Part shown: positions 1 to 64,000 of the stretch, in pieces
How positions within the stretch are numbered: the stretch's first letter is position 1
How the letters are laid out: each line of letters begins with the position of its first letter
Source of the DNA: Takakia lepidozioides
Lineage: Eukaryota > Plantae > Bryophyta
Length of the DNA: 64,000 nt
Assembly (NCBI GenBank): GCA_030704615.1
Contig: CM060731.1
Location: 27,528,001-27,592,000 of the forward strand
Direction of reading: 5' to 3'
Program-made: the position numbers and the translations under genes
Notes under the pieces: generated by a model
Database searches by the model: none
What the model saw: the letters and a program-made list of their open reading frames with translations, nothing else
Told to the model about the DNA's origin: nothing

Positions 1-100
1 AATCCAATGGTTATGAAAATCTGGGGAACGGAAAAAGACTCTTGAACTTCAAGGCATCACATTCCCAGCATGCTGACAACCAGACAGGGGAGATACTCAC

Positions 101-2206
101 ATTGATGACAATAACATTGGGACTCTCTCGGACTAAAGCCTTCTCATAATACTGGCTGCTGCCATCCTCACTCTCCTCGAATCGAAAGAGAACTTCCTCT
201 TGACCAACCTTTGTGAAATTGAATTTCTTTGGATCAAACGGCTGCAGCACTTGATCCACCCGAAACTCTGTTGGTCGCTTCTTGAGATGACGGCCTTCAT
301 TCAACTGTGCGATGAATCCATGCTCACCTGGGAGCACCTGCACCATCAAATCATCAATGAATGAGAACATGATTGTTAGCTGTTTTCTCCATATCTTTCT
401 GCATACAAAGGCTCGTATACTGTGCACATGAAGGTGAGATTGCTAGCCAAGCATGTTTATTGCACCAAGTAATCTGAGCCCAACACCAATGGGATTAACC
501 CCTCCTGAGACTCCAACAAATTCCAACAGCAGAAGAAACCCAATTGCACTTTCAGCATCGATCTCAAGCTACAAAACCCTCAGAGTGGTCATGACCAAAT
601 CTGGAAGCATTTTGCAAGACAAGCTAATTTTCCTCCTTTGCAGGCTTGGTGAGACTGGCAGACAATCCCACCAACATGGTGAGGGGATGGAGTTAAGGCA
701 GCAGTATTTCATCAAAATAATCTGGCAATCAAGGTGCTTCACCTACCACATCGACATTGCTGCCAGTTAATCAACAAACAAGCTGCAGCAATGCTAGAGA
801 ATGAGTATCTTCCATCAACTCTACCTGAATTGGTGGTTTCAGGTAAACAAAACGTATGAAACTATTAACTAACCCAACATTACATCCACTTTGGTGGATT
901 AAGTAGCACTGTGCCACAGCAGACCAAAACGCAAAACATAATCAAGAAGGGCAACTAAAATTAAGCGAATACCTTTGTCTCGCAGGCAGTCACGTCATAG
1001 CGGAAGAGACCTTTGCCCATGCGATCCTCCCACTGTTAAAATCCAGTCATGACAGAAGAAATGAATACGATTGGAACATGGATGCCAAAGTAATGAAGCA
1101 AGGTGGTTCACTCGGCATCTGTATAGACTGGTAAGTCTCAGACATGTCAAACACACAAAACCCACATATATGTCCATGAGCAAGTGCAAAGAAAACTCCA
1201 ATCCACACACTCCACCTATTACAATCTAGCAAAACATGCAAAAAAATCCTTGCGGATGTACTGCTTTCCCACATTTGACCAAAGTAGAGTAGCAGGAAAC
1301 AGAAGAGAAAGCAGCAGCATGCATAGGATAGATAAATTGCAAGCATTAACTAGAATTAAATGCTAACCTGTCCCAGTAGCAGGGAGTCCAAAAAGCGGTT
1401 TTCCAGGTCTGAATCGTTGGAGCCCTGACTGCCCATGTCAGGAAAATCATGAATATTGGGGACACATTGGACATCCCCATATGAGTTAACCTTCCTGGGC
1501 TTCACAGAATATCTTCTGCCAAACGTGTATAGTGGAAGCTTAGCTCCTGCACCCATAAGCAATCATTGGTTATGAAATGTGACCCATCGTAATCAGGAAA
1601 GTGGATGTTTCTCGCCAACCTGCTTACAACAAGGACTGCAGGTTTATTGGTAAACATGATGCTACACATTGCAACCAAAGAAGACACAGAAAATTTCTGG
1701 GGTTGGTAGACGGGACAGAGAAAAAATACAGATAAGCATCTAAATAACTCCTATACTAGCCCTAAAAGATTTACACAGCACAACTAGACGCAACCTAAAT
1801 GGTCCTGTTGCTGCTGCAAGACTCCTAGCACATGTCCACATATTCTTTTTGACTTTTATTATTTCAATTTCGACCTGCCAGGACCTTCACGACTTCATCA
1901 TCACTTCAAGCTACTACTTCAATCACCATTGGAAATCTCAGTGGAAATTTGGTACTTGAAGGCTCCCCAACAAGTTACCCACACATACTGTCAAAACATG
2001 ACACAGCTTTCTTCCCACCCCTCAAATGCCTCCCCAACCGAATCCCAGCATAGCACCATCCTGGAACTGTTGACAGAAATTATAGGGAGAGAAAAATCAC
2101 CAGGAATGCAACAGGTGCCGAGGCAGTCGCGGCCGCAACCCGCGACATGTTCCAAATCCTCCTGATTGATGGACACCACAGTTGCGACTCTGCGGATGGT
2201 CAGCAT
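101..2206 (-). CDS. VTC2: GDP-L-galactose phosphorylase (ascorbate biosynthesis), 5' four coding exons; the gene continues beyond the left edge of the window
   Basis: Exons 2206-2101 (MLTIRRVATVVSINQED...GCGRDCLGTCCIP), 1546-1368 (GAKLPLYTF...FLDSLLLGQ), 1032-973 (WEDRMGKGLFRYDVTACETK) and 337-101 (VLPGEHGFIAQLNEGRHLKKRPTEFRVDQVLQPFDPKKFNFTKVGQEEVLF...NVIVIN). All junctions are GT..AG and phase-consistent. The peptides match plant GGP/VTC2-VTC5 signatures. Confidence 0.95.
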
Positions 2207-2486
2207 TCTGACCCCAAACTCTCTCTTTGTGGTTCCTTGTTAAAGGAGCAAAAGAGAGACAACTCTCTCTCTCGTTCCTTGTGAAAGGAGCCGAAGAGAG
2301 AGAAAACTGTGGAGAATAACCTCCACCTGCCAAAGCAGAGAGGTCAGAGGGACGCCCACCCTCGGACGGGGCGGCGCCCCGGCCGCCGTGCAAAGAAGGT
2401 GAGCTCAAGAGAGAGTGACCACTCCGTTCCCCAAAGGCATGAGTATTCTCACTCAAAAGGACACGGGGCCTGCGATGCACAGCCGT
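2097..2486 (-). promoter_or_regulatory. Conserved non-AUG (ACG) upstream ORF of GGP, the ascorbate-feedback uORF
   Basis: The minus strand reads ATC ACG GCT GTG, with the ACG at 2486-2484. It is in frame with HGGRGAAPSEGGRPSDLSALAGGG, the conserved core of the plant GGP uORF peptide. The ORF track starts this frame two codons late, at GTG 2480. Confidence 0.9.
2217..2303. repeat. Two tandem ~44-bp self-complementary units in the GGP 5' leader
   Basis: Unit 1 is aactctctctttgtggttccttgttaaaggagcaaaagagagac (2217-2260) and unit 2 is aactctctctctcgttccttgtgaaaggagccgaagagagaga (2261-2303). Each has ctctct..agagag outer arms and tcctt..aagga inner arms. Confidence 0.75.
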
Positions 2487-3239
2487 GATGCCCCACTTTG
2501 GCCACCCTGATCAGTCCGTCCAGATAGTTTCCTCCAGCTCCACCTCCTAATCGAAACACACTCCTCCTTTGCCAGGGCTAATGGCCACAATTCACAGCTT
2601 ACTCTACAAGTCCCCCAAACCTGTCTCTCGGACCAAAAAAAACCGCTCGTCGCACCAGCACGACAAACAGGGATTACAAAAACACGCCCAGAAACCTATC
2701 CTCCAAGTTATGCGTTCCAATATTGAAAACAGGCCCGCAACTTCAGAACGGCCCTTCCTGTGAGAGAAACTAAAAAACCGAACACAGCAACTCTCCTCCA
2801 AACTCCTTGACCTTCAGTTGTGCAGAACAAAACTGCCGCTGCCTCCTCTCCCACCTCTGCGTCCTCGTTCTGGACCTTGCTCCACCTTTGTGCTGCAGCG
2901 AAAGTGCGGCAGATGCGAGGGCCTGCAGCACTAAGTATAAGGCAGGCGGGCAGAGTAGATTGTGAAAGTGCAATTCACCATCTCCTCGTCCCCTGCCCTG
3001 CCTGGACCATCCGGACACACGAGGTCTTCTCCTTCTAGCGTGTCTCATAACCACTGGTTCTAGTATATTTTTGACACTGCTATCATAGTAAGAGTTTACA
3101 TGGATGTGTACATCCATCCATAATTGTTTTCTGATATGTCTCGTCTTGAAAACTACTTCCGCAACCACAATAAATTCATCTTTAAGATAGTTTTTAAAAA
3201 AAGATAATTTGTTTTTTTAAAGATAAATAACATTTTTTA

Positions 3240-3560
3240 TTTTATTTTTTTGTTTTTGGGAAGGGGTCTGAGGCCCTGCTCGAACTTTATTTATAATTAT
3301 TGGAGGGAAAAAAGTTAAAACCCTCGGTTTAACAAATCATTAGTCAATCTTATTAGATAAATAACAGTACGATTTTTATTTTAATTTTTAATTTTTTTTC
3401 ACAGAACAGGGGACAGTGGCCCTGATACCTTTATTTATAATTAACAATACGAATTTAGCCTCAGATCACAATTATAGATGTATCTCTATTTTCAACTATT
3501 AATCTTTTTAATTACCGTTTTTTTTTTTTTTGGGTGAAAGGGGATGGAGGCCCTTGTATC
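3240..3560 (-). repeat. Three short poly(T)-led repeat fragments (gaa-ggggac-ggccct), possibly retroposon 3' ends
   Basis: A T-run is followed by gaaggggtctgaggccctg (~3260), gaacaggggacagtggccctg (~3404) and gaaaggggatggaggccctt (~3536). A further copy is at ~24623. Confidence 0.4.
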
Positions 3561-4221
3561 GTTACACCTCTATGATGATATAAATAAATAGGATTTGAGT
3601 GATTACATATCCTCATCATTTTCACCTGCATGGTTTTCAGCAAGTTCACTTAAAGGCTTTTGAAATAGCAATATCTGCTTTCATCCATAATAACATTACT
3701 CAAAAATGAAGTTTATATCACCTTATAAATCTTCAGAGTCAATCATTTCCATGATCATTGTTCCATTCTTTTTTTCTTTTTTTCTTTATCATTTATTCTA
3801 CAACCAATTGCACTCAGGCTTTATACGAGGATCCAAACAAAAGGATGATATTCACATTTCTTTATTCTTTATTTTTATTTAAGAAGCCATGGAATTGACA
3901 CATTAGTTCTTAAGAATGAAAACTTTCACCGACATATATTATGGCCAGACTCACAAGCTAGATAATAGTTAAAAATAAAAATAAAAATAGTTAATTCGTC
4001 CTTCACATTTACACAGGAATAAATATGGTTGGAGCAGTAGGCAACAGCCAATCAACTAGTAGTCCGGTGCTCTATAACAGTAGGTAACACTCATTGGAAC
4101 ACTGTGTCTTCTTCACTTCTAAACACAAATGGGGCCTTGAGTCTCAAGTCGCCTAAATATATACTGAATGTGTAATCATCTAATCCTGGCAAAGACAAGG
4201 GCAGGCAGTTCTTGCATTTGT

Positions 4222-4947
4222 GAAGGAACCTTTCGGTTCCACAATTATTTCAAGAGACGGTTCCGGATCTGACTCTGGGATTTGTTTTTATTGAGCCGGT
4301 TCCGGATCCAACTTTTAAACATGGGGGCGTTTCGGGTTACCGGTTAGTTGCTGAAAAAAGCCACTGGTTCCGGTTAGGTTTCGGTTCTATTTTAAAACAT
4401 ATTTAATTAATGTAAGTTTAAAAATATTCTATCAGTCTGGGAAATTAGTTGGTTCATTAAGTAGTCGTTGGATTTTATTAGTTTTCATTAAAACAAAAAT
4501 ACACTAGAAAAACGTGTAAAAGAAAATAGATAAAATTTTGTGGGTTTGAAGTTTGAAACTACTACTTATGGTTTGAGCTATCTTAATGTATTGGCTTATG
4601 CTAACAATTTGATTGAGGAACGCAGGACTCTCAAGGATTGAACATTGAACCCACGAGCTCAAGGGTTGAATTCAACCAAAGATCTCATGGAGTTAAAGAG
4701 GTTTTGCCATGGGGGCCCACCACACATACACATGTGAGGGATTGCGCCATGTTTATGCCAAGGCCCACCTAGGCTTTTGGGAGGACCCAAGAACCGGAAC
4801 TCCAAACAAATTTTACCCCAGTCGCCCGGTTCTTGCAGTGGTGAATCCAGGCAGGAACCGCTTGTCGGGTCCCGTGTGGGTCAGCGGTTAATTATAACCA
4901 GAACTGGGCGGTTAACCGGGGTCCAGGCGGTTAACCGCCCAACACTG
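4222..4947. mobile_element. Truncated non-autonomous hAT-like element
   Basis: The right terminus is ...ggcggttaaccgcccaacactg (4947), the same CAGTGTTGG end as the MITE at 9533. CGGTT subterminal repeats at 4234-4390 mirror AACCG repeats at 4790-4940. No left TIR was found. Confidence 0.5.
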
Positions 4948-5344
4948 GTATATTCCATTATCATGTGCTTTTCCTCTCAAAAAATGAAATCCAAATTCTT
5001 CGAATTAAAGCCTGGTGTAAAATATTTTTATTTTTATTTTTTGCATATTCAATTACTACTCTGTCTCCACAGGTAGTAATCACCATGGGGTTATTTTTTC
5101 GTGCTGTATGCAGTTGGCCTTTTTTTCAATTTTTTTAATTGCTTATGGAATTTCGGACAGAGGCCCAAAAGAAGCAATTGGCCTTCGATTTTTTTTATAA
5201 TTTTTTCTATAAACATATTTGTATATGGAAATATCTGTATATAAAAGTTTACATATTCATATACAATCAATGTAAAAGTAGTAGATTAACCTGCTGCTGG
5301 TAGCTCAACTAGATAGTGCACTGCCTATCACCCTTGGTGGTATG

Positions 5345-5609
5345 CAGTGTTTTTTTTTTTGGCCAAAAATCGCCAAATGGCGACCTCAAAACATTAAAAT
5401 GAAATATTCTGTCGTAAATTCCCAGTTTTTTCATGGATAAAATCGCCAAACCTCTACAATGGAGAAAAAAACAATGGATGATTTCGCCAAATGTGGATGA
5501 AAGTACATAGGTGGATGATTCTATCCAAATTTTCAATGGATGAACAGAATATATAGCTATTTCCTGTAGCCACACGTGCTATTTTTCAAATTTAAGAAAA
5601 AAATCACTG
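5345..5609. mobile_element. hAT-type MITE, 265 bp
   Basis: The TIRs are CAGTGTTTTTTT and AAAAAAATCACTG. A perfect 8-bp TSD, GTGGTATG, sits at 5337-5344 and 5610-5617. Internal TCGCCAAA motifs are present. Confidence 0.9.
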
Positions 5610-5933
5610 GTGGTATGGTGCTCAAATCTATCTACTTTGTCCTGCGGGTATGTATGGTTTTGTGACCGGTCGGTCTGGGGGTGACATTCCCCCTCTTGTG
5701 CCCTGTGGCTTATATGAAAGGAGGTTAATTTTTCCCTCCTCTAAGACCTGAATTGTGAGCAGTGGCTCCCAATCCCCTTTAATAAATAATAGATATATAA
5801 TTCTCCCTCATCAAGAAAAGGTCTGAATTGTCGTATTGAATGGCATCGCTCCTTCCTATAAAAATGTTTAATCCCAAATTCTTAAGTCCATCTAATTGTC
5901 TTTCCATTGAATCTATTTTTTCGTGCATTCAGG

Positions 5934-6158
5934 CAGCGTTTTTTATATTGGCGAATTTTCGCCAGATTTCGACCTCAAAAAATAAAATGGGATATTCTGT
6001 CGCAAATGCCCTGTTTTTACGTGGATGAAATCGCCAAATTTCTCCAAATAAAAAATAAATTATGGATGATATAAATGGATTATGTTACAGATGTGGATGA
6101 ACAGAATGTACCTCTATTTTCTCCAAAACGTTTGCAAATTTCTTAAGAAAACACACCG
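5934..6158. mobile_element. Older copy of the same MITE family
   Basis: It starts cagcgttttt and ends aaaacacaccg, and shares the ttcgccag/gacctcaaaa/atattctgtcg core with 5345-5609. The flanks share ATTCAG, a degenerate TSD. Confidence 0.65.
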
Positions 6159-9100
6159 ATTCAGTGCCGACTAATTTTACGCCTTTTTATTGCTGGAAAA
6201 AATAATATGACATGGTATAATTTACAGGAACTAGAGGTCCGTCCTCTGCTTTTTCCCTAAAATGCATGTTTTAATTAATAAAAATTAAGTATACTCAATA
6301 TGTGGACAATAATTGGAGCGCAGGCAGGCAGGCAGGTACCTGAGTACCTTCCCTGAGTACCTGCAGCAGCAGAGCGGTAACGGGATTTGGTTTGACGTAA
6401 CGGACAAAGCAATGTGGAGCGGGCCCCACAACAGCACCCGGTGGATCCCCGGGTATCTCTTGATCCCTTAGCGGTGCCACTAAGGGCGACTTGACCTAAT
6501 TGGTGGCTGGGAACGCGGTTCCAGAAATGGACAGAAGCTGTGGCAGGCCAGCATCCCCTTGGACGGATTCTGACCGGCCCCGATGGATGGGGACATGATC
6601 TGACGAAACTGTGGGGTAACATCCGGACTCACCTTTTCCACGTCATGGCGACGGTGGCCCTTCACCACATATTGTTGTGGTAGCCACGCATCTGACTTTT
6701 TACATTCTTTTGTTCTTTGTTCTTTTTGTTTTTTTTTTTAGAGAAAGGGAGTTCTGTTTTATTTGTTTATACCAGGATTTTACATTATTATTATTCTATA
6801 ATTATACCAAATTATCCCAAGTAGAACCCTCATTGTGAATACGACATGGAATTGACATGACAGAGAGATTTGAAGTCATATTCGAAGTGAGGGAAACTTA
6901 TCAACTATTAGCGAGCCTGACTCGAGTAGTTTGATCAAAAACAAAAAACAAAAACAAAACAGTAGATTCCTTGATTTTCGTGGGAGAAGCTTCGCCGTCA
7001 CCTGCGTACACAGGCTTGTCGGCTACTGCGACCACATGTATTTTTTTTACTGTAGATATCGGTACGGTTATTTTCGATCGACCAATATACTTATACTATA
7101 TATATGTGTGTTGGTATGGAGATACAAGAGGTTGAAGATAAACCTTAGATCCGTTTGGATCGAACGCTCAACCTTGGTTTGACAATTCAACGAGCAAAGT
7201 GGACCACATGCAATGAACTCATTCAGTGACGCGTCGTGCCTGCTAACCTGCCTTGGTGTAGGAATTTTCAATGTAGGTATCACATTCATCCATCCTCGTA
7301 AGTAAGTAGTTTGTTCTCAATAATAATAACAATGATGCATTCGGATCTAAGAAATCAATGAAAAACCGGAAGGCAGTAGCCCTTCTGGGTCAAGTGACAC
7401 CATAAGTTACGCTTGCTTCGGCAACGCGTCCACCTTTTTTTTTATCAATGAAAAACAATTAGGTGACAGAAATGCATAAGCCCCAGGCTGGGTGCCATGT
7501 GTACATTGTACATTCGTGGGTGGTACACCTAACTTACATAGCGGCTCTTTTCTTTTTTCTTTTTTTTTTTCTTTGAGGGGAAGGCCGATGGGAGGCTCTT
7601 ATTTAGACTAGCTTCGGCTATATACATAACGGCTTTTTTGCAAGGCAAAAAAGGATCTTAGTCCCTTCCTCAGTCTTCTTCACTTTGAAAAATAACAAGC
7701 CCCAAACTGTGATGGGCTCTCTTGCTTGGGCAAAACATAAGAGGAAGGTAAACGGGGTATGACTGAGCACAAAACAGCAATCAGGAGCTTTGCATTTTAA
7801 AGGTCCTTTGACCACATTTTCTTGGGTGACTTGAACATGATGCCTAGTCTCTCTATGTACAAGAGAGCCAACAAATTGTCTTTCCTTCCCCAAAGCGCGG
7901 CAGTACCACGTGCGAGTTCTCCCGATGTGCCTTCAGGGGAGGCTATACTCCAATCTGAGCCATAAAGCCTACAGCCCAGCCCAGGGTTTGAACCCTGGAC
8001 CCACACGCAGAATATACAGTTATTTTTCTTGTTCTTAGAAAACGAAAAAATTATTTCAAGTGGGGAAATAAAACCCTATGTGAGGGACAATTTTGTATAG
8101 CCTCGCAACCTTAAATTAATAGCATCTTCAATACACACACGCTCTAGGCCGTAGATACAAGGAAAGGGTCACCCCATGCCGTCCCTCCATGTGGTCAACC
8201 CTGACCAAAAGATGTCATGACCGGTTTTGATCGTCCGCCGGGCACTTCTATTTGGAAAACCCGGACCCAAACCCTATCTCAGGTTTGATCTCCCAACTCT
8301 CTGTGAAAAGCTGGAAGTTGGGAGATCGGGTCCGATCTCTTGTGTGTGAAACACGGGTGGAATGTGTGAAAAGCACACGTGGAAGAAGGAGACCAGTAGG
8401 CAACATGCTCAACTTGGGAGATCGGTTGGCTACATGGACAAACCCATGCGACACAAGTCAACGGTCGGGCCTTTGGTCAAACCCATTCCAACGATGATAT
8501 CATTATATCATCTGAAGGGGTTGGGTCTACATGGAAATAGACTCTAGTTAGGACCCAGGGTCTGTTGCCTTCTCCAGCGGCAGATCCACCCACACCCCAA
8601 GGTCCACCGCCTTGACCTCGCAGTAGACGAACCTTAGTCTGCCAAATTTGTCGGGACTTCGAATTGTCTCCAATTCCTGCCGCCTTATCCAGGCGGTAGA
8701 TCCACCTTAGCCGAAGGACTTCAATTTTTTATTGGAGTTTCTGTAATCTCAAAAAATTGTAGTTTGACTTCAATATAATAACAAATCACTCTTCTCAAGG
8801 TTTGAGCTCAAGACCACTGAACTATACACCAGGCTACTCACTACTCACAAACCAACATTAGAAAGCTTATTTGCTTTATAAATATATGACGCTAGCCAGA
8901 GCTAGTTTTAAAATAAGAGCCTCTTCCCCTTGCGGGTGCTGCCCCTTGCGGGGTGGGCTCTATGGAAACCGAAATCAGTTAAGGGGTCATCTTCACATGT
9001 ACTAATTATCATGTTAAAGGAGAAACCAAATAGAGAATGACATGGAGATCAATCAAATAGTGTTGCATGAGCAACCACAAATACCGAAAGTTAGTGAAAT

Positions 9101-9342
9101 TCATAAGTTGGATCACAATCAAGGAGAATATACTTGGAGGAAACCAGATTTCAATCCATTAATATGAAAGACGGATCAAGGTGGGAACCAAAGCAAACAA
9201 AGAGATCAAATGAAGAAGTTGCGTTATACATTGAGTCTATTTTGGTATCAAAATAACTAGACTGCCAATAGTACCCCTGGAGCAAATGGAGTTAGATGTG
9301 AGAGAGTGATTGGAAAGGCCTAGTGTTCGTGAACCATTGTTT

Positions 9343-10585
9343 GAAAACAAGGCCTAACCCAGCTTGTGGCAGACCATACATGAGGGACATAATAGGTTTC
9401 TGACAATATTTAATGCATGGAAATCACAAATTGAATAGTGAACATCTAAGAACAAATTTCATAGAATTCCGACTGAAGATGTGTTGGAAACCTAGTTTTA
9501 ATGAATCAAGGTTTGCAAAACAAGGCCCTAACCAGTGTTGGACTGGTATCAAGTTTTTTACATACCAGACTGGTCCTGGTACCAGGCGTATCACAAAACT
9601 TTCATACCAGTCTGGTCTCTATAATGGTGGATGTATTTTTTTCCAGATACTGGTATGAAGATGAGTATCATGACCACAATACCAGCAGGTATGAGATATC
9701 AACTCTAGTATCATTCCAAAGCCATCTTGAGTTACAAATTTATCAAGTGGCAAGTTTCAAGTGAAAACAAATAAAATATACATAAGAAGTAAATATACAT
9801 AAGTACAAATATATAGGCATATGTACACATAAATTAATTCAGTATACATACCAGAGTAAATGAGGAAGACGATGGGGGAGTACGGGTATTGTGGCTGGTA
9901 TGAAAGAATTGATACCAGCCTGGTCTGGTATCTGACCAAGTACTCTCCCAAATGATACCAGACTGGTCTGGTATCTAATACCAGTGCATATACCAGTATT
10001 ATGTACTAGTCCTTCACCTATATACCAGTCCAACACTGGCCCTAACCCTAAAAATGACAAGTGCAACCTATGGAAGGCCATAGATAAGGGACAAATATAT
10101 ATTTTTCCAATATTTCAGTCCAAGGCAGTCAAAAATTAAACGTCTGAGGACAAATATTTCTGACTTTAGATGTCACGGTCAGAAATCTAGTTTTAGTAAA
10201 TCAAGATTTGAAAACAAGACCTAACCCTAAAAATGACAAGCTAAGCCTGTGGGAGACCATAAAGAAAGGACAAAATGTTCTTTTCTTCAATGTCCCAATG
10301 CACGGTAATCACAAATTCGATAACAAACATCTAAGAACAAATTTAAATTTCGACTTAAGATGTGGTCAGAAACTTAGTTTTAGTGAATCAAGGTGAATTG
10401 AAATCAAAGCATAACCAAATGACAAGTGCAGTATGTGGAAGGCCATAGATAAGGGATATAACATTTTCTTTTTAATGATTCAATGCACAATCACAAATTC
10501 AATAACGAACATCTTAGAACAAATTTGAATTTCGACTTTAGATGTGGTCAGAAATCCAGTATAGAGAATCAAGGTTTGAAATCAT
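9343..10585 (+). repeat. Degenerate tandem repeat, ~180-190-bp unit, about 4 copies, interrupted by a MITE
   Basis: The recurring block aaaacaaggcctaaccc...gtgg.agaccata...ggaca...aatcacaaatt...aacatctaagaacaaattt...gactt.agatgtggtcagaaa...gaatcaagg starts near 9345, 9518/10039, 10211 and 10400. Confidence 0.75.
9533..10038. mobile_element. hAT-type MITE, 506 bp
   Basis: The perfect 17-bp TIR is CAGTGTTGGACTGGTAT. A perfect 8-bp TSD, GCCCTAAC, sits at 9525-9532 and 10039-10046. There are many internal ATACCAG/CTGGTAT subterminal repeats. Confidence 0.92.
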
Positions 10586-11499
10586 GAAGGACATCCTCAA
10601 GTTACTCACTTTGTCCTCTAACCATCATAGACATGTCAATAGGAATGTTATCTGGCCAACCAACGGGGAGAACGGCAGCCAGTTACATGCTAGCCAAGTG
10701 GTTTCCAGGAATTTCCGAATGATAAATGAAACCTTAGGAAAAGGAACAGAGGTAAAAAATGGTATAAGAGGAAATGTACTGGGTTCTTTGCTGATAGGAA
10801 GGATTTTTGCCTTTCCATATCATTACATACCGGAAATTTGCCTTAGTTGGCAAGGCCTGCACGGATTCCCGGCCGTTCTTATATTTTGAGAAAAAAGAAA
10901 TGGCCGTTGATTTCTGCCACGTGGCGGAAACCCAACATGCCAGGCCGGTTTACATCCGATGGAGGGCGTTTGGGATAGAAAAATATTGAATTGAAGAGGT
11001 TGGGGGCAAAATCGGACCTCACTTACTCCCGCAGCCCCATGCATGCTTGAGCCTACTACCACAACTCACATGCCCACACCCCGTCGCCCGGGCGAGCTTC
11101 GCACTTGCCATTGGTTGCCTACTCAGTGCTGTCATCACTCGTTTGCCTAGGCTGCTGCCCCTGCACCCCACTTGTGCCAATTTTTTTTCATTTTGGCCGC
11201 CCTATCTTGTGCTAGGTGTTGCCCCCACTTGGAACGTCTCTTGTTCATTAGCTCCTTTGATGATTTTTTACCTTTCTTTATTGCAATTTTTGTGCTCAAC
11301 CCCTTTGATGATCGTTGGCCTTTCATTGTTGCAATTTCCGTGCTCTTTATTGTATTTTGTAAGGTCTTGGCTATGGCCAAGCGCCCAATGAATCTAAGAA
11401 ATATGTTATTTAGGGTTGGTCGCAATGGTGATTGTGATGAGGAGTCTCCTTCTATTGTCCCCTCTGCCTCATCTTCAAGTGGTAGACAATCCATCTAGT

Positions 11500-13500
11500 A
11501 GTGTAGAGGCAGCCCAGAAAGCATGGACAGATGCTTGGTACACTCAGTTTGACTCGATTGAGTTTAACAATGACCTAGGTAGACTTTGTTGTAAAGTTTG
11601 TAGAGAGATATGAGGGAGGACAGTCTTTGCAAATGTTGGTACTGTCAATGTCAAGGTGAGTACATTCCAAGATCATGCTAGGTTAGAAAAGCACCGTAAG
11701 TTGTCTTGGGCCTACAATCTGGAGACTGGTACGAAAACCATAGAGAAAGCCATAGCTACCGTTAACCGAGCTTGTGATAATGTTGTTTTGGCTTTTTTTC
11801 AAGCTACTTACTACATTGGTTTGGAGTCATTGCCATTTAGCAAATTTCCATGTTTGTGTCGACTTTTGGTTACTCTCAAAGCTTGTATTACTCAGAGACT
11901 GTACCATGATGAGAAGTGTTGTGTTGATATATTGTTTTTTTTATCTCATGTGTTGTTCAAAAGAAGGTGTTGGATAGGGTGAAGGATTCCAAGTATTATG
12001 GAATCATGATAGAGTCAACTGACATTTCAATGACCGGTCACCTTGTTGTTTTTGCTTCTTTTGTTGAAGAGGGTTTGTCAGTGTTTTTGGGGTTACTTTA
12101 CATCATCAATGGCAAGAAAGATACAGCAATGATATATGCGTGTTCACTAACTGGTTTGAAAGAGTGGGGTTTGGAGCTAGATAAGTTTCTAGGATGTGGT
12201 TCGGATGGTGCAGCGACCATGGTGGGGTCTCGATCTGACGTGGCTGCTCGTCTTAAGCAAAATGTAAACCCCTTCATGCTGGCCATCCATTGCGCAACAC
12301 ATAAGACCAACTTAGCAGCATTAGAAACTACCAAAACATCGTCATGTGATGTTATTTCGAATGAGGTTGACACACTTTTAAACTCTCTTGCTGGTCATTT
12401 TCGCAAATCATCTAAGGGCAAGGCAGCCTTACAAGCTTTGCAGACCGAAATTAATGATGCTCAAATATGCCTCAAAAGATTTCACAAAATTCGTTGGTAA
12501 TCTAGGTAGCAGCTGTGACATCTGTTTGTGATAGTCGTGAGAGTGTTCTCACATATTTGAGAGATATGCTGGCAGCCAAGGATGATGGGTCAGCCCCTCT
12601 TTTATATATAATAAGCTAAGGTCATTTCAAAATTATTTATGTCTGGTATTTTTGGCTGACATTTTGCAGGTCTATCTCTACTCTCACGTGTGTTCTAATG
12701 GAAGTTTGTGGATGTAATCAGCATTGAGTCCATAATGAAGATAGAGATTGCACAAATACGGATGTTTTTCATTGAGGATAACACGAATTTGAACCATCCA
12801 CCTTCAATGAGGAAACAAGTTATCACATCATCCTAGAGTTTGGTCCTCATGGTGGGTATTTGAGGCGACTAGCCTTTGAGATTAAGGGATCCAAATTTCA
12901 TGGTGTACAAATGACATGAGAGAGGACAGGGGCCGATTTGGAGGTAGTACTAACCTTCCAAAAGCTTTATACAGAGGTTGTTTATAATGCTTTGGATTCC
13001 AGATATGAGGACCACAGAGTTGTAAGTGCATTCAAAATCTTAAGTCCATGTAGCCTACCATGTAGGCAAGGTGGGCTAGCAAGTTGGGGTGCAGCAGAGT
13101 TGGAAGTATTATGTGCGCACCATGGTGTGGAGAGGCTAATTGAAGGAAAGATGTTGTCTGCCCTTACTAATACAACAACGGTGAAACGAGAGTTCTTTGC
13201 TTTCAAACTACAAGCAAGTACCAAGCGGATGGAGAAAGCTTTCAAGGATCTTTGAGGCATGGTGACTTGGAATCCTTCTCTTACATGAAATATGAAAACC
13301 TACTTGTGCTTTCTGAGATTTTGTTCGAGTTTGTGTAAGCATTGCCGCATGTGAGAGGGCATTCGCAGTTCAACACTCAATCAAAACTAATTTTGAAACA
13401 AGTTGAAAACAAAGAATTTGGAAAGTGTGATTTTTGTTGCTTTGGAAGCGCCAGGTGTGTAGGCGTGTGAACCTATTTTGATTGAGGCTATATCTTTGTG
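11500..13500 (+). pseudogene. Decayed hAT-superfamily transposase (ZNF862-like)
   Basis: Frameshifted pieces give an N-terminal zinc finger (LCCKVC...FQDHARLEKH), catalytic-region motifs (IESTDIS, GSDGAATMVG, IHCATHKTNLA, KIRW) and a C-terminal dimerisation motif (ACERAFA, ~13345). There are multiple stops and frameshifts, and the termini were not found. Confidence 0.85.
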
Positions 13501-14772
13501 GAAGAACTCCACAAAATTCAGACATTTGTTCTCTCATCCTAAGCTGTATTTAGCCGGACAACCAGAAGGTGGCCCATCAACAGAAGGTACCATTGATGAT
13601 TTGCAATTTTGAATTTATGTAATTTGTTTGCATATGTGGTTGGTATAGATATGTAACGCTTCTAAAATTCAAGGGCCTTACTTTTTGATTGAGGTCCTTG
13701 CATTTTAGAAGGGTTCAATCCTTGGCCTCCAACTGGTTGTAGGGCATTCATAGGTTCAACTCCCGCCAAGGATACAATGTTCTTTACTTGTTTGGATAGC
13801 TTAAAATTGGTTGTGACTATTTTTTGTTGTGCATTTGACACTTGTGTTGTATTTGTATGAAACCGATTTTATTTTTTATTTTATAGGAAATGAACCGGTT
13901 GATTTGGACATGTAGAATCATAGTTAGGATAGGTTCTTTTCTTTTGAGGTACTTGGGAAGAGTGGGGGGGGGGGGTATGATCATGCTTAAGCCGATTTGG
14001 GTCAATTCTGGACGACTAGGGTAGCGGCTGCTCCAGGACGTCGTAGCGAGCACCTTTTTTAGATATGTGGTTCAATCAATCCTTCTATGCTTAAGGTGCA
14101 TAGTGCTAGATTAAGGTTGTTCTTTGGGGATTGTGTCATTTGCTTGGGCTTGCCGGTGAGTGCAACTGAGTTTGTAGATGACATCTGACGGTCTTTTCTA
14201 CAAAAATTCTATCTCTTGCTATGTAAACTGTTTAAACTATTTATATTTATATAGGAGCCGAGCCATCGGCTATTTAATGGAAAGCTCAACATACCACTTA
14301 TGGAGAGAGTCCCATCAAGCAGTAAAAGTAAAGGCTCCACATGGGTCGACGACCCGGTGACCTTCCAATTCCAACCCCTATAACTTATCTACACTAGAAA
14401 TTATCGTGTAGCCAGGCGCAAGAGCCTTCCAACCTTGCCACCTGCCCAAGGCTCATTGGTTAATCATATGGCAATTTTCGGGGCCAAAATCATGACATGC
14501 TGCCCTGTTGCCCGCTGCCCGAATCTTGGCTGGCGGGTGAGGATGGGTCCCGGAGGGCAGTATCCGCTGCCCCAGAGACTATCTTGGGGTGGATACACTG
14601 CAGAATTATTGGACTGCCCATGTGAGAAGGGGGGTGAAAAAAGCTAGGGGTTTTAACACTGGTGAAGTGGAGATAAGAGCGGGTTGCAAAACCCTGGGTG
14701 GAGGGGGAAGGGGAGCAGAGCAATCCAGCTATGGTGCTCACCTCACATCTGCCTGCGGTTTGTCGCACAAGA

Positions 14773-17700
14773 ATGGCAGCTATGGCTGCTGTGACCTTGG
14801 ATTCGCTTTCCTGCAATTTTCTGCCTGTCTCTTCTGCCCAACCGAATGCTGTGTCTGCAAGGTTCTCATCGTTAGTAGGTCAGAGAATTCGCTTCGGGCA
14901 CATGCGAGGCTTGTCGGGCATCACAGGAAACGTTGCAAGGATCAGTATGAGTTTGAAAAGTGGAATTGTCGGTCTCCCGAATGTTGGCAAGTCCACTCTT
15001 TTCAATGCGCTGGTAATAGACTGTTGGTGGCTCTCTTGCTCTCTTCATGAATCTCTTATTGGAAGGCGTTTCCCTGGAGGCCCAATCGTCTTCTCTTTCC
15101 TGTGTCGTGTCTTATTTTTGCTTCTAGCTGGATCCTTCCTGTGTAGTAATTCCGGAAATGCACACTTGGCTTCTTTCTCTCCCTAACGCAGTCCTTCAGT
15201 TCTCTTTCGGAATTGAAAGAAGGGAGAATCGACTGGGAGGTTCGTGAGAGACAGGTAGAGTCGAATTTTCTAGAGTTTATGCAGTGAGGCCGGGGCTTGG
15301 GGCAGGTGGAGAATGGAAAAGCACAAGCAGCAAACTTTCCTTTCTGCACCATCGAGCCCAATGTCGGTGTGGTGGCAGTGCCAGACCCACGTCTGGATAT
15401 TCTCTCCCAGCTCAGCAAGTCGCAGCGCATTGTACCTACCAGCGTGGAATTTGTGGACATTGCTGGGCTTGTTAAAGGAGCCAGCCAGGGCGAGGTCTCT
15501 GTTCTCTTTGTCTCTCCCACTCTGTGCTGCTTCTTACTCCAGCATTGTATATCTGTTTCATTGGATTTTGTGAATCAGGTAATTTGTGTCTATCTGTGCC
15601 TGTAGCACCCTTCTTCGGTCTTTCAGAATGAGAATTTTCCACTTCTCGCTGACGATGTCTTTTGGTATATGTGTGAATTGTGGATGGCCATGGCAGGGGC
15701 TTGGCAACAAGTTTCTGTCGCATATCCGGGAAGTTGATTGTATCATCCAGGTGAAGCTCTTACTAGCTGATGTGTGTGCACCAATTCCTCGAACTTGCAC
15801 CAGCTATCTGCTCCTCTCCCCTGCTACGCCTCAGCTCTCTGTAATTGTCTCTTTTAACGAAGATGGTTCTGCCAAACTGGGTTCAGGGTTTATGGCCACA
15901 AGGCTACGGAAAAGATGTCTTATGAGTATATTCTATTAACAACAATGGCAGGGACGCAGCCAATTGTCCTCAAGATCAGTGTGCTGGCTCCCTTCCTCCC
16001 TCCAGCTCACACCCTCTTCTATTGTCTCTGGTAACAAAGATGACAAGGACTCAGGCAGTAGTCCTCAAGATCACATGCTGTACCACAAAGTCATGCCTTC
16101 TCTCTCACACTTTCTAATCAAGTGGAATGTCCAACACTCCAATGGCACTGCCAGTGGTTCTCAAAGCATTTTGTCAAATCCTCGTAATAGGGTTGTTTAA
16201 GAAAAGAGAGAAAGATGGAGATTTGAGGGAAGATAGTGATCACCTTAAAATGATGTCAAGGAAATATCTCATGTTCTCATATCATGATTGACAGCACATA
16301 TAGAGGGTGCTTGCATGGTCACTCCTTTTCTGATTGGTTGGGACCTATGTCAACAACATCCCCTTTTATGGGTGTGTGCTCTCACTATTTAGTTGTCTTT
16401 GTCTATAACGCTGGCAAGTATTGTCCTCGAGAGAGGGTATCGTCATGTGAGGCTAGACTAAAGAAAGGCCGATGGCAGGAAGGGTTTGGGCATGAGATTG
16501 CAGTCTTTGTGCAAGCTAGCCTTACTTTGATCCTTATGAGAATTGTTTTATTCAGATAGAGAAAAGCTAGGTTGAAGACCGGTTAACAAGGCAAGCAAAG
16601 GACATGTATAACTGATCAGACAGCACATGTAGACCGAGTGCTTGCATCCTTTGAGGATACACCAACGACATCCCCTTCTTTGGACTATGCTTATATTATC
16701 TCTTCAATTGTCTCCGTCTATAGTGGCAAGATGGACCAGACACCTTTCTCGATAGAGGTAACTCGATTTTTTTGGTGATAGACAAGGCCATAGGTACAAA
16801 GAATGGGACATTGTTGGCATGTCATCCAAAGGGATTTACCATGCATGCGCCTGGTGTACATGTGATATTCAATCTTAGTATATGTATGATATTTCCTCTA
16901 TCTACTTGCCTTCGTAGCTGGTCTAACACCCTCTCAATCTAGCTTCCTCTCTCTTTGGATAAATTGTCTCTCAATGGCCACAAGGCTACTGCAAACAACG
17001 TCTTATGAGTACAATCTTTGGATAAATTAACTTTCTCTGTCTGTATATGGATCATAGTGACACTGGTATTGCACACCTTGAAGACTGGTATCTCATGTCC
17101 AGGCCCTCCTGGTGTCGGCCTTTCTTCAATCTTTACCACCATGCCCACTCGGGGCTAACAATGCAAAAGATGAGAGTCAGGGAGGGTGTAGCATTGTGAG
17201 GTAAACAGGTAACTTACTCATTGAGTGAAAGAAGTCTTGATTCATTGCATTGATTTTCATAGGTCTTGAAAATGGCTCCTATTGAGAATGATTTATTGAT
17301 CATCTGATGGAGACAGGTGGTGCGGTGCTTTGAGGACAATGACATAATCCATGTAAATGGGAAGGTAGACCCGGATGTGGATATTGATATCATAAACTTG
17401 GAGCTTGCATTCACAGACATTGCTCAGGTGGGCACTGCCACTCTTTATGGCTGAGTGAGGAAGCAAATCTTTTTTTGGAGGGTTTGTAGGATAGGTGACA
17501 TTACCATCGGTTGCTGTACACTTGAATTGATACCTCACCGTCAAACCCTTGGGTATGCAAGCTATGGGTCAAGTTCGAAAGCATTGTTTAGGTTGATGGA
17601 TAATTTTCTGTGTGTATACAGTTCACCCTTCAGCAGTTCTCTGGAAACATTGTCAATGACATTGCCTAACCTCCGGTCGTGGGGTTTCAATCCATCATGG

Positions 17701-20700
17701 TGTAATATATAACATGGATGTACTTATTTACTGTTCCTGTGAACATTGGCGGTGGCATACCCTCAACCCTGCCTGAGCATGTTGCTGTTGCAGCCCAGCA
17801 GGGCATGAGACTCAACCTGAAATTGTCATAGTGCTCACACATAGGATCAAGTGGGTTATCCAGGCTTGAACCACGTCTCCTACGAAAACTCGGTGATGGC
17901 CTGGTATCATGGCAGAGAACACAATGTGCTTCCAGCACTGCTTTTCTAGCCCTAATTTTGCCATAGAAATGAATTGCCAGTCAGTGTCTAGAATTGAGGA
18001 GGGAGTAACACATTGACTATTTCAAGTGCATGGAGTAGTTATCTACCCTGGTTCTGGGGTTTCAGTCCCCCAAGGTTTAACAGGTGCAACCTAAAAATGT
18101 CCTTCTACAAGGCCAATGACAATCTGGTGAAATTTTATTGTGTGTTAATAATGTATTAACGGGTATTGCCATCATAATAGAAAGCATGAGGTTCCAGCAC
18201 TGCAGCCGTAGCCCTCCAGTCATATATGTGACAAATGTGGTTATGATTGTACTGTCAAGTCAAACTCATGAAGAATGGGCAGGCAGAAGAGAAATGTACT
18301 CATAAGATGTTTGCCGTAGCCTCGTGGCCTTAGAACCTGTGACCAGTTTGGGTGGAACAAAAAGGAACAGACTCTACCTTTGTCAGGGGCTCACTCCGGT
18401 AGTGGACTTACCTTGGTATAAACAACTACGGGCTTTCCGGACATCCTCTAGAAAGCCCTTCACACAAGCATCAATCTGCTGTGTATGAGCAGCCCAGCAA
18501 CTAGACTCCAACAGGGCCAAGGCTTTAGTCTCAGCCTAGAGATTTTCGAAGTTGGTGAACAGAGGTGCAGGAACAATGTTCTTGATGTTCCTGAAGAGGG
18601 TCACTCTCTGGGGAGAATCCCCAGTACAATGTATCCGAAAATGTTCAGGCTGTCCACACATTAGGTTAATTACAATCTCCTTTTTCCTCTCTGCATCTGT
18701 TTATTGTTTAAAGGTAGGATCCCTGCCCGGAGTTTAAATTTCAGTCTAGTGCCAAGGGTAGGTAGGCCCTTCAGATCCTCCTTAATGTCCTCGCTCATGT
18801 CATAGACTGGAAACAAGTTCAGGGAATTTTTATGCCTAACATCCGTTTCATCGGACAGTCTTTGGGCCTTTCTTATACAGATTGACAATGACACCCTCTC
18901 TCCAGTGAAAGGGAATCACTTCAGTCTTCCAAATAAGGTTAAAGAGAAGGGCAAGGGCCTCTTCCTTAGGATCGCCACCAGCTTGATTAGCTGATGACAA
19001 TGCTATTAGGCCCACCTGCTTGGTAGCCCTCTAGAGTGCCAATAGCTGTTCTATCAACCGCCACGTTGGCACATTGGTGAAAGAACTCCTCATCCACTAT
19101 GATATAATCCCCTACAAACTGTTCCCCAGCGTGGGCTTTTTCATGAGTCCACAACAAAGGGTCTTCTTTTGACCTATTGTTCAATTCCAGAAGCTGAAGT
19201 TCTAGGCACTTGATATGCCGCTCGCCATGGGAATTTTGCTCATCCTCGCCAGAAAGCCCTATGACATCGTCTTGTTGTAGACCCTTACCCATGTGGACAT
19301 TAAGTCACCTATCAACACCACGTGGCCTTTGGCGAGGAACCTAGCACGGTCAAGTTTGACTTCCTCAAACGCTTTATCCGCATCAACACTAAGGGTTCCC
19401 TCTGTAGGCATGTAGACACACTCCACAAAGAAGTCCTTAGCCCTCATCCTGCCCTCATGGTTTCACAATTATCACAAGAAATCACGTACTAAAATCCTCA
19501 CCCTTTTTGACCATGCTTTCCAGAGGTTGTCTTGAGGGTACACAGCTTCCATACCACTTATAGCCGTTGACATCCCAACCAGATTGTCGGAAGTTTCCCA
19601 TGTCCCCTGCCCAGCACAAATGTCATTTGCTTCCACTTCAAATTGTCTCTTTGGTTAATCAACCCACACAAGTTAAGAGTGCCCAGCCACAGACCGGCCT
19701 TATGCATTGAAATTGTATGCCGTCTAGGTGGCTTTTGAATGCTGCTAGACATCCTGCAATTCTGCATTGATGGGTCGGTTTTATTGCGTGTAGGTTCTGA
19801 TCGTCTTGTGTGACTTTGAGGATTGGCATGCCATTGAGCATGCCATATCCTTCATTCATACGCTGATCAATGCACACAAAGGCATGTCTGACTCGCATGA
19901 TCTACTTGCATAGAATTTTGGGCTTGGCTTCCCCGAGGAGATGTCAACCTTAGTAGTCCATTCTGGGTCAACCTCTTCCAGGACTTCAAATGGGTGGGAA
20001 ATTTTCAGTTTAAAGTCCTCTTCCTTGGCTGTCTTCCCTGAGGTAATCACCAACGTCTAAGATCGCTCTCCAACCAGTCAGGGGTTGAACCTCTCTGAGA
20101 TCAATGTGTCGTGGGACGCTACTTGTAGCATTCTTAAACATTGTCACCTTCAATGTACCTCTGTTACCAAGTCTCGAGATTGTGGCCTCAGCCACATAAT
20201 CCATGCCTAAACTTGAGACACGTCATCCATCCTGAGATTCAACCCAAAGACTACACATGAAGCTCTAGGTTTGGCATAAGTGACTAGTTCCCAGGAATCA
20301 TCCTGGGGAATGTGGACATTATCACGATTTTTTTTGTTATTCTCAGGCTACAGATCTAAACACAAGGGCATACCCTAGCCCAAGTGCCGAGCATCACTGC
20401 CCACTTTGAGTGGAGGTGCTGTCCCCAAGCGGTAGGGATCTGCTTGTGACCATTCAGAGATCATCATTCCATAGGAGCTCCAGGGGAATGGCCCGCATAG
20501 ACATATTCTAAAGAGGCCCCATCGCTCCAACTAAATCGAATGTACTACCATACCCAAAGCAAGTGTGCTTCAGGTCAAACACACATAGGCGAGGGGTCAC
20601 AAGGCTGACATTTAGTCAGAGACAATAATCTCCTCCCTTGTCAAGTCCACCTAATGATAATATGCTTCCTAGTGGGCAGGGAGAAGCAGACAGAAGAGAG

Positions 20701-23603
20701 TTAGAGAAAGAAAGAATTGAAGCTATTGTAAAACATCCACAGGGAGCCCTACCTGTATAGGAAAAGAGAAAGCATGAAAGAGAGAATGAAGTTATGGGTC
20801 CATGAGAGGGGAGGCAGTATAGTTACAACACATACCAAAAGAGAGAGATAATTGTTTGTAATGGGGAGGTTGCACCCCTTGCAGCCTTAATGGATACGGG
20901 AGCATGCGATAGACTCTGGATCCTGAGGCTAAATTCCGTTTGCTTATGTTTGGAAGTGTGCAGATTGAAAAAAGACTGGAGAGGCTGAAGAAAGGCAGGT
21001 CAAAGGATCCTCAAACAAAAGCAAAGGTTTGTTTTAATCTTTTTGTTGGCCCCCAGCTTACAGGGTTTCTGTTGTTCCTAATTGTTGTCACCATCTACTT
21101 TTCATTGTTTTACGAATTTATTTATCGTTCCTATGTTTTAAACCCCCAAAATCCTGCCAACTTTCAAATCCTGTGAGCTCCTCGATCCTCAATGTTTGAA
21201 ATCTCACCATGCGGTCACTTTCTGTTTGGCATTGTCTTGTGTATTGTTGCTGTCTTGTGCAATCCAAGGATGTCTTAGCCAGATGCCTGTAACATGAGAG
21301 AGCTAGTTGCTTCTGTTTGTCTTGTAGATGACCATTGTTGGGATTGTGTGTAGGAAGAAATGGAGGTGGCAGTTCTCCAGAGAATAAATGATGCATTACT
21401 GGCAGGGCAGCCAGCAAGGTTGGTTCCCCTTTCAGAGGAGGAGAGTAAGGTGGTGCAGCAGCTGTGCTTGCTCACCATGAAGCCAGTAATTTTTGCAGCT
21501 AATGTGGCAGAGTCTGACCTTGCAAATCCGTCCAGTAATCCTCATGTCCAGAAAGTTAGCACATGTGCTGCCAGCCTCAATGCAGAAGTGGTGGTTGTTT
21601 CAGCCCAGGTGTGTGCCCTTCTGTGATCTGTTTTCATAGCAATCTGCAAGGGCCTTCAACTCAGTCTCCAGTGGAATTTCTGCATTCTCTACAATGTTGC
21701 AGAGAAATTTGTTGTTTTGAAGTAGTAATGTGTTGCTATCATGCTGCTAAGGAGGGAGTAGCTCAGGTTCCAGGTGGAAGGCCTAGAGTCTAAGTAAAGT
21801 GGGATTGAACTGCAGGTGGAGGCCGAGTTAACAGAGCTTGATGCTGCAGAGAGAGACGAGTTTTTGAAGTCATTGGGTGTGACTGAAGGAGGTTTGGGTT
21901 CACTTGTACGAGCCACCTATAATCTGCTTGGCTTACGGACATACTTCACTTCTGGTGAAAAGGTGCTGCTTTGACCTATCGTGATCTTCTTTTTCTTGTG
22001 CCAAATGTGCTGGAGCACAAATGTCTGTCTCTTACTTGCATGTGACAGTCGATGTTTTAGGGTATTCTCACATGTGATTTTGATTCTTGTAGTTACTCTA
22101 TGTGTCATAAGCTCTCTGGGCCTCCTCTGGTCATGATAAATATGCCCCCTCTTCTTCTTCTTTCTCTCTTCCACTGCGAAAAACACAATGACTTGAAATG
22201 AACATGGCTTTGGCGAAGTGGTTTCTGTATCTTGTGATAGTTACCATTAGAACCAGGGTTTTCTGGCGCATTAGTTGGTAGCACTGAGGTGGGGTGACTA
22301 GAATAAAATGTTGGCTGTAGTTCCCGAGTCTGTCCATGGTCTTGCTTTGTTTAGGGAGTTGCAAATCAAGGTTCAACCGATCTACCTTAACAAGGTCACT
22401 CCATTGTTCAGTTATTGTGAGTCCAAACTGCATATTTCACGACTAGCTATTGAGGATTTGAGGATATGTTTATGCCAAAAACTCTGAATTTTGTTGGCTT
22501 CCAGGGGAGGGCCCGTAATGAACCTCGGTGTGAAATCAATCAAACATGTAGAAGTTGAAGTAAGCAGTTAGTGTGCAATTTTTATTGAGGTCATCAATTG
22601 TTCCATTTGAATGCATTACATTATGGACATAGCATGAGCACAGTCATCTGATTGGGGAACCACGCCGTGTAATGTAATTGATGACAGGAAACGCGAGCTT
22701 GGACCATTCTCTCAGGTCTGTTTCAGCTGCAAAAGTACTCACATATGTGACAGTTTATGTTGAATATGATTGTTTGAGATCATCATTTCAAGAGCTGATG
22801 AGAGACAACTCGCAGACACAGAGAGAGAGACCTTGTTCAGAGAGATGTGAATTTACTACTAACAGGGCTGTCAAGTGAGATTGAGAGTTCCAAACTGTTG
22901 GCAATGTGTGGACAGGGATGACAGCCCCGCAGGCAGCTGGGGTGATCCATACAGACTTTGAGCGAGGCTTCATTCGCGCCGAGACAGTAAGTTTTCAAAA
23001 GTTCCAGTATTACTTGATGTTTATTCTTCTTCACTTTCTTTACCCAGTTCTCCTCTCTTCTTTTCTCGTCTCAGATTCTACTGGGTAGAAAGAAAACCAT
23101 ACTGGCTAGCTTGAACAACGATGCAAGGCCTGAGACATAAGATTCAAATTGCAAACTCTCTGGATTTTTCTGTGTAACTCACCTTATCTTTCTTATGCTA
23201 ATCCGGGACAGATTGCTTATGAGGACTATGTCAAAGCTGGTTCATTTTCCGCAGCTAAAGAAAAAGGCTTGGTGAGATGCTTTTCCAGAATCATTTGGCT
23301 AATACTTAATTGTCAGTATCAAGAGTTGGGCTCCTTCAATTTGTCTTGGCATTTCTAAGAATGTTTTCTTGTTGGCACATTATTTGATTAGGCACTAATG
23401 GCTTGGATGTTGGCTGTTGTCACTTTCTCACGTGGGTGAAGGAGAGAGGAATGAGCATCTTTTCTCAGTAAATTTGGATGAGAGAGGAGAATTGAACATG
23501 CTTGTGGTGGCAATCTCGTTATGATGGAATGCAGATGAGGTCAGAGGGCAAAGAGTACAGTGTACAGGAGGGTGATGTTATGCTCTTTCGCTTCAATGTA
23601 TGA
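14773..23603 (+). CDS. ychF: Obg-like ribosome-binding ATPase YchF/OLA1 (EngD family) with an N-terminal organellar, probably plastid, transit peptide; ~428 aa, 11 exons
   Basis: Exons 14773-15012, 15306-15494, 15697-15750, 17317-17427, 20964-21026, 21354-21608, 21816-21962, 22688-22715, 22916-22986, 23212-23271 and 23535-23603 are all GT..AG and total 1287 nt in frame. Motifs: [17 protein letters not shown] (G1), [11 protein letters not shown] (G2), [20 protein letters not shown] (G3), NVAE (G4 variant), TGS domain (ETRAWT...[24 protein letters not shown]) and [19 protein letters not shown]. An alternative in-frame ATG is at 14731. Confidence 0.95.
16260..16897. repeat. Degenerate inverted and direct repeats in YchF intron 3, possibly an old MITE
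   Basis: The stretch ggaaatatc...gattgacagcacatatagagggtgcttgcatggt (16260-16320) is mirrored by accatgcatgcgcctggtgtacatgtgatattcaatc...gatatttcc (16838-16897). A direct copy lies at ~16614-16690. Confidence 0.45.
18700..20350 (-). mobile_element. Degenerate LINE fragment (ORF1 plus APE endonuclease) in YchF intron 4
   Basis: Minus-strand pieces [25 protein letters not shown] and [11 protein letters not shown] appear in APE-endonuclease order, preceded by ORF1-like fragments. The region is heavily frameshifted. Confidence 0.6.
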
Positions 23604-24054
23604 CTCTTCAAGCTTCATGTGGGACTGCTTCAAGAGCTTCCTTGCTCGATACCACGTGCTCTGTGAGGTGTGAGGAATTTTAACAAGAGAGGTTGGAGAG
23701 TTTCCTTCCCTTATTTTTCCCTCATTCAAGAGTCTGTTAAGCCAGTGTCACCAAGCTCCCTCCTCTCAGATCCTCTGTAACGAAATCAAGATTTTTCTGA
23801 CTGAAGATAAGAGCATTTTTTGTGGATAGTATCATCCTAGAGTAGGAATCGACAGCGCTATGGCAGCGGATCTGTCATTGAGATAGTAACTATTCAGTAA
23901 CCCTGCTATGGCGAAGGGTTTGCACATTCATGTAGTGTGTGGAGTACTGATTACTGAAAAAACATCACAAGGCAGGCTTTCTCAAAATGAAAGCCAATCA
24001 ACCAATTTATTTTTTTCCATGAATTTTTTGAGTAGTAATATAGCCAATCATTGT

Positions 24055-24250
24055 TCCAGGAAAGCCCACTTTCTATTTTTCACCAATTTCCAGCGACCAA
24101 AAGTACTTGAAATTCCATATCTCACGCACCGCAGGTCCAAAAATTATGAGACGAAGTCGGTGCACCCCTCCTCATGGAGGGCTTTTCAGAGCACTAGGGG
24201 CCACAAAACAAACAAACAACCAGTCAACCTTGCTTCATATGTTCATTACG
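24055..24250 (-). repeat. Dispersed repeat, copy 1 (inverted partner of 25866-26105)
   Basis: cccactt...aatttccagcgaccaaaagtacttgaaattcca...cgcaggt...aaaattatgagac...cccctcctc..gagggcttt...aaaacaaacaaaca is the reverse complement of 25866-26105. Confidence 0.8.
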
Positions 24251-24280
24251 ATATTAATCCAATTGGGTACCAATAGGAAG

Positions 24281-24545
24281 CAGTTTTTTTTTTCTCGGCG
24301 AAAAATCGGCAGATTTCGAAATGGAAACTCGGTCAGCTACTTGTACAATGGAATTATGGGGGGTAAAATTCGAGATTTTCGCCAAAAAGCACCAGCAGAT
24401 AAATTTCAAGAGCCTAATCTTGATGATGTGGACCAGTTAAAACATGCCACCTGGAATATAGCCACTTTTCTAACTCTGTCACCTCGATATTCTCACCACA
24501 TGGCACCGGGTAGAATTCACAGACGGGCTGCCTCCGATTTTTGAA
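24281..24545. mobile_element. Fragment related to the 5345-5609 MITE family
   Basis: It begins cagtttttttttt and carries ggcgaaaaatcggcagatttcg and tttcgccaaaa motifs. The right TIR and TSD are not seen. Confidence 0.45.
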
Positions 24546-25865
24546 AAATGAAAAAGAAAACAATGATAGGAACTCATAAATGTCCTTTTTTTTCTTTTTT
24601 TTTTCTTTTTTATAAATTTTAAAGAACAGGGGACAAGGCCCTGGTTGGTAATGTCCTAATTTTATTAACCCTTTACAGTGTACATAGATGAGGTTACATA
24701 ATCATGATGATTACTGGGGATTTTGTAATTTGGTGTGTATAATACAATTAAAACACCATGTGATCATATGAATGACTAATGGGTCTATTGGTTAACAAGT
24801 AATAAACTATAACTCTTATAGTAAAGAGGTTGCAGGTTCAAATTCCTCTAAATACAATTAAATGGATAAGATGGCCCTAGGGTTAGTAGGCGAGCTAGGG
24901 ATAGCACGTGGTACCCTAGATGGACTGGTTACTGTAAACCCAAACCTTATCACACTTCTCTCTAGTTACACCCCAAACCTTATTGTACTACCCTAGTACC
25001 TCTTCCGAATGTTTCATGCTATTCTAATATTTTACTACCCTTGTCACATCCAAAACATGATTCATTCCAATGGCGTGGTATGTGAACATTGTGCTTGATA
25101 TGAAGATTCAATCAATAAAATTACTAGCAAGTTGTATCGAGTATGGTAGATTAGGAGTCTGGCCCATGTTCGATGCGACCCATTTGTTTATCGTGATCCT
25201 GCAATGGAATATTACTTTATTCGACTTCCAAGTGGACGTTCAATGAATTGTTCAATACTGCTACTTCACATTGAGCACTTCAATATCAAATGGACCTCTT
25301 ATATGACACATTTTGAAACAAGTATGACATCACCTGAAATTTCACAAAGTTCAATCACACATACACCATGATATTATTAATATTTCGAATTAATTTTAAT
25401 GCAAATATATATTAAGTTCCGGATTTAAGCCAAAAGTCTAGAATTAATTAAAATAGTGTTATATGTATTCACAACAAGCCATACATAGGTGAGATTTGAA
25501 CCCATACCATTGCCTCTTTGGCAGCCCATATTTAAACACAAGGAGGGAGAAACCACCCCAGTTGTGTGCACCCCCGCTGGATAAGGGGACTACACTACTC
25601 TATCTAGTATCTATTCTTCAGTAAGACATTACTAATATATGATAGAGAGGTTGTAGCATATAAGAATTCAACAACATATCATGTTATTGCTGCAACACCC
25701 CCCCACAATATAACTGCCAAGTACTCACTGTGTGGCAGCCCACATGCATCTAAAGATGCCACAAAGTACGAAAATGGCAAACCAGAGTCCTATCCATCCA
25801 TACATGGGGACTTGATGATGAGACATCTTCGGGCATTATGAAATTAGCATTTAGGACTCTAACAA

Positions 25866-26105
25866 TCTGATATATATGAAAGAAGCCAGTTTGTTTGTTT
25901 TGTTTTGTTTTGTCACGTTGAGATGTCCCAAAACCTGAGGCCCCAGCGCTGGTCCTTGGTACTGTTGGAAAGCCCTCGACGAGGAGGGGTACACGGGCTT
26001 GGTCTCATAATTTTCGTACCTGCGGTGTGGGAGATGTGGAATTTCAAGTACTTTTGGTCGCTGGAAATTCACCAAAAAAACAAAGTGGGCATTCTTGGGA
26101 CAATG
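25866..26105 (+). repeat. Dispersed repeat, copy 2
   Basis: It is the reverse complement of 24055-24250. The spurious ORFs 25851-26075(-) and 23908-24276(+) share NFQRPKVLEIP for this reason. Confidence 0.8.
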
Positions 26106-27529
26106 GTTGGAGCCTCGACAGGAGAGATATCAAGGAAAAGGTCTCTGGTTCAAATCTGGTTGTAGGCTGTATTGGAAGGCATTAGATAAACTCTCATAGA
26201 GGTTATTTTCTCCTCTCACTACTATAATTAAGGGGCTTGATTTTGGAGCAGTTGCTTTGGGGTGTATTTCTCTTTATATTAATAAGTTTTTTTTTAAACC
26301 CAAATAGGACTTAGTTACAGTTTTTGATAAATACATTTTTTAAATTTATAATTATTTTATCAGTGAAATGCAGCTAAAACCTTGTCAACTTAATTTTTTC
26401 CATTTGTAAATTATCTTCTTGTTTTTGTTGATGTCGGAAAAGATGTCTTTATCTTCTAAGGTGGGTCCATTATCTAACTTATCCAAGAAAATCTGATGTG
26501 CATGACTAGTGCAATTGCTGAAATTATCTCGTTGGAGCACTTTTTTGTACATTTAATATATTGCATTAACCCTTAAGTTCCCAAGCGACCTGAATCGGGT
26601 CACTTTGAATTTGCAGTTCGACCTAATTTTTGCAGATCTAATCTGATGGGGCCCACTTCTGACGCTTTAATGACAAGGGATTTGTCTCGAGTATGATGCA
26701 AAAAATAAAATTTAAAAAAAAAACAAAAGTTACGACCTGCAAAAAAATATCTTAGATCTCTCATTTACGTTTTGGGGCCTGAAAAGGGCTTGTTGACCGC
26801 TGATGTGGCAGGTAAACAAGCCCAAAACAGATTGCACTCCAAAGGCCATTTTTGGCAGAAAATTAGCAATCTTGGAAAAAACACTTCACCTTGTGGTGTG
26901 TGAGCATTACATACACACATCCACCATTGGCTTTTAAAAAATTTGTAGAAAAAAAAATACTTCATTTGGAGGCACATTTTCTCTTGTCAATTTTGAGATT
27001 TCAACCCTTATGTAATTGCAACTATAGGTGAAAAAAACAGTTGGACCTGCAATTTAGTGGGGTCATAGCCACTCCACTATTGATTTGGAAATGGTGGGTC
27101 TTGGGGCAAGCAAAATTGGATAAAGCTAGGCTTTGATTTGGTCAAACAATTTCTTTCTCACTTTTTCTTTGGGACCTGATATTTGAGGTCCGGGCCAACG
27201 TTATAATCTCTCAATTTCCACGGTGGACTTGGCTCATTTTTTGGTATGTCATGCATAAATGAGTTGGGCCCACTGCTATAAGGCTGGAATCTCTGGATGA
27301 TTTTCGGTAGGTTTATAGGGGCAATTTATTGCAGCTGGGTACCCAAAATTGGTAAAAAGTCAAAAAAGGGCTTTCGGTAGAATTAAGAGGAATTTGATAT
27401 CCATGTAATCATTCTATCATACCTTATCCAACAAAAGAAAATATTAAAAGAGCATGAAACATTGAGAAGAGGTAACATGGTAACTAGTACAATAAGGTTT
27501 GGAGTGTAACTAGGGTAGTACACTAAAGT

Positions 27530-28290
27530 TATTAGTTTATGGTAAGATTAGTGGTTTAGGGGTGATGGTAAAGGTAGGTTTTCAGTTTAGGGTTTAAGAA
27601 CACTATTGGACAAACAAATATGGAACACAGTCGCTAGAACTTGGTGTGTGTTAGTAGGATAAATAAAAAATAAAAAATGGAGAAACAAATATTATGGAAG
27701 AGTCATTGGGCCGGAGAAGTATTTAGATTGAGGATTCGTCCTTGGAACCTGGTATTAAAATACATATGGTTATGGTATGGATACTTCATTCCCATTTGCA
27801 GGGGAAGGGTAAGGGTTTAGACGTAACAATGGCGTAGGGTTTTGTAATTTAGGGTTCCCGACGAGGGTTTAGGGTTTGGGTTGAAGGCAGAAATGGTGAG
27901 CATACATGCCGGAAGACTCGGCACTCACTACAACTTAGTGTATGTTAGTAGGGTACAAAATGGAAATTTGGATACATTGAAGAGATTTGGATAACCAAAA
28001 TGGTTATGGTTATGGTATGGATAGTTGATTCCCATTTGCAAAAGGAAGGGAAAGGGTTCTGGGATATTGGATTAAGGGTAAATGTTTAGGGTTTTATAGT
28101 AAGGGTTTAGCGTAAGGGTTTAGGGTTTTTGTTTAAGTTACAAAATAGACAAACACTTATGGAAAACTCCAGACTTCGCTAGAACTTAGTGTTGTTAGTA
28201 AGGTACTAGTAAGCAAAAAAAAAATGAAGAACCTAATATTATGGACAAGTATTTAAATGAAAGACTCGTCGTTGGAACCTGGTATTAAGA
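27530..28290 (+). repeat. Subterminal degenerate duplications rich in TTTAGGG-like motifs
   Basis: Repeated blocks: atggttatggtatggata.tt.attcccatttgca (~27766, ~28006), ctcgtc.ttggaacctggtattaa (~27735, ~28265) and cgctagaactt.gtgt (~27632, ~28177), with scattered tttagggttt. Confidence 0.65.
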
Positions 28291-29041
28291 TGTAATATAG
28301 AAAACAAACTATAACATGCCTAAATGCATATCAATCCAAAACAAAGGAAAAAACTAGCGCAAAAGTGAAGGGAGAAGACATTTCAATAACCATAATGGTG
28401 AAAGGTAAGTCAATCCTAAATCCTAAATTGCCAAAAAAATAAAAATAAAAATACACACTATGAGATTTGGAAAGAAAATGGCATTATATAACGACTTTTG
28501 GGAAGCGCCTGGATCTCATGGGAGAAAATGGATCTGAAGAAAACATGAGAAAGTATAAAAAGTCAGACCACCAAATAAAAACTAAGAGAAATGAAAATTG
28601 CTTAAAATTTGAACAACGGAAAATGACATGTGAAATTCCCTCTTAAACCAGGGCTAAAGATGAGAAGTATGAAAATGAAATGAAATGAAAATTTGGTGCA
28701 GAAAAGTCGTAGAGCTTAGAGGGAAAATGGAGGAAAACCTCAGAGAAAAAACTTTAGGACTGACAAATTGAAAAGTATATCAACAACGATTGAGTAAGGC
28801 TCCTCCTAGTGGGAGACTTTAGTGGGAGAATTGATTATGCAAAAAGCAAGTCCAATGTTTCAGAGAAAGACTGAAAATGGACTATTTTTTTTCGTTGTTA
28901 AAAACCTCTTTGACCGAATTTGAAGACTTCAGTGGTCGTGCCCGCCATTTTTGTTCTTGTGATCTATATGTTATGTAGGCCAACATAAGAAGATAACAAA
29001 AAGGATCCCCCAACGCATATAGAGAAGAAAAAAAATATTTC

Positions 29042-32000
29042 TTAAATCGAAGTACTGGAGTTGACCTCAACAATATGTCCTTGGTCTGGAACTCGCTCGC
29101 ACGACTCGCTTTCTAACTGACGATTAGCCTCCTCCAAATTAGCGCGCGCCTTCAATGCTTTGGCGGCAGTAATTCTCTTAGTGCTATTCCTTGTCGTATT
29201 TTTTCGTGGAGGCATTGTCCACACAACTTGTTCACGTGGATCCATTGAGGAGGATCTGACGAGTTATACTCCCAAAGTTTTGACCAACAGTCCCTATACC
29301 TTTCCAAGTCTGTTGGGTTACCACATTTTCTCGGTCTCCACCACTCCACCTTCACCTTCTTAAAATTAGGATCCTTCCTTTCGCGGATCACGTCAGATAT
29401 TGCCACCCCCATCCAGACCGGGCACGTACTTGGGTCAAGAGGGCGAACGAGCACAAAAAACCTTTTCTCAATATCCTTGAACGGATTCAAGGATATTCTT
29501 GGTCGCTCACACCTCGGGCCATAGTAAGGTTCTAGGATTTCATCATCTTCTTCCACATCTGGCACTATATGTGGATGGATTCCATCTCTGAGATGATTCT
29601 TGGACCAATTTGTTTTCGGCCATAATCCCTCAAAAAGATATATATACGCTCGGGAGCTTCTGGAGTTGGCTTATCCAGCTCGGCGAGAATGTTTCCCCAG
29701 TACTGGCCGTATTGTTCCATTCGATCTCTGTAATGATCGTCAAGCATCATTCATTTCGTCCAAAAATCCTTGTATTTTTTTATTCCATTTTTAATGAATG
29801 ACTGTTTTTCGGAGGAGTCGTCCCCGACTCCCCAGATAGGTCTCCTTGGAACGGCGTCTGGGTCTCATTTAGGGAGCTTGGGAGTCCCGTCAGGATTGGA
29901 CTTCCACATCTTCACGCTATTGTTTGTTGGAAGCCAATCCGAATCAATAGCGGACTTCTTGTACTTCATGACGGGCCAGCCTCCGCATCCTTAAAAAAGC
30001 GGAAGACGTGCATCTCCGAAATCCCGACCAACGCCTCCTTTCCATCTAGAATAAAGCCCTTTACAAAATTCTTGAAGTCGGGAACCTCCTGAATAATCTG
30101 TGGAATGAACTGCAGATCTTGCGAGGTCATAAATGATCTCATCAAATCCAAAAGAATGTAGGTGCTTCGTTCCTTCAACTTCTTCGAAAGGTAGTTGAAG
30201 AACCCGTCGATGTCCTCATGGGTGTGTCCGACCATTAGGAACCCTAGCTGGATCTCTTCAAAACTATCTTTAGCGGTCAGGAGGGATAGAAAAGCAAGCA
30301 TCAATCTGTTCTTATTGTCCTTCGCGGAGTTATCCATTTGCAAGTACAGTCTTCTCGGAAGTGGACGCACACCATGTTTGTCTTCCGGCCTGCAGGGTTT
30401 AAGAGCATCCAAACATCTCGATTTACCTCTTAAAATTGATTCAAAAAACTCGTTTTGAAGTCGGTAATTGAAAATGTTCCTAGGCTCGCGACAGGTTGGC
30501 TTCTCCAGTGGGCGCAGGCAACGTGCCAAAGAACCAATTGTAAAGTTTGAATTTCCCTTCCAGAACTCAAGAGAATACTGACCGTAAGCTCCATCACCGT
30601 GTCCGTGCGTGACCATTCCTGTTAGTGAAACTGGAAGCTGACCCAATCCAGAATTCATCTTGTTTGGAGTCTGGAGCCTTGGAACAGCTATTTTCCTATG
30701 ATCCATTTTGTCGTGAATAATACAGAGTAACTCCTCCGGAATCATAACAGACTCATTCCTCCAGCTATGGTACAGTCTTCTGCACGACTCTTGGTGCCTC
30801 AAATGTTTATCAAGCGCTCGTTTGTGTGTCACATGTTCCACAACTCTTGACAGACTTTTTGATCAGGTCCTTGAACATCTCACACTCCGTGCACTTCGCA
30901 AATGTGCTCCCAGTTTTACGAACCTCCACGTTAGGAAATATCCGACTCCGGATGCGACTAACAGCCGACTGCGAGACTTTTTCCAACCCGAAAAGTTTGT
31001 TCGTCTGATACAATAAGGAATGGTCAGGAAAGGAACAGTGGAGGTTCATGAAACTAGAACCACAGTCGAAAGAGACAAAATTGAAGGGAGGATCATCCAC
31101 ATTGAATCAGAAAAAACTTCCAAGAAATAAATTAAAGAATGGAGATTTCATACCTCGTTGGACTCGTCTCGTATTCGCTTCCAGTTCATTTCAGGTGGTA
31201 AGACTCTCAAAGTATCCCTCCTTCCCTCCGCAATGCATCTTGTCTTATGGGGCATGAGGTCAGTATTTCCGTTGATAATGGACATAATGTTACCCTCTGC
31301 CTGAAGCGTCTGTGGGCGTGGCCTCTTCACTCCACGGTTCCCCTAGAGACTTGACAACCAACCGTATTTACTCAACTTTTTGTACTCCATGTATGTGGAC
31401 CTGCCAATTCCATGAATTGTCCACCACACAGTCTCACAAACATCTACATCCTCAATCGTAACGTATGCCCTGCGAGAGGTCCCTTCCAGCATGTGAAGTC
31501 GTTTTGAAACATTTAGTCCATGTTCTCTTCTCTCATCGAAAGTGGATCCCCAAAATGAAGTACGGATAGCCAAGGTTTTTTGTCAATCAAAATATTGACA
31601 GCAGTGAAGTCTGCAGCAAGGTTTGCTGCTCACGGACCGGACTTCCTCCAAGTAAGATTCTTCATTCTTTTTTTGGAGTGTTCCAAATCTCGATCCCTCT
31701 TCTTCCTCATAAAATATCGATACGCCGTTTTCTTCACACCTGCCTCGTGATCTTCGTACAAGATATTGTCAGAAGATCTAATAAAATTCTCCAGATCATT
31801 TAAGAGTAGTCTCCCACTTTCCAAAAGTCGTGTTTTTATTAAAGGCCATTTTACAAGAGACATCAAAGATCCAGATCCTCCATAAAGTATTCTGGTGACA
31901 AGAACTCCAACATCGTCCTCTCCCAGTTTGTCATTGAGGATCATCTTGTCCGGAATGCAGGCTTGAATCCTCCCCTCGAACAGTGCACCCCCATCATCAC

Positions 32001-32310
32001 CCAACAGTACACACTGCAAGTTTCTCCAGTTGTTTCTTCCGAGTCCTCCGCTCGGATTCCCGGAACTCTTCGATGATCTGTGGTTTGATTCATCCTTGTC
32101 GACGTCAGAATTTTCGGCAGTATACCTTGTCTCCGGCGTAAAATCAGGATTCATGTCAAGCCCTCCTTGATACTCGTTATTCTCCGCATGAACTTCGCCA
32201 ACATTCCACACCATCGGGGTCCCAATGGCCTCCTTCAAGGTGTCAGCATCCATATGTCCATAAGGAAGAGGACATAATAAGTGTGCTTCATCATAGGAGA
32301 TGAGAACCAC
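29042..32310 (-). pseudogene. Sola-like (DUF7869-type) DDD transposase, frameshifted, with one probable intron (~31153-31006)
   Basis: Motifs in order: CCRLHCC, VCETVWWTIHG, FAKCTECEMF...HLRHQESCR, IIHDKMD, LTGMVTHGHG, LPRRLYLQMDNSAKDNKN and LGFLMVGHTHEDIDGFF. I recognise the DNxxxxNKN and GHTHEDID pair as a Sola-like catalytic core. Confidence 0.75.
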
Positions 32311-35300
32311 TGAAATGGTTGAGGAAAATAATTGGTGTCTATGACAGGTCCCAACCCCGGAGACATTAAGGCAGTCCCCAGTTGCTACTGGAGATGAAGA
32401 CCCGGGACTCTAAGCTCATGATCACCGGAACCTCCAGTGCACACGCGAGGTTCAAGAAACTGAAAACCCCTCCGTGGCGACCTTACTCATAGTAATAAGC
32501 AGTATGAGTTAAGACTATATTCAGAGATGAATCAATACAATAAAAGGAAATACACTCGCGTATGAACGTTTCAGAGAAGTAGAATAGAAATGGAATTATT
32601 GTTTGGTCTAGAACATGTCATGTGAAGATTGAGTCTAATTATATAACCTCCACTGTACAGTGGAGGTGGTAGAGATACAGATGAAAAAAGTCGGACAGAT
32701 GAATACTTGTGGATGAATATGGTTACGTGGATTAATAATTGTCATGACGGATGAATGTGAGCATTGACGCGACTGTCCAGTGGAGGTCCACGACTTGAGG
32801 GATGACGAAATACAGAAATTGGAGAGATGGACAAATACAGTGAAAGGAGAGTATTGGACTATAATTTCTAAACATGCAGATGAGAAATAAATAGATTTTC
32901 TTGTAGACTATCGAAAACACTCAGATGTCATAACATTTTCTACAAGAGAAGAGATTATGGAAATTCAGAGAGGTACACCTGCGATGGCCACAGAGGTACA
33001 GGATGCTCAAAGAGGTGCACTATGGGCAGTGAGGTGGGAGATGACCAAAGAGGTGCGGGAAACACAATCTGCAAGTGAGAGGTATGGAGATAGAAGTTTG
33101 AACAGTTTGCACTCAGACCTTATATAGAGGTGGAAACCAGGTTGCCCGCTGGAACTCCTCCAATGGGATAGTACGATACATTGTCTCGCGGATCGATTTC
33201 CGGCACCGTTGATATCCGATATGGCCACAATCGAACGGTTCTGGATGGTGCAGGAGTGCACTCTTTGATCGATTTCGGAAATGAGTGTCATTTATTGGTA
33301 GAACCCTATGTAACAATTATGATGCCAGAACGATAACGGTGGTTCAATGGTTTCGTACTCGTGCTTATAAAGCAGTATGTATTTCGCATTCAATGTTGTC
33401 CAAGTGGAACAAGGCCTGACGCCATTGATAAGCGTTTCATGAAATCGTGCAGCTATGACATTCGGCCGAGAATGCGGCGGGCGTAAATGAGTGAGAGAGA
33501 AAATATTCCAAGCCTTAATCCGCCGAATGTAGACATGGTCAGGAGCAATAATTCCAAGCGGCAAAACGCGGCAGAAGGATCTAACTTGTACATTTCATTT
33601 ATCGTCATGTGTGGGGTGTGGGAAATATCCCGCGGGGTTATAATTGATGATCATGTGCAAGGGATCATTAACGTCATATTTTCTCGAAAGGATGAATGGA
33701 AAAAATGAATTGGATGATATTTGCATGGATGTTGGATGGAACACGCGCGACCGTTCGATTTCGAAAGGACGCGATGGTTCATATCCTTTGCGACGGCACC
33801 ATATAAGGGGTGTGGTCGTTCAGCCCACCCTTTTGGCACTCCATTGTGTACGCGGAAGCGCTGCGGAAGTGCTAAGACATACTAGCGCTAGAAAAGAGAG
33901 AGTTTTGAAGAGGGGAGAGCGTGAAGAGCAGAGAGCGTGTTGTGCAGGGTGCCGTGAGAGTAGAGAGAAGAGAGCGTGCAGTTCAGTGCAGCGTGAGAGT
34001 GCAGTGGAGGAAAGCAAGCAGACTGCGGATTCAAGTGCAGACAGGAGACGGGAGGGAAGCAGAGCGTAAGGGAGAGCGGAGCGGAGCGGTGAAAGCTTAA
34101 GGGTCAGGCGTTTCAGGTCAGCAATATGGGCACCAAAATGGCTCAGGCATCCAGCTCAGGTAATGTTCTTGTTTACAGTTTCAATCTGGTTTGATGTCAT
34201 TCTCTCTAGCTCACTCTGGCTTGTTTTGATATGTTGGTTTCTTGTTGTTATGTTGTTTCAGTTTGTTTTGTTTGTTGATTTGCTTTTCTTTTTGTTTTGC
34301 TGTTGCTTTTGTTGGTCAGCATCGCCCACGTCGCTGTTGATTTGCTTCTGTTTCCTCACTCGCTTTCGTTCCAGAGGTTATAGAGCACCATTTGTTTCTT
34401 GCATGTACGTTTCGTGAGTGTGCTATCTTGTCTGATGCGGAGCATCTCATTTCAATTCATTGGTTCCAAAGCTGTTTCAATTAGTTTGAATTGATTAAAG
34501 CTGTTTAGGTGTTTCAATGCATTGCTGCTTCTCTGCTAGTGGTTTGTATGGTGGTTTATAAGGGTGGTTGGTATGGGTGGTTTGTGGTCCTGGTTTACTA
34601 GTGCTGCCGGATTATTAGGGTTATGGATTAGGGTTATGGCGGGTTAGGATCATGGTTTTTTGCGATTGGTTTTTCGAATTTCCGATATTTGAAAACGGGT
34701 TTTTCTTCGGGCCTAGGCTACTCTAGTAGACTAGTCTCCGTAGACCACTAGACCTCTAGAAGACCTCCATAAACTCCGGCAGGACAAACCACACAAACCT
34801 CACCTGCCCAGTGGAGGTTCCTGCGTGTTAGTATGCCAAGGCACAACATAAGGATGTTTTGAGATAGACTTATGTCGGTGCCTCCCCTGCGTTGATTTTT
34901 TGTTCTGCCAGTATAAAAAGAAGGTGCGTAGGAGTGCACACGGTGGCCAAAGATGGTTCTAAGACCGTCGTTGACATCTGTAAGAGGCCAAGGAGACAGA
35001 ATCCAGTAAACATCAACGAAGCAGAAATCCAAGACGCATCACCAGTCACTACAACAGATCACGGTATATCTGACTACCGAGCCGTGGTAAGTCATGGTTT
35101 TTCTGACTTTGACCATGACTTCCCTGTATTTTTTTACCAAATGGGGCTTCACGTAGTCGTTGAAATGACTACGTGACTACATAGTCCTCTGGGCGACTAC
35201 TTTGGTAGACGTCGTCATGACTGCATGGCTCCGCACTAGAGGGATGGTTGGTCAATGATGGTTGACCAGCACGAGCTCACCACCGAATAGTCACCGGAAT

Positions 35301-35552
35301 GACTTCTAGTGCAAGCCTGGTAGCCAAAAGGTTTAAAAAATTAAAAAAATTGCTTATAGGGTTGCGCATGAGAGGGTTGGGACTTAGTTTTCTTTTTCTT
35401 TTTCTCCTGCGCGGTTTCTTAGTATCGAGCTGTTGAGTTGGGTCATGGAATGCGATGATGGCTAGATAGGGGCGTGGGATGGAGGCTTTGCAGACCTATT
35501 CTTGAGCTACTGATGCAGGAAGGGGCGAAGCGCAACCTGCACCGCAACCGCA

Positions 35553-36445
35553 ATGTGCTCTTGGCTCCTGTTAATACCATGATTTGGTATTCTTCCCGAT
35601 GTTTATAAGGTTATTGGGAGAGACAGCTTGGTCTTAGCAGTTGTTTCAATCGACGCCCGCTCAGCTGCACCGTGGTGGTTCTCACAGACCAATACGACAT
35701 TACCTAACTATAGACACAAGCAACACACACAAGAGGTCATATTGTGTTCATGGTCAGTCAAATCCTCCATGGGTCATGACACAAGGTCGAGGACAATGTG
35801 GTGAGGGCACCTTCTTCTTCGACCTATTTCAGCCTGTTTTGACCTTTCATCAGACTCGGATTTCTTCACGATGCAACCGCAATCACAAGGTCTGGTTTTT
35901 TCTTAATGTACCATGTAAAGTTCTAAGTTAGTCCATCATGCAAATGTGGGCTCTTGGCTCCTGTTATGATTTGGTATTCTTCCTAATGTTTACAAGGTTC
36001 TTGGGAGAGTCAGCTTGGTCTTAGCAGGCCGCGTTTCAATCTCTGCCAGTTCAGCTGTGGAAATCGCAACAGCAGCACAATTGATAAAATCAGGCACTGC
36101 TACTCAAGGCACCTTCTTCAACACATTTCACCCTGTTTTCTCCTCTTATCAGAATCAGCCCTAAATTGGTGAGGGCACCTTTTCTTCAACCTATTTTAGT
36201 CTGTTTTTCCCTCTCATCATTAGGGTTGGGGTGTTTGCTGGAAGAGGGCCGGATTTCAAGCACAAGATTATCTATGATTCCCTGTGGATCCATTGCTACA
36301 GGAAACCTGCATGGGTAGATGGTGAACTGGAAGCCGCAGCAGCAGCGGCACAATTGATAAATTAGGCACTGCTAATGAAGGCAACCTTCTTCAACACATT
36401 TCACCCTATTTTCCCCTCTTATCAAAATCGGCCCTAAATTTTCAG
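35553..36445 (+). repeat. Mosaic of local duplications upstream of the PPR pseudogene
   Basis: 35553-35670 resembles 35941-36055, 35798-35850 resembles 36166-36215, and 36068-36165 resembles 36340-36440. The block gaagagggccggatttcaagc recurs at 36241, 38291 and ~50014. Confidence 0.7.
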
Positions 36446-36489
36446 GTTGAATTTCTGTAAGTTACTGGTTGAATGAACCTTTGATAGTT

Positions 36490-38030
36490 TGCAGTGTGTG
36501 TGCAAGCGTGGCAGCTCTAGAGAAGGGCAAAGAGGTCCATGGCGACATTGTCAGAGCTGCAATTGTACCACATGTCATTCTGAACCATACCCTCGTGGAC
36601 ATGTATAAAGGGAGTGTTTGATAGTATGGCTGAACAAGATGTGGGTGTCGTGGAGTGCGATGATTGCAGGATATGCACAGCTATGGCGTGGGATGTAGGC
36701 TTTTGAGAACTATGACCAAATGATGTGTGAAGGGGAGAAGCCCAACCACATCACATTTGTTTGTGTTTGCAATGTGTGTGCAAGCCTGGGAGCTCTGGGA
36801 AAGGGGAAAGAGGTCCATGGTGTCATCGTCAAAGCTGGAATTGTACCAGATGTCATCATGAACACTGCCCTGGTGGACATGTTTGTCAAATGTGGGTGCA
36901 TTCAGGATGCGAAGGGAGTTTTCCATACTCTGGCTGAACAAGATGTGGTGTCATGGAACGCCATGCTTGCAGGGTATGCACAGCATGGGCACGGGATGGA
37001 GGCTTTGGAGACCTATGAGCAAATGATTGGGGAGGGTGAAGCCCGACCACATCAGGTTTGTGTTAAAACCAATGAGGCATTTCAGCAGATTGAGGTACGT
37101 ATGTCTATCCCTTGCTTAAGTGCAACAAGATGGAAGGTCTGGACGCTGGAAAGCAGGTGCACACTTACATTATCCAAAGTAGATGCACGCCAAATGTTTT
37201 TCTACTCAACACCATTGTCTCCATGTATGTTAAGGGCGGGAGCATCATGGATGCTCACCAAGTGTTCAACAGAATGCCTCAACGATCTTTGATCACGTAG
37301 AATATAATGTTGGCAGGAGTTACCAAGCATGGGTGTGGTAGGAATGCTTTGGAGACCTATGAGCAACTGTTGTGCGAAGGGGTGAAGCCGAACCACATCA
37401 CGTTTGTTTGTGTTTGCAATGCGTGTGCAAGCTTGGGAGCTCTGGAAAAGGGGAAAGAGGTCCATGGTGACATCATCAAAGCTGGATTTGTACCAGATGT
37501 CATTCTGAATACTGCCCTGGTGGACATGTATGCCAAATGTGGGTGCAGCAAGCCTGATGTGAAGGGAGAGTTCGACAATATGGCTGAACGAGATGTGGTG
37601 TTTTGGAGTACCATGATTGCAAGGTATGTGCAACATGGATATGGGATTAAGGCTTTGGAAACCTAAGAGCAAATGATGTGGGAAGGGATGAAGCCAGACC
37701 AGGTCATGCTCATTTGTGTTTATAATATGCATATGCGAGCTTAGCAGCCCTAGGAATGGTCAAAGGGGTTCATGGTGACATTATCAAAGCTGGAATTGTA
37801 CCAGATGTCATTCTGAACATTCCCCTGGTGTACATCTATGATCACCAAGTGTTCAACAGAATCCCTCAACGATCAGCTTTGATCACGTGGAATATAATGT
37901 TGGCAGGATTTACCAAGCATGGGTTGGTAGGAATGTTTTGGAGACCTATGAGCAAATGTTGCGCGAAGGGTTGAAGCCCAACCGCATCACATTTGTTTGT
38001 GTTTGCAATGCGTGTGCAAGCCTGGAAGCG
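36490..38030 (+). pseudogene. PLS-class pentatricopeptide repeat pseudogene
   Basis: Repeating P-L-S triplets (DVVSWNAMLAGYAQHGHGMEALETYEQM / KPNHITFVCVCNACASLGALEKGKEVH / PDVILNTALVDMYAKCG) are broken by stops and frameshifts. No E/DYW domain is seen. Confidence 0.88.
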
Positions 38031-38397
38031 TTCTATTGTAGTGAATATTTTTCTGACCCCAGTCAACGGTGGGACAATCAAGGCAAAAAGGTGAATGCCT
38101 GTTGGATTACAGAGAGTAGAAGATGCAATTGAGCATAGGAACTAGTGTGATAAGTTGAGTTGGGTGTTTCCTAGAACAATTCGAGGCTTTCATTGTCAGC
38201 TGCTAGCAACAAGGCAAGGGTGAATGCATGATTTTGGCAGAGGCATGGATAGCTGAAGGAGCAGGGATAGAGTGTGGGTCCAGATTCATCGAAGAGGGCC
38301 GGACTTCAAGCTCCTATGATTCCCTGTGGATCAATAGCCACTAGCAACCTGCATGAATAGATGGTCAACTGGAAGCTGCAGCAGTAGCGGTGGAATT

Positions 38398-38916
38398 GAT
38401 AGTCATATGTACAGTCATATATACGGCGATCTGTTGTTGTGGGTTTTATCGAGAACAAAAACCTTCAAGAAGAGATCTGAGAATCAAATATCAGATGTGG
38501 GCTCTGACGTGCAAACCTTCATAAATCCGGGCACTGACGAATCAATGTTCGAGGGAGTTATTTGACGGGAGACAACGGAGGAAACAAAGGAAGAGAAAGA
38601 TGAAAATGATGAGTGCAATCTTCAGTCTGATTCAGATAATGACATTTCTGTAGGAGATAGTAAAAAGTCCCCGGGATCCGTCCTTCTGTCCTCTCCCGGA
38701 TACAGTCCTGACTCTCCTCAATATCCAGTATCTATCCTTGCAATTTCTCCAGAATATGTCGCCGCTGATTCTCCTCAGTACGTCCCTAGAGATTCTCCAG
38801 AATACATCTCTGGAGATTCTCCGACATATACCCCTAGGGAGTACTCCCCTGAAACCCTCAGGATGATTCAAGAGAGCTCCTGTAGTTATTGTAGATATAA
38901 GAAAATGAAAAGATGA
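38398..38916 (+). pseudogene. Acidic reading frame with RNA polymerase II CTD-like SP/Y repeats; probable transposon cargo
   Basis: The frame continuing ORF 38353-38565 past one TGA reads ...EEKDENDE...KSPGSVLLSSPGYSPDSPQYPVSILAISPEYVAADSPQYVPRDSPEYISGDSPTYTPREYSPE..., with a stop at 38914-38916. The underlying DNA has a 24-bp repeat (gattctcc..aatac). Confidence 0.5.
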
Positions 38917-39599
38917 ACCTCATCTTACAAAAGTATATCGAGTTCTTGTAGATATTAGATATTCGTTATTCGAATAATTTTGAGACCGCATGATGTATGG
39001 AATGGCGAGACGAGCCTTCTCTGAATAAATGTTTTTTCTTCTTATGAGTGAAATCTTTTTCTCCTCCTGAATTGAATTCTTTTATCTGTCAGCTATGAGC
39101 GTGTGAAGTGGTGAACCTCCACTGGACAGTGGAGGTTACTGTCCTAGGAGTTTTGTATGGTTGTTATGATATGTGTCTGACGACAGAGGTGGTTTGTTCT
39201 GTGGACAGCAACATCACCCCCAGGGATTGTATTGTTGGAATGTGCAAACCTATCTGTGGTTCATTTATTTCTCGAAAATCTCCGAATTTCAAGAATGATC
39301 GCCTGGCAATTTTTGAGCTCAACCCGGAGATCACAGAATGGGGCATTGTACCCGTTGGAACACCTCCGGACCATAAATTCCGGTTCCACTACAAGATTGG
39401 TACAGAGATCGCCGAGCTCAAGTATGCATATGTGGTCGACGTAGAGCTGGAGATGGAGGTGGAATTTCCGATGCTAGTAATGTTCATGATGGAAGATGGT
39501 AGATTTCCCAGAACGTTTGGCTTCAAACTGGAGGTACGAATTCTAAGGAAGGCCATGATGAGAGAGTCCATTCGGGCGGGGTTCACATATTGCAACGAG

Positions 39600-42524
39600 G
39601 GTACTCAATTTACAGATGAAGGTTTTGATGAGAAGGAACTGCACAAGGAAGTGACAGATATCATAAGGGAAATGCAGAAGAGTACTGATATTCCTATGGC
39701 AGATTCCTCTGATTCTGAAAGAGAAGAGGAAGTGAGTGAGGATGAAGGGAAGAAAGAAGTTGCAGAAATGCAAGGTAATGAAGGGACTTTGGCTGAAGTA
39801 ATATGCCAGTCCAAAGCGAAGATTACCATTGGACAGCTATTGGCTGTGGCACCTTATTGTAGACACAGGCTGTATCAAGCAATCAATCGAATTGCCCATG
39901 TGACAGGGAACACAGACCTGAACAGCAAGGTGACCAATTATAATGTGAAGCCAGAAGGGCGAGAAACAGTCATGGACTTTGCTGATTCTATGCCAGTAAT
40001 CCAATTGAGAATTGGAAGCACAGAACTAACTGATGTACTGATAGATGGAGGCTCTGGAGTGAATATCATGACAGACCAATTAAGGCAGAAGCTTGGTCTA
40101 AGAAACATGAAACCAGCCCCATTTATAGTAGCAATGGCAGATCAAAGAAGTGTACAGCCATTGGGATTGATAAGAGGAGTTAAGATACAGATTCAAAAGA
40201 TGATATTTATGATCACAGTAACTGTGTTGAAAATAGATGAAGTCATGGAAGCTTACTCCTTATTGTTGAATTGACCGTGGCTGAAACAGGCCAGGGTATT
40301 CCATGACTGGAATTCCCAGTTACTAACTGTGCATGATGGGATGCACAAGATACAAATCACCACTAAGAAATCTAGTAGACTACCTGCTACGAGAAGACCT
40401 CGAGGGGTCAGGGAGTATGACTGGAGGGGAGGACTTGATGAGGAGTAGGAAGCTACCATGTTCACTGCACACCCAAAGTAGGAGCAGGTTGCAGAGATAC
40501 AACTGGAAGGCCTAAGTTGTTTAAAAGGTATCTGTTGTGGTGTAGTGACAGCAACACCAATTGAGGGTGAAACAAGCAGTTACCCACCACATTTCTATGA
40601 AGAAATAGAGGGAGAAATGGAAATCCTAGAAGAACCAGCCACTGTGAGTTTACAGGATGAAGTGGTGACTGGTTGGACAATCACAGCTGATGAGCAGGTG
40701 AGAGAAGTGAATGTGGGAACTGAAGGGGAACCGAGGATGGTGAAGGTAGGGGCTGATTTGGAGCCAGAATTCTTTGAGGAAGCTAAGAGTCTGTTCATCA
40801 AATACAGAGATGTATTTGCTTGGAGCTACGAGGATCTGAAAGGGATACCACCTGAGATCTGTCAGCATAAGATTGAACTGGATCCAGGGTCAGTACCAAT
40901 CAAACATGCAAGGTACAGAATGAATCCCAACTATGCACAGAAGGTTGGAGAAGAGATCAAGAAGTTGGTTGAGGCTAAGTTTATATACCCGATACAGTAT
41001 ACAACTTGGTTGTCACCCATTGTAATAGTTCCCAAGAAGAATGGTAAACTAAGAGTTTGTGTGAACTATAAGAAGTTGAATGCTTGTACGAAGAAAGATC
41101 ATTTCCCTTTGCCATTCACAGAAGCGGTATTGGACACTGTGGCAGGCCATGAGATGTACTCATTCATGGATGGCTTCAGTGGTTATAATCAAGTGCAAGT
41201 GGGAGAAGAAGACCAGGGAAAGACAGCTTTCATCACAGACTGGGGTGCTTATGCATACAAAGTCATGCCTTTTGGACTTTGTAATGCACCAGCAACCTTT
41301 CAGAGAGTGATAAGTGAATCTTTTCATGAGTATCTGGATGATTTCATGTAGGTGTTCCTGGATGATTTCAGTGTGTACAGCTCTAAGAATGAGCATTTGC
41401 ATAAATTGGAGTTATGTTTGGCCAGATGCGGGATGAGAGGTCTGGGCCTGAATCCAGAGAAGTGTACTTTCTGTGTGAACTCAGGGGTGCTTTTGGGACA
41501 CATTGTGTGTAAGAGGGGACTTCTTGTGGATCCCAGAAAGACAGAGGCCATTAAAGCCTCTCCACCACCAGTAAATGTTAAGAGTCTAAGGAGATTCCTT
41601 GGACAAACCAGTTATTACAGAAGATTTGTCAGACGGTATGCACAGATAGCAGCACCATTGAGCAAGCTTCTGAAGAAAGATGCAGTGCTTGCATGGACAG
41701 CTGAATGTCAACAGGCTTTTGAGGAACTTACATTGTCAGTAACAACTACACCTGTGCTGATTAACCCTCACTGGCATGTAGTATTTCATGTTCACTGTGA
41801 TGCCTCAGGAGAAGCGTTGGGTGCAGTGGTAGCCCAAAATGTTATAGGAAATATAGATTCACCTGTGTACTATGCTAGCAGGTTGATGAACAGTGCTGAA
41901 AGGAATTATAGCACAACTGAAAGAGAAGCACTGGCAATGATTTATGCAGTCAAGAAATTCAGGCATTACCTATTGGGAAGGAAGTTTATGTTTTATGTGG
42001 ATCACCAGGCTCTGATATATCTGGTGAACAAACCTTTGATAAGTGGAAGGATAGCAAGGTGGTTAATAATCTTGCACGAGTTTGAGTTCGAAGTTGTTTA
42101 CAAGCCTGGCCGTTTGCATCTTGTGGCAGATCACTTGTCACGCCTATCAACAGGAGAGCCCGCCACAGGAGTAGAATTCTTGTTACCTACCATGAGAACT
42201 GAATGGGGAAGGAGAATGGAATTAGAATATTCAATTAAGGTCAGGAAACATGAATTATACCATGTGAAAGAAGTACGTGCTGATGCAGCTGATAACATGA
42301 CCAGAATTCAGATGAAGATGAAGGATCGAGGTAAATTAAAGACTTTTAAGACGGGAGATTTGGTACTGTGGTTGCAGAAGAAGGGGAAGAATAAAGCTTT
42401 TAAGTTTAAATCACCATGGAAAGGACCTTATGTCATACAGAAGATGTATGATAATAACACCGTCATGTTACAGACCATTAACAAAGAAATGCTGGGAAGA
42501 GTCAATGCCAATAAGTTGAAGTGA
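39600..42524 (+). pseudogene. gag-pol remnant: protease, RT, RNase H and the integrase C-terminus only
   Basis: A single frame has in-frame stops at 40272, 40446, 40479, 41349 and 42522. Motifs: VLIDGGSGVNIM (PR); FMDGFSGYNQV, VMPFGLCNAPATFQR and FLDDF (RT); HCDAS, NYSTTEREALA and YVDHQAL (RH); FKTGDLVL..WKGPY (IN C-terminus). Confidence 0.9.
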
Positions 42525-42677
42525 TACAGTGGTATCCATGACAAACCATTGCAGCACGATTTGCATGTTGAAACACAAAAACAGTCACGGGCTACGCCAG
42601 TGATACCAACGGAGTATAGAGCACTTGTCGCTAAGCCGAGCATGTATGACCAGGGCGGGAAGTACAGGTGTTCGCAT

Positions 42678-42910
42678 AGCTATCACAGTCCATCACAGCG
42701 TGACTCGGCCTATCACAGCCCATCACAGCGTGACACAGCTTATCACAGCCCATATTAGTGCCACACAGCCTATCACAACCCATCACAGCGTGACACAGCT
42801 TATCACAGCCTATCACAGCGTGACACAGCTTATCACAGCCCATCACAGTGTCACACAACCTATCACAGTTCACCACAGTTAGACACAGCCTGTCGCAGCC
42901 CAACACAGCC
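42678..42910 (+). repeat. 10-bp-period array (C(C/T)ATCACAGC / GTGACACAGC) after pol
   Basis: Tandem catcacagcg, tgacacagct and tatcacagcc units, about 23 copies. Confidence 0.9.
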
Positions 42911-43245
42911 CATGCGGGTTACACAGTCCATTGGGTCAGTGACAGGTGGACGCGGGTTAACGTCAGAAAAGTGGCTGTCAAGTGAAGAAGAGGTTTGGAA
43001 GTCAAACTCGGAGAATATGCCACGCGGAGAAGGGGGCATGTCTAAAAACGGACACGTGGCCACTAAGGCGAAGCACACCGCAGTGCATAGATTGCAAGAG
43101 TGGGTCTCATCATGTAAGAGGACAAATCGGGCCGTCAAAGTACCTACCCGGTACATCAGCTAAAACTATTTGTGGGCCCATTAATGCATTCAGGGCAGGG
43201 GTAACATAACCCTTTCCGAGTATAGAAAAAAAGGACTTATGCCAC

Positions 43246-46200
43246 ATGTGCTGTCCTACTGGACATTCCAGGTGGGAATGTCCACGGAGGGGGGTGGAAT
43301 TAAGAAGTTACCTAAGCAGGCAACAGCCAATTAGGAGTGAGAATTTCATGCAGGTGGTTCCCTCCAAGAAACAAGAACAAGAAATTGGAAGTGTTATGAG
43401 TAGAAGAGTCGGGGTGGCTCCGAATAGGCAGTGTCTCGACGGGAGGGGCAATCAAAGCACTAGCTTTGTAGCTATGGCGGACGTAACGGATTACACGCTC
43501 GCTTTACTTCTCACGCAGTGGCGCAAGGACAGACGAATTGAGAGTACATTTTCTCTCACTCGATACTTGCAAGCCCCACAGGCTTACACGCACTTACCTG
43601 TTCCATTTTGTGCCAACCATACATTTATGCTCTGTGCCCTGCAAGCTTTCCTTCAGCTGTTTCAAACAAGGCCTTTTTGTTTGTCTAGAATGAAGAGAAT
43701 GAGGGGAATGGAGGATATCAGGGTGAAGAGCACCACGATTCTGCAGAAGCAAACAATTGCTAAACCGCAGGCAGTGCAGCTGCTGAGGGAGTTGCGATTG
43801 GAGGGGCTGCTACGCAAGGACTGGTCCTTGCATCATCGGCAGTATATGATTCAATTTCTTCAGAACTTTGAGCCTCGGACGGGAGTTACCCATGTGAGGG
43901 GAGTAGATATAGAAATTACTCCCCAGTACTTGCAGCAATTGTTTGATTTGCCATCGGGTCATGTGGATGTGGATGAGCACAGGGCAAGATTGCAGATAGG
44001 GAATTTGTTCCAAGAAGGGAGTTTCTTTAAGACTCAAGGTTACGCTTGTACCAAAGCCAAGTACCCACGGCTCAGAGAAGTTGGCCAAATATTGAACGTT
44101 CTGTTTGCCATGAAACAGAACCAACAATATTTGAGCAGGTCATTCACAGAGGAGATCCTGAAAGCTTTGAGGGGAGAGGATGTAGCTTGGGCAGAGTTAA
44201 CGTACAATGGTCTGGTGGAAGAGATGAAGAGGTTACAGGGCACTACTGCTAAGTCTCCGATCATTGTGTTTGGTCCAGTCATTGCCCAAATCATTCTTGA
44301 CTCTTGCATACTTGATACTCGGGAACGTAAGGAGATGGGAGTGTTTGAGGCAGTAACCATTGCAATTGAAGAGCAAGGCTCTTCACATAGTGAGGGTGGA
44401 CTGGTAGGGCAATAGCAGTCTAAGAGACAGAAGCGGGGTATGACTGTAGTGGCGGATCCACTGGTTTCACGGAAACCGCAAGATGATGTTTCCCAAGCTC
44501 TTGTGCACGATGGGGCACAGCAACACAGAGGGCTGTTATTATTGGAAGCACGGCCTTTGGAGAGGGAAGAAGAAGTCACTTTGGTACCACAGCCATCACA
44601 ACTAGTTGCCTAAGTTGTCTCAGAGGTTCCACAGTTAGAACATGCTGTGATACCACCCCCAATTGCTCTGGACGGAGAAAGGTTGGACATTCCCACTACA
44701 GAGCAGGTCGTGGCAGAAATTGAGAAGGGTGACCTTCTCTATGAAAACTCTGGCTTGGTAAGGGAATCAGTGGTTCCAGAGGTGCAGAGTTTGTCCAGGG
44801 AAATCCCTGCTGTGCATGTAATACCCACACCTGTGATGGAGGTATCAGGGGTAGCATCTAAGGACACTGCAACACCTGTGGAGGATGAGGTGGTTTAGGA
44901 AGAGGATCTGGTGGGGCAATGGCCTGAATGGTTGGTGAAGCATCACATTGTGGAAGATCAGGGGGAACAGCAGCAAATTCACCATGATGACCCCCAGTAG
45001 GCCATGCTTATGAGTTCCATCAGCAGGACACTCAATTTGTTGGGCACTTATGTGAAATCTCATGTTCCATCTACCCAATTGGCAGCTTTGAAGGAGGAAC
45101 TCAGGAAGGAGTTTGAGACTCGAATTGCCACTGAGTGTGCTAACAAGGTAGATGAGGAGGTCAATCTCAAGTTACAGCAAGAGTTGGAGGACACAAAGGT
45201 TGCCTTGCAGTTGGCTAAGGGACATTTGATTGAAGCAGGTCTCGAGCACGACCAGTTGCATGAAACACATAAGCAACAGTTATACCAATTACAGGTGAAG
45301 CATGAGGGCAAGTTGCAAGACATGAACGTACTACATACAGAGTTGGAGGCAGTACATTAGAGGATGACCATACAATGTGCTACACTCACAATTGCTCTAG
45401 AGCAAACTGCATTAGAAGTTAACAGACAAGGGGAGAGATGTATGATGGCAGAAGCTGAGATAATAGAGCAAGGGAAACTCATTGTTGATTTGCAGGCTAC
45501 AATCTGTCGCAATGAGAATACTTTCCAACAGTACAAACAGGTTGAGGCTGACCAGGAGAGGTACATCCTGGAGTTGCAACAAACAGTCATAGTTAATAGA
45601 AATGAACTCTCTGTGGCTAACAAGGCTTGGAAGGAAGCCAATAATCTGGCTGCTGTCTATGCGGGCCTGGTTGAACCTCATGCAAAGCGCATGGAAGCTT
45701 TACAGCAGCAGTTAGATGTGTACAGACTCACGGAGGAGCAGACTCTCAGGGGTGCCACACAGGACTTGGTGGATAACCACCTTATGCAGATCTGGTTAGC
45801 ACAAGGGCCGGTAGAAGGCAAAGCACCAAGGAAGCTCACCCAGGGCGAGATGAATGAGCTCAGATTGCAGGTGCAGAACATTGTCACAATTACAATAGAC
45901 AATGTCTATAGTAGGATAGCGGAGCTACAGGAGGATGTGGAAGGCCTGCAGATTCAAGTGGATGACCTGAGTTCAAATATTGACAAGAGAGTCTTTGTTC
46001 CTGAGGAGCAGCTGATGGCTACTTATTTACATGCCAGGACTCTAATTCTTCAGTCTTCTTCGCAGGGGGTGCAGGAGCTGCCAGTGGTAGAAAGGCCAAT
46101 GGTACCAATACCACAGCAGGTGCCTGTGCAGGTAGTTGACCCTGTTGCTACTACAGCCAAACCACAGCCAGAGGTATGGGGGGATGCTGCTTTTAACCCA

Positions 46201-47247
46201 TCTAGGACTCCTGCTGCACGAGAGTACAGTCGGGCTATGATTATGCCCTTCAACCAAATTCCCATTGTACTGGATTTGGCTTGGAAGGAATTTAGTCCTC
46301 CACAGTCGTTGGCACATTACTACCAGATCATGCGCATTTGGTTGCCGGTGGCCACTCGGACTAAGGTTCTTCCGAACAATCGACCCATTGAGGATCATCA
46401 CTTTGCCAGGTACTGGTCTGAGGCAGGTACTATGCTGAAGGAATTAATTGTCTTCCAGGTTGTACATGGGTACATCTATACCAAGACCAAGGAGGTATCT
46501 AGTATTGTCATGGGCTGTGGATTATACTATGCTGCTTGTTTTATGGCACGTTATCATATTGAGCAGCAGAAGATGCAATCACGATTTCTGAGTTATTCCA
46601 GTGGGGATCATTGGGTCTTACCTTCAGTGCCACCTCATATGCACCTATATGATGCAAAAGTTATGATGCAGAAGGATTCCCAACTTCGTTCATGGTTTAA
46701 TTCGGCTTGGAACAATTTGGCAACACAGAAATTCGGCCCTGAGGATATTTTCTTTAAGGGACATGAAGCCTGGAAATACTTACACTGTTCCAAAGTTATT
46801 GGCACACCTCTCACCTATACGGCTAAGGAGTTCAGGGCGTTCACTAATTTTGCTTGCAAGCGCTTACAACAAGTTGTACAGTTTAAACTTCCAGACATGG
46901 TGGGCCTACATTGTATGCCACGTAGGATTCCCGAGAAGCCACTTAAAGTTCGGCCGTTAAAACACCTAAGGGGGGACGATGATTCTGATACTACTGTTTC
47001 TTCAGAGGACTCTTTTGACATGGCAGAGGACTATGCACTTCAGATGGCAGAGAAGAAACGACGGGGATCTCCTATGCCTGAGAGGTTACCTCGTTATCAG
47101 CCAAATGAGGGTCAGACATTTCCAAGTAGTGCTCAATCATCTCCATCAGCCAGTGACAGGACTCAAGCTCGCACACGGAGTCCTTCCCGAGACTCTCATC
47201 GACAGAAGGGTGCTCGCTCACAAAGGTTTGCTGATCCCAAACAGTAA
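43246..47247 (+). pseudogene. Large additional ORF of the Gypsy element (~1200-1300 aa if repaired): plant-transposon ORF1-like N-terminus, coiled coil and an unknown C-terminal domain
   Basis: ORFs 43246, 44647, 45004 and 45364 are all in the same frame, separated only by point stops at 44413, 44611, 44896, 44998 and 45358. It contains the QFLQNF...HVRGVDIEITPQYLQQLFDLP motif and a long heptad-rich Glu/Gln/Leu segment at 45050-45990. Confidence 0.7.
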
Positions 47248-47285
47248 ACCGTGAGGACACGGCTTTTTAAGAGGGGGAGGGGTAA

Positions 47286-48166
47286 TGTTAGAGGGCTGCT
47301 TGGGACTTAGACGCTTTTACGGGTTCTGTGGGGTACCCTTAATTTTTGCGCAAACTGAGACCAACAGGAGCCTTAGGAGTGGCAGAAGCAGATTTTAGGG
47401 GGTTACACAGCCCATCACAGTCTATCACAGCCTGAAACAGCTTTACACAACCCGACACAACTTCGCACAGCCAGTCACAGCTCGACACAACTTCACACAG
47501 CCCGACACAGCTTCGCACAGCCAGTCACAGCCCGACACAGCTTGACACAACCTGTCACAGTACATGGGGAACAGTTATCATTGACAGGGAACGACTGTGT
47601 GGGAACGACATCTGCAGAGGGGACGTGTTACTTCAGGGGTGACGGTTAGTTAGTTAGGTGGTTAAAACAGCTTGCGGGTAGATTAGGCAGAGCGGCAACA
47701 GGAAGGGGATCACTTCTTGAGGAGGGCGACTTGTTCAGGAGAGGAAGAGACGTAACGGAGAGCGGAAACAGTGAAGAGGAGATAATGACTTGAATGAGGC
47801 TTAGTTCATGCAAGCTGTAAAATTATACAGTAGGGTAGAATAGAGACACCATGGCATAGGCATGATACATGATTAATCTTAATCCGATACTGAATCGATA
47901 CAAACATACTGTGTAGAGAGACACGAGAGAAGCTGTGGAATGAATGCATGATTAATTGGAACTTAGTAGATACTGAAGCAATCTGATGCTTTAGTATACA
48001 CGGTAAGGTAAATTAAGGAAGGAATACAAATAAGAAGCACAACCATGATTCAGTAGCTGCAAGTCATGACTGATTGTTCTGAGCAGACTGAGTGCTTAGA
48101 GATATCCAACTCTTCTATCTTGGAGTTTCCAGATAGCGAAGGGATGGGTGAGTAAAAGCCGCTCGA
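47286..48166 (+). repeat. 3' LTR of the first Gypsy element; right end uncertain, probably cut by the next insertion
   Basis: It starts with TG immediately after the PPT and contains a 10-bp cacagc array at 47404-47560. Confidence 0.65.
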
Positions 48167-49360
48167 TAGGGGGGTTTAGCGATGCCCCAGCGACCTCCAA
48201 CCGCCGCGATTAACGACGGAAATACTCTACGACGCCCGTGGCGCGCCGGGGGCATTTTGCGACGTCGGGAAGTCGGAGAGACGTCGCAGAGATGTCGTTC
48301 CCGGAACGTCGTTAATTAGCATCGTCGGGGAATCGCAAACCCCCCGGGACCCCCCGGCCGCGGCGCCGGCGCGACTTGCGACGTCAAGGCATCCAAAAAA
48401 ATAAAATAAAAATAAAAAAATCCTGCGATGCCGCATTAGGGTCGTAAATGCGACCCCCAGACGTCACAGTTTAGGGGGGTACATTTGCATTTAGGTGAAA
48501 AATTTTGAATTTGAATTTGAATTTTGAATTTCAAAAATTAGTTGACCATTGACTCGGCGTTGACCATTTGACTCCGGTTTTGTCCAATGGCAGTTCATAC
48601 ATTATTCTACATATATTAGACAATGCATACTTGAACCTAGGACCTCCACATTATAACATTTCTAGGACACTACACACTAACCAACAAATCTACAATACAT
48701 CTATGTATCACAAAAGCAGTCCAAGTATATATATATCAAGAGTTAGCTCCAAATGACTACCACTATCTCAATCATATCATCGTGTTGCAGATTATGCATA
48801 CTCTACAGGAGCTCTCTTAGCTGGAACTTGCACTGAGACTTGTCCCCAGAGTTCTTCAAGAACAAATATCTATTAATGGCCTAAGTTTTACAAAGCTGCA
48901 TTGGAACTTATCGTTGGACAATGGCTGTAGTCTGAGGATGCCAAGCCCATTATGCTCTACAATCTACTTACAGAATCAATTTTTTGCGATGCCCCCAAGA
49001 CGCCTGAGAATCGCAGCACCGCAGCCCCTACGCTTTTGCGACGGCTGGGCGCTCCTGCGACGGCGGGGAGTTTTATTTTTATTTTTATTTTTTCGAGCAT
49101 TGCGATTCCCCGGCGTCGCAGCGAATTGTTGCGACGCCGGGGTGTCGCACCCCCCCCCCCAGCGCGTTGGCGGGGGAATGGGGTCAAGCCCCTTTCCGGC
49201 GACAACATGGCATCTCAAGATGCCACAACGTCGTCCAAGCGCCGACGTTGCGACACCCCGACGTCGCAAGTCCCAGGTCGGGCGCCTGCGCGACACTGCA
49301 ATCGCAGGGTGGTCGACGCGTCCGGCACGCCCAGGGTCCCGGCGTCGCTAACCCCCCCTA
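48167..49360. mobile_element. Non-autonomous TIR element with TAGGG termini (hAT-like), 1194 bp
   Basis: The left end is TAGGGGGGTTTAGCGATGCC and the right end, reverse-complemented, is TAGGGGGGGTTAGCGACGCC. Both arms have dense GCGACG/CGTCGC subterminal repeats. No matching TSD. Confidence 0.8.
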
Positions 49361-50079
49361 AACGTAGTAGTGTTTTGAGTTAAAAATTCTAGGTGAAGTT
49401 AAAATATGCTTCTTTGAATTTTTTTTTAAATTGAAAACCAAAAGCTTTGGCGACCATATTTGTTCGAGAGAGAATGAATGATAGAAGGTGATAGTCCTAT
49501 GGTTTTTGTGATTAAGATCATGCACCATGAGTGAGCCTTATGGTTAGAAACACATGCAAATCTTGCATATATATGGCTTATAGTGGCACATGACATGGGA
49601 AGGGCCGACATAGGTGGAGAGAAACATACCAGGCTCTTTGAGATTCTAGGTTTACTGTTATGCGATGTGATCACCATATGGGATATGATCTTATATTGTA
49701 TGCATTATAGATTGAAATGATAGGCATATAGACAGTATAAGAGAAATTGCAGAAATTAGGTCCTGTCATGATTGAAATGCTTGAACCAATGTGGATCTAT
49801 GCAGCGACATCACCGTAGGATTTTGAGTGGTGTCTTGTATGTTCAATGAATAGTGTTGATCAAAGCAGGGCTGAGAACTTGAGAGATGAGGGTCTGAACC
49901 CTTTGTAGGTACTATGGGTGGTTAGCCCACAGTGACAAACATAAATGTGATCACAAAGGTAGGGATAGCTGTAGATGAAAGACCAGGGATAGAATGTGGG
50001 TCCAGATTCATCCAGAGAGGGCTGCATTTCAAGCACAAGATTGTCTGTGGACGTAATGTTGGCAAAGTGAGTTTTTTTC

Positions 50080-50660
50080 ATGTAGGATGCGAGGGAGTCT
50101 AGAGGTTGACTGAACTCTAGTACGATGTACATGTATACCAAATGTGAGAGCATCTTGGATACAAAGGTAGTGTTTGACCATATGGCGTGCCAAACAAGTG
50201 GTGGTGTCTTGGAGTGGTGTGATTGCAGAATATGCACAACATGGGTGTGGATGGAGGCTTGATATACCAATGAGCAAATGAGGCGGGAAGGGGTGAACCT
50301 AGACCAAGTGCTGTTCGTTTGTGTTTATAATGCTTGTGTGAGCCTTGTAGCCCTGGAAATGGGTAAAGTGGTCCATGTTGACATTGTCAAAGCTGGAATT
50401 CATGTACTTGAATGGGCGGGAAGGGGTGAAGCTAGACTAGGTCATATTTTTGGTGTTTGTAATGTGTGTGTGAGCCTGGCAGCCCAAGAATGGGCACAGA
50501 TATTGTGGTCCATGGTGGAATAATGAAAGCTGCAACTGTACCAGATATCATTCTGAACAATATTACCCTCCTAGACATGTATACTAAAATGCAGGACCAT
50601 CGAGGATGCAAGGGCGTGTTTGACAATATGGTTGAATGAGTTGTACTGGTCTCCTTGAGT
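50080..50660 (+). pseudogene. Highly decayed PLS-class PPR fragment
   Basis: EQMRREGVNLDQVLFVCVYNACVSLVALEMGKVVHVDIVKAGI and PDIILNN..LLDMYTK, paralogous to 36490-38030. Confidence 0.75.
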
Positions 50661-50868
50661 GTTATGAATTTCGTTAACATAGGCTCAAATTCAAGCCGTG
50701 GTCTATCCTCTGGTTGGAAGGCCCGGGGATGGGAATGCCTCTTCTAACACTTGTAGGCATGTGAGGATGCTATGTGCGCATGCATGAAAGAGGCTCTACA
50801 GACTTTAAACCAAAGAGGCGATTCAGCATATTCAAATGCCTACAACATTTCAATACATCAAAGGTTCA

Positions 50869-52470
50869 GCTGTGAGGGGCTGTGACAGGCCGTGCCCATG
50901 GCCTTTGGGGCTGTGACGGGCTGTGTCAGGCTGTGGCGAGCTGTGACGGGCTGTGACGGGATGTGATGGGCTGTGGCAAGCTGTGACAGGCTGTGATGGG
51001 CTGTGATGGGCTGTGACAGGCTGTGCCCTGTGCCCTGTGGGGCTGTGACGGGCTGTGTCAGGCTGTGGCGAGCTGTGACGGGCTGTGATGGGATGTGACA
51101 GGCTGTGCCCAGTGGCCTGTGGGGTTGTGACGGGCTGTGATGGGCTGTGGCAAGCTGTGACAGGCTGTGCCCTGTGCCCTGTGGAGCTGTGACGGGCTGT
51201 GATGGGCTGTGACAGGCTGTGCCCTCTGGCCTGTGGGGCTGTGACGGGCTGTGACAGGCTGTGGCAAGCTGTGACAGGCTGTGATGGGCTATGATGGGCT
51301 GTGACAGGCTGTGCCCTGTGCCCTGTGGGGCTGTGACGGGCTGTGTCAGGCTGTGACAGGCTGTGCCCAGTGGCCTTTGGGGCTGTGACAGGCTGTGCCC
51401 TGAGGCCTGTGGGGCTGTGATAGGCTGTGCCCAGTGGCCTTTGGGGCTGTGACGGGCTGTGCGGGGCTGTGACAGGCTGTGCCCTGAGGCCTGTGGGGCT
51501 GTGACAGGCTGTGGCGAGCTGTGACAGGCCGTGCCTGAGGCCTTTGGGGCTGTGACGGGCTGTGAGGGGCTGTGACAGGCCGTGCCTGAGGCCTTTGAGG
51601 CTGTGATGGGCTGTGAGGGGCTGTGACAGGCCGTGCCTGAGGCCTTTGAGGCTGTGACGGGCTGTGAGGGGCTGTGACAGGCCGTGCCCATGGCCTTTGG
51701 GGCTGTGACGGGCTGTGAGGGGCTGTGACAGGCCGTGCCTGAGGCCTTTGAGGCTGTGACGGGCTGTGAGGGGCTGTGACAGGCCGTGCCCATGGCCTTT
51801 GGGGCTGTGACGGGCTGTGAGGGGCTGTGACAGGCCGTGCCTGGGGCCTTTGGGGCTGTGACGGGCTGTGAGGGGCTGTGACAGGCCGTGCCTGAGGCCT
51901 TTGAGGCTGTGAGGGGCTGTGACAGGCTGTGCCTGAGGCCTTTGAGGCTGTGACGGGCTGTGATGGGCTGTGGCAAGCTGTGACAGGCTGTGACAGGCTG
52001 TGACTGTGCCCTGTGAGGCTGTGACGGGCTGTGAGGAGCTGTGACAGGCCGTGCCCATGGCCTTTGGGGCTGTGACGGGCTGTGAGGGGCTGTGACAGGC
52101 CGTGCCCATGGCCTTTGGGGCTGTGACGGGCTGTGAGGGGCTGTGACAGGCCGTGCCTGAGGCCTTTGAGGCTGTGAGGGGCTGTGAGGGGCTGTGACAG
52201 GCCGTGCCTGAGGCCTTTGAGGCTGTGAGGGGCTGTGAGGGGCTGTGAGGGGCTGTGACAGGCCGTGCCCATGGCCTTTGGGGCTGTGAGGGGCTGTGAG
52301 GGGCTGTGACAGACCGTGCCTGAGGCCTTTGAGGCTGTGATAGGCTGTGAGGGGCTGCGACAGGCTGTGCCCAGTGGCCTGTGGGACTGTGACGGCTGTG
52401 ACCAGTGAGCTGTGTGGGCCTGTGCTGGTCTGTGGTGGCCCGTGTTGACCTGTGGACGGCCTGTGCTGAC
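50869..52470. repeat. Tandem array, 10-bp unit GCTGTGA(C/T/G)(A/G)G with a 51-bp higher-order repeat
   Basis: For example ggctgtgacg ggctgtgagg ggctgtgaca ggccgtgcct gaggcctttg a repeats every 51 bp around 51550-52200. It is the reverse complement of the arrays at 42678 and 47404. Confidence 0.95.
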
Positions 52471-53226
52471 TCGTGGAGGCACTGGTGGACTGCCTAAGGA
52501 CTGGCATGTGGTCTGGAAGGCCGAATTTTGAAGCTCGTGGAGGGCGGTTTGAGGAGTATCTTCATGATATTCCCATGGTCATGCAAGTGAGGGTAGAGAG
52601 GAGAGGCAGAGTGTTGGGATGAGACCATGCTGGGGTTAGGCATTGCTTTAGCTTCTCTTCCTCGTAGTTTCCACCCTCTCATTAGGCCAAGACCTTTCCG
52701 TAGGTGGAGGCAAGAGTCAGTCCGGGTTTGGGCTGGGGTGTCCTTGCAGGAGCAACACCGTGGAGTTGTTTTTGGTGTGGGGGAGTTGTCGATCTGATTT
52801 CTTGTGTTTGGATCCCCTCCATACCTGCATGCTTGACTGTGCGCCATGGTAGTTTTGTGTGGGCGCTTGTTTTTATAGGTGATTGGTCCGGATTTGATCA
52901 CCGGCCAGTCCTAGAGCATGTTGTCGATGGTGAGGCTGGGGTGATGACCAGCCAGAGCATCATTGTTTTTCCTGTGGTGAGGTTGGAGGTGATGACCAGC
53001 CAACCATAGGAGTGCTTGCGGTGGATGCAGGTACAGGTGTAGGCTATGTTAGGAACTTAGTATTCCAAACCATAAGCCGCAACAGGTTCTCTACCCGGTT
53101 ACCTTGTGAAGAGGGGGTTAGGGACATGTTCATGACCGGTTGAGTGTCAACACGGAGGTGCCACTAGTTGCTGGGGACAGTGCCGGTTTGAGCACTAGCG
53201 ATACTAGTGGGTACACGAGACGAGGT

Positions 53227-55833
53227 ATGCGGTTTAGGCCACCTTCACCTCCTGTGTCTTCTACGGAAGGTTCTGATTCGGATTGTGAATCGGGAGGACT
53301 CATACCGGCGGTGCAAGTTGTTTCTTTGCCATTGTTGTGGGACACAATGGAGGAGATGTATGGAGCTACCAAGGGGCCACGAAGATACTCTGGGGCGGTG
53401 GGCACCATCGAGTTGGATGATTTTATCCAAGAGTTTGATAGTTGGTGTGATTTGCAGCAAATGCGCAATCCACAACTATTTACGCCTTTCATGGCATGGA
53501 AGGGGCTGTTTCAGCACCTTGAGGGGCCGCCTATGGATGATTACCATGAGTTCAGGCGGGGGCATGAGGTTGAGATCGAGGAGTGGAGGATGTAGTGGTC
53601 ACCCGACTATGTCTCCATCACTAGGGGCACTAGAGCCACGAGGGCAGTGGCTACACCTGCCGCTGCACCGGCAGCTTCAGCAAGCAGCAGTGGGACTGGT
53701 GGTACAGTAGCTACGACGTCCACCCAAACCACTACCGCACCAGCACTAGCACCCGTGCCTGCCTTCAACCCTGTTGTGGAGTTCTTCGAAGAGTTGAGAG
53801 GGAACTACCAAGGGGTGAGGACAGAGAAGTTGCGGAACTTGCAAGAGTTCCAACGGAAGCCGACCGAGAGCTTGAGGGAGGCTTTCACTCGCATGAGGCG
53901 CTTGATAAATGTAACCCAAGGGGTTACGGAAGCTCAGGCAGTCCAATTCTGGTATGGGATATTGGACAAGGAGCTGAGGAGAAGGGTGTGGGATGCAACT
54001 CTCCTACAAGCGGCCCAACCCACCTTAGCAAATGTGTTTTTGCTGGCAGAGCGGATAGAGCTCAACATGGTGGAGGAACGAGTGGTCATGGTGGGATTTG
54101 CTAAGGAGACACCACGGGGTAGTAGTGCTCCTAGCCAACCACTACCTCCACGTGCTCAAGGCAACAAGGGGGCTCAGGTGAAGCTCAGGGAAGGGCAGAG
54201 AGGACCTCAGATGCAGGGGTCTCTCCCTTCATTTGCTGGCCAACAACGGGCGGATGTGGTGTGCTGGACATGTGGAGGACCCCATGTCAAGAAGGATTGT
54301 CCAGAGGGAGGCAAAGGGCCGGCACATGCACAGCCTGCACAGTTATTGTGTGGGCATTGTGGCAAACACGGGCATGGAGAGGCTCAGTGTTATGGTTTGC
54401 ATCCTGAGTTGCGCCCAGGCCAGTTCCAAGGGAACAATGGTGGCCGGGGGCGAGGTGGAGCAGCCCAGAGGGGACGAGGTGGCCAGCCACAAGGCCAAAG
54501 GCAAGCTCAACGTGGCCAAGGACGCGGAGGTCAGGGTGTTGACCAAGGCATGGCCAACCGGCTTCAGCAGCTAGAGCAGAGGCTCGCTGCCATGGCTACC
54601 GCTCAGGTGGTACCGGCTCTAAGGCCGGATGGTCCACCTCCTGCTCCTGAGGGAGGAGATATGGGAGGCATGGGATTCATGTGTGGAGCAGCACTACCAC
54701 TAGTGCAGGTGGAGTCTGCTGCAGCCGTGACTCGAGGAGCAGCACGAGTTCCTGAGCCACGAGGTGCAGAGGTGGAGTTGGATCCACAGTGTGGGGAGGC
54801 AAGCCGTCAGGCTAGGCTTCCTCAGTCATTCACATTGGCGGAGACAGTGTCGACGCCATCCATGGCACCTAGTTCTCGCCCGACTGTTACCGAGGCGGAG
54901 CTTACTATGCCATTGGGGAGAGCTACACGGGTAGCACCACTACCTAGTGTTGCCAAGGCTACGGCAACTAGTGTGCTGCTAGGAGCGGCCACATCTGTGT
55001 GCCAGGCTCCATTGTTCTCGGCTACCATGATTGCGACGCCGGGGATAAGACCAGCTGAGGTGTTCAGGCTGGCAGCTACACTCTGTGAGAGTGGGGAGGT
55101 TACTTCATCTTCTGCGGAGATAGTGGGAGGTGTAGTGCCGGAGGGATCCTCGGATTTGAGGGTCAAGACTGCCACGGCGGCGCCATGGCAAGCTGCAGCT
55201 GCCAGGTTGATGGAGCTGCCAGCTAGGCCAGCCATTGAGCGCGCCATGGTGACACCTGGAGTTGTCATGTTAGACAACCAGGATGGCATTTTCTGTTTGA
55301 GTGGACCGGCAGGCAAGAGGTACCGGCCACTGCGAGTCTTGTTGGACTCGGGAGCTCAGCCACTGATGCTGGGCAGAGCTGCTATTGCAGGCTTGGGCCT
55401 CACGGAGGCGGATATGGAGCCTTGTCCTTTCCAGATACAGACGTCTCTGGGAGGATCGGAGCAGGCTCGGGGCATGACACGGCATGAGTTGGCTATCAGA
55501 CTACGGCCGGATCACCCTACAGATGGCTCAGTGATGCGAGCTAAGGCCATTGTGACAGACGCAGTCTCATACGATGTCCTGGTTGGTGGGGCAGTGTTGT
55601 ACCCCATGGGCTTCACCCTGGATTTTTGGGAGGAGTCAGCTTCCTATAGGCCTGCATGGCAGTCAGGGGAGGGCCGGCGTGTGCAGCTCTTTGTGACGTT
55701 CATAGGAGGAGTTACGGTTGCCCAGCGAGGCAAGATGCCGACACTAGCAGCATTCACAGCGGCAGTGAGTTGGCCTAGAGAATTGCTTGAGGGCAATGCT
55801 CATTCAGAGGATGTACCACCTCCGGGAGAGTAG
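53227..55833 (+). pseudogene. Gag, two zinc knuckles and aspartic protease of the DNMT-Gypsy polyprotein
   Basis: Motifs: FQRKPTESLREAFTRMRRL (gag), CWTCGGPHVKKDC, CGHCGKHGHGEAQC and VLLDSGAQPLML...YDVLVG (PR). There is one in-frame TAG at 53593, and the frame is the same as the DNMT segment. Confidence 0.85.
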
Positions 55834-55839
55834 GATGAC

Positions 55840-57306
55840 ATGTATGGTATGGCGGAGTTGCCTACCATGGTTGCTCAGACTCCATTGTGGGGCACGAGCA
55901 AGGATTTGCAGCGGGATGCTGATCGACGAGTGCAACAAGCCTGGGTGGAGGCTTTTGTACCGTCAGGAGAGGAGGAGAGTGTGGGGATTGCACCAGGACC
56001 ACCTCAATTGTCTCCATTGGACACCACACCTATTGTGTGGCAGTATCCGGATGAAGGCATTTGTCTTCTGGACTTGTTTGGCGGGATCAGCACCGGATTG
56101 GCTGCTGTGTTACAAGCAGGTGTACGAGTTCGGCGTTACCTGTATGTGGAGAGGGATGAGACTGCACAACGCGTTTCACTTCGCCATGTTGCTCAGTTGG
56201 TGCAGCGGTACCCTGAGTTGTTGTCGGTGTCTGCAATTCGTGGATATCAGCAGGCCTTGCCAGCAGACATTTCGTTGCTGGGGGCGCAGGATTTGGAGCG
56301 GGTTGGCTCCATTGATCTGGTAGTGGCAGGTTGGCCCTGCCAAGGGCATTCATCAGCCGGGCATGGCAATGGATTGCGAGACTCGAGGTCGGGTCTGTTT
56401 TGGGAGATGGTGCGGGTTTTGCGCCACTTGCAGCTTCATCAAGCTGTATCTCCAGCATACATCTTGGAGAATGTGCCACTGATGGGCGATTCTCGGGCCA
56501 GGGTGATGGCCAGTGTGCATCAAGTCCGGTCGTGGCTTGGGTCAGCAGTATTGCTAGATGCAGCTACAGTGGGGTCACGAGCTCATCGTCCACGGCTATG
56601 GTGGACTAACTTGATGCCACCCGCACTGCTCAAGCGTGCATTTGATGGGGTGCAGCGGCCAGCACATCTCACAGTGGATAACATTCTGGACACAGGGAGG
56701 CAGTCTCAGCGTGTGAGACACGATGACCGTTCGCCTTTGGCAGTGGTCAACAAGGTGGGTCAACCACGGGCAGCATTACCTACACTGCTCACCTTCCCAG
56801 GATCGCATGCTTTTCGGGATAGTGGACCTGGCCTCCTGTGGGATGCTCAGTTGCAGCAGTTAGTGGAGCCTAATGCTGACGAGCGTGAGCGGGCAATGGG
56901 TTTTACCACTAGTACCACGGCGGTGTCGTCTCTTTCTGAGGCATCACGTCGTCAAGTGTTGGGGCAAGCAATGGATCTCAATTGCTTGACCTGGATTATC
57001 AGCTTGGCTCTGGCTGAGCAACGCAGAGTGCGGAGTACACTTCCCTCAATGGTCTCTCTGCCTACCGAGATGGTTCAAGCAGTGAGTGGGGGCGAGCATG
57101 TGAGGACCACGGGGTGCATGCATCCATGGCACACGTGGGAGGTGCTCGAGGTTCAGAGGGAGTTGGCAGCCAAGGCGGCTCTTATAGAAGAGGTTGGGGA
57201 TTCTTCTCGGGTTGAGGAGGTCCTCAAGGATGAGATGATGGGGCAGGATGAGGCCTTGTCATTGACTGAGCAGGCATGGAGTACTGCTCAAGAGGTTGCG
57301 GCATAG
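55840..57306 (+). CDS. DNMT3-like C5 cytosine DNA methyltransferase domain (~56060-56990) within the retrotransposon polyprotein
   Basis: Motifs in canonical order: I LDLFGGISTG, II YVERD, IV VAGWPCQGHS (catalytic Cys at 56338), V SGLF, VI ILENV, VIII HRPRLWWTN, IX ERERAMGF and X RRQVLGQAM. There is no stop inside the domain. Confidence 0.92.
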   Translation: MYGMAELPTMVAQTPLWGTSKDLQRDADRRVQQAWVEAFVPSGEEESVGIAPGPPQLSPLDTTPIVWQYPDEGICLLDLFGGISTGLAAVLQAGVRVRRYLYVERDETAQRVSLRHVAQLVQRYPELLSVSAIRGYQQALPADISLLGAQDLERVGSIDLVVAGWPCQGHSSAGHGNGLRDSRSGLFWEMVRVLRHLQLHQAVSPAYILENVPLMGDSRARVMASVHQVRSWLGSAVLLDAATVGSRAHRPRLWWTNLMPPALLKRAFDGVQRPAHLTVDNILDTGRQSQRVRHDDRSPLAVVNKVGQPRAALPTLLTFPGSHAFRDSGPGLLWDAQLQQLVEPNADERERAMGFTTSTTAVSSLSEASRRQVLGQAMDLNCLTWIISLALAEQRRVRSTLPSMVSLPTEMVQAVSGGEHVRTTGCMHPWHTWEVLEVQRELAAKAALIEEVGDSSRVEEVLKDEMMGQDEALSLTEQAWSTAQEVAA

Positions 57307-57611
57307 CAACCACGGGATGTGTCCTCTACCTCTAAGTCTGCTGGACTTAAGGTTGCAGTTACGAAGGGCAATTGGGAGCCTGACATTGGACCTATTGTCA
57401 CTAGAGGAGAGAGACGACGTATACAGCGGTTCCTGAGGCTTACAGGAATTGCTTTGCCTCTCGTGCTACGGTGGATGAGTATGAGAGACATGTTCAGGTT
57501 GTGCATCGACTGGGTTTGGTCAATAGGGATGCGGATGGATTGAGTCGCAATCCATGCACGAGCCAGTAGGATGACACTGGAGCTCGGTGGCATGGTGAGA
57601 CGGACGAGGAG

Positions 57612-59192
57612 ATGGTGCCGGGATGGCACGCATCTGCATTTTTGTGTATCTTGGCATCAGGAGGTCAGATTGGACCTACAACAGGGATGACTGTAGACGG
57701 AGTGTCTGAGGACCCTGAGGCTAGTGATGAGCTAGGTGGTGCCAGAGATATACATGAGGATTCGGCTGTGTTGGACTACCTCCGCACGGGAGACACGGCA
57801 GCCATTGTGACTGCCAGGGAGAGGGATCGGATCCTGCAACGAGCCAAGAGGTTCAAGTGGGAGGGGATACACCTACTTCAAGTGTGGGAGGATGGTCGGG
57901 TGAGGATTGTGCCTCACCCCACACAACGTGCACGGTTAGTGCGGCATGCCCATGAGGAGTTGGGGCATTTTGGAGTGCGACGCACTCACAGTTTACTGCA
58001 GGGGCAGTATTGGTGGCGTGGTATGCATACAGAGGTGCAACAGTTCATGGCTAGGTGCATGGTGTGTGACAGGGTGCGTGCTTCATTCAACGCCCCTACA
58101 CCACAGTTGCATCCTTTACCAATCATGGGATTGGGCTACAGGTGGAGTCTTGACTTCGCAGGACCGTTGACACTGACTATGCGCCACCACATATATGTGT
58201 TGGTGATGGTGGAGCACTTCTCCAAGTGGATTGAGTTGGTTCCATTGCCTGACAAGGCTAGTGAGGGGGCTGCGTATGCATTCTTGGATCGTGTGCTTAG
58301 CCAATTTGGTGCTCCAGCTGAGGTACTCACGGACCAAGGGAGAGAGTTCTTGGGGGAGTTTCAGGCTTTGTGTGATAAAGCCTTGATAGACCACCGCACC
58401 ACTTCTCGGGATCATCTTGAGGCCGATGGCTTAGCAGAGAGCGTTGTTCAGACGGTGAAGAGGGGTTTGCGCAAGTATGGCTTGCAGAAGGGACACCTAG
58501 GAGATTGGGATCTTCAGGTTCCTTGGTTAGCCATGGGCTACAAGTTCAGCAAACAAGCATCACTTGCCTCCTTCTCACCATATTTCCTTCTCTTTGGCCG
58601 AGAGCCGGATTTGCCTGCAGCCATTCGTAGGGACACTGCTCAAGTCCTTAACCTTGGCGACCCGGACGTGTGGGTACGTGCATGTGATTAGCGTGCAGAG
58701 TTGTTCAAGAAAGTCATGCCCATGGCTTTTGAGAACCTTGCCATTGCACAGCACCGTGATACGTTGAGGTATGCCACTATACGTGGTGGAGGATATCGTC
58801 CTGGGGTTCGGAGGTTTAGCCCTGGTGACTATGTTTATTTGCAGCAGACCGCTCCTACGACTCTGGATGTTACTGCAGGGCGTGTTATTCTGAGGGTTCG
58901 AGAGGTGTTGCCCTCAGGGGTCCTGATCTTGGAGGGTCGGGATGGCATGACTTGGAAGGACCATGTGCGTAATTGTGCGCCATGTCACCTTCCCAATGTC
59001 GATGGCAGAGTTGACCCAAACTTGGCAGTAGTACCTGCAGGTTTGAGGTGCATGCTCTGTGGGTCTGCCAAAGGGGCAGCCACCATGCTGGTGTGTGATC
59101 GATGCTCAAGGGGTTGGCATATGGGATGCTTGATACCACCTCTTGAGAAGGTTCCTGACGGAGATTGGTTGTGTCCACACTGCTTGGGATAG
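57612..59192 (+). pseudogene. Integrase (H2C2, DDE core, SH3-like region) with a C-terminal PHD finger
   Basis: Motifs: HEELGHFG...CMVC, WSLDFAGP, VLTDQGREF, DGLAES, FSPYFLLFGREP, FSPGDYVYL and the PHD CMLC..MLVCDRCSRGWHMGC..VPDGDWLCPHC (C4HC3, 59049-59183). There is one in-frame TAG at 58689. Confidence 0.92.
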
Positions 59193-59452
59193 TGGCAGTG
59201 GACATGACTGGAGGCAGCTAACAAGACATGGGAGGCCAAGCTCATAGGAGTCAATACATGAGATCCCAAGCTCAAGTTCACAGGTTGCAAGACGGCGACT
59301 AACGATGGGGCAACTCTTGCACCCGGCCTCTTGATCTATCGAGTTTGAGTGTAGTAGGGATAGTGGTGGAGGACTTAGTGAGACTATGGTCACTATCACA
59401 TCTTGTGGCTACCTGGACTTAGAGGGACCTAAGCACCAGCTAGGGGGGCGAT

Positions 59453-60126
59453 TGTGTGGACTAGTGACTGCCATAGTGGGCAGCATAGTGGCAGCCTAGT
59501 GACTGACTAGTTGTAGTCTAGTGGTTGGACTAGTGGTGGACTAGTGGTATACTAGTGTGTGGTGTGCACATGTGTTGTGTGGTTTTTGGACAACGATGTA
59601 GTTGTGTAGCGATATGTATGCGCACGACAGCTGTCAAGTTATTTTACCACTAGTGTGAAACTAGCTAGGAAATAGCTAGCTTTCACATATTGACATTTGG
59701 GATTGGCCCAAGTGTCAATCCAGGGGTCAAGGCAGATTTAGGCCCTGGAGTGGTTATCTTCACGGCAAGCGCGGAAGGCTCATCTTTCTCGAGTTGAGCC
59801 TCACCGCGCCTAGCTATGGCGCCGTAGTGTGGATTCCCCATGGCGTGGGGTGCACTTGGCTTGACTTGTATTTGAGTGATGAGGTTATATATGCATGAGT
59901 TTATGCTTCAGAAAGATGAGCTCGTGCTTGTATTCTTCTTCTTTATCATTGTGTGGACTAGTGACTGCCATAGTGGGCAGCATAGTGGCAGCCTAGTGAC
60001 TGACTAGTTGTAGCCTAGTGGTTGGACTAGTGGTGGACTAGTGGTATACTAGTGTGTGGTGTGCACATGTGTTGTGTGGTTTTTGGACAGCGATGTAGTT
60101 GTGTAGCGATATGTATGCGCACGACA
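59453..60126 (+). repeat. 3' LTR region with a 177-bp direct repeat at both ends (A-B-A)
   Basis: 59453-59629 and 59950-60126 differ at only 2 positions, and both run TGTGTGG...CGACA. Confidence 0.85.
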
Positions 60127-61178
60127 CAACCAACGGTGGTTGGTCAAAGCACATGGGGTACTTATTTGCTCATATGATCAAAAGTAATTGGTATGAGTTT
60201 ATAGCTCGATGTTATCACAAGCTCAGCTTCATCTTGTCTCATAATGCTCTATCTTTGTACCAGCAGCTACTAGCCCATATAACACTATTTTAACTAATTC
60301 TGGACTTTTGTTTGGTCCAGAAATAATATGAGAAATATGAATAAACAAAATTTATTATTGAAATAAAGTGATATATATGATTATTTTGGTTATTTTATGC
60401 ACAATATAACCATGAACAATAATCCTCCAAACATTTTTTGGATACAATATAAGTATGTATTGTGGTTTTAGAAGAATATCCACTGCCAAGTTGACGTTCA
60501 CGAAAAAAATGGGAGGATACAATAAATTACACCATGATGTGAGGTCAGATATGTAAAACTTTTTACACAAAATGGTTGCCATATCAGATGACATACAAAA
60601 CCAAACATAGAACAATCATGGCATGTGATGAAGAGGATGACATGAAAGAATGTGTCCGCATACATTGATGATAAACATTCATATTTTATTAGAGATGCAA
60701 CTTTGGCGTTCCAGTCAGACACAATGTAACGTCAATTGTACATCCGTTGGACTTAATGTTATCCAGCGGCTTGAAGCCATACAACGGCTTACACTAATTC
60801 ATTAATATTACAGAGCCTCCTCCCAAACGGCTCGTAGTCAAGGCATGTGTTCGAAGACGCCTCCGGTTACCACAACCACTTGTAACGGTCTCCGCACCAG
60901 AGGAAACGGAAATACTTTCGGAGAATTCGAACCTAGTAGTAACATTATCATCCGAAATGTTACTTGGAACTCTACTTGTTGAATCTCTTGATGCCCTTGA
61001 AGCCTGCTGGGAAGCCCGCCATTCTTACCAATCACGAAGCTCTTCTTCTTCTTTTCGAATTCGCTCCTTGAATGTGACTGGGCAAAATAATTTTTAATAT
61101 GACAAATGTCAATTGAAATGTGGAACATTTGTAGAAAAAATGATAAAGTAAAAGTGAAAGTGGAAGACACTTTCAAGA

Positions 61179-61916
61179 TCAAATTCTCCATAAACAACAA
61201 ACAGTGGGATAAGTACATACCAAGGTAATCAGGTTTCTTTTGTTGTGGGATCCAAACACAAAGATCAACATATCTTCCATACCAAGCCCAATAGGCATGG
61301 TGCGACCAATAGGCTTACGAGAACACTTGGCAGGGTTCTCGCTGATGTAATCTACGACTGTTGAAGCTGCAACCATTTTCAATATATATGGCCACACAAC
61401 TTTTGTCATATCATCCTGGTCAACCAAACCCTTTGGTGATGGCTTGTATGAAATATGGAAGAATCCAGTATTTGGTGGGTTTCGGAGGCCTTTTGATGGC
61501 TCATCATTGACAATGAGTATTTGTCCCTGCGTTGCAAAGGGTGTACCAAGGTACTTGGCAAGAACAGTGCGAATATCCTTAACGAGATATTTCATCCCAG
61601 GCATGATGTAACCGGTAGTGTCTTTGCAATCTTCAGCTGACCAGATGAAGCAAAACTTCTTCGCAATTTTCGTAGGAACTAAGCACTCGAGCATCCTACA
61701 AAGAACATCTCTTTCAGCACATGACCAAATCGTCACGTGAAAATGCACGAACCCAAGGTTGAGAAACTCCAAGACTCAAGGCCGGGGAACCACAAAAGGT
61801 CTGTCGGGAACATGAATTGTAACTTTCCTGAAACGAAATCTCTCCTTAAACAATTCACCGTCGGTTGGAGGTGGCCGGTAGCAGAGGAGTCCATTGACAC
61901 TCAATATTAACAACAT
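61179..61916 (-). pseudogene. FCP1-homology (NIF/HAD, CTD-phosphatase-like) domain, copy 1; probable transposon cargo
   Basis: The frame reads MLLILSVNGLLCY...PRP*VLEFLNLGFVHFHVTIWSCA...FIWSAEDC...KDIRTV...ILIVNDEPSKGLRNPPNT. It has one in-frame TGA (~61777), and the motif I Asp is replaced by Ser. Confidence 0.7.
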
Positions 61917-63522
61917 CCGTTTCCTCTTCCCCGATGTGGCAAATGAAGGTTGATGGACGATGCCATCCTTCGCAATTTAAGTGTTCCCGCCGTCAGAAAT
62001 AACACGATGTAGTGTTTCTTAGTTTCAAAGTGACCTCTACGTTTTCCAAGACATAAATGTCCCGACAATGGACTACTGTAAAGGACCAAGAGTAGACCAT
62101 ATATTGAAGAGTTCGAGATCACGAAAAGATGAATGTCGGCTGTCAAGTGGAGGTTAGTGGACGCACCTTGTCGGGAGGCGCATTCAAGAAGTTTTGCGGC
62201 TCCATACTCGCTTGTATAAAAATTACGGAGTTAGTTTGGGGCCGCAAAACAAACAGCAAACGAAAGTGGAGAAATGGTTTTGAAATATACCATTGAAGCC
62301 TTATTGGAATGTCTTGCAGAACAACAGTGGATTCCCGCGGGCTTGGATTGACGAGGCGCCACAACATCCAAGGGAGTCCTCATGTGTTTGGAGTCCGTTT
62401 TTTTTTTCTTGTCAGCCTTTTGTCCGTTGGAAAGATTTCCTGCAGATGAAAGAAATGGCTCGGGGCCTCTTTTTTGCCTCTTTGGTGCAGAACATTGTGC
62501 CAGCAGTTCAGGGTCACGCTGTGTCGATATTGGAGATGTTTTGCCATTGAACGATAGGAGGAGTGGAGGGACAACAACATGCAAGCACAAAAAATTGTCC
62601 CTTGAGCACTCGACATCCTGGATGGAATGAAAATGCAACGAAGGAATAATTTACCTCGAAACTGCATTCCAATGCAGCCGTCGTTTGACAGGAAGGTCAT
62701 AATCTGCATTTTTTTTGATCTGGGGCGACAGATGAATATCAAACCCCAAACTAAGTGAAACTAGGAGAATGAGCAATGAGCGAGAAATGAGTTTAAGTCA
62801 CCTGACTCCTGCGGATTTGGGCTGTCCAACCCTCATGCTGGGGAGATATGCGAGGAAGAGACGGAACCAGGTGCAGCGGAGCCGTAGCCAAGTCCCCGAC
62901 GGTTGCCCTGCGGGTTGGATAGACCAGACCCTGTGTACTGAACAAAGAGGGTGAGGAATGTTGGGAAAGGTCGATAAAGTTTCCGGGATATTTGTGTTCT
63001 TCAGCACCTTGGACTTTATACCCAGGAGGACCCGAGAGGAGAAGAGTGTCGCCCGCTTCCCATGGAACTTGGTGCTTAGTCATGTGGATGAAGAGACAGT
63101 ACGATTTAGGCTTCATAGGGAGGAGTTGACAGAGGATCCACCCTCAATTTGAGCACCATCGTGAACCCTCGGAAAGCCTTCAATACTCACTGCTGATCCG
63201 GAGGGTTCCTTTAGGGGACTTGAGGAACCGATGACGTCGTCAGCATCTCCTTGCACCTGACAAAGAGACATAATCATAAATCCGGGAGTGCAGGAATGTG
63301 AACCTCCACTGAACAGTGGAGGTCACTACATATAGTCATGTCCCCATATGAAGGCCTGTATCAGAGTCTTGGGATTGCCCGGAATGTGCGTCAAGAATTC
63401 AATAGAAAATGAGTGAAAATGAGAGTACCATATCTAACACGTGTGTGATTACAAGGCAATGAAAATCAGAAACCATGAAGATATTTAATAGCTCGAGTGA
63501 GATGGGATTGATCAAAAATAAT

Positions 63523-64000
63523 TTATTTTGAAGCATCATATCTGAGACTCTTAAAACCGTTGTCCTCAATAAAATCCCAGAGTGGCATAAACTTGGGATC
63601 GTTTGAAACATTGGGAAAAAAACTCAACCCTATCTTTTTTTTCCTAAGATAGCTTGAAACAGTGGGATGTTTCCTCATTCTAAGCAAATAGGTCTGAAGA
63701 ACCTTGAGAAGATAGCAACCATCAGTCTCCACGGTCTGGAACGGTTTGAGAACAAGACATGAGTCGGGCGGGTTCAATACACACTTCATGGCGGTGTCGT
63801 CAATGAGCAGAGTGTTACTCTTGGTGTATTGTCAACCAAATCTCTGCTAGACCTTGACCAGTGGCTTCAAAAACAAATGAGGAGGGTCCAATCTTGATTT
63901 GAATTGAGGGTGAACCGAAGTGAGACATGAAATACAATCCTCTTGAGACATAACTAAGGCCGGTTGAGGTAGACCACGAAGCAAAAAATCCATGATGGGC
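63523..64000 (-). pseudogene. FCP1-homology domain, copy 2 (C-terminal half; continues beyond the window)
   Basis: The frame reads FLKPLVKV*QRFG*QYTKSNTLLIDDTAMKCVLNPPDSCLVLKPF...LLKVLQTYLLRM, matching the NIF-family NTLLIDD..K...NP motif. Confidence 0.65.

Follow-up and report, generated by a model that had tools for sequence, protein, structure and literature searches.

A bryophyte Gypsy retrotransposon family with a DNMT3-like methyltransferase domain ahead of a conserved stop codon and a PHD finger at the end of its integrase

The main finding of this work is that the stretch of DNA analysed here (64,000 nucleotides, hereafter the window) contains a dead copy of a Gypsy retrotransposon family, in a host that is likely a bryophyte. 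The family is called high-copy on the basis of summed contig depth, which is no copy number. Its plan is Gag, protease (PR) and a DNMT3-like cytosine methyltransferase (DNMT), then a stop codon, then RT, RNase H (RH), integrase (IN) and a PHD finger. We hold the identification as a Gypsy family with a DNMT3-like domain with high confidence. The explanation that seems best to us as a whole, to which we give a probability of about 0.55, is that the stop is leaky, that the DNMT is packaged at capsid-like levels and that it would methylate the cDNA inside the particle. A preliminary description had proposed a land-plant Gypsy element that encodes a DNMT3-like domain and an integrase ending in a PHD finger, and this is borne out by Pfam matches and by the related loci; its view of a self-contained element does not apply to the window copy, since RT has been deleted from it.

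As observed in metagenome loci, the order of domains is GAG-PR-DNMT-RT-RH-IN-PHD, and in 75 of 80 loci the DNMT is accompanied by another retroelement domain, the remaining five being contigs shorter than 2.4 kb; these 80 loci were drawn from few metagenomes and include near-duplicates, so that the counts overstate independence. Of 35 loci with sufficient flank, 33 have the protease upstream of the DNMT; RT and RH follow the DNMT in all 21 loci whose downstream sequence measures 4.5 kb or more, and IN and PHD were found in 19 of 21 with enough flank. The Ty3/Gypsy order PR-RT-RH-IN is thus present in the family loci, including L050, whereas the window copy has lost RT. By its proteins the family is Gypsy, yet it is no canonical LTR element. 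A DIRS or other tyrosine-recombinase element was ruled out by the rve integrase and the target duplications.

In the window, where all parts of the element lie on the forward strand, Gag, protease and DNMT occupy one reading frame (ORF1, 53227..57306) with single TAG codons at 53593, 55831 and 57304, as originally described. The first two are private to this copy, a sense codon being present at the matching positions in 35/35 and 59/61 aligned loci. The Gag capsid region and two CCHC zinc knuckles, the latter identified from the translation, span 53362..54400 (Pfam Retrotrans_gag, E 0.0042), and the aspartic protease with its LLDSG motif spans 55237..55686 (Asp_protease_2, E 0.033); both matches fall below the Pfam curated cut-offs. 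Gag identity is about 45-68% to most related loci and 25-26% to L050 and L059.

The C5 cytosine methyltransferase domain (56050..57030; Pfam DNA_methylase, E 5.6e-13) is intronless and uninterrupted in the window copy. Motifs I, IV (GWPCQG, 56329), VI (ENV, 56467), VIII (HRPRLWW, 56584), IX and X follow each other in linear, unpermuted order, in agreement with the earlier reading of a DNMT3-like enzyme not permuted as in plant DRM, and across 110 aligned domains the catalytic Cys, the Glu and both Arg show 94-99% conservation. No DUF3444 was matched by Pfam on the window DNMT. An alignment-based structure model (pLDDT 77) compared with solved structures was closest to DNMT3A and DNMT3B (Z 22.9 and 22.8; rmsd 2.9 and 3.0 over 252 and 258 residues), followed by M.MpeI (Z 19.9) and HhaI (Z 19.5), with DNMT2-type RNA enzymes at Z 16.9-18.6.

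Substitution rates point to purifying selection on the DNMT between lineages. Between the window and the loci, dN/dS was 0.12 for the DNMT and 0.08 for IN, and in distant locus pairs the DNMT gave 0.23-0.24; the comparison among copies had been suggested as a check, and the value of about 0.12 between lineages is not near 1. Among close copies the ratio was 0.62 for the DNMT, against 0.45 for RT and 0.48 for IN; post-insertion decay inflates all three, and the DNMT is nonetheless the less constrained. Pairs with dS below 0.03, with fewer than 100 shared codons or with saturation were left out (625 DNMT pairs; 37 of 80 window pairs). Trees built from the DNMT and from IN are in agreement (Mantel rho 0.88, with 0 of 999 shuffles as high) and share 11 supported splits, of 15 and 14. 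Because kin share history, this agreement speaks for long residence of the domain and not for its function.

The third stop of ORF1 is of another kind. The preliminary description took the TAG at 57304 as a mere interruption, which has to be revised, since a stop at this place is a conserved feature of the family and marks the boundary between ORF1 and pol. Among the 53 of 80 loci that extend from the end of the DNMT to the start of RT, 47 have an in-frame stop at the matching place (36 TAG, 11 TAA), with CAR as the next codon in 46 of these 47; 43 stops share one position, the next most frequent position having 8. In the window the sequence TAG-CAA-CCA (57304..57312) fits UAG-CARYYA, the type I readthrough signal of tobamoviruses (PMC5382211), and it is a candidate for programmed readthrough. 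Strict CARYYA follows 5 of the 47 stops, and also that of L086, which has TAG-CAA-TCA at the matching place. L050 shows two ORFs, of 1369 and 1047 aa, that are uninterrupted, in frame with each other and separated by a single TAG-CAG-TTA, and nine Marchantia proteins terminate 72-74 aa past the DNMT. In five loci of one subgroup (L073, L077-L080) there is no stop at all. The RNA behind the stop was not more stably structured than shuffled sequences (z -0.99).

From these sequences, we consider it probable that the stop is read through into pol; stop suppression has been described in SIRE1 (PMC2829016). The likeness to tobamovirus readthrough lies in UAG followed by CARYYA and in the in-frame downstream gene (PMC5382211), and the differences are that here the stop divides Gag-PR-DNMT from RT-RH-IN-PHD and that most Sphagnum-like copies have CAA-CCC. 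It is rather unlikely, in our judgement, that the stop is a true one and that pol arises by re-initiation, splicing or a separate RNA, a case in which the DNMT would still lie on the abundant Gag side. CAA-CCC follows 39 of the 47 stops, in most cases with ATG next, which allows re-initiation, and 11 stops are TAA. Against this, the window, L005, L050, L052 and L059 have no Met after the stop, pol is precisely in frame, and CAR is kept across lineages whose linkers otherwise differ.

The pol half of the window copy is decayed. At 57459..57493 there is a deletion scar, where a contig of run X13 has 1281 letters against 33 in the window; RT is gone and RNase H is reduced to its last ~26 codons. 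The integrase half is broken by stops at 57567 and 58689 and by a frame change near 57436. Other contigs lack these two stops, and a sense codon takes their place in 36/38 and 27/32 loci; together with 53593 and 55831, they make four stops that are private decay. Between them lie the H2C2 region and catalytic core of the integrase (57570..58688; Integrase_H2C2, E 2.8e-15; rve, E 1.6e-13), and the pol frame ends in a C4HC3 PHD finger (59037..59192; Pfam PHD, E 3.4e-11). No chromodomain was matched by Pfam in the window or in L050, the PHD standing in its place as had been claimed, and the proposed HMM check of the polyprotein recovered DNA_methylase, rve and PHD alike. The best solved matches of the PHD are those of CHD4, KDM5B, KDM5A, PHF12 and ATXR5, and the acidic stretch of KDM5 PHD1 and of algal relatives is missing from the bryophyte PHD.

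The element continues past 59192, to 60126, and its ends are split repeats with the layout A...B-A-B. A polypurine-tract-like G run (59442..59450), found at a similar place in most PHD-bearing loci, directly precedes repeat B1 (59451..59629), which has 179 nt, ends in CA and is 99% identical to B2. The B1/A2 junction is the palindrome GACA-GC-TGTC (59626..59635), and the CA-NN-TG form recurs in L006, L015, L045, L046, L050, L059, L064 and L080. Repeat A2 (59632..59947) starts with TG, and contigs of X11 and X13 begin this segment at 59632 behind dissimilar flanks. Repeat B2 (59948..60126) ends in CA and forms the 3' end, as indicated by a depth drop and by an X7 contig that departs from the window at 60126. 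No 5' copy of repeat A or B, and hence no A1 twin, occurs within the window, where only the 3' end is retained. Two equal LTRs, one per end, are not the layout: among testable loci, 6 of 11 have A at both ends, 7 of 16 have B and 4 of 8 have both repeats, ratios that are favoured by counting loci with a repeat match as testable even when flanks are short. Complete relatives have TG...CA ends, with a 4-bp target duplication in three of four (L046, L064 and L077, not L080). No tRNA gene was found, and visual inspection of the sequence behind A1 in five loci revealed no primer-binding site. Upstream, a tandem array of a 10-nt unit, GGGCTGTGAC, in 51-nt higher-order repeats (50869..52401) is likely part of the element's 5' region; its depth is of the same order as that of the element (runs X1, X5 and X6), and a shorter array is joined to 52380 in contigs of three runs.

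The suggested survey of bryophyte genomes placed the family in Marchantia, Riccia, Calypogeia and Sphagnum, high-copy in the host, so that it is not a single copy; Marchantia polymorpha alone has a cluster of 18 near-identical proteins, 16 of them named. An intron-bearing GDP-L-galactose phosphorylase gene in the window is 85% identical to Sphagnum, 82% to Ceratodon and 74-77% to two rows that are algal by label; with a weakly supported host gene tree, the host can be called bryophyte-like only. The preliminary description had set against itself a single copy, a host gene captured recently or an algal contig, and none of these was found: a one-off recent capture, or an algal or contaminant contig, has a negligible probability, the domain being intronless, multi-copy and common to four bryophyte genera. 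Among 23 matches in prokaryote genomes there was one relative, L086; it is a whole element 74% like L050, and therefore most likely eukaryote DNA in a metagenome bin and no bacterial source.

As to where the DNMT came from, a phage or bacterial source instead of a host DNMT3, or two separate gains (one between PR and RT, the other between RH and IN), appears somewhat unlikely. The family profile gives a near tie between DNMT3A (74.8 bits) and phage enzymes (64-72), and in the Atlas two viral clusters are listed along with one streptophyte cluster at 0.96; two gains are suggested by two insertion positions, the second of which, with the DNMT directly before integrase in a chlorophyte-type group, forms a 98/98 clade. 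However, all retroelement DNMTs score at least 240 bits with the family profile, four phage enzymes share a single long branch (2.58, 100/100), and the published tree assigned the copies of Klebsormidium to the Dnmt3 family (de Mendoza et al., 2018). DNMT3 also ranks first by structure, although no solved structure of these phage enzymes is among the matches. The tree holds 43 of 72 retroelement domains (near-duplicates removed) and five viral rows. Klebsormidium reaches 279 bits against 64-75 for non-retroelement enzymes, and the backbone joining it to the land-plant rows is unsupported (84/56). Of 43 pattern matches in viral contigs, one was a weak relative (35% over 140 aa), whose tree row is long, under half filled and carries no weight.

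We hypothesize that Gag-PR-DNMT is made up to the conserved stop and that readthrough would yield RT-RNase H-integrase-PHD. With the DNMT ahead of a likely leaky stop, the enzyme would be present in capsid-like amounts, and because the stop lies between the two, DNMT and PHD-integrase probably differ in the level at which they are made. Once freed by the protease, the DNMT would be packaged at a capsid-like level and may methylate the element's new cDNA inside the particle, at CG by analogy with Symbiodinium DNMTs in yeast, and the new copy would reach the genome already marked like host DNA. The PHD may tether the integrase to H3 tails unmethylated at K4, with insertion steered from active promoters. 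The chances that cDNA is the main DNMT substrate are about even, and we are equally divided on whether the PHD targets insertion. The observed/expected CpG ratio is 0.52 in the element, 0.48 in the window's first 30 kb and 0.28 in a neighbouring Gypsy without DNMT. No CpG depletion was seen in the element relative to these two, so that the composition gives no sign of self-methylation.

It is improbable, in our view, that the DNMT instead acts on chromatin, either through the integration complex or as free ORF1 protein, on the target site or elsewhere in host and transposon DNA, the PHD serving as reader. The DNMT3-like fold, the PHD on the integrase and the position of the DNMT directly before integrase in the chlorophyte-type group would suit such an action; but in land-plant copies the stop and RT-RH separate the DNMT from IN-PHD, so the two are not one mature protein, and the DNMT has no targeting domain such as the DUF3444 of host plant DNMT3s (PMC6453930). 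Also improbable is a role other than DNA methylation, be it RNA methylation, which has been proposed as possible (PMC5890265), or non-catalytic shielding of cDNA or RNA. The inactivity of the Klebsormidium domain in yeast (PMC5890265) and the absent CpG depletion agree with it, whereas the conservation of every catalytic residue, and a fold and sequence closer to DNMT3 than to the DNMT2-type RNA enzymes, do not.

The benefit that a methyltransferase of its own brings to a retrotransposon has been in question since 2018, with algae as the known carriers. Since Marchantia polymorpha carries such elements and has genetics and methylomes, the question becomes testable there, and the conserved stop gives a concrete prediction on the amount and place of the enzyme. 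The shared order and repeats would carry the gain described for the Klebsormidium lineage over to land plants, with a related group in the chlorophyte Hariotina. In bryophyte annotations, copies of this kind also raise the number of apparent DNA-methyltransferase genes, and their split repeats escape tools that seek paired LTRs. An extended scenario, which we regard as unlikely in its entirety, would be an old green-plant lineage of split-repeat Gypsy elements, high-copy in bryophytes, that loads its particles with methyltransferase to capsid levels by a leaky stop, delivers pre-methylated cDNA, generates its ends when integrase cuts a circular intermediate at the B/A junction with its CA-NN-TG palindrome and, when derepressed, could add transposon-encoded de novo methylation to the genome of Marchantia and mosses.

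Our literature search found no land-plant report of a DNMT-bearing Gypsy element, and the main text of the REXdb lineages paper (Phygy, Selgy, Chlamyvir, Tcn1) contains neither 'PHD' nor 'methyltransferase'. REM1 of Chlamydomonas is a Gypsy element with a PHD finger. The accessible portions of PMC11982613, PMC12885004, PMC10952607 and 10.1101/2021.02.12.428880 hold no relevant mention. PHD fingers in Gypsy elements were previously known (PMC9940879, PMC6673714); in Gypsy-7a_cRei of Chlamydomonas the PHD is a proposed insertion guide, as here, but its published domain list includes no DNMT (PMC9940879). The earlier statement that retroelement DNMTs are known from charophytes stands, although the kinship is closer than was implied, with the same domain order and split-repeat layout. 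KnitGypsy-Dnmt3 of Klebsormidium nitens has, like our family, an intronless, unpermuted DNMT3-like domain between PR and RT, purifying selection on the DNMT and a DIRS-like repeat layout, given in the legend of Fig. 4c (de Mendoza et al., 2018, PMC5890265). The Klebsormidium protein KFL_009030040 reads PR-DNMT-RT-RH-IN (45% identity, E 8e-53). The bryophyte family differs in its land-plant host, its very high copy number, its conserved stop between DNMT and RT, where the Klebsormidium protein model runs through, and its PHD-ended integrase, a place before which that partial model stops; 'PHD' does not occur in the accessible text of PMC5890265. The KnitGypsy-Dnmt3 domain gave no de novo methylation in yeast, a result its authors called inconclusive, whereas the DNMTs of SymbioDIRS-Dnmt3 methylate CG de novo there (PMC5890265). 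SymbioDIRS-Dnmt3 and SymbioLINE-Dnmt of dinoflagellates also carry a C5-MTase, but they are tyrosine-recombinase or LINE elements that represent separate gains and have no DDE integrase (PMC5890265). Finally, host DNMT3s of non-flowering plants share the linear DNMT3-type catalytic domain and carry DUF3444 (PMC6453930), whereas the family domain has neither DUF3444 nor introns and lies inside a polyprotein.

The reading frame that begins at 53227 on the forward strand of the window encodes a Gag containing a pair of zinc knuckles, followed by an LLDSG protease and a C5 cytosine methyltransferase (DNMT), and its translation contains in-frame TAG codons at 53593, 55831 and 57304. The preliminary description placed all three products in one frame broken only by such codons; the shared frame stands, but TAG 57304 is a conserved stop of the family rather than an interruption by decay. 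Pfam searches of the element recovered the expected domains (DNA_methylase, E 5.6e-13; Integrase_H2C2, 2.8e-15; rve, 1.6e-13; PHD, 3.4e-11), with the Gag and protease matches falling under the cut-offs. The methyltransferase domain (56050-57030, forward strand) has no interrupting stop and a linear motif order; across 110 aligned domains, conservation of the catalytic Cys, Glu and two Arg is 94-99%. Its proposed likeness to DNMT3 was confirmed, since DNMT3A is the top solved relative by sequence (E 7.6e-12, versus 1e-5 or weaker for DRM and 4e-4 for HhaI), by profile comparison and by fold (Foldseek E 3e-17, model pLDDT 77; Z 22.9 and rmsd 2.9 over 252 residues, versus Z 19.9 for M.MpeI).

The same architecture was found in the best 80 of 261 confirmed metagenome matches, a set drawn from few metagenomes and including near-duplicates, where 75 loci carry a second retroelement domain beside the DNMT. 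Among loci with enough flank, protease (33/35) and Gag (29/35) lie upstream, and reverse transcriptase (RT) with RNase H (21/21) and integrase with PHD (19/21) lie downstream. For 32 elements, the DNMT tree agrees with the integrase tree (rho 0.88; 11 supported splits shared, two conflicting). Between the window and the loci, dN/dS was 0.12 for the DNMT (43 pairs, a further 37 being saturated) and 0.08 for the integrase; in close decayed copies the ratio ran from 0.45 (RT) and 0.48 (integrase) to 0.62 (DNMT) and 0.70 (protease). In a sister group (part of proteins P0028-P0044, including P0034 of Hariotina) the DNMT follows RNase H and precedes integrase rather than standing between protease and RT, and in a 98/98 clade of the DNMT tree it immediately precedes the integrase in 11 of 13 rows, either by a second gain or by relocation of the domain. 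A divergent subgroup (loci L073 and L077-L080; DNMT identity 41-43%) keeps the split repeats and the PHD, and its DNMT runs on to the RT without a stop.

An in-frame stop corresponding to 57304 is present in 47 of the 53 loci that hold both the DNMT end and the RT start, 132 nt before the RT anchor in 43, 153 nt in three and 138 nt in one, the runner-up position being occupied in eight. It is TAG in 36 and TAA in 11, with CAR next in 46, and the window context TAG-CAA-CCA matches the type I readthrough motif of plants, UAG-CARYYA (PMC5382211); stop suppression has also been reported for the retroelement SIRE1 (PMC2829016). In metagenome locus L050, a single TAG-CAG-TTA is the sole break between two uninterrupted, in-frame ORFs, one of 1369 aa with protease and DNMT and one of 1047 aa with RT, RNase H, integrase and PHD, and locus L086 is similarly split at TAG-CAA-TCA. 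Nine Marchantia proteins end 72-74 aa past the DNMT. Against readthrough, the full CARYYA follows only five of the 47 stops, CAA-CCC follows 39, mostly with ATG next, five loci lack a DNMT-RT stop, and no stable RNA structure was found 3' of it. On sequence grounds, the conserved stop is nevertheless likely to be leaky and read through into pol; with or without readthrough, the DNMT stands with Gag ahead of the stop.

The 3' end of the element comprises, on the forward strand, a G run directly before repeat B1 (59451-59629), the junction GACA-GC-TGTC, segment A (59632-59947), which public contigs begin behind unlike flanks, and repeat B2 (59948-60126), 99% like B1, at whose end, 60126, public contigs depart from the window. 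A stands at both ends in six of 11 loci, B is doubled at the 3' end in seven of 16, and both hold in four of eight testable loci, three of which also have TG-like...CA ends and a 4-bp target duplication. The layout is A...B-A-B, and insertion is nonetheless by a DDE integrase. Retroviral integrase takes two bases off the ends; the junction may store these two bases, and cutting a circle at a B-A junction of this form would yield exactly A...B-A-B.

The window copy itself is dead. Its RT is missing and its RNase H is reduced to a tail, 33 letters lying between 57459 and 57493 where a contig of public run X13 has 1281; the frame changes near 57436, and the window has no 5' repeat of the element. 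Private stops of this copy occur at 53593, 55831, 57567 and 58689, where related loci have a sense codon in 35/35, 59/61, 36/38 and 27/32 cases, respectively; the last three are missing from same-family contigs in public runs. A second, decayed Gypsy element (39099-47571) has a protease-like region, RT and RNase H by Pfam, and neither integrase nor DNMT was seen in it; long ORFs behind its domains lie at 43210-44415 and 45361-47247, the latter without a Pfam family. Its arrays of 10-nt units (42680-42909, 47425-47560) are the reverse complement of the array type preceding the DNMT element. Elsewhere in the window, Pfam indicates a DUF7869 ORF (29966-30862) and repeated ORFs with weak NIF phosphatase matches (61179-61775, 63523-63831); we take 14677-15186 to be the start of a YchF/Obg-like GTPase gene, and 36487-38078 and 50249-50559 are presumably decayed PPR-like repeats.

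The family is high-copy: in public run X1 summed contig depth, itself no copy number, was 0.67-1.23 million over 52507-60021 and 3,000-19,000 in the outer flanks, and X6, a very small run, covers the element and barely its flanks. Besides Marchantia polymorpha, where identity is about 55-77%, named relatives come from M. paleacea, Riccia sorocarpa, Calypogeia fissa, three Sphagnum species, Closterium (38%), the chlorophyte Hariotina (41%) and Klebsormidium nitens (45%). The matches listed (46 in one search, 120 of 225 in another) name no vascular plant. By sequence comparison, an intron-bearing GDP-L-galactose phosphorylase gene (95-2206, reverse strand) is closest to Sphagnum (89% in the main exon, 85% in three exons), versus 82% for Ceratodon and 77% for Marchantia, which makes a bryophyte host likely, the gene tree being too weak for finer placement. 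The element is thus no single copy, recent capture or algal contaminant, given its many loci, the low between-lineage dN/dS and this host gene. Locus L086 and protein P0246 place whole elements or their DNMTs in assemblies labelled cyanobacteria or relatives; these are likely eukaryote DNA within metagenome bins, and such assemblies can mislead anyone arguing for a bacterial source.

Most likely, ORF1 would supply capsid, protease and methyltransferase in equal and high amounts and stop readthrough a small amount of RT and integrase; the protease would release the DNMT inside the particle, where it would methylate new cDNA, most probably at CG by analogy with Symbiodinium DIRS enzymes, for which CG methylation was demonstrated in yeast (PMC5890265). 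Against this mechanism, the Klebsormidium domain showed no activity in yeast, a result its authors call inconclusive (PMC5890265), and CpG depletion was not seen (observed/expected 0.52 in the element versus 0.48 in the first 30 kb of the window and 0.28 in the neighbouring Gypsy element that has no DNMT). The PHD finger is nearest to those of CHD4, KDM5B, KDM5A, PHF12 and ATXR5. PHD fingers of this type read H3 unmethylated at K4, and from our reading of the alignment the cage tryptophan found in K4me3 readers is presumably absent from the element's finger; the acidic stretch of the related fingers is also missing, so that H3 binding is not assured.

Regarding origin, the DNMT tree was built from retroelement rows, with phage enzymes as outgroup. 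Four phage rows sit on a single long branch (100/100) and a 91/100 branch has all six named land-plant rows on the same side, the backbone being without support. The family profile scores DNMT3A at 74.8 bits and phage enzymes at 64-72 bits; because these are close, "DNMT3-like" holds, and "taken from host DNMT3" does not follow. DNMT retroelements of Klebsormidium and Symbiodinium were reported by De Mendoza 2018 (PMC5890265), whose text and three supplementary files do not contain the words "PHD" and "Marchantia". Some DNMT3s are known within streptophyte and dinoflagellate retrotransposons (PMC12344493, whose supplements may hold bryophyte copies), and PHD fingers within Gypsy and other retroelements (PMC9940879, PMC6673714); the main text of REXdb contains neither "PHD" nor "methyltransferase" (PMC6317226). 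No report of a DNMT-bearing retroelement from a land plant was found in a literature that covers few subscription papers and excludes the Marchantia genome papers. The closest known system is KnitGypsy-Dnmt3 of K. nitens, which likewise joins Gypsy domains and a DNMT to DIRS-like repeats (PMC5890265, Fig. 4c legend), and we regard the element as genuine: a variant of that kind from a land plant, carrying split repeats, a PHD-bearing integrase and a conserved stop that is likely leaky.
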